Origin: Macrostomum lignano
Lineage: Eukaryota
Direction of reading: 5' to 3'
Length of the DNA stretch: 34,069 nucleotides
Assembly (NCBI GenBank): GCA_002269645.1
Contig: NIVC01003161.1
Location: 81,848 to 115,916, forward strand
Shown: one piece after another, positions 1 to 34,069 of the stretch
Layout of the letters: each line of letters opens with the position of its first letter
How positions within the stretch are numbered: the first letter of the stretch is position 1
Translations under genes and position numbers: made by a program
The notes under the pieces: generated by a model
Databases searched by the model: none
The model's input: the letters and a program-made list of their open reading frames with translations, nothing else
Told to the model about the DNA's origin: nothing

Positions 1-1159
1 TAAAGGTGCGCGCACGATTTGGTGATGCCACGTTGTCAAATACAGTTTTAAACAAACATTGCCTTAAGTTTTTACCCTTGCGCCTTGAACATGTAGTCCA
101 TCCAAAGCTTTAATCAAAGTTTAAGAAATGCCACTTAGTGACTTAAGATCTAAGTTATCGCCGTTTTTTACTTATTTTTTCCCCGGAGTCCCCGGGGTCC
201 CCGGGAATGACAGTAAATTACCCGGGTCCCCGATAAGAAAATTCCCCGGGGAATCGACATCCCTATGTACAACGATAACTTCTAGTAGTCCTTGAGTAGA
301 ATATCAATAGATAATAGTTGAAGATTCCAGAATCTTCCGGAATATTCTATACATTATAACTTGTAACTGAAATTATATACATGTAATAGTTTGTGACGCG
401 TTAAATAATGCTTAGAAAGGCGAAGTTATTTTATGTATGTATTAATTTTACTTTTTAATGGCATACAAGCTGTTGAAACCCGCGCATTTTGAACCCGGCG
501 AACTCTATTTCCCGGAATTATTAACTTTTGTCATTTAACTTTAACTTACAGAAAAAAATTTACGATTTTTGTTAAATAGTTAATACATAAAAAATTTAAC
601 GAAAATTTAACGATTTTTAAAAAAAATTTAACTAGTTAATTAACTAGTTAAACAATTAACTAGTTAACGCCCAGCACTGTCTGGGGATGCATTAAGGAGA
701 GGCGGACGAGAGCATAGAAATAAAGCGGGCTAAATATATTAATACACAAAATTACATGTACTAGCTAGTAATTTCAGAATGGTCAGCGACTCCTCCGATT
801 TGTATCCGCGACCGCGTGCCCACAAATCCCCCGGCAGACCCTGTCGCAGTTGGTGGTTGTGCAAAACATAAATTAAAAATTATAACTAATATTTCAAGGC
901 TTCTAAAAAAATATTAAATTTAACTACTTTAACTTTGTATATAGAGACTATGCCATATTTAATATAATCATTTTTGTATATACCAACTATATATATACCT
1001 GCTGTCTTGGCTTTATATGCCAAAAAGGCATGCTAGTGCATTGTATACAATGGTATACTTCCCTCTATAGGCTAGAATTTTCTAGCATATATATATACTA
1101 TCTAGAGCCTAGCTTAATGACCCTAGCCCCTTGCCTACTGGCCTATACTCCATCATATA

Positions 1160-1530
1160 GGATATGCCCAAAAATTTAGGCATGCATTAGCCTTGCATGC
1201 CAAAGGTAGGTGTGTATAATTGATATACATCACTCCTAAGAAAATAATATACATGCACAAGTGGCATGCATTTTATGAATCACATGAAAGATGAAGAAAT
1301 CACTGAAAGTCATTTCAGTGACAAGAAAAATGACCCTTTTAGTGATAGCCATTCTGTTTTTGAACAGAAAATTAGATTGCAAATCTAAAAGGATATTGAA
1401 CCTAAAGTTTTATAATTTTTTGAAAAGGTTAAGTTCTGCTTCATGTAGTTATGTTTATTTACAATTAAAGATTTGTGGTCTTTTGAATTGTTTTTCAATT
1501 TAAATGTATAGCGTCAATTTCTGCTTTTCT
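1160..1530. repeat. Diverged dispersed repeat with a second copy in the same orientation at about 5375-5590
   Basis: Shared blocks in the same order: TATGCCCAAAAA(A)TTT (1164/5376), CTCCTAAGAAAATAATATA (1233/5460), ATGCATTTTA(T/A)GAATCA, and AAATGT.TA..G..TCAATTT near the right ends. Confidence 0.6.
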
Positions 1531-1546
1531 CATGGTTGGCATTTTA

Positions 1547-2138
1547 CCACACTCAGGAAAGTGTACATTATGGCGGAAAATTCCGGCGCACATCAACAAA
1601 AAATGTGCGCGAAGTGGCGCACATGGCGCACAACAGAGGCTTAGCAGAAGTTTTTAGTGCACATTAGCGCAAAGCAAAACCCGATCAGAAAAAATTTGGC
1701 CCACAATGAGTCACCTAAATGTATAATCTGGATATGCAGTGCGTAAAATATGCTTTAAGATTAAGTTTTTTCCAAGCCTATCAATGAAAAAGTGTTTCTT
1801 GGTAAGTGAAATGAATAATAAAATTCTAAATGGTATTTTACTGTAAAGTTAAAGCTTTTTTTGACAATTTTCTACGTGAGCTAAAAAAAAGCAACAGTTT
1901 TGAGTTAAAAAAAGCCTACATAAAGTACAAAAATTTATCCGTTTTTTTAGTTTTGTTTTAATTATATTTTTACCGAGTTTTTTGTGCTACGGCTCATTAG
2001 TACTCTAGCAATGTATTTGTCAATAAACGAATGTAGACCTCTGCGCACAAATTCATATTTTAGCTTCGCGCACAGCGCACACTCCAAAAATACGCTGAAA
2101 TATATTCCGGCGCACATGTGACACCTTCCTGAGTGTGG
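1547..2138. mobile_element. Non-autonomous DNA transposon (MITE), 592 bp, 8-bp TSD (hAT/P-like)
   Basis: Perfect 13-bp TIR CCACACTCAGGAA at both ends, extending imperfectly. Exact TSD GCATTTTA at 1539-1546 and 2139-2146. Subterminal GCGCACA motifs. No ORF. Confidence 0.85.
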
Positions 2139-2895
2139 GCATTTTATGAGGATTCTCTATATAGGTTTATGGTTTATATGTCTGAAAACTCTTGGACAAT
2201 TCAAAATGATCTGTACAAAAAGAAAACAACAATTAGTTTTATTTATTTTCCTAAATATATTAATCTTTTGACAAAAATATTTAAATATATGTGTATGAAG
2301 CATAAATCTTAACAAAATAACTACAAGCTAATATTATGAAGCACCTGTTATCACCAAAATGGCAATACCTATTATATCTTTAATTTTTCATAAAAAATAA
2401 AGTGTGTCTATCACAAAAGCAACTTGTCACCAAAATGACTTATGACTATTTGTCACCAAAACAACTGGTACCCATAAAAAAACTAGTCTTGAATTTAGTT
2501 ACCATGTAAATAACACTGGCACTATTTATACAGTACCATGCAAGTAACAAGTGCCTTTTTTATCCCTGAACTGAAGCCTAAGCCAATTTTTATTACCTAA
2601 ATGGTTTTGAAAATCTGTCAAGAAGATCTACGCAATTGAGTGCAAACATTCCCATATTTTTCAATTAAAAAATCTCACTGAATTCTGTATCCATAGGTTT
2701 ATAGACACAAGGCACAACTTATGATTTGCCTAATCTTAATTGTGATAATATACTTTCCTAATACTCTTAGTCTTATTTTATACTGAATTTTAATTTCACT
2801 ATGTAAGACATAAAAATTGAGTAGCTACGCATGCATGAGGTTAAAAAACTAAATAAAGTACATGCTACAAAAAAGTTACTAGGCATAAATTTTAC

Positions 2896-2986
2896 CATTT
2901 ATCAAGTCGCCAGCCATTTTGTACTTCGTGACAACAATGTCCTCTGCAATGGTGTGCATCTCTTCATCTTCTTCAATCTCTGCCAT
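2896..2986 (-). CDS. PA2G4: First coding exon of proliferation-associated protein 2G4 (EBP1); remaining exons not found in this window (presumably left of position 1)
   Basis: Manual translation gives MAEIEEDEEMHTIAEDIVVTKYKMAGDLIN, matching the conserved PA2G4 N-terminus (human TIAEDLVVTKYKMGGDIAN). It is followed by a phase-1 donor G|GTAAA at 2895. Too short for the ORF track. Confidence 0.88.
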
Positions 2987-3902
2987 TTTTTAAATAGATG
3001 TAAATAAATAAAATAAATGACACTAAAGAACTGATTTAGCAGCTTAGCAGTTTACTGAAAGCAGTTTCTTAACTTTCCTTTCTTTGCTATTTTTGACAAT
3101 ATTCGAAATATTTCGGTCTACGGTGAGAAAATTTCTATGATACGCGCAAGATCAGGATCCACTGCAATCTACTTTAAAAATTTAAATAGTTTAAAGCTTT
3201 AGCGTTAAAGTTGTATCAAAATTTGATTCTTTTATTTTTATAAAACTTTTATAAACTCATTGATAGTATAAATAACTATTTTATTTCTTACGTAGATATT
3301 TTTATATACTGCATGTTTCTTAGTCCTTTTTCAAATGTGTTTATTTCTATGAACTCTACAAGATTACGCTTTAAACTTAAATTAGAAATGTTAGCTTCAT
3401 TTAGACCGTAAGGTAGACCGCCGGCCGATAGACCGGAGACATACAGCTGTCAACCATGAAGGATTAAGTTAAGAAAGCTATTTTTGTAGCTTGGAAAGCT
3501 AATAGCTCGTATTTTCTTTTAATTCAAACATTTGATTTGGGGTGTCTCGTGTCTGTTTTCAGCTTCAGTTTCAAGTGAATATCTGACATACACATAGGTG
3601 ATGTAGGCCTAGTAGCAAAGGCAAAGGGTAGAGCTAAATTTTGCGTAATAGTAAAGTGTTGTCCCCAACAAATTTGTTTGGGCTCATTTTCCTAAGTCTT
3701 TCCTATTTTTTAAAGAACTTTTTGAATTGAAGTTCTGCTTGTTTCTTTCAAACAAGACTTTATTCAGGTGGTAAAATGTTATATCAATTGCTCATTTTAT
3801 ACATTTATGCTAGTTTATCTAAATTATAATATTAGTAAGCCTTTGAATTAGTTTATATTGTAAAACAAATTTTAAAAATTACATTTTATTTATGAACCCT
3901 AT

Positions 3903-5125
3903 TAGTGTTCCGCTGTAAAGAGGGTCCATGTACCGTAGCCGTAGCCATAAGCAAAACTACGGCTTATTCCAATTCTCTGTATCCGTAGCCGTAGGGCCAG
4001 GTTGCGGATGGTATGCATATACACCAGAACTTTTCTGGCATACAAAACGGCCACCCTCAGTCCTTGGCGTACACAATCGGCATACACAACCCTTGGCGCA
4101 CTTTGGTGGCGTACACACTATTGGCGTACACAAGTAACACAGCCACGCATACTTTTTTGGCGTACAAATTTTAGTGAATCAATTCATGCCGTGCATGAAA
4201 ATTGTAATGTAAATTAATGTTTTTACGTAAAGTAAAGGAAAATTTATATGTCAGTGATAAACTTTTTGCTTATTTTAAGCTAAAAAAAAATAAAATTAGT
4301 GTAAAATTTTGCTGAAAGTATTAACTTTGCATGATATTTTTTGTAGGTGTTATTTAAGTTTGTTTAAACTGACAATATTCGTAATATTTTAAAGACACTT
4401 TTCATACGAAAGCCTTTCCTAGAAAACTCTACTCGTGAAAACCGAATGACCCTTTTTTAGGAACTTTTGGTGTACATTTTAGTGCAACTTTTTGTTTTTG
4501 GCGTACACTGGCGTACAAAGTCCTTGACGCCCAAATTTTTTCCGGCGTACACGGGTACATGATCCGCACACTGGCCGTAAGGACCCCGAAATTACCATAT
4601 TCCCATAGTTCCCATAGCCGTAGTTTTAACAAAAAGACTAAAAAGTAAAATATTTTGAATCAAGACGATAACCTAGTGCTTAAACAACTGCAAATTAAAT
4701 TAGAAAATAAAAGAAACACTCGATTGCCTTTGTAAGATTATATTTCGTCTTTTTTCAGAGCAACAATACTTAATTGTTACTGAAAGTACTAACGCTAAAA
4801 TTTTTTACATTAATAAAAATTAGAGTTTGCTAGTGTTTTATTGTACTTTTTCAGGTATATTCTATAAGTTTCTAGGTTGATAATACAGTTTACTAAATGT
4901 ATATTTGTTTTACTCTACCTGTTTCTAATATTTTTATAAATTTTTAACATTAATAACTATGGCTACGGGAATCTACGGAATGTGACAGCAAATACCATAT
5001 TTCCGTAGTCGTAGCCGTAAGAGCAGCTAGCTACCGTAGGCGTATCCGTAGCTGCCGTAGGCACCTATTTTACCGTATTTGCCGTAGGATCCCGTAGCCG
5101 TAGCTACGGCTACGGCGGAGCACTA
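3903..5125. mobile_element. Non-autonomous hAT-type element, 1223 bp
   Basis: TIRs TAGTGTTCCGCTGTA / TAGTGCTCCGCCGTA. Exact 8-bp TSD AACCCTAT at 3895-3902 and 5126-5133. Many subterminal CCGTAG/CTACGG motifs at both ends. Confidence 0.85.
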
Positions 5126-5719
5126 AACCCTATTACTATTACTATATTAGGAAATAGTTCGGGGTCTAAGTCTAAGCTAGGCATATCAGCATATGTCAAA
5201 TGGCACATGAAAAACAGATAGAATAAAGAAAAATTTTGTTGATCAAGTATTAAACTAGGCTTATTCAATAGTTATTGATCAATTGAAACAGTTGTAGACA
5301 TGCTTAATTTTTTGTTTTATTTAGCATTTGTTTTATTTAGCCAATGGGCAATGGCCACACTTTAGCCATTTGGGTCTTATAATATATGCCCAAAAAATTT
5401 GGGTGTACATTGTCCTTGTATGCCAAAAAATAGACATGTATAGTTTGTGCGTATTACTCCTCCTAAGAAAATAATATATATATACACTTGGTATGCATTT
5501 TAAAGAATCAAATTTTGCATAAATTTTAAGCTTTCTTCCAGTTTTTAAGCTTGTAATAAGGCATTTGAACAAATGTTTATGGGTATCAATTTTCTGCTAC
5601 AAGTAAAATAGTATAAGCAAAAAAGATAAAAATAGTCAACTAAATTATTAGCCAAAAAGGTCATTTATTCAAAACAAAAAAGGTCATTTATTGTTCTAAC
5701 ACTAGCCTAGATTTAAAAG

Positions 5720-6192
5720 CAGTGCTGCCACAGCTGCGCAAATTTTTCGCAGTGTGCAAGATTTAATTTTCTGCACAAATGTGCAAATAATATGCAAGAC
5801 CTTAAATTTCTATGCAAATCAGACTTTGGATTGTTAAAAATCTGTCAGTAGCAAAATGTTCAATTCCACTTCAAATGATGATAAATTGATATTTCACTTT
5901 TCAGTTATGGCTACTCTTTGTTTGCACTTAAAATAAAACACGCAATTTTCATACTACTTTGTTCATTTTCAAAAATTAAGCATTTGATTTATCATTTGAT
6001 TCATTTAGGAAAGAGTTTTTAAGGATTTGAAAGTTTTGACTTAGAAAAAATATGACAAGAAAAAAGGATGCTGGAGTCCTTAGACTGAATTTCTTAATTT
6101 TTTTCTTCATTTTACTAACAATCAGCTTTGGTTTCTATCTAGGCAATTTTTTTACCCTGTGCAAAAAATAATTATGTTGAGTGGCAGCACTA
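5720..6192. mobile_element. Older hAT-like MITE
   Basis: TIR (C/T)AGTGCTGCCAC at both ends. Flanking 8-mers match only 5/8 (TTTAAAAG / TTTGGGAG). Confidence 0.5.
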
Positions 6193-7606
6193 TTTGGGAG
6201 TGTAGGTATGCACTCAAATATTTTTAGTGTGCATTTATAAATTTATTCAATTTTTGTTTAGGTATATAGACAACATGATCCAGACTATGAATACAATAAT
6301 ATTCTAATTAATATAATTGTATTATAATTATAGTTATGCCAAACAGACAATTGATAACAATTATAAATATGCCAATTATCATAGATAGGCAAAGTTGATA
6401 GAATTGTAGATTTTGTTAGGATAGATTTCTTATTGTGACTTTTACTATAATGATGTGGTCTAGGGATTCTAACCCTAGGGAGCTATTTATTTTTCTTCTA
6501 GTGAGTTTTATACTTTACATAATATTATTACTATACTAGCAGTTACACAGTCAAATAAACATTTGCTAATGGTTAGAAAAAGGGAAAAGAGGAGAAAGAA
6601 AACAGATAGGAAAATAAGTTAGGGAATATAGGAGAAGAAAGATAGCCATACTTAGGAATTCAAATATAGAAATGGAAAAAAGGAAAAAATTTGAAAGAGG
6701 AATAAAGAGATAAAAAAGGATAAAAAAGAATGAAAGAGAGAGGAAGAAATTGGAAAGTAGGGAGCTGATAAAAGACACAACCTTAAGTAAGTTTAGATTG
6801 CTATTGTGAAGTTTCAAAGGACCCACAGGCTAGAGTTTGACAACTTTTAATGTACAAAGTCAAACTACTACACATCTGTAGCTTTCTTTAATCTTTTGGT
6901 TTTGAACTTTGAATGGATACATTTTTTATGTCTATACATTCTTTATTAGGGACCTACCCTAGGGTTTTAGCCAAAAAATCCCTGGTTTCTCAGGGTGCAA
7001 ATTTTCTGTGAAATTGATATGACACTCTTAATATGGCCCTACTAAGAAATATGACCATTTCCTTCAAAATAAAAATTGTTATTATAGTATAATTCATAGT
7101 TTTCCATTTTTGCCATTGCCATTGATTCACGCACAAAGTATTAAACACTTGTTCTTTAGAACTGCTATTATTAAAGCTGTCTTTATTTGCAAAACTGTCT
7201 GCCTCGTTTCCATGGTAATTACAGCCTTTAAACAGTTATAGTACAGTGAAGCATGTACTAGTAAGCTCAGACTTATTGCATTTCATTTACTTTCTGAGGC
7301 ACTGTGCTAAATAAGTGCTTCAGATATTGTGAAAATCTCATAGCTAAGTGCACTGCACTGATAAATGTATAAGGCCCCTCCCTATCTAATCTCTATGACA
7401 ATTAGCAAGTCTTATCGCTTCTCTTGCCTTTTGGCTGTTTTTGGAAGAAGTTTAAAAAGCAGAGAACATTAAATAATTAATAATTGTAGGAGAAACACTG
7501 ATATTCACTTGTGGGGGGGTGGCATCACAATCGATCACAAAGCCAAAATATCACAACACCGAAAGTGCTAGCAACGCCCATTATCTGTAGTATTATCTGT
7601 ATTATC

Positions 7607-7798
7607 TGTAGTGCGCTTGTGTGCTGAGAAAATCATGATCTCTTGGACCGTATATTTGAGCTACTATATAGTATCACTGCCGACGTGCGACTACAATGTT
7701 ACGCAATAGTTGAGGGTCAAGTGGCAGTGCACGTTGGTCGAGAGGGCTATGGTTAGTCATCACAGAAGAGTAAAGGCATAGAGTGGGCGTACACTACA
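7607..7798 (-). repeat. 3' LTR
   Basis: 192 bp, about 98% identical to 9743-9934, TG...CA ends. Confidence 0.95.
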
Positions 7799-7812
7799 TC
7801 TCTCCCCTAACC
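7799..7812 (-). promoter_or_regulatory. Polypurine tract
   Basis: Minus strand reads GGTTAGGGGAGAGA immediately before the 3' LTR. Confidence 0.8.
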
Positions 7813-8040
7813 AAAAAAGTACAAAGTCTGTAATTCGATTAACGGAGATTAACGAAACGAGATTTCGGAACAGTTGTGTTAGTCAGCCGTTGAGTGAAAT
7901 TTACGTTTGCATGTACATGTGATAATTAGTAGTCTGCAGTCTGCAGTTAGTAGGATGAGGCTCTGTTTTGCTGGCCTTGTGGTTTGCTGACGTGCTGGCG
8001 TGCGGCCAGTGGACCTCCCAAATGCCGTCGCACCCTTCGG

Positions 8041-9742
8041 TCACCTGGCGGAGCGCCGATCGAAATTAGCGGCGTGCGCCGTCTGGTCACCAGCTTCCAG
8101 CCGGGCTCGGACGGCTGCTGAACGTCTGCTGTGTCTGCCGGCCGCTGTTGGCCGGCTGAGAGCGTCTCGCTCGCGCCAACGCCTCCGATGTCCTGGCGCT
8201 GGCGTCTCCTTGACTCCCCCGCAGCTGGTCGATGGCCTTCCTCCTGCCGAATTGACCCTGGTGGGCCCAACTGATGGTCTGCTGCTGAAGCGCTGCGGGT
8301 ACAACGATTCTGTTGCCCCTGAGCAGCACGCCATCACGCACCTGGAGCTCATCCTTGAGCGAGTGGAAGCTGCCGTCCTGGGCTGTAGCGCCGGAGCGCC
8401 AGTTGCCAGTTGCCAACGCCTGCATGACGAAGGTCAGAGCCAGGTCCCCAGCTGTGGCATCGCGGACGCTCTTGATGTTCGGGCCTTCCGGTGCGGACTT
8501 GACGGAGTTGAGCTGCTGCAGCGGTACGTTGTCCTGGACTGGTTGCGCGTTTGGAGAATCGCTCAGACTTGTTGCCTCTCTGGCCGGTGCCCGGGCCTGC
8601 GTCCCCAGACTCAGCAGCTGCAGGGATGTCGAGGTTGCACGGCCGAGCACGCTGGTGCCGGTCCCTGGGACGATGATGAAGTCGGACCATTGAGCCAACC
8701 GAAACCTGCAGGCTGCAGGCTCCCACAGTGCGCAGAGGTTTAGCTGATCGAAATGATAAAATCTTCTTTGTCGTCGGCTGAAGGCCTGGGGGTCCCGGGA
8801 GCTCTCGCCAGGCTGCCTCAGTGAGAATGTTACAGTCGGCTCCGCTGTCCACCAGCACCTGCACTGGAGTCGCTTCTACCAGCACCGTGGCAAGAGCCGC
8901 TGTTGCGTTCGTGTCTGAGGCCATCACGGTCAGGCAGAATACGTCGTCCTCTTCGCCTGAACTGTCGCTGCCGAGCCGCAGAGCTCGCACGTCCTCCGGC
9001 CGGGACAGGCAGGCCTTGGCGAGGTGATTTGGCTTGCCGCATCGGTTGCAGGTCTTGCCTACCGCTGCGCTGCAGCTGCGGTGGCCGAAGTTGCCGCAGC
9101 GGATGCACTTTGGCTGCGTGCGATCGGCTGTCTGCGTGGCTGATCTCTGCGGCTGCCCTGGCGGGCTGAACTCGAGCTTCCGCAACCGATGCACGGTCGC
9201 TGCGCTGGTCTCCATGAGGCTGGCCTGCGACTCCGCTGCCTCCATGGCCCTGGCCACCCGGACCGCCTGCCCAGGTCCACGTTGTCCATGGCCAGCAGCT
9301 TCCTGCGGAGCTGCTCGGAGCTACAGCCGGCGATCAGCTGGTTGCGGATCAGCGAGTCCCGGAGGCCTTCGAATTTGCAGCAGTCCGCGGTGTTGTTGAG
9401 CCGCCGCAGCCAGTCGTCCAGGGACTCTCCGGTCTGCTGGGTGCACAGCCGGAACTGGTAGCGGGTGAAGGGCAGGTTGAGCTGGCTGGTGAAGTGCTCA
9501 TTGAGAGCCTTGATGAGCTTGTCGACGTCATCACCGGTGTCGGCGAGTCCGGCTGCAATGGCCTGCAGGTCCTCGCCCGCTGTGTATAGGAGTTGGCGAA
9601 GTCGCTTCTTGTCAGAGATGTCAGCAGCCGCGGCGAACAGCTGGAAATGAGCCAGCCACTTGCTCCACTTCGTATGTGCCGCATGGGGCTCTTCGCGCAA
9701 GTTCAATGTGGGCGGTGTGGGTAGGCTTGCTCGCGACGCCAT
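8041..9742 (-). pseudogene. gag-protease with pol remnants (frameshifts near 9262 and 8700; RT, most of RNase H and the integrase core deleted)
   Basis: Gag N-terminus MASRASLPTPP...WSKWLAHFQLF. Two CCHC-type knuckles (CIRCGNFGH...C, CNRCGKPNHLAKAC). Aspartic protease VLVDSGADCNIL. Integrase N-terminal region ELQVRDGVLLRGNRIVVP...AHQGQFG. No YxDD motif or DDE core. Confidence 0.88.
9726..9741 (-). promoter_or_regulatory. Primer-binding site, probably tRNA-Ser
   Basis: TGGCGTCGCGAGCAAG lies 1 nt after the 5' LTR and is complementary to a tRNA 3' end ...GCUCGCGAC-G-CCA. The G discriminator fits tRNA-Ser (inference). Confidence 0.75.
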
Positions 9743-9934
9743 TGTAGTGCGCTTGTGTGCTGAGAAAATCATGGTCTCTTGGACCGTATATTTGAGCTAC
9801 TATATAGTATCACCGCCGACGTGCGGCTACAATGTTACGCAATAGTTGAGGGACAAGTGGCAGTGCACGTTGGTCGAGAGGGCTATGGTTAGTCATCACA
9901 GAAGAGTAAAGGCATAGAGTGGGCGTACACTACA
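9743..9934 (-). repeat. 5' LTR
   Basis: 192-bp partner of 7607-7798. Confidence 0.95.
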
Positions 9935-11728
9935 TTATCTTAAAACTGAAACTCGTAATTCCAAAAACAATACAGCGTTTAGCGTTGTTAGCAGTTCAGT
10001 GTTATGATATTTCAGGTTTGTGATTATTTCGATTTCATGATAGGCGTTGCCAGCATTTTCGGAGCTTGATCGCTTTAAAGTTTTTGTTATGATTGGAAGT
10101 AAGAAAGTACAGTTAGATAGAAAAGCATCACGAGTCACGACAAGACCCCAACGGGGAGCATGAGAATTGCCCGCCGAGATTTGCTCGCGAGTGAATTGCA
10201 ATTCGTCAGCGGGCAATTCTCATGGACCCACCAACCCAAATGAGAACCCAAGCGAAGTGCAAGACCTAGATAGTTAATTTAGTTTTTTAAAGGAAGGGGT
10301 GGTTGATCAATACAAGGGCAATAAAATAATTAAAGTGACAAGAGGCCAACACAGAGGGAGGGGGAGGCAAGAAAAGAAAGATAAGGGGGTTGAAAACGGA
10401 TCGATAATTTCAATACCCCCTAGGCCTACAAGAACATCAGTTGTTCACTGATTATGTAGGACGAAGGGACAGAACGAGAGGGAAAGGGTGCAGGCACGAT
10501 TTTCGCGACCATATACTCATAAAAAGCGACGCGTCAATCCAAAGTCCAAACGAAAGGACGTGCAAAACTTTTTTCAGAGCGCGTAAAGCTGGCAGAAAGT
10601 AATTTGCGAGTTTTTGTGAAAGAGAGAACCCTCAAGGGAGACTTATCACAAAGACTGGGTGAATTTTTGTAAGGCCCAATCTTTGGCTTAGAAATCACTG
10701 CTATATACTGCTAGCCAAGCACCTGTTACTGCTTTCTCACTTCTCAGTACTTTTTTTGTTTTTTTATTGCCCGTACCGTAGCCCGGTAGCTAGTTGTTTT
10801 TGTTTTAATATATACCTGAATCCCTAGACCGATTCACGTGATTTTCCGCCCTTAAATTTGAACTGCTTACCTAATCAGGCAGAGTGAGAGAAGGGAGGAA
10901 AACACTCTGTGTACTTTTAGTGTTTCACTAAAACCTAGCTTTACGCATTACACATTTTGCTAAAATCCTGTGCTCAAGCTCATTGTGTGTGTGGTGTGCC
11001 CACAGTAAATCCGTGCGAGTCCAGCACACTGTTTACTCTTATTTTCTCTCTTACCCCCTTATATCTCTCCTATACTCATGTTCTGCTAGCACTGAGCTAA
11101 CATTGTCTGCCTGTTAGACTTTATTCATGCCGTTGCTAGGGCGTTGTCAGGTGGGGGGGAGAGGGCTTTTTTGATAGGCTTAGTTCCGGCTGTGGAAGCA
11201 CTGCACTAGAGCTTTTACTGCAGTCTGTATATTCCATACAATTAAATATGCAGTTTTATTTAGTTTATCTTCGATTATGCTCGCAATTTTAATTTTTCTC
11301 AAGACTTTTACCAATACTCATAAATAAGGTTGCCTTATTTATCTTTATAAGCCTGTTTTCTTGGTCTAATTATATTATATATAAAATATTATATTATACA
11401 CTCACCATACGCAATAGATAGTGACAGTCTGAGGTTACCTAATCGTTTTGCGCTTCAAAACATAATAGTTATATTTATCGCTAAAACATAAGAAAAGTAT
11501 GTGCTCTCGTATCTTGAAATATTTTGAAAACACTTCTCAGATGTATCGTAGACAGATATGATATGTACGAGTATGTAGCATGTTACTGTCATGTAAAGTT
11601 CTAAAAGGCCGATTGAAAAGCAGACAAACGGACACAAAGACAGACAGACAGAAACACCACGAAACTAAAACAGACAGACAGACCACCAGGACACTAAGAC
11701 AGACAGAAGCGCTAGACACGAATACGCA

Positions 11729-12400
11729 CAGAAGCGCTAAGACACGAAGACAGACAGAAGCACTAAAACACGAAGACAGACAGAAGCGCTAAGACACGAA
11801 GACAGACAGAAGCACTAAACCACGAAGACAGACAGAAGCGCTAAGACACGAAGACAGACAGAAGCGCTAAGACACGAAGACAGACAGAAGCACTAAACCA
11901 CGAAGACAGACAGAAGCGCTAAGACACGAAGACAGACAGAAGCACTAAACCACGAAGACAGACAGAAGCACTAAACCACGAAGACAGACAGAAGCACTAA
12001 ACCACGAAGACAGACAGAAGCACTAAGACACGAAGACAGACAGAAGCACTAAACCACGAAGACAGACAGAAGCGCTAAGACACGAAGACAGACAGAAGCA
12101 CTAAGACACGAAGACAGACAGAAGCACTAAACCACGAAGACAGACAGAAGCACTAAGACACGAAGACAGACAGAAGCGCTAAGACACGAAGACAGACAGA
12201 AGCGCTAAGACACGAAGACAGACAGAAGCGCTAAGACACGAAGACAGACAGAAGCGCTAAGACACGAAGACAGACAGAAGCGCTAAGACACGAAGACAGA
12301 CAGAAGCACTAAACCACGAAGACAGACAGAAGCACTAAGACACGAAGACAGACAGAAGCGCTAAGACACGAAGACAGACAGAAGCACTAAGACACGAAGA
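11729..12400. repeat. 26-bp minisatellite, about 26 copies
   Basis: Unit GACAGACAGAAGC(G/A)CTAA(GA/AC)CACGAA, with degenerate copies at both edges. Confidence 0.95.
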
Positions 12401-12581
12401 TGGACGGACAAGCAAACACTAAGACTCGAAGAGAGACAGACAAACAGATTTGTGTTCTATCTGTAGTGTTTCTGAATCTTTAATAATCATATAATAAAAG
12501 TATCTATAAAAAAACTAATTTTACTGCGCAATATTAGCAGTTGTGGCGTCCAATTCAGCATCCTTGACACCCAGCGGCAAC

Positions 12582-15349
12582 ATGCCGCCGGGTCAAAACG
12601 GCGGCCATGAGCACAGCACCGCCGCCCCTAACGGCGGCCATGAGCACAGCACCGCCGCCCCTAACGGCGGCCATGAGCACAGCACCGCCGCCCCTAACGG
12701 CGGCCATGAGCACAGCACCGCCGCCCCCAACGGTCATCGCCGACTAAAAAGCGACGCCGGGCCGCTCAATAATCGTCATCACAACCACGCATCGTCTACT
12801 GATAAGTCAGCCGCGGTGGCTCGAGCGCATTCGTTTGCGCCTGGACCTCGCGTCGTGCCTCGTCATCATCAGCACCATCAGCAGCAGAACCAACACGGAG
12901 CAGCTCTGGGCCATCGGCGAATGCACAGCTGCCCGCCGACTCCGCACCAGCTGTTTCTTCCAGGCCTGGCCATCCTGCCTGGAGGCTTCAACACCGAGTC
13001 AATCGTTGACAATCGACAGGATCAGCATCAGCATGGCAACAGTCGAGCTCGAGACTACGAGTTGGCAGTCGGCGCCACCCAGCTAGAGACGCCAACAACT
13101 TCGGCTTCGGACGGAGACGATGTCGGAATTGTCAACGATGCTTCGGAGGCTACGACAACGACGACATCGACGGAGCCAGAGCTGGACCCGAAGCTCACCC
13201 AATGCGGCCTGTTCTGCTACCACCCTGCCTGTCTGCAGCCGCTCGCCCGCCCCCTGCCATTCCTTGTGTCCGTCATTGGCTTGTACTTTGTCCAAAGCTT
13301 CATAGTCAGCGGCTATATTAATAGCATCAATACTACTATTGAGCTGAGATACGGACTAACAACTAAAGAGATTGGCTACATATACGCGTCGTATGAAGTG
13401 TTCTGCATTGTGGCTACATTCTTCATATCGTATTTTGGTCACGGCGGCAACAGATCCCGTCTATTGGGCATTGGCTGCGCAATCATTGGTATTGGATATT
13501 TTTTCTTTGCTTTTCCTCACTTCCTTGGCAGTGCCATTAGTAACACGGTGCCAGTGTCTGGTAATGCTTCCTCTTCTTCGACTGGCTCTTCTGCCTCCAC
13601 GATTAGTAGCAGTGGAGTCAAGCTGTGCAGCGGGGGAGGCGGTGGCGGCACTTCAGATATGAACTGTCAAGTGCAGGACTCAGCCTTGCTGATCCTATGC
13701 CTGAGCTTTGGTCTCATTGGCCTGGGCGCTAGCCCCGTGTACATCCTCGCCCCAACCTACCTGTGGGACAATGTACCTCAGAAGAGCTATCCTCTGTACG
13801 CGGCTTCGTTGCACATCACTAGCGCTCTTGGACCGGCTTGCGGCTTCCTAGGCGGCGCTGTGTTCCTGTCGTTGTACGTGAACTTTCCAAGCTCAGCGCC
13901 CGACGGTTTAACAACCAGCCATCCTCTATGGACGGGAGCCTGGTGGCTAGGATTCGTCATTTTCGCTGGTCTCGCTCTGCTGGTGGCTGTTCCTCTGCTG
14001 GCATTTCCAACTGTAATGCCGCACACTGCAGCGAAACGGTTGCAGAAGCAACAACAGCAGCAGCAGCAGCAGCAGCAGCAAAAAGCGCAACGTTCAACGT
14101 CCTCTCTAGACGCCGACGAGTTGACGCGAAATTCTTCAACAACAAATAGCGACGCAGCGATTGTGTCTTCAACAAATGATGACGATGAAGAGCCTAACTC
14201 GTCTCTGGATCAGTCGGCAGCTTCTTTAAGTCCGGCTGAGAAGCCGCACATTCGCGACATCCCAGCCGGTTTAAAGCGGCTGTTCAAAAACGCGTTATGG
14301 CTGTTTATCAGTCTGCTAATTGTGGCCGAGCAGTCTGTAGTACAAGCCTTCGTTGCTTACGTCAACAAGTACATGCAAAAGTCTTTTAATATCCCAGTGA
14401 CGCAATCCAGCATCATCACAGGTTTGTGTCTTGATTTTTAAAATTCAATTCAGTGACTTCGTATATTTCGTTGACTAGCAGGTCCTTAAGTGTATATTTT
14501 GACAGATCCTTCAGTGTCCATCATGACACATCCTTCAGTGTCCCATCATGACACATCCTTCAGTGTCCATCATGACACATCCTTCAGTGTCCCATCATGA
14601 CACATCCTTCAGTGTCCCATCATGACACATCCTTCAGTGTCCCATCATGACACATCCTTCAGTGTCCCATCATGACACATCCTTCAGTGTCCCATCATGA
14701 CACATCCTTCAGTGTCCCATCATGACACATCCTTCAGTGTCCCATCATGACACATCCTTCAGTGTCCATCTCAACACATCCTTCAGTGTCCATCCCGACA
14801 GATCCTCGGTTTAACTCCCATTCTGACACCACCAGCTTCGGTTTAACAAACTTGCTCCCCCAAAACTACTACCAGGCGCTCTCGTCATTCCTAGCGCCGT
14901 GATTGGCATCGGCGCCGGGGCTTTAATAATGCGCCGCTATAGGCCTAGCAACAAATCGGTGAGCCTACTCATGATGGGCCTGTGCGCCGCTACCACATTG
15001 CTCACTATTGGCCTGGCATTTTGCACCTGTCCGAATGTCAGCATGGCGGGACTGAATGCTCAGTATGGCATCCCGGCTACTAGCGGTGCGGCAGCTTCAT
15101 CATCAACAGCTGCTGCTCAGTTGCAGCTAAATGTGAGCTGCAATGCCGCCTGCCATTGCGGCAGTCTCAGCTACGATCCGGCTTGCGATGCTGTGAGTTT
15201 TTGTTCATTCTTCTGCTTTTGTGACATACAAGCTATCTTCAGTTGCTTCTGGTTTCTTGTGGATCATTTCCACTTACTTTTCACTACTAGGTTTAATTTA
15301 TGAGTGTAAGATGATCTTGAAAACTGTGATTGGTCAGTTCGTCAGTTAA

Positions 15350-15406
<57 letters not shown>

Positions 15407-15407
15407 C

Positions 15408-15458
<51 letters not shown>

Positions 15459-15459
15459 C

Positions 15460-15490
<31 letters not shown>

Positions 15491-15503
15491 CAGTTAGTTA
15501 GTC

Positions 15504-15537
<34 letters not shown>

Positions 15538-15553
15538 CTAGTTAGTTAGTCAA

Positions 15554-15585
<32 letters not shown>

Positions 15586-16573
15586 AAGTTAGTCACTTAG
15601 TTAATTAGTCAGTTAAATAGTTAGTTAATTAGTCGGTTAGTCAGTTAGTTAGTTAGTTAGTTAATTATTCGGTTTGTTAGTCAGTCAGCCAGTTCGCAAG
15701 AGGTACTTCCACACTGTCACAAATCAAGGCCACGGCCGACCCGCAACCAGGTTAATCTTATTATTTTTGTTATTATCGCTTACTGACAAGTAGTGATTGA
15801 AGAGTGTAAAGCGATTGATTGTATGCTTATAGACCACAAATTTGACACGTTTTCGCAATGTAAAGTTCAACTCGCCCCACCCTACCCAGCTCACGGGAAC
15901 AACCTACTTCACGCCGTGCCACGCCGGCTGTCAATCAAAGCAGTCCTCGACAGGGTCGAGCGATTCCTGGAATTACACCGACTGCTCATGCGTTCCCATA
16001 GCAACCAATGCCAGTCTGCCCGGTGGTTACGTCACTGGCGGTAAATGTACGGCTGCTTGCTACACGTTTGGCCCGTTCTGTGCACTGCTGTTCATCATTG
16101 TGCTGCTGACCGCCTGCGGCTACGAGCCCAGCCACATCCTCACTTTGTCCTGCGTCTCCGAGTCAGACAGCAGCTTTGCATTGGGCATTCAAAATATTCT
16201 GCAACGTTTATTAGCCTTCATACCGGCCCCGATCTACTTTGGCAGCCTGTTCGATTTCAACTGCCTGATGCGTTCGTCCGATTCGGCTTGCAGCAACGCC
16301 GACGCCTCGGCGTGCATGGAGTACGACTTGACCAGACTGCCCTACATGTGGATTGGCGTCATTCTGGGATTGAAAGTTGTCGGCTTCCTGTTTGCCAGCG
16401 CGTGCTTTCTGGTTAGTCGGGCTAGCCGAGCTGTTGATCTGCTGGACGTTGCGGCCGATGCCACAGTTGCTAAGGAGAAGGATGGTGGCGCCATGTCGGC
16501 TTCGACAAAGACTGCAGTTCAAATTGGTGCCTATAGTTCTAAGACTGATGTTGACGGAAATCACGTAGCCTGA
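12582..16573 (+). CDS. SLCO: Organic anion transporting polypeptide (OATP/SLCO), 3 coding exons 12582-14421, 14876-15192, 15890-16573; 946 aa predicted
   Basis: OATP motifs CGLFCYHPACLQ, GYINSINTTIELRYGL, FISYFGHGGNRSRLLGIG, W(T)GAWWLGF, the Kazal-like CNAACHC...YDPAC...TYFTPCHAGC, and FALGIQ...LLAFIPAPIYFG. Introns are GT-AG with matching phases (1, 0) and the exons total 2841 nt. An acceptor at 12540 precedes the ATG, so an upstream 5' exon or trans-splicing is possible. Confidence 0.93.
12597..12728 (+). repeat. 33-bp coding tandem repeat x4 (NGGHEHSTAAP)
   Basis: AACGGCGGCCATGAGCACAGCACCGCCGCCCC(T/C) occurs four times in frame. Confidence 0.95.
14501..14806. repeat. 24/25-bp intronic minisatellite, about 12 copies
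   Basis: Unit GACACATCCTTCAGTGTCC(C)ATCAT in OATP intron 1. Confidence 0.92.
15345..15685. repeat. (TTAG)n microsatellite in OATP intron 2
   Basis: Long TTAG run with TCAG variants. Confidence 0.95.
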
Positions 16574-16616
16574 GTGATTGAGCGGGTGAAGCTACCGATT
16601 CTGAAGGGAGATATAT

Positions 16617-16842
16617 ACGGGGTGTCTCAATAAAATGTGACCACAGTTATTGTATACCAGGGACACTCCATCTTATCGGCTGCGTTCGAAACTCAACTAG
16701 AAGAGCTGACAATTGGAAATGGGTTTGCATTTTGACTGCCGCCTTGCATGTATTGCCTCAGACAACAATAGCCCTGCCATGGGGCTCCCATCTCATGGAC
16801 GACAGCATCTAAATTGGGGTCCATTGTTATTGAGATACCCGT
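16617..16842. mobile_element. Possible Tc1/mariner-type MITE
   Basis: Imperfect TIRs ACGGGGTGTCTCAATAAAATG / ACGGGTATCTCAATAACAATG in a TA context. Confidence 0.4.
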
Positions 16843-16902
16843 TATATTGCCTTTTTTATCATGCTAAAAGTGATAAAATAACGAAAAGCCTATTGGATAA
16901 AG

Positions 16903-17048
16903 GTAGGTTTGGCCATAGACAGCAGACAGCAGCCATAGACATCCTCACCGGCTTTCGGCTCATTTCTAAGAAAAGCAGCACAGAATGTTCCGTGATAAAA
17001 TAAAGTTTATCAGTCAGAAATTTGCATGTTGTCTATGGCCCAACCTAC
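16903..17048. repeat. Inverted repeat / foldback remnant
   Basis: Arms GTAGGTTTGGCCATAGACAGCA and TGTTGTCTATGGCCCAACCTAC match 20/22, with weaker pairing further out. Confidence 0.55.
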
Positions 17049-19364
17049 TATTTTCATAGAGTTTTTTATGAAGCTCGACGATTTTAGCTGAAAACCTCTA
17101 TTTAACTGTATCTCTTAGAGATTGAGAAATGGTTCTGTTTTGGTTTTTTGACACTATTTTAATCCTTAGATTAAGAGAGCTATTTTTACAAGTGTGATAT
17201 GTCATCAGATGAGATTTTACCTATGCAAAATTTTATGCGTGCCTTGTTTCAGTGAATTGACTCATTGATGCCATCCATTCATCCTTGCCATGACGCCTAT
17301 CTGTCACATGTACTTTGCTAGATAGTGCAAGCTATACACATTCTTAAAAAATTTCATTTCGGATTTTTTTTAATTCCAAGACTTTTAGATACTTTTCTTA
17401 CTCTGATAACAGTCCCCCCGTTTGATATAACATGTACATTATGCCATGTAATCTGTACAGTATTTCCCTATCCAAGCACCGCTTTATCCAGGTAAAATTT
17501 TTGTGTGTTCTACTTCACTAGTTTTGAGTTGTTATTCGCTTTGTTTTTTTTAAAATGACTCTTATTGAAAACTGATGTTTTAATCCGAGCTTTATCTTAG
17601 TAAATTGCTTAGCACTAGTATGTGTTGCTGTGCGTTTCAAATGGTTAAATGGGTTATTGTATTTTTTCAGTGATACATTAACTACTTCATCAAAGATAAT
17701 GCTCATTAGTAACTTATCAACTTAGGGCATTTGTTTTTTTTGAGCAAAACTCCATGGCTATACAGACTTCAGTACTTATCAGATATTTATGAATTTCGTA
17801 GCTTAATGCGGTATTGTGAACCTTCTATCTATACGCCTGTTGTTCAGACCAAACCAACATTCCAAGATTTTACAGAATTCTTGTCTTATTTTCTTATGTC
17901 TGTCACGAACGAGTTTTTCCTTGCACAACTCTGAACTGTTTTCAGAATTTGTTTTACAATCCAAGCTGACCTTTAATGATAGATTCTGTTAATCATTCAA
18001 TATTTAAAACTCTTATTGGTTAACTTTTCTGACATATATAAGGATGTAGCAAGTACCTAAAGTTGCACGTGGTACTGCCATACTTTTTAACACAATATTA
18101 AACTATTAAATATATTATTTATGACTCAGTGGCTTTGGATTTGTTTGTTTAAAAAGTTGTTTTTTGAAAAATCAATCATATGAGGATGGAATTTACAACG
18201 AAAACTTTATTTTTTCGCATCAATATGGCACGCTTGGGTAAAATGCTACATACTACTTCTATGTATTGTACTTACACAAACAAGTTATATACACATAGCT
18301 CACTTAGCTAACTTTGTTCATCAGACTTGTCCTAAGTACTGCAAAGTAACATGATTTCAATATTAATCAATAATATTTGATAAATCGAATATTACTACTA
18401 ATAAGTAGCACGAGTTATATTTGTTATTTTATACTCTAAAACTTAAAACATTCATTCGTTTAATTGAATTAAATTTGAATTCGTGCCAACAGTTTAACAC
18501 AATCACTATTAACTAATGTAAGATGTAAGAAATGTGTTGCCATTGGACTTAACATCATTAAAAGATAAGGTAAGTTACTGGTAATATATTAGCTGGCGCT
18601 ACAGATATCATCGATTTGTTGTGAGCTGTTGGTTACGGCGGAACTCCATTTGCTACTGAAAATAGTACATGTAGTTAAGCGCATTTTTGCCAAGTGACAT
18701 CAAGTATTCTACTAGCTCTTATCTGTGGCAATGACCTTTTTAGTGCGAAATTATAGTAAATTGAAACTTTTAAACTCAATTCAAATTCAGTTCCGATCGT
18801 CACCTTTAGCCGAAAAACGAACTGCATTCTGCTTAATTAGCCGCTTCTCGTCCGCAAAATTTACGAGCGAACATGTAAAATATATCCAAGCGGAAATTAC
18901 GCTTTGACTATGCAGAATAATCTCACTCATTCTTTTTCTCAGCCATCTAGCCTAGACTACCTTTATTCTCCAGCGGCCTAGCCAGTGATTTGAGCGCCGA
19001 GACATGTGCTAAAAATAGCACAGCCTTGAGCGGTCAACCCCCCCCCTCCCATGCCAGTGTGCCCCTTGGAATTTCCAAAGAAAAGCGAAGCTGGCAATTT
19101 CTCAGTTTCAGCTCCGGTTTTTCATCCGCCAATCAGAGACCAAAAGGAAGAGAAGACGCCTGTGATGTCAGCCTATTGAATGGAAACTATTTTAAGCTAT
19201 TTTTGCAGTCTTTGCGGCAGAAACGTAAAGCGGACAGGTCTCGATTGGAATTTCCAACGCTCACGCCTGGCAGACCCCGGGAACCAACGGTTGCATAAAA
19301 ATGCGGCTCAATTCAGTGAAATGCAACCGTTCTTTAACTGAAAATCGTTATTCAAATAATTCAA

Positions 19365-21189
19365 ATGGAAACTGGAAAACTGCTTCCTGGCTGCCTGCTG
19401 CTGCTGCTGCTGCTTCTGCTGTCTTCAGCAGCTCACGGCTTGCCTGCTGCATCTTCTTCGGACAGCCAGAAGCTCCAGCAGGCACGGAGCTTCTGTGCAG
19501 CCTGGCGGCGCAGCGAGGCGCTGAATCGTCGAACTTCCATCTACCAGACCGGCCTGGTTGAGAAGTACCTGCTGGACTCGCTGACTGACCTGCAGGACTT
19601 CGAGACCGAGCTGTTGGAGAGGCGGCTGCTGGGAAAGTCGGTGCAGCACCTGCGGCAGCGACATTCATCGAGACTGACGCGGCAATTCGGCTTCAAGACG
19701 GTGCAGCCGTTGAGAAGCCTCGCCGGCCTCGGCGCTGACGTCTTCCACAACGCGGCGACTGCGGCATTCCTGATGGAGCGGCTGCTGGCTGAGGAGTTGG
19801 CGTTGGAAGTCCGCGACAGGTGAGGCATCTTTCTTTAACTGCGGTGATCTTTGCATCAGATTTTGCGTTTTCTCGGAGCCACCTACATGTAGTTGGTCAG
19901 AAGAAGTGAATGAAATTCTCCGTTAAGGTTGAATGAGCGCTTGAATCAGGCCCGCTGGGTCAGTCAGCAACTCAACAATCTGTATCAGAGTAGATCACAC
20001 AACAAACTGCAACTCAACAACAATCTGTATCAAAGTAGATCACACAACAAACTGCAACCCAACAATTTGTATCAGAGTAGATCACACAACAAACTGCAAC
20101 CCAACAATTTGTATCAGAGTAGATCACACAACAAACTGCAACTCAACAATCTGTATCAGAGTAGATCACACAACAAACTGCAACTCAACAACAATCTGTA
20201 TCAGAGTAGATCACACAACAAACTGCAACCCAACAATCTGTATCAGAGTAGATCACACAACAAACTGCAACTCAACAATCTGTATCAGAGTAGATCACAC
20301 AACAAACTGCAACTCAACAATCTGTATCAGAGTAGATCACACAACAAACTGCAACTCAACAACAATCTGTATCAGAGTAGATCACACAACAAACTGCAAC
20401 CCAACAATCTGTATCAGAGTAGATCACACAACAAACTGCAACTCAACAATCTGTATCAGAGTAGATCACACAACAAACTGCAACTCAACAACAATCTGTA
20501 TCAGAGTAGATCACACAACAAACTGCAACCCAACAATCTGTATCAGAGTAGATCACACAACAAACTGCAACTCAACAATCTGTATCAGAGTAGATCACAC
20601 AAAAAACTGCAACTCAACAATCTGTATCAGAGTAGATCACACAACAAACTGCAACTCAACAACAATCTGTATCAGAGTAGATCACACAACAAACTGCAAC
20701 TCAACAACAATCTGTATCAGAGTAGATCACACAACAAACTGCAACTCAACAACAATCTGTATCAGAGTAGATCACACAACAAACTGCAACTCAACAACAA
20801 TCTGTATCAGAGTAGATCACACAACAAACTGCAACTCAACAATCTGTATCAGATCTGCCTGGGCCTCCTAAATCCACAGAGCCATCCACAAACTCTGCTC
20901 TCGCAGACGGTCATCAGCTCGATTCGCGGACGACCTCTCCTACACCAGGGACAGCCTAGTGACCGCCATGCATCACCAGCACGAGTTCCTGTACCGGTTG
21001 GGCCACCGGTTCTCCTGGAGCGATCTGGGCCGGTACAGGGACCAGTTCAACAGGATCGAGAGGGTGCTGCACGGAGACCGCGAGGCTCGCTACCTGCGTG
21101 ACTACTTTATTGCTGGCATAGTTGCTGAGGCTGTTAATGAGACCGCGAGGGCTGTGCAGGTCCTGCGGCTGTGTCTGGGAGAGCAGTGA
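19365..21189 (+). CDS. Uncharacterised secreted protein; exons 19365-19819 and 20880-21189 (254 aa), or with an alternative donor at 21185 and a last exon at about 22264/22267-22297
   Basis: Signal peptide METGKLLPGCLLLLLLLLLSSAAHG. Phase-2 donor AG|GTGAGG at 19819 joins in frame to acceptor CCACAG|A at 20880, giving a continuous GC-rich frame to TGA 21189. No family recognised. Confidence 0.72.
19968..20852. repeat. 42/45-bp intronic minisatellite, about 20 copies
   Basis: Unit AATCTGTATCAGAGTAGATCACACAACAAACTGCAAC(T/C)CAAC(AAC). Confidence 0.95.
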
Positions 21190-21192
21190 GCT

Positions 21193-22022
21193 GGAGTGAG
21201 CAGTGTGATGGAGTGAGCAGTGTGATGGAGTGAGCAGTGTGATGGAGTGAGCAGTGTGATGGAGTGAGCAGTGTGATGGAGTGAGCAGTGTGATGGAGTG
21301 AGCAGTGTGATGGAGTGAGCAGTGTGATGGAGTGAGCAGTGTGATGGAGTGAGCAGTGTGATGGAGTGAGCAGTGTGATGGAGTGAGCAGTGTGATGGAG
21401 TGAGCAGTGTGATGGAGTGAGCAGTGTGATGGAGTGAGCAGTGTGATGGAGTGAGCAGTGTGATGGAGTGAGCAGTGTGATGGAGTGAGCAGTGTGATGG
21501 AGTGAGCAGTGTGATGGAGTGAGCAGTGTGATGGAGTGAGCAGTGTGATGGAGTGAGCAGTGTGATGGAGTGAGCAGTGTGATGGAGTGAGCAGTGTGAT
21601 GGAGTGAGCAGTGTGATGGAGTGAGCAGTGTGATGGAGTGAGCAGTGTGATGGAGTGAGCAGTGTGATGGAGTGAGCAGTGTGATGGAGTGAGCAGTGTG
21701 ATGGAGTGAGCAGTGTGATGGAGTGAGCAGTGTGATGGAGTGAGCAGTGTGATGGAGTGAGCAGTGTGATGGAGTGAGCAGTGTGATGGAGTGAGCAGTG
21801 TGATGGAGTGAGCAGTGTGATGGAGTGAGCAGTGTGATGGAGTGAGCAGTGTGATGGAGTGAGCAGTGTGATGGAGTGAGCAGTGTGATGGAGTGAGCAG
21901 TGTGATGGAGTGAGCAGTGTGATGGAGTGAGCAGTGTGATGGAGTGAGCAGTGTGATGGAGTGAGCAGTGTGATGGAGTGAGCAGTGTGATGGAGTGAGC
22001 AGTGTGATGGAGTGAGCAGTGA
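21193..22022. repeat. 17-bp minisatellite, about 49 near-perfect copies
   Basis: Unit GGAGTGAGCAGTGTGAT. Confidence 0.97.
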
Positions 22023-22813
22023 CCTGGAGGCAGCGGTGTAATGAAGTCAGCTAACTTATTAAAACTTACCCAAAAAGTAAATCCAGCTAAACCGATTGTT
22101 GGATTGTTAATTAATGCACTTCTTTCAAGGTATTTACAAAATTCTGTCATAATTTATTGATCACATCAAAAACGCACCTGCAATTCGTATAATTTATTGT
22201 TTTAACTACGAACTCATTCGGCTCAACCAGTTAATATATTTATTATTCGTGTACTTACTGCAGCAGGCCTGACAATATCAGCCAAATTTTGCAATAAGCT
22301 TTCTTCCTTTTTTCACCTTGTTTAGCAGTTTAACAAAGTTTTTTAACTCTCGTTTTGCTACACATTAGATTTTTAAATGCTAAATAGTTTGCATATTTGC
22401 ATACAGATTTTATCTTCATGCTATTTCACCTATATGCTGATCCCATGTTCTCAAAGCTAGCTACTACTGATAGCGGTATATGTAACAAAATTGCAAAATT
22501 TGATTCGATATTTTCAATAAACCTTCTGAGCAGTTTTTTTGTCTATTAAAATCGCATGCAGTTCTGTGGTTGCTATGCAGCCCAGGTTTTAACGTTATAA
22601 GTTCGTTAAATTTTATCGAGCTTTACTCTCTGAAATTCACCTAACCCTACTAATGAGTAAATCGAAAGGCAAAAAAGAAGACATTTAATAACATAACGGT
22701 AGCTGATTTTTCTAGCGCGATCTTTTTCATCCAAATTTGTCTATGGTGAAACCTCATTCAGTGCTGTGCGTTCTCAAGAGATTTTTTAAGAAAATTGAGT
22801 GCAGCGTCCTTCA

Positions 22814-23236
22814 TTATAATTCATTAGTTGTCCACGGGTGCACTAGGCTTCCAGATAAGTTTGCGCAGTCCAGAAACAGCGGCTGCACCTGCGGCTGCCG
22901 CTTCATCCTGAGCAGCACCGTGACGCCTGTGCCGAACCCGATGTCGCTCTTGTTCATGGCCAGAAACGAGCTGCTCCCATCGAACGCGGCGCCCTCCTCT
23001 GTCCACTGGACTCCGATCGGATAAATTCGGTTGGTCTCTTCGTCAGCCTGGCACACGACATTCTCAAATGCAGACATGTCGTCTCCGAGCCACACGTTTG
23101 TGAGCTTCGGGTTGAGCTGAGCCGGATATTTGATCGGAAATCGGATGAGCACTCGGCAGTCGCTGCTCGCACCGCCAGAGACAAGGTCGCGACACACGGA
23201 CTGGTAGCGGAAGAGACTGCACTACGTATCGCGCCA
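22814..23236 (-). CDS. Putative coding fragment with a LamG/concanavalin-A-like beta-rich segment; start uncertain (splice acceptor, or ATG 23236 plus a frameshift)
   Basis: GC-rich island with a protein-like frame SLFRYQSVCRDLV...EGAAFDGSSSFLAM...GVTVLLRMK. GAAFDGSSSFL resembles the start of LamG-type domains (pattern recognition only). An in-frame TAG lies just upstream. Confidence 0.45.
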
Positions 23237-23374
23237 TTAGAGCTGGGTTTTCAGAATTCTGACGCAAAAAACGCAAATTATACTACTATCTGAAAATGAA
23301 GTAAGTAGTATTCGAAAACGCTATCCTAAGCGTGATATATGGCAATATGTAGTCGTAATAATCCATGTGCTCAT

Positions 23375-24015
23375 ATATGTACATTAATCCCATGTACATT
23401 AATCCCTATCTATCTCAAATTGGATATGTACATTAATCCTATGTACATTAATCCCTATCTATCTCAAATGTCCATGTCTATACCCAATTCTATATGTACG
23501 CAGTATGTGCATTAATCCACATGTATAGTGTCATCCCCAGACGGCCCGCGCACACCAAAATTACAACTCGAAACCCTACTACATGTACAATCTCATCCAA
23601 ATGAGTCAACTAATTGTACAGCTCACATCGTATATAAACTATTTACAAAGAAGATATATTTACATTAAATCAGTAGCATATTACAGTAAATAATTTATGT
23701 ACAACATTACCAGCGAATAGAATATACAGAAAATTTTACATTGTTTTTCAATATTTTTCTCTTCATAAATGATTTTAAACAGGTCTGACACGCAAAATAT
23801 GTACAATAGATTTTTACATTGGCAATTTCGCCGCATACAATACAAAAATGCTTTATGTACATTGAATTATGTACAACAAATAGATTTACTCTAATAAATT
23901 TGGCAATACTACAATGCAAAAATGCTTTATATACGGCTCGTACATTGACATGCAAATTATGTACAACAAATAGATTTTTTCTGATAAATTTAACAATACA
24001 ACAATGTACATTGAA
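23375..24015. repeat. AT-rich, TGTACA-rich local tandem duplications
   Basis: Repeated ATGTACATTAATCC(C) at 23375-23520, and 2-3 diverged units of about 90-100 bp (AATTATGTACAACAAATAGATTT) at 23790-24015. Confidence 0.6.
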
Positions 24016-24038
24016 TCGTCAGTTATAATTGGATTACA

Positions 24039-27000
24039 TTATTTATAGCCATAAGGCCTGCTGCCGGCCCCGTACACACGTTTTGTCAGGACGCGCTGAA
24101 ACGTCTTGTCCATACTAACAGTGTGAATGGTACAAGACGCCTTGTCGCGCCTGAACTGAAACTGCGGCAGCTGCAGAGAGCCACCGTGTAGCAGTGTGTT
24201 GCGCAGGTCGTCGCTACGCTCCCGTATCTCCGGAGTCAGGCGAATGCCCTTGCATTTCAAGACCTGGCTCCGGACACCGGCCGCATCCTCGACAATGTAA
24301 GTGTAGAGCTTGGGCCCTCCACTTACAAAGTCGGTCATCCGGCTGCCTGTGGGCACTTCGTCGGTCCACATTCCGAGGCTCGTGCCATGGGGCGGCTCCC
24401 ATTGGCCCTCGGAATGCCGGTAAACGACCCTGTGTGGGGGGAGAGAGAAAAACGAGATAATTAGTTCCACATGCTAACTATTTACATGTAATCAATTCTA
24501 AAAGAGCAATACTTACGAGTCAGTGTCGCAGTAAATGGCCCGTTCGCCGAGCCCCTCCAATGCCTCGTACAGGCGCAGCCGGGCCTGCGTGGTTGTAAAA
24601 ACACCGATTGGCACGTTGGAGTAGCGGAACGGCCGCTGATTAAAGTAGCGGTGCCGGTACTCCAGCAGCATAAACTCGCTGCCAATCGGTTCGCAGGCCT
24701 TGACTTTGAGGTTGGGGTCGGTCAGCCGGGCGAGCCAGTCCTCGTAGCTGGATACAATTTCTGTCGATGTCAGGTCGTCACGCTGACAAAATTTACCCCA
24801 GAGCCTGCGTGTAAAGAAAAGCTACTGTTAGTAGAAGAAGAAATCGTTTAAAAATCAATTTATGAATACTTACGAATTCAAAAAGATTTTCGCTACAAAG
24901 CGAAGTCCTGGGTTGGGCTCGACCTTGTCCAGCGTGACGCCCTCCTTTGCGTAGAAATCGGCAATATAGGCGGCCTTGTCTTCATCTGACATGCCGGGGG
25001 AGCCGCTCGACTCAGCCTTCAATTTGAGGAAGGTGCTGACATAGTCACATAGTCCAGTAGGCCAGCGCGTGCACCACCTGCAGCCGGTAGCCCAACTGGA
25101 AGGCCTTTCGCAGCTCCGGCGTGGCCCAGGTGCCAGTCAGCGCTCGCTCCTCGTCTGAGTGGTCGCAGCAGCCGCTGCACTGCTGCTCCATACAGGTGCG
25201 GCAAAGCCCAAAAAGAGATTCTTTTGCACCCTGTAGGGCAGCAGCGGAATATGCAAATCTGACGGCGGCAGCACTGTCACTTTGGCAATGCCAAAGTAGC
25301 TGGCCAGCGCGTCAGAATCGAGCACTTGCGGCGTCGGGTGGTTCACCGGGTGGCCAATCGGGTACGGGTCTTTCGACTGCACCGTCGGGTACAGAGAGAC
25401 CTGCCAGTTGAAATAAAACATTATTTTTCATAAACTGTATTTTTGCAAAATATTCTACTACATTAGTAGTATCACTACTCACCACATCCCGATATTTGAG
25501 AGTCTCAGTCTCGCTGGCCACAGCATGCGGGATAAAACACTCTACGCGGCCGCCGTAGAGCGCATCTTCCATCTTGAGCGGAGCGCGCAGATGTGCAGTT
25601 GCGGCAATGAAATCGGCCTGCGATGCCAATACAGTGTCGTATTCGTGCTCCCAAATGACTCGAACACTGTAATTGTGCCGCTCCAACTCGCGAGTGAACC
25701 ACTCAGTCTCGTGGCGGATATGGCTCAGAGGCTGCCGTTTGAGCGGGTGGACAACATCCTGATCGGGCATGCACTGCTCGCAGCCATGGTAGAAACAGCC
25801 ATGAAACTGCAAGACAGTGTTGGTGGCCTCATCAAAGCCGTCCACCTTGCGGCCGAGAATGACCGCCTCACCGCCAGTCGAGTCGCAGGTTCGCAGCCGC
25901 CCACCAAATTCGGTGGCATTCAAATAGGCCAGCCACTTGCGCGCCTTGAATGACTGCTGGTCGGCCTGCCGGGCAATCACGCCGACCGAGTTGGGCTCCA
26001 TAAACCGGGTGGTGAAAACGGCCATTGCTAAACTGGCAATCGTATTGGCCTGTACAAATGGTTCCAGGCCGTCGCAAATGTCACCAATTATTGCCCTGTA
26101 CTTGATGCAGCCCTCGCGAAGCAGGACTGTGTCGCTCAAACAATAATCGAGATACTCCCGATTAAAGTTGAACAACTCGCCCTGTCGCGAGGCTAGCCAA
26201 GCACAGATGGAGCCGTAATCCTTGTTTGTCTTGCCGCCATAATAATCAATAGTCGGGTAGGGGCCCACGTAGTTCCAATTAGCCGGCTTGTTGAACTCGT
26301 GGGGAAAGGTCCCCTTGGCCAGCTTTGTGTCCTCGAGCCCCAGAGCTTTGGGGAATTGCGCAAGCGGGATTGGTATAAAATTAAACGAATCTTTAAATAC
26401 CAATTTATCAACCGTCATGCTCATTAGCCGGCTGCCCTGGAACAGTACTTGGGGCCGCTTCTTGGCCAGGCCGTTGAGTAGAGCGCCAAGCAGTAAAAAC
26501 GAATCGTAGCCTGATGCATTATGCGCGACAACAATGGCGCCGCCTCGGAATGTGGTGCTTAGCCAGGCGAAAAAAGCATTCAGCGAGGCCGGGCCCACAG
26601 CCACAAAATCGGCCATTTGGCAGGCGCAGTCTGAAGGGCTGACGCAATTGGAGAATTCCTTCCCCAGATCGCGGCCAGTCAGACAATTGGCAGTGCTATG
26701 CAGGCCATTGCAGAGGCGGCAAGTCTCGCGCGGAAATGCCCGGCCGGAACAGGTCTCGCAACACGTGACGGCAGTCACCAGATGCACGTGATGCTGCTTC
26801 TCCTCATCCGTGTATGTTTCCGTATCGTAGAACACGTACGGCATAGTTGAAGCTTTCACTTTGGAAGCCTTGACGAAGCACAAATGCGAGCCGGCCTCGT
26901 CATACTGTTTACACAGTGGGCACTTGACATGGCCGCACTTGTGTTCCGGCTCCTTTTGCCCGACTTTCATCTCCTCCAAATATCCGCATTTGGGGCAGAC

Positions 27001-28061
27001 TCGGACAGAGTCGCAGCGCGACCGCCCAGCCCGGTTTTTCCGGCGGTGGTTGTCAAAACACTGCTGATTGTAACAATTCAATCCGCAGTCTGGGCAGCGC
27101 TTGTAGTCACGCTGCAGGCTCTTGCAATTGGAGCCGGGCACTTTACACTGAGGGCAGGTGTTGGAGCACTTGTGTTCTCCAGACACGCAGTCGTACGGCT
27201 GCTGGCAGCGGTCACAATAGCGACGGGCACCGAAAAATGGCGGCACCTTGCACACCGCGTTAGTGCTCGCCAATTAGGTGCAAATTCAGCACTGTGCTGC
27301 CTGGTAGGGCGTACACACATGTATTGCCCTCCTCGGCACTGTACACACGAACGCCGAAATCCCGGCCTGGTGACTGGGCGTTCAGGACAGCCAACAGTTG
27401 GGGGAGCATGTCAACCCCGAAAGGCCCGTCCTGTGCAATGGTTGATAAAGACTAAAACATTTGTATATTAATAAAAATGCAAATTAAAATGTGCAAGATT
27501 ATTTTTTACTCACCGAATACAATTTAGCAGCAATCTGAAGCTCCCCAGTCAGCTTCTTCTGCATTGTGGAGTCGGCCTTGACGGTTTGCCATGTAGTCCT
27601 AGTAATGGCCTTGGCCTGCAGATCGGCGAAAGCCTTGGCCACCACCAGCGCCCTGATGAGGCAACGCTTGTCGCTGTTGGCGATGACGACATAGCTGTTG
27701 CCCATAGCATGCCTGGCCTGAATATGCTTTTCCGCCGCATCTAGGCTGCCGCAGCCGCCCCGCGGAACCCAGGCCTTGAGCAAAAACAATTTAAAGTTGT
27801 TACCCAAGACGCTGGAGTCCGACTGCAGAACCTTGTTGATATGTTTAAATATCAGCTCTGCAGTGAAGCGGCTGCGGCGGACGGGCGGGACATTGATGGC
27901 GAGCATCATATTGTCCGCCGTCAGCTTAGATGCGACGAAATCATCTGCCCGCAGGTCCTCACAAAGTGTAGAAATTACTTCTGTGAATGTGGCGCGAATA
28001 TCAGTGGTATCGGTGAATGATACCACATACTCATACCCTGCGGCTCTAAATTTAGGCAGGG
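24039..28061 (-). pseudogene. polB: Polinton/Maverick/adintovirus-type protein-primed family B DNA polymerase, spliced and frame-disrupted. Exons 28061(or 28037)-27514, 27430-25483, 25400-24874, 24804-24517, 24429-24039
   Basis: ExoI FYDTET, ExoII AHNASGYD, ExoIII YCLSDT. Pol motif A YRDV|VSLYP, motif B KIFLNS|LWGKF, motif C YCDTDS|VV, and C-terminal FVSGGPKLY...KCKG. Joining four GT-AG introns (83, 82, 69, 87 bp) restores these motifs. Lesions lie near 27262, 25212 and 25050. Confidence 0.9.
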
Positions 28062-28171
28062 CTTTCGCCCCGCCAAGATGCGCAATGAAGCCCGAAAAAA
28101 TGAAGGGTTTTGAAATTAGAATTGCGAGAGGCGGCGGGTGTATGACTCATGAAATAAAATCAACTCTTTAC

Positions 28172-28222
28172 CATCGCCTTCGACAGTGTCGGGCTGGGGC
28201 GGGGGTTGAAATTGAGCCAAAT
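28172..28222 (-). CDS. Putative 51-nt symmetric (phase 1-1) exon 2 of the polB gene
   Basis: Acceptor TTTTATTGCAG|, then (D)LAQFQPPPQPDTVEGD, then donor G|GTAAAG. Phases match both neighbouring exons. Confidence 0.45.
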
Positions 28223-28261
28223 CTGCAATAAAATGCGCATGGTGACTAAAATTCTGACCGC

Positions 28262-28670
28262 TTGGAATTTTACAACTGTCAAAAATTTTTTGATTGATTG
28301 CCTGCAGCAGCAGCAATTTTATCGCCCCACCCCAAGCAACAAAAATCGGCGAGTTGTAAAAACCCCAACTCGGCACGTTCCGACACGTAGCAACAAAAGA
28401 AATGTGGGGTTGATTGAACCCCGCTTCGAATTTTAGGCTGTCAAAAATGTTTGATTGATGACCCTGATAACACTGATCCTGCCGCAGCAGACATTGTAAA
28501 ATTTAAGAAAACCCCCTATCAGCACGTGCCTCCATTGTGCCCCCTTGACACCTAGCAACAATACCGCGCGGTCGCTTTTGGATTTTTAAAGCTGTCATAA
28601 ATGTCTGATTAATAACCCTCACTGTAGCAGCCAAGTTTTATTGCTGCCAAAACCCCTACAATTACCGGTA
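28262..28670. repeat. Three diverged tandem units of about 160 bp
   Basis: Anchor GA(A)TTTT...CTGTCA.AAAT.T.TGATT at about 28265, 28428 and 28580, each followed by GCAGCAG-like and AAAACCCC blocks. Confidence 0.6.
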
Positions 28671-29223
28671 CAGCGGTGATTACATCATCATGCCCAAAAT
28701 CGGGGGTTGATTTTATCACTGCCGCCAGAATACCGGCCTGCCCACCCCGCTGAGTCACGTTCGCGCTGCAGGATTGCTGTTTTTGCTTCTCTCTAGTTCA
28801 AGGATTAGTCACATAACCCCTGAAATTTTATGACTATCCTCTACAGGCATTATCCGGCTATACTGCTGCTGCTGCGGATATTCTCTAAAACTCTGTTATT
28901 TCAACAGGCCTGAATTTGAGAAATCCAGTTCCTCCCTTTACTTCAACATCTATGTCAAGAGGAAATTCAGAAATTTTAAGTCAAAATGAATGTTAAAGAT
29001 GAAAAGCAGCTGTGGTTTCAAAGAAAGCCCATATTTCAACTAGCGAAAAAATTTGCAAATCACACAAATGCTAAAGCAATTATACAGCCCTATTTTTCTG
29101 AATTCAGATTTTGCAAATGCTAAAAGCATAGTTTTACACACGCAGAGACTCACCTAGCGGGCGTCCCCTCTTTGCGGCCGGAGGCTGATGCTGTTGTTGC
29201 TGTTGCTGCTGCTGCTGCTGTTG

Positions 29224-32200
29224 TTGTTGTTGTTGTTTTGGTGGTACGCGCCCAGGCAGAGCTAAGGGCAGTGTCTGGCCAGCGCTATCAACCCGAGGGG
29301 GTCGGCGGAAATGCTGCTGATGTCTGTCGTGGGTCCTCCAAGAAGGCGGAGCCTGGTGCCAGCGAGAGCTGGGCAGTCAAGCCAGTGTTTCAGGTCATCG
29401 CAGGGATGGCCGCAGCGGTGACATGCCGGGTCGACGGCCGGGTCGACAATGCTGCGATACGCGTTGAAAAGAGTGCAGTGACCTGAGCGTAAGCGCGCAA
29501 GAAGCACCGCATCGGCACGGTTGGTGATGGAGTCCTCTTCCAATTGACGGTTGAGAAGCCGGTACGCGTGCCGGGTGCGCTCGTGGCGTATCGGGGGATC
29601 GAGGACGGATCTTCTGATGACGTTTTTGGCGCTGTGGATGCTGATCTGACTAGCGGGAGACACGAGCGTGGTGGCCTCTTTGGCTGCTTGGTCGGCCAGC
29701 TCGTTGCCAGGAATATTCTGGTGGCCCGGAACCCACTGCCAGGTGATTTCGGCAGATGCAGTAGGTAGTGCAGATCTGATTCTGGGGTTGCCGCTGGCCA
29801 GAGCGCGGAGCATAGATTGGCTGTCGGAGCAGATGTTGGTAGCCGCGGTGAGAGCAGCTTGGTTGATCCAGCCGATGGCGAGAGAGGCGACGCGAAGCTC
29901 CTCTTCGAACGAGGATGTGGAGGGCGCGCCGCGCTGTTGAAGAGTCGCCAGGATGATAGGGTGGGCTGGGTCACCGGTCGTGACGATGGCTGAGGCGCCG
30001 CCATTGGTCGTGCCGCCTGATGCCGAGCCGTCGCAGTAGATGGTGATCAGGCCTGGGAGGTGGCGGATAGTGTCGATGGCCGTGGCTGTGCGCGCGGGAC
30101 CGGGTTCCGGCAACGCCATGTCGACACGCACGTCGGTAGAGAAAGGGTCCCAAGGCGGCGGACGAGCAGTGCAGATCATGGCGCGCGGCGTGACCGAGCT
30201 AGCTATGAGTGGCAGCAGGTCGGTGACGTGGTTCCGCCAACTGTTCCTGCGTAGCCTGTGCGCTGTGTTACCAGTGGCGGCAATGCGGCACGGGTGAGAA
30301 TCCGGGAGGCGCTGAGCTCTTTCGAAGGCCGTCAGGCATATAACATTGCTACCAGTGCGGACGGAGCAGATGCCAGCTTCCAGCCTAAGGGCCTCAACCG
30401 GTGTCGTGCGGTGTTGTCCTGTGACAATACGAAGAGCTGCGTTCTGCGCTCTCTCCAGCTGTTGAAACGCGGATTCAGAGAGCCAAGGGTGCCAGGCCGG
30501 CGCTGCTAAGTTAATGATGCTAAGTTGCATGGCACGGTAAATGCGGATCAGGAGTTTTTTGGACCAACCCCATTCCTTGGAGGCCAGGCAGGCGAGGAGA
30601 CGGCAACGGGAAGTGGTCCGATTGCACACGTGCTCCAGATGGCTGCGGAAACTCAGAGTGCGGTCCAGTGTGAGGCCCAGCAGCCGAGGCGTTGGATTGT
30701 GCCGCAGGTTCCGGCCTTCGATAGAGATAGCCGGGGACCAGGCGGCTTCGCTGGTGTCCGTGGAGAAAAAGGCGGCCTCGCTTTTGTCTGGGTTTAGGAC
30801 CATTTTGTGCTCATTGCTCCAGCGGGCCACGTTGTCGAGTGCTCTTTGCACAGCGCGTTGAGCCTCTAGCTTGTTGCGGTGGCGGGCGCGGAGGGCGATG
30901 TCGTCGGCATACATGGAGATCTCTGCCGGCGGGTTGACCACGTCATTGACCGTGTCAATGAAAATAAGGAAGAGAAACGGAGCGATGACCGATCCTTGCG
31001 GGAGGCCCTGGCGCATGATAACCGGTGAGCTGCGAGGACCGTGGAGTTGCACGCGGGCAATGCGATGGTGCAGAAAGGCCGCAGTCCATTTTATAAAGAC
31101 AAGAGGGACGCGTTTGCGTGCCATAACGGTGATGAGGCGCTCACGCCATACCTTGTCAAGGCTTTACAGAAATCAAGCAGAGCAATGATCGTGCGTTCAG
31201 ATGGTTTGAGGTTCATCCCGTCGCTGATGTCTTGGGTGACTCTCAGGAGCTGATCCTCGCAGGAGTAGTTGGCCCGAAACCCCGCCTGGTTCGGGGAGAT
31301 CCAGCCGTGGCGCTCAGCCAGGTGGTGCAATCTAGTGACCAGGATGCGCTCGAGCAGCTTGACAATACAGGATGTGAGGCTGATGGGGCGAAAGGCCGCG
31401 ATGTCCCGAGCTGACTTTCCAGCCTTGAGCAGGGGAATAATAATCGCGGTGCGCCAGGATTGAGCGACGGCCGCGTGCTGGAAGGACCAGTTGAAGAGAC
31501 TAAGCAGCTCTGCGCGGGCGAGCGGGCCAAGGGCCTTAATGAACCGAGGCGTGACCTCGTCGGCGCCAGCAGCGCCGTTAGCACGCTGGTGTTGTATGGC
31601 GGAGTCCAGTTCCTGCTCGGTGATGGCGGCGTATCCGTCGTGGGTCGAACCTGGGAGCGGAAGGGGAAGCCGAAGGATGGCTTTGGCTTCTCGGATAGTA
31701 GCGCGATCCGAATGGGAAATGTGGTACCTGCTGACAGAGGCGTACTGCTTGGCAAAGGCGTTGGCTTTGTCTCTAGGGTCTGTTAACACTTTGTTGCCGA
31801 CCTGGAGGGCCTCATTAGGGCAGTTGGAGTCCGGAGTGCCGTTAAGGCTGCGGATGAACTTCCACGCCTTGTTCGAGTTGGGCTCTTTCTCAAGATCGGT
31901 TATCGTGTCACGCCAAGCAGCCTCTTTCGTTGCCCTGGCAATTTTGTGAACGTTGGCGCAGGCGCTGAGCCAATCTTCTCTATTCTCGCCAACGGAGCGC
32001 CTGAGGCGGTTACGGAGCTTAATCGCCGCTTTGAGTTCAGGGGTGAGCCAGGGACGCGGTCTGTGCGAGGTACGGACTTTGCCGATGCAAAGGTTTGCCG
32101 CTTGCATGACTATATCATTAAAACGTTTGGCTCTGGCGTCAAAGGTAAGATGCTCTTTGTGAAGGGCTTTAAATTTGTCCTCGACGACCGTTTGGAAAGC

Positions 32201-32520
32201 ATTCCAGTCGACCCCTTGTTTGCGCCATATGAGACGGCTTTGGGCCTTAGGCAAGGTCCTAACCTTGAGGTCAAGGCGGATCACAATCGGCGTGTGATCA
32301 CTGCCGAGGTCATCGGAGACTTGCCAGGTGCATTTGCTAGCCAGCTTTGAGGAGGCGAAGGACACATCCGGTGAGCTTTCGCCACCTGTGGCTTTATTGA
32401 CTCTGGTGGGCGAGCCGTCGTTAAGGATTTCCAGTTGCGAGTCGATGGACCAGTCCAGGAGCGTGGAGCCTCGTTCGTCCTGGGGCTGTATAGGGTCCCA
32501 GGCCGGAGAGTGCTCTGTGC
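29224..32520 (-). mobile_element. 5'-truncated non-LTR retrotransposon (I-group-like: APE remnant, RT, RNase H, C-terminal zinc knuckle) with (CAA)n tail
   Basis: APE C-terminal half HSPAW...RG...LNDGSPT...PDVS...DLGSDH. RT motifs FRPISLTS, QAGFR, GLPQGSVIAP, YADD. RNase H IYCDGS...SDSQS...WVPGH..IPGNELAD. Zinc knuckle CHRC...HWLDC. 20-bp TSD at 29204-29223 and 32521-32540. Confidence 0.93.
29262..32512 (-). pseudogene. LINE ORF2 (endonuclease remnant-RT-RNase H) with a single -1 frameshift near 31158
   Basis: ORFs 31091-32365 and 29262-31124 join as LDFCKA(F)DKVWRE if one T is restored in GCC-TT-GAC. Confidence 0.88.
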
Positions 32521-32870
32521 TGCTGCTGCTGCTGCTGTTGTGAGGGGCCTGCTCGCCCCCACAAGGCTGAAATTGCTGCTTCAGCGGCCGAACGTTTTGA
32601 TGCCATGCTTCTGCTGCTGCTGCTGTGCTACTGCGATTGCGGCTGATGCTGCTGTGATTGCGACTGTGACTGCTGATGCTTGCGGTTTCTGATGCTGCTG
32701 CCGTTTGCTGATGTTGTGACTTCTGCTGTTGTTGCTTCTTCTGCTGCTAGCTGTGCTGATGCTGCTGCTGTGTTGCCGCTGTTGCAGGCTGATGCTGTTG
32801 AAGCAGTTGATGCTGCTGTTGTGGCTTCTGCTGCTGCTGGCTGCTTTTGCTGATGCTGCAGCAGCAGCTC
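32521..32870. repeat. CAG/CAA-rich low-complexity tract
   Basis: Cryptic (CAG/CAA/CAT)n on the minus strand. No long consistent frame upstream of ATG 32606. Confidence 0.8.
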
Positions 32871-32961
32871 TCACCCGCTTTATATACCCTGCGAGAGGGA
32901 GGATGGGGTAGGGGCACGAGAGGTGTGCGTGATTTTCTTTCCCGGGTCTATATTTTCTAGA

Positions 32962-33770
32962 TTAGTGTACGATTGTACACTCGGTTCCGCATTTGGTATA
33001 GAAAAGTTGGGGGTCGAAAATACCCACCAATTCTTTTCTCATGCGGTATTTTATTGGATCTGAGCGGAGCCACCCAACCAGCATTCTCGCAGGAGTGAAA
33101 ACTGCTGCTCCGCCAGAGTACAGTCTCTTAATTAGGAAGACCGCTTCCTCTTGCAGCATGTCTTTTCGACTTGAATTGGATAGAAAACGGTGTTTATTCA
33201 AAAGACAATACCTTGGCGGACCAATAATAGCTAAATACAGATGAAAAATATGAAAGATGACTTCTGTGGTTTTTAAGGCCCGCCGGTCTCTGCGAGAAAA
33301 TGGTTGTTAAAAATCGCTGTATCAATTTAAGAACCTGGGAGAAATGGGGCTTGTGTGCAAAGCATCTGATTGACAGAGGCTCGGGGAAGAGAAATAGTCG
33401 ATGAAAAGCTCTTGCCATCATCCAAAATATCCATCAAAGAGTAATAAAGGTGACAGCCCCTGTCGCAAGCCAAATCAGAGACAGAGTTTTCTACTTCTGT
33501 TTACGTAATGTTTAGGGATGGACCTGGGGTTATAGGGACAGAGAGTCAGTTATGGCATTTACGCGGTAGTAAAGAATTGCCTTGGTGAGGCTTGGGTAGG
33601 TGTTGTTCTCTCCATATTGGCGAACATTAATAGTCCTGGGTTGAATTTTGAATATGGCTAGAATGTATAGCGGCCGGAGAATCGTTGAATTGAAGGGTGA
33701 ATCAACATGCAAAGTATGCAACAAAACCGATTCAGTGCATCTAAAAGAGGCTGTTGTGAGCTTCAGAACT
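32962..33770 (-). other. Possible degenerate spliced coding region of unknown identity
   Basis: Protein-like segments LHVDSPFNST...YYRVNAITD, DLACDRGCHLYYSLMDILDDG...QAPFLP and (A)IIGPPRYCLLNKHRF...CGTECTIVH. A phase-compatible CCAG|GT...TTTAG| intron lies near 33336-33232. One stop and one frameshift are needed upstream. Confidence 0.3.
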
Positions 33771-34069
33771 GAGAATAACGTTTAAAATAGCATCAATGGC
33801 ATGATGTAGTAATCGAAATCAATTGAATGCTGAAAACTTTAGGTTTAATAGGGTAATTGCAGACTGTGTTTTTAGCCCCAATTTTTACAGTGTCTATAGA
33901 ATATTTCCCCAGCTTCTTGGACAATGTACATGCCTATTTGAATGACAAAACAACATTTTTTGATGGTATATTAGCTAAAATTATGATTTCTATTGATAAA
34001 ATGGCAGATTTTGATCCATAAAGTAAGCATTTTAACGTTAAAAATCGAAAAATGAGGAAAACTCGTGTT

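Follow-up and report, generated by a model that had tools for sequence, protein, structure and literature searches.

An intron-split, protein-primed DNA polymerase in a Polinton-like element family of Macrostomum lignano without detectable integrase

The genome of the flatworm Macrostomum lignano holds a family of mobile elements, with subfamilies A and B, whose protein-primed DNA polymerase (pPolB) gene is split by spliceosomal introns even within its catalytic motifs, and in which our searches with Polinton proteins and an integrase HMM detected neither an integrase nor virion genes. The explanation that we favour, and hold to be rather probable, is that A/B is a replicon derived from Polintons which, lacking an integrase of its own, is inserted in trans by a putative helper. 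This explanation builds on observed element limits, TSDs, dispersed copies, gene content, splice sites, selection and contigs spliced at three introns.

Results

Introns and exons of the polymerase gene

One copy of the gene lies on the minus strand of the window, i.e. the whole stretch of 34,069 nucleotides analysed. Four AT-rich introns with GTRAGT donors and CAG acceptors, claimed by a sequence-only reading of this DNA, were found at the coordinates it had given: intron 3 (27431..27513, 83 nt, phase 0), intron 4 (25401..25482, 82 nt, phase 0), intron 5 (24805..24873, 69 nt, phase 2) and intron 6 (24430..24516, 87 nt, phase 2), the last three of which cut catalytic motifs as claimed, between DV and VSLYP, NS and LWGKF, and DTDS and V, respectively. 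The GC content of introns 3-6 is 0.24-0.36 against 0.53-0.58 in the exons. On the gene strand between 24039 and 28146 there are five GTRAGT words, four of them intron donors that each open an AT-rich run, a word count that is weak by itself with 1.9 expected from shuffles. The set of four was confirmed but incomplete, as two more introns lie upstream and the gene has six in all: intron 2 (28092..28171), with a non-canonical acceptor in the window copy and GT..AG in 14 of 18 A copies, and the long intron 1 (28223..29153; 657-762 nt in subfamily B), which is predicted from a conserved donor and acceptor.

The gene opens with a probable exon 1 (29154..32606; M..KR...KRGR.L, 42-53 codons in siblings), which the first exon of subfamily B resembles and which in the window copy is interrupted by a minus-strand LINE retrotransposon with endonuclease, RT and RNase H (approximately 29246..32517). 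A mini-exon 2 of 51 nt (28172..28222; 45 nt in subfamily B) is followed by exon 3 (27514..28091), with a putative terminal-protein region, PRGG and the Cys of a putative vOTU domain, and by exon 4 (25483..27430), with the His of the putative vOTU, a Cys-rich region and the exonuclease. Exon 5 (24874..25400) carries a PF03175 match, exon 6 (24517..24804) runs from LWGKF to DTD, and the last, exon 7 (24039..24429), follows the DTDS motif. Even once spliced, the window copy is broken by frame changes near 27260 in exon 4 and near 25212 and 25050 in exon 5; it is dead. The sequence-only reading had overlooked this broken state and the greater length of the gene, as well as the element without detectable integrase or virion genes and the gene-less palindromes described below.

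Conservation and removal of the introns

The four introns are real, as ends kept across copies, varying lengths and spliced contigs show. Among 18 aligned A copies, GT..AG bounds them in 17, 16, 16 and 17 copies, intron lengths vary with no multiple-of-three rule, and no precise intron loss was seen; intron 4 is a multiple of three long and stop-free in several sibling copies. Of ten B elements fetched, seven were amenable to excision and alignment, and all seven have six GT..AG introns at identical sites; an eighth B copy agrees. Intron positions are common to subfamilies A and B, which answers in the affirmative whether paralogues share them. At intron ends 0 of 630 positions vary, against 257 of 5130 in the interiors. 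When ten introns, taken from one A copy and one B copy, were compared by blastn, none resembled another, and the likeness and recent multiplication that mark introners were not found among these ten.

Public Macrostomum lignano gene models join the same junctions in part (P0001-P0003 and P0005 across intron 2, P0002 across intron 3), thus automatic annotation had already picked up introns. For splicing itself, contigs of four runs were aligned to the sibling L051, of which X1, X5 and X6, from three studies, are only guessed to be RNA and X11 is of unknown kind. X1, X5 and X6 each have one contig that skips intron 4 exactly and one that skips intron 6, the nine letters between on the L051 alignment being a one-base difference in L051, and contigs of X11 skip neither intron on L051. 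In one X5 contig, exon 6 is joined without a gap to a subfamily-B exon 5, so that intron 5 has been removed in B. Among the joints listed there is none for intron 5 of subfamily A and none for introns 1-3, where low cover makes this uninformative. Junction support, as called for by the earlier reading, therefore came in part: removal from the guessed RNA is seen for introns 4 and 6 in A and intron 5 in B only, in contigs that may derive from any sibling rather than the window copy.

The polymerase and its relatives

The protein was rightly named a Polinton/adintovirus-type protein-primed PolB: the window pPolB matches PF03175 (E 4e-14, large exon), and the fold of public model P0001 matches phi29 polymerase and adintovirus PolB. 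The catalytic-type Cys and His columns of the putative vOTU are conserved, and this pair fits the TP-vOTU layout given in an excerpt of PMC11161782, from which the domain names are borrowed. A PDB sequence search found no match, nor did Rfam in three loci.

Subfamilies A and B are 66% identical in protein. Six A copies, picked for mostly open frames, gave dN/dS of 0.10-0.15 (mean 0.13, 15 pairs) and one B pair gave 0.09; between A and B, silent sites are saturated and dN is 0.30. The dN/dS comparison that the sequence-only reading had proposed thus points, at about 0.13, to purifying selection. Its question about intact copies has a mixed answer: many copies are broken, but exons 2-7 have open frames in 4 of 18 aligned A copies, and in subfamily B 5 of 7 copies are open throughout all seven exons.

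A FastTree tree of 70 rows and 1138 columns combined four A/B models, five proteins from the same genome, the relative L197 and, from the 92 database proteins that qualified, the first 60, none of them a named pPolB1 or pPolB2 reference. A and B form one clade (support 1.0) among Nematostella-, fish- and metagenome-type proteins, with four ENA/Logan proteins as sisters (0.955) and far from four complete Polintons of the same genome. The closest proteins outside the family are 30-40% identical, and scans of metagenome and viral contigs found no close relatives. A tblastn search with P0002 against the complete-Polinton polymerases matched nothing but one degraded copy, at 33% (C234). This placement and this search indicate that the A/B polymerase does not come from the sampled resident Polintons. 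In L197, 28% identical, the PolB ORF is unbroken, and such uninterrupted relatives informally suggest that the introns were gained in the A/B lineage.

Limits, copies and gene content of the element

The left element end lies at 23221..23480, with a TIR starting ACTACGTA, and siblings stop matching at 23220/23221; the right arm (32700..34069), with a TATA-like word near 32880, belongs to an element that extends beyond the window end. A elements measure 9.5-10.4 kb (longer with LINE inserts) and B elements 8.7-9.8 kb, with TIRs of 240-930 bp in A and about 0.7-1.4 kb in B, and the ends read ACTACGTA or ACTACTA (hereafter ACTAC ends). A 6-bp TSD flanks 7 of the 9 A elements having both ends, the other two lying in low-complexity flanks, and 10 of 10 B elements. 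Exon 6 matches 101 places (112 candidates, all scored), 44 at 88-100% identity, which make up subfamily A, and 57 at 66-76%, which make up subfamily B; these are places and not copy numbers, as the assembly contains duplicates. The TIR-bounded copies are dispersed and their flanks differ.

These results bear on the two readings offered from the sequence alone. An intron-rich lineage of self-synthesising elements gains from dispersed TIR/TSD elements with genuine introns, while a host-domesticated polymerase, for which introns, transcripts and purifying selection would speak, is left unsupported by copies that lie scattered, each between TIRs and 6-bp TSDs; with about 100 dispersed places, different flanks and many broken copies including that of the window, we give domestication next to no credence.

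An integrase HMM was run on 38 stretches, comprising 8 A and 10 B elements and 20 further TIR-bearing ones, and matched none of them at E<=10, whereas a control gave 7 strong matches; in these stretches tblastn with 814 ORFs from Polinton-bearing stretches likewise found no integrase, ATPase, capsid or protease. The search with Pox_A32 is too weak to use, as it gave 0 matches despite Polinton ATPase-like ORFs in the genome. No integrase would fit into the short B layout. A PC4-like ORF lies on the opposite strand in 9 of 10 B elements and a further ORF in four; the B PC4-like protein matches Pfam PC4 weakly (E 0.19), and the atlas figure of 0.87 is only a lead. A PC4-like gene is absent from most A copies, but one A variant encodes, in its right arm, a dUTPase and a PC4 protein that clears the Pfam cut-off. 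Hidden coding in the A right arm was considered and found unsupported: in five plain A copies the arm is non-coding, with 56 of 368 indels a multiple of three and no codon periodicity.

Such short elements could be deletion derivatives of a lost or unassembled complete intron-bearing Polinton, with the polymerase as a passenger whose conservation is inherited. C. elegans remnants with pPolB and TIR but no integrase, mentioned in an excerpt of 10.1101/2024.01.15.575659, offer a parallel, many copies are broken, and one variant retains Polinton accessory genes (PC4-like, dUTPase). Against this, the same short layout between matching TSDs at many loci implies that the elements moved in short form, and A and B, silent-saturated and both without integrase, keep low dN/dS and all splice sites, which makes passenger status quite improbable.

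Gene-less elements

TIR searches, in which 40 of 226 and 40 of 296 candidates were scored, also yielded 17 gene-less elements of 4.1-9.4 kb that have both ends in common with A/B but contain neither a polymerase nor any gene that was matched. A 6-bp TSD flanks 16 of the 17, of which a script found 14 and visual inspection 2; in three pairs the two elements have a flank in common, so that assembly duplication may account for them. Six are about 99% self-complementary across their whole 9.1-9.4 kb, around a short, imperfect centre that folds as a hairpin and is met again at different loci. A sequencing artefact was ruled out as the source of these palindromes by the direct 6-bp repeat flanks and the recurrent centre at different loci.

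Complete Polintons and the search for a helper

Several families of complete Polintons in the same genome have unbroken PolB ORFs (1125-1478 aa) and encode an integrase with chromodomain together with protease-like and capsid-like genes. Polinton-type integrase ORFs are plentiful, with at least 146 matches (144 of 2313 integrase candidates scored). The ends of C114, C759, C754, C506, C393, C67, C1101 and C592 start AGTAGT, and C114 and C592 have 6-bp TSDs too. Two candidates for an ACTAC-ended partner were rejected: the degraded uninterrupted PolB of C234, where ACTAC lies in a separate 719-bp inverted repeat, and an integrase class at about 61% identity, with no DNA similarity to A/B and AGTAGT ends at C592.

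A Polinton integrase acting in trans is suggested by the shared 6-bp TSD and by the likeness of ACTACT to AGTAGT, which match at two of every three bases. Since all complete Polintons with ends seen start AGTAGT, the helper link stays putative, and the mismatch is the main weakness of the helper reading and leaves room for a partner segment. In such a segmented system an ACTAC-ended partner, possibly intron-split, would carry the integrase and perhaps virion genes. The A/B ends differ from those of all complete Polintons seen, intron-split genes evade ORF searches, and the TIR and integrase candidates were scored in part, so that a partner may have escaped; but the 20 further TIR-bearing stretches have no integrase by tblastn or HMM, 12 PC4-bearing stretches are A/B variants or fragments, and the divergent integrase class just mentioned (6 stretches) belongs to Polinton-like elements that are unrelated to A/B and AGTAGT-ended where seen. 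We regard a segmented system as rather unlikely.

Insertion might also be owed to a non-Polinton DDE enzyme, such as an LTR-retrotransposon or Ginger-type integrase, or to another transposase with a 6-bp TSD, in line with ends unlike the Polinton ends seen and with LTR elements in the window. LTR integrases, however, require TG..CA ends. Together with the long TIRs and 6-bp TSD, which are Polinton hallmarks according to an excerpt of PMC8097293, this leaves a non-Polinton enzyme very improbable.

Discussion

If A/B is a Polinton-derived replicon inserted in trans, the family likely copies itself via its spliced polymerase, likely borrows the integrase of complete Polintons of the same genome and likely sustains the gene-less palindromic satellites. 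Host Pol II and the spliceosome would make the pPolB mRNA, and a TP-vOTU-exonuclease-palm protein, as the Cys/His pair and the part of PMC11161782 consulted suggest, would prime at its own ends, the vOTU-like domain freeing the terminal protein. The polymerase would copy from the ACTAC ends with a PC4-like protein helping, and the Polinton integrase would accept these ends though its own read AGTAGT. The gene-less palindromes may be fold-back satellites that depend on this polymerase and integrase for copying and insertion, perhaps as dimers of hairpin molecules of about 4.6 kb. As introns in catalytic motifs leave no enzyme without nuclear splicing, the layout fits a non-viral, nucleus-bound life.

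More tentatively, three tiers may be envisaged, in which complete polintoviruses supply the integrase, a spliced, protein-primed replicon has neither capsid nor integrase and lives off them, and gene-less hairpin satellites live off both. The replicon would then be in effect an integrating nuclear linear plasmid, old enough for deep subfamilies and its own end code, and the hairpin satellites would be integrated as 9-kb palindromic dimers.

Polinton surveys, as far as the excerpts of Jeong 2023 and Barreat 2021 go, seek unbroken ORFs and pPolB beside an integrase, and would therefore miss the A/B class or call it fossil. The family indicates that a Polinton replicase can depend fully on the host spliceosome, down to its catalytic motifs, and that in animals replication can be separated from integration. 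Here, too, a gene of viral origin appears to have acquired introns and kept them. Polinton protein-primed replication is known mainly from sequence, and a transcribed, recently mobile, satellite-bearing family of a laboratory flatworm makes it testable.

Comparison with known systems

Spliceosomal introns in pPolB are not mentioned in the parts consulted of 10.1101/2023.08.22.554363, PMC8502044, PMC11296320, PMC12220804 and PMC6431247. The A/B family, an intron-split pPolB and an integrase-less layout in animal Polintons were undescribed in the literature searched, a set that lay outside the founding papers and Repbase. Non-autonomous or intron-bearing Polintons may figure in Pritham 2007 and Repbase.

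With animal Polintons/Mavericks (polintoviruses, adintoviruses), A/B shares PolB (PF03175), with a putative TP/vOTU-like N-terminus, long TIRs and the 6-bp TSD, and its PC4-like and dUTPase accessory genes are as in complete Polintons of the same genome. It differs in length (about 9 kb against 13-25 kb), in having no match to integrase, ATPase, protease or capsid, in its six spliceosomal introns and in its ACTAC ends. Excerpts describe intact vertebrate Mavericks as having no introns and an (AG)n or (AGT)n end motif (PMC8097293), and nematode Mavericks as having intronless core genes and introns in the cargo (10.1101/2022.07.12.499685). Measured against Polinton/Maverick membership, A/B has the protein-primed PolB, TIRs within 100-1500 bp and a TSD within 5-8 bp (usually 6), and lacks the integrase, the capsid, ATPase and protease genes and the (AG)n or (AGT)n motif; it works like a Polinton replicon but falls outside the group on integrase and virion genes.

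Capsid-less Polintons exist, e.g. in Trichomonas vaginalis (PMC4405056, in part), and A/B is like them in virion-gene loss and a pure transposon life. An integrase is theirs by definition (passage in PMC5499653), whereas none is detectable in A/B; likewise, the nested-element examples in the consulted part of 10.64898/2026.10.13.758929 consistently pair pPolB with a DDE integrase. Linear plasmids, which according to an excerpt of PMC11161782 derive from polintons via loss of the virion module, are in their eukaryotic forms (fungal cytoplasmic, mitochondrial) alike as a minimal TP-pPolB replicon between TIRs, but they are extrachromosomal and outside the nucleus, while A/B is nuclear, spliced and inserted with TSDs. 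Introners have been found in dinoflagellate Polinton-like elements, as an excerpt of 10.1101/2025.03.18.643946 reports. Both systems thus have spliceosomal introns, but those of the dinoflagellates are mostly recent and transposon-derived, whereas in A/B the ten introns compared are dissimilar and the six positions are retained on both sides of a deep subfamily split. Finally, non-autonomous TIR elements carry no genes but have the same ends as a coding partner, and defective viral genomes of the snap-back kind fold back on themselves. Compared with these, the palindromes found here reach 9.4 kb, are self-complementary over their whole length and have a structured centre, and their coding partner, A/B, is itself non-autonomous for insertion.

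Features surrounding the element

To the left of the element, the window contains a host OATP transporter gene on the forward strand (window 12519-16573), with tandem repeats in its introns, and an LTR retrotransposon with an internal deletion (7607-9935), whose 193-bp LTRs are 98% identical and which retains gag-like and zinc-knuckle pieces. The region 19338-22050 holds a probable host gene, with a hydrophobic leader at 19338-19823 on the forward strand, beside tandem arrays of 42/45-bp and 17-bp units. The left flank of the element (23215-23220) carries the same 6-bp duplication as the sequence flanking, on its right side, a second copy on contigs C3173 and C4472 of the M. lignano assembly (stretch L027; G000:C3173:79104), and one host reading frame appears to continue across these two flanks. 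The two element copies have exchanged arms, either through recombination or through assembly.

Sequence divergence, clustering and palindromes

In subfamily A, the interiors of introns 2-6 differ by only 5% between copies, while silent coding sites of the same copies differ by about 20%. Copies of A and B were found clustered and nested within one another on contigs C157, C471, C513, C1485 and C1157, which may reflect a target preference; on C1157, Polinton genes directly adjoin a B-type end. A 336-aa ORF of the B subtype, on the forward strand of L104 (8561-9637), gave no match in Pfam; it probably contains an intron close to its end.

Six whole-length palindromes of 9.1-9.4 kb without genes were also identified (L182, L188-L190, L193 and L194, on contigs C657, C1575, C3499, C2944, C2288 and C436, respectively). 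Their termini are of A or B type, 6-bp TSDs are present, and a structured centre recurs among them. Giant palindromes held stably in a genome are unusual in their own right.

Relationship to other Polinton-type elements

A related contig (L197:1-10224) carries an unbroken, group-1-like PolB, 28% identical to the query, followed by large ORFs of no known identity; no integrase was recognised when its ORF list was inspected by eye. Several copies of another Polinton family (L219-L230, on contigs C494, C738, C1277 and C592) retain integrase and virion-type genes, with PolB reduced to a short piece, and the C592 copy is palindromic for the most part. This family is the mirror image of A and B, which carry PolB without detectable integrase or virion genes.

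Follow-up and report, generated by a model that had tools for sequence, protein, structure and literature searches.

The usual picture of Polintons, or Mavericks, is that they leave the genome, are copied by their own polymerase and insert again, a cycle little tested in animals. They measure 13-25 kb (10.1101/2023.08.22.554363), and intact vertebrate Mavericks are reported to lack introns (PMC8097293) and to possess the complete set of virion genes. Through loss of the virion module, Polintons gave rise to capsid-less linear replicons, the fungal cytoplasmic linear plasmids and the transpovirons (10.1101/2024.03.18.585575). In C. elegans, loci with a pPolB gene beside terminal inverted repeats (TIRs) have been described as partial remnants of a resident Polinton (10.1101/2024.01.15.575659).

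The stretch analyzed here (the window; 34,069 nucleotides of Macrostomum lignano contig NIVC01003161.1, positions 81,848 to 115,916) contains a broken copy of a multi-copy mobile element of about 9 kb that carries a virus-type polymerase with introns (Table 1). Like Polintons, the element has a protein-primed polymerase in the order terminal protein, vOTU, exonuclease, palm (the first two being predicted here), together with TIRs, a short repeated end motif and 6-bp duplications. Unlike them, it is only about 9 kb long, has six spliceosomal introns and ends in ACTAC rather than AGTAGT. In a search with 11 proteins, taken from two resident Polinton families and from a viral contig, none of 16 complete elements gave a match to integrase, capsid, penton or ATPase. 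We found no description of such an element in the literature. The earlier note on this DNA dealt with the polymerase gene, and the element surrounding it went unrecognized.

Table 1. Features of the element copy in the window (positions count from the first letter of the window)
Feature	Position	Strand	Basis
TIR, downstream end, begins ACTACG	23221..23650	+	Shared end in many loci; inverted upstream of the promoter elsewhere
Exon 7: end of palm/thumb, stop codon	24039..24429	-	Joint seen in 4/4 runs
Exon 6: LWGK to YCDTDS, motifs B and C at its two borders	24517..24804	-	Joints, motifs
Exon 5: begins within motif A (VSLYP)	24874..25400	-	Joints, paralogues
Exon 4: vOTU His, Cys-rich region, exonuclease, VSR-like nuclease motif, start of motif A	25483..27430	-	PF03175, motifs
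Exon 3: predicted terminal-protein domain and vOTU Cys	27514..28091	-	Paralogues, model; acceptor lost in window copy
Exon 2: 51 nt, Pro-rich linker, phase 1 at both ends	28172..28222	-	Paralogues
Exon 1, 3' part: remaining CAG/CAA tract and basic NLS-like motif	29154..29224	-	Phase-1 donor at 29153
5'-truncated LINE, frameshift near 31160	29225..32520	-	Profile matches, flank comparison
Exon 1, 5' part: MASKRSAAEAAISALWGRAGPS and start of Gln tract	32521..32606	-	Paralogues; dN/dS 0.03
TATA-like box (32886-32880) and CAG-rich, ATG-free putative 5' UTR, about 270 nt	32607..32886	-	Sequence
Non-coding upstream arm without PC4-like gene, runs off contig end	32887..34069	.	Comparison with other copies

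The element is widespread in the genome, where our search, giving a lower bound, returned at least 26 full-length matches at 93-100% identity and at least 37 at 64-65%. Its relatives form two families, A and B, with the same compact layout and saturated synonymous divergence between them. Complete elements measure 8.8-10.8 kb without large inserts, and their TIRs end in ACTACT in family B and in ACTACG or ACTACA in family A. Exact 6-bp duplications flank 12 of the 16 complete polymerase-bearing elements and all five non-coding ones; in the remaining four of the 16 the flanks are reciprocally swapped, and the window's own lineage is among these. CACTA/EnSpm transposons have fixed CACTA ends and 2-3 bp duplications; we rejected that identity, given a variable base ahead of ACTAC and a duplication of 6 bp. 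A PC4-like gene, whose family A protein passes the Pfam cut-off for PC4, is present in 6 of 29 family A stretches. Most copies lack it, and no intact divergent gene was found in the upstream arm of the window. At 4 of the 15 loci examined, the upstream arm forms near-perfect 9.5-kb palindromes with ACTAC ends, one locus showing both ends and the duplication. This suggests copying errors during free linear replication.

One might imagine that these are ordinary non-autonomous copies that arose by internal deletion from a full Polinton of the same lineage and are moved by this parent, which is present but unfound or was recently lost. Consistent with this, genome searches give only lower bounds, the nearest viral contig with such a polymerase (L184) has ORFs that read as integrase-, capsid- and ATPase-like from their sequences, and C. 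elegans has 10 places where pPolB and TIRs lie together without integrase, called remnants (10.1101/2024.01.15.575659). The present element resembles those remnants in having a polymerase beside TIRs and no integrase but differs in its two old families, fixed compact layout, introns, own duplications and selection, and in that no resident parent was found. Against it, two families that are saturated in synonymous divergence share a layout and six introns, and both show purifying selection; the nine TIR pairs that enclose the polymerase in family B lie only 8.5-9.1 kb apart, and structural genes occur in 0 of 16 complete elements. We therefore regard this origin as unlikely. Scoring covered the best TIR candidates (the best 40 of 214 and the best 40 of 268), and the searches may thus have passed over an ACTAC-ended element that encodes an integrase.

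How, then, would the element integrate? The genome has plenty of Polintons that carry an integrase and are flanked by 6-bp duplications. Their link to the element is indirect: they end in AGTAGTA, compared to ACTAC in the element, show no TIR homology to it, and encode a remotely related polymerase (26% identity over 183 aa); a PC4-like gene is also present in one resident family. It is likely that the element was integrated in trans by the integrase of these full-size Polintons. Having no integrase or capsid gene, it is likely to be a linear DNA that copies itself in the nucleus and borrows the Polinton integrase. A multipartite system, with integrase and capsid genes on separate ACTAC-ended segments, could account for the many ACTAC-ended elements without a polymerase and for one ACTAC arm that adjoins integrase and capsid genes (L075). 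However, L075 proved to be a full AGTAGTA-ended Polinton nested within an arm, the polymerase-less elements that we read are duplications of the non-coding arm (markers in 0 of 5), and capsid-bearing elements have a polymerase of their own. A segmented genome is thus not supported, and we consider it very improbable.

The polymerase gene itself was described in the earlier note as seven exons and six introns, with a LINE inside the first exon, and much of this holds. All six intron sites are common to both families; family B, at about 65% identity, is likewise laid out in seven exons and has a short basic leader. The ATG at 32606, the phase-1 GTGAGT donor at 29153 and the 51-nt exon with AG/GT ends (28222-28172) are present as claimed. 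Exon 2 keeps these ends and this length in 13 of 19 paralogue stretches, the remaining 6 not covering it; its family B counterpart has 49 nt. The acceptor of exon 3 is another matter. It had been placed at 28062 or 28038, sites that are AG in only 13 and 15 of 23 copies and are preceded by 4.0 and 4.6 pyrimidines on average. Just before 28091, by contrast, 20 of 23 copies have AG, with a mean of 10.3 pyrimidines in the 12 upstream positions, and we place the acceptor there; with this correction the coding length stays at about 3.9 kb. In the window copy this acceptor is gone, which is probably why the earlier reader chose wrongly.

The LINE (~29225-32520) is flanked by duplicated sequence, with 21 nt common to both sides (32541-32521 and 29224-29204) rather than the 20 bp first reported; the exact length of the duplication is ambiguous, since it falls inside a CAG run. 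We surveyed 37 stretches for the leader, found the exon-1 anchor in 31, and found exon 1 uninterrupted in 17 of those, so that LINE-free paralogues with the contiguous exon do exist. All 17 keep the phase-1 donor, with exon lengths of 118-160 nt, and 16 retain the ATG. The phase count is weaker than it appears, because the 17 include several near-identical duplicates and slippage in the CAG tract on its own preserves the frame. The codon pattern is the stronger test, the first 22 codons of the leader showing strong purifying selection among family A paralogues (dN/dS, 0.03). Given the uninterrupted copies, this selection and the same layout in family B, we take the leader exon to be real and part of the polymerase gene, as had been proposed.

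Sequencing runs speak mainly to the other end of the gene. The three 3' introns appear to be spliced in probable RNA: three studies supplied 4 runs, and GT-AG joints occur in 4, 3 and 4 of these; the runs were taken for RNA by guess, none of those listed being recorded as such. We infer the splices from exon 1 to exon 2 to exon 3 from conservation. Neither joint was among the 15 of 39 joints listed, none of 202 stored proteins begins with the leader, and, as weak evidence, a protein search with the natural exon-1 peptide found no longer protein carrying it among 48 candidates. Of two public gene models, both possibly pure prediction, one (P0037) joins the end of the family B leader to exon 2 and exon 3, and the other (P0010) takes the family A donor with a different acceptor.

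What might the leader do? The earlier note saw a low-complexity leader with polyglutamine and an AT-hook/NLS-like motif. The low-complexity leader and the NLS-like motif stand; the glutamine tract is not a fixed feature, varying in length and being absent in family B. AT-hooks have a conserved Gly-Arg-Pro core, and the motif reads as an NLS rather than an AT-hook because just 1 of 17 copies retains the proline (KRGRPL in 1, KRGRQL in 11, KRRQL in 5); family B has KRQRL, and there is no Pfam match. The basic motif looks like an NLS by its pattern in both families: PAAKRGR/PAAKRR resembles the c-Myc type PAAKRVKLD, and KR-x10-KRQR in the family B leader has bipartite spacing, both being classical types (PMC6071259).

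Downstream of the leader, PF03175 scores above its cut-off, and the palm motifs agree with a protein-primed polymerase of the B type; the names of the terminal-protein and vOTU domains are taken over from 10.1101/2024.03.18.585575. The vOTU Cys and His, the exonuclease and the palm motifs are intact in natural copies, and that Cys and His are invariant across 13 aligned proteins. In the fold model, which is weak (pLDDT, 56), residues 81-180 form a compact alpha/beta domain without a domain-level fold match; the best fold match is an adintovirus PolB. Within family A, dN/dS is 0.20, 0.10, 0.11, 0.05 and 0.12 for exons 3 to 7, respectively.

Such purifying selection, together with the introns, the TATA-like promoter, the NLS and the spliced forms in probable RNA, would also be expected if the polymerase had been domesticated to serve the host. 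We give this little credence: dispersed copies number in the dozens, their 6-bp duplications are fresh and differ from one another, many members are broken, and, outside the species, the best 150 matches include no relative above about 41% identity. A polymerase match at 37% identity, on C234, is an AT-rich relic in fragments.

The earlier note also concluded that the LINE knocked out the window copy. It does lie in exon 1 and may have done so, but the copy has four further lesions: the lost acceptor, a frameshift in exon 4 near 27261 and two deletions in exon 5 near 25214 and 25051. The changes in exons 4 and 5 are small deletions, three in all, common to the window copy and two sister contigs with the same LINE, and they may have come before or after it. 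Many copies, including this one, are interrupted in exon 1 because the CAG tract is favored by several LINE families.

The LINE in the window retains an endonuclease remnant, reverse transcriptase (RT), RNase H and an (AAC)n tail, and with its target duplication has the features of its class. Its family sits in CAG repeats at 14 of 16 sites, with CAG on the 5' side of truncated copies in 2 of 4. Microsatellite-targeting non-LTR retrotransposons are known, such as Waldo, Mino, Kibi and Koshi; we liken the family to them by the simple-repeat tail and repeat target, and it differs in that the target is CAG, often in apparently coding sequence. No paper on a CAG-targeting LINE was found. In a genome rich in CAG repeats, this family is likely a mutagen of polyglutamine-coding exons.

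Our best reading is that the element derives from a Polinton, has been reduced and adapted to the nucleus, and is likely integrated in trans. From the ends, 6-bp duplications, gene content, exon layout of two families, selection and splicing of three introns described above, one can envision a cycle in which host polymerase II would transcribe the polymerase gene from the TATA-like promoter and the spliced leader would supply the NLS that takes the polymerase into the nucleus. There, replication would be primed at the ACTAC ends by the terminal-protein domain, the vOTU domain may release it, the PC4-like protein may bind displaced single strands, and intact members would replicate as linear DNA. 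We consider this explanation as a whole, nuclear linear replication of a multi-copy 9-kb element with a borrowed Polinton integrase, reasonably probable. More tentatively, and with rather less than even confidence, we imagine a long-lived nuclear satellite of Polintons: a self-replicating linear mini-replicon in an animal that retained just a polymerase and a single-strand-binding protein, acquired a host-style gene structure and parasitizes the integrase, and perhaps the capsids, of unrelated resident Polintons. If true, the element would be the nuclear counterpart of the fungal linear plasmids and transpovirons, from which it differs in being integrated with 6-bp duplications, in its introns and NLS-like leader, which point to the nucleus, and in having a full exonuclease and no helicase fusion that we could see.

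This study describes, in a laboratory flatworm, a polymerase-only version of a Polinton that has persisted as two old families; these are under selection, and probable RNA contains spliced forms. Replication is here split from integration and packaging, so that each can be examined, and the element represents a virus-type gene acquiring host gene structure while still mobile.

The earlier note had proposed that removing a LINE rebuilds a first exon that splices onto the polymerase gene (minus strand, 28172-32888, at the end of contig C3161). We checked this exon in naturally occurring copies instead of in rebuilt sequence. A search of the 764-Mb genome gave 63 matches to the 5′ region of the gene; 31 of the 37 stretches examined carry the exon-1 anchor, and in 17 of these 31 the exon is uninterrupted, 118-160 nt long, with a phase-1 GTGAGT donor at its end in every case. 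Since several of the 17 are duplicates and CAG slippage preserves the frame on its own, codons were also compared. Over the first 22 codons in 15 copies, 49% of synonymous sites differ versus 2.7% of non-synonymous sites (dN/dS 0.03, from pairs that are not independent). Exon 1 is coding, and the proposed contiguous exon, with its codons under purifying selection, does exist in LINE-free copies. The leader had also been called AT-hook/NLS-like. The AT-hook was rejected as a conserved feature, given that KRGRPL occurs in just 1 of the 17 copies, the others having KRGRQL (11/17) or KRRQL (5/17). The NLS-like part stood: the basic motif fits the c-Myc-type pattern, and that of family B, the second, ~65% identical polymerase family, the bipartite spacing, as defined in PMC6071259. 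The family B leader is 61 nt long (MAKRSA...KRQRLY, phase 1) and is followed by a 49-nt exon and then the acceptor preceding GFTARL.

This last acceptor has its counterpart in family A, that of the window, before position 28091 (GFIARL), and not at 28062 or 28038, where exon 3 had been placed. Among 23 family A copies, the site before 28091 is AG in 20, with a strong pyrimidine tract, whereas the other two have AG in 13/23 and 15/23 and no such tract; public gene models also use the 28091-type acceptor. The remaining exon borders are as the earlier note implied. None of the listed sequencing runs carries an RNA label. Contigs from four probable RNA runs of three studies were aligned to an uninterrupted paralogue, and the three 3′ introns gave GT-AG joints in 4/4, 3/4 and 4/4 runs. 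None of the 15 of 39 joints listed from these runs is at the 5′ junctions, so exon 1-exon 2-exon 3 splicing is predicted from conservation. All six intron sites are common to families A and B. In both, the introns at 25483/25400, 24874/24804 and 24517/24429 lie within or directly border motifs A, B and C of the polymerase.

Features of the window and PC4-like ORFs of comparison stretches (L-numbers)
Feature	Position	Strand	Remark
Exon 2	28222-28172	-	
Exon 3	28091-27514	-	acceptor lost in window copy
Exon 4	27430-25483	-	
Exon 5	25400-24874	-	
Exon 6	24804-24517	-	
Exon 7	24429-24039	-	
Open frame, about 135 codons	22814-23220	-	host flank, reaching element's end; no Pfam match; possibly interrupted host sequence
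OATP-family transporter	12519-16573	+	host gene, polyQ stretch
LTR retrotransposon remnant	7607-9935	-	direct repeats of 193 bp; zinc-knuckle and protease-like hits
Tandem array, 26-bp unit	11561-12562		
Tandem array, 25-bp unit	14476-14820		
Tandem array, 8-bp unit	15269-15640		
Tandem array, 42/45-bp unit	19889-20853		
Tandem array, 17-bp unit	21017-22050		
PC4-like ORF	L121:7095-7898	divergent	
PC4-like ORF	L089:282-776	divergent	
PC4-like ORF	L134:5133-5855	divergent	

A LINE does interrupt the first exon of the window copy: at about 29225-32520 we found an endonuclease remnant, RT, RNase H and an (AAC)n tail, with 21 nt of the CAA/CAG run common to both flanks. There are also deletions near 27261, 25214 and 25051. 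Because two sister contigs carry the same LINE and deletions, assembly noise does not account for them. The 28091-type acceptor is kept in one of the sisters, so the window copy lost it after the LINE and the deletions, in whichever order those two arose. Taken together, the earlier observation is borne out in part and its interpretation supported in part.

For the LINE family there are 23 matches, 19 of them close copies, about 99% identical (L161-L181). Of 16 distinct sites, 14 have at least three CAG directly behind the tail, a pattern seen at 0.7% of background positions; the 5′ flank also has CAG in the window copy and in two of four truncated copies. This preference presumably arises from pairing of the repeat tail with its target. 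The exon-1 CAG tract is interrupted in 14 of 31 copies, in about 11 independent events, with the far side out of view in three copies. Tails of the exon-1 insertions are (AAC)n, (GAA)n, (CA)n or (AG)n (L024, L030, L099, L121, L124, L137, L142, L148, L149, L151, L153, L158), and in one contig a second LINE lies nested at that site.

The genome contains at least 26 full-length matches to the polymerase at 93-100% identity and at least 37 at 64-65%. Purifying selection was seen in every exon tested in both families (dN/dS 0.03-0.20), and natural copies contain vOTU Cys/His, exonuclease, VSR-like and palm motifs. The top match to its fold, from a weak model, is an adintovirus polymerase. The nearest proteins in the database carry the label Macrostomum lignano. 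Among the best 150 matches, relatives outside this species reach at most about 41% identity, the named ones being from sea anemone and sea spider; the nearest viral contig (27%) has, as read from its sequence, the ORF complement of a full Polinton-like virus. Exon 3 of family A, the predicted terminal protein, has dS 0.55 versus about 0.2 and dN 0.11 versus 0.02 in the other large exons; the terminal sequences of the elements are variable too.

Paralogous loci align with the window from 23221 past the contig end, and they have a second, inverted copy of the 23221 end upstream of the promoter. These ends, which start ACTAC, delimit a mobile element that measures 8.8-10.8 kb in copies free of large inserts. 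Seventeen polymerase loci were read over their full length, and 16 of them have both ends. Exact 6-bp duplications flank 12 of the 16; the other four, the window's sister copies included, have reciprocally swapped flanks, owing either to misassembly or to ectopic recombination of one copy with another. The swap is between the window-type element and that of C3173/C4472, each arrangement being on two contigs (window 23215-23220; L081, L191, L023, L024, L029, L031). None of the 16 complete elements matched integrase, capsid, penton or ATPase queries. Apart from the polymerase, the one gene we detected is a divergent PC4-like ORF, present in 4/4 complete family B elements and 6 of 29 family A stretches and missing from the window type. 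Its product seemingly has two PC4-like repeats, with a PPPAKRVK motif in family B copies, and a 24-28% homologue in one resident Polinton family. One family A element has an upstream arm with a duplicated exon 3 fragment and a 202-codon Ser-rich frame (L121:8065-9234). There are also ACTAC-ended non-coding elements of 6.6-9.5 kb (L062-L068, L080), four of them near-perfect palindromes of the upstream arm.

Also resident in this genome are full Polintons, about 17-18.5 kb long, which fall into at least two families and carry integrase, capsids, ATPase and AGTAGTA ends. They encode their own polymerase, unrelated to the element's, and we found no TIR sequence common to them and the element. The first family has 6-bp duplications in two of three copies having both ends, and two quite different polymerases among its copies (L118, L120). 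Among the resident Polintons (L075, L102-L120, L126-L134), one family has an integrase with a fused PLA2-like domain, and 134 capsid matches; one copy is nested inside an arm of an ACTAC-ended element. In the literature within our scope, neither Macrostomum Polintons nor an intron-split Polinton polymerase nor a polymerase-only family is described; subscription papers and repeat databases, beyond that scope, may already name them. The closest precedents are C. elegans Polinton remnants without integrase (10.1101/2024.01.15.575659) and Polinton-related insertions mentioned in flatworms (10.1101/2025.04.19.649669).

We propose that host transcription and splicing yield a single polymerase with an N-terminal NLS, whose terminal-protein domain would prime at the repeated end motif (whose role is treated in PMC8097293) and be released by the vOTU. 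Such priming and release are proposed for Polintons in 10.1101/2024.03.18.585575. Displaced strands would be bound by the PC4-like protein, and the replicated product inserted by a foreign integrase. The palindromes with proper ends are consistent with strand-switching in free linear replication, although other routes to palindromes exist. The weakest step is integration in trans by a resident Polinton integrase, suggested because rve integrases typically give 6-bp duplications (PMC12220804), as at the element. The layout, ends, duplications, selection and part of the splicing were observed, and the rest we infer. The element functions as the replication module of a Polinton would, yet by integrase, virion genes, size and introns it falls outside the Polintons.
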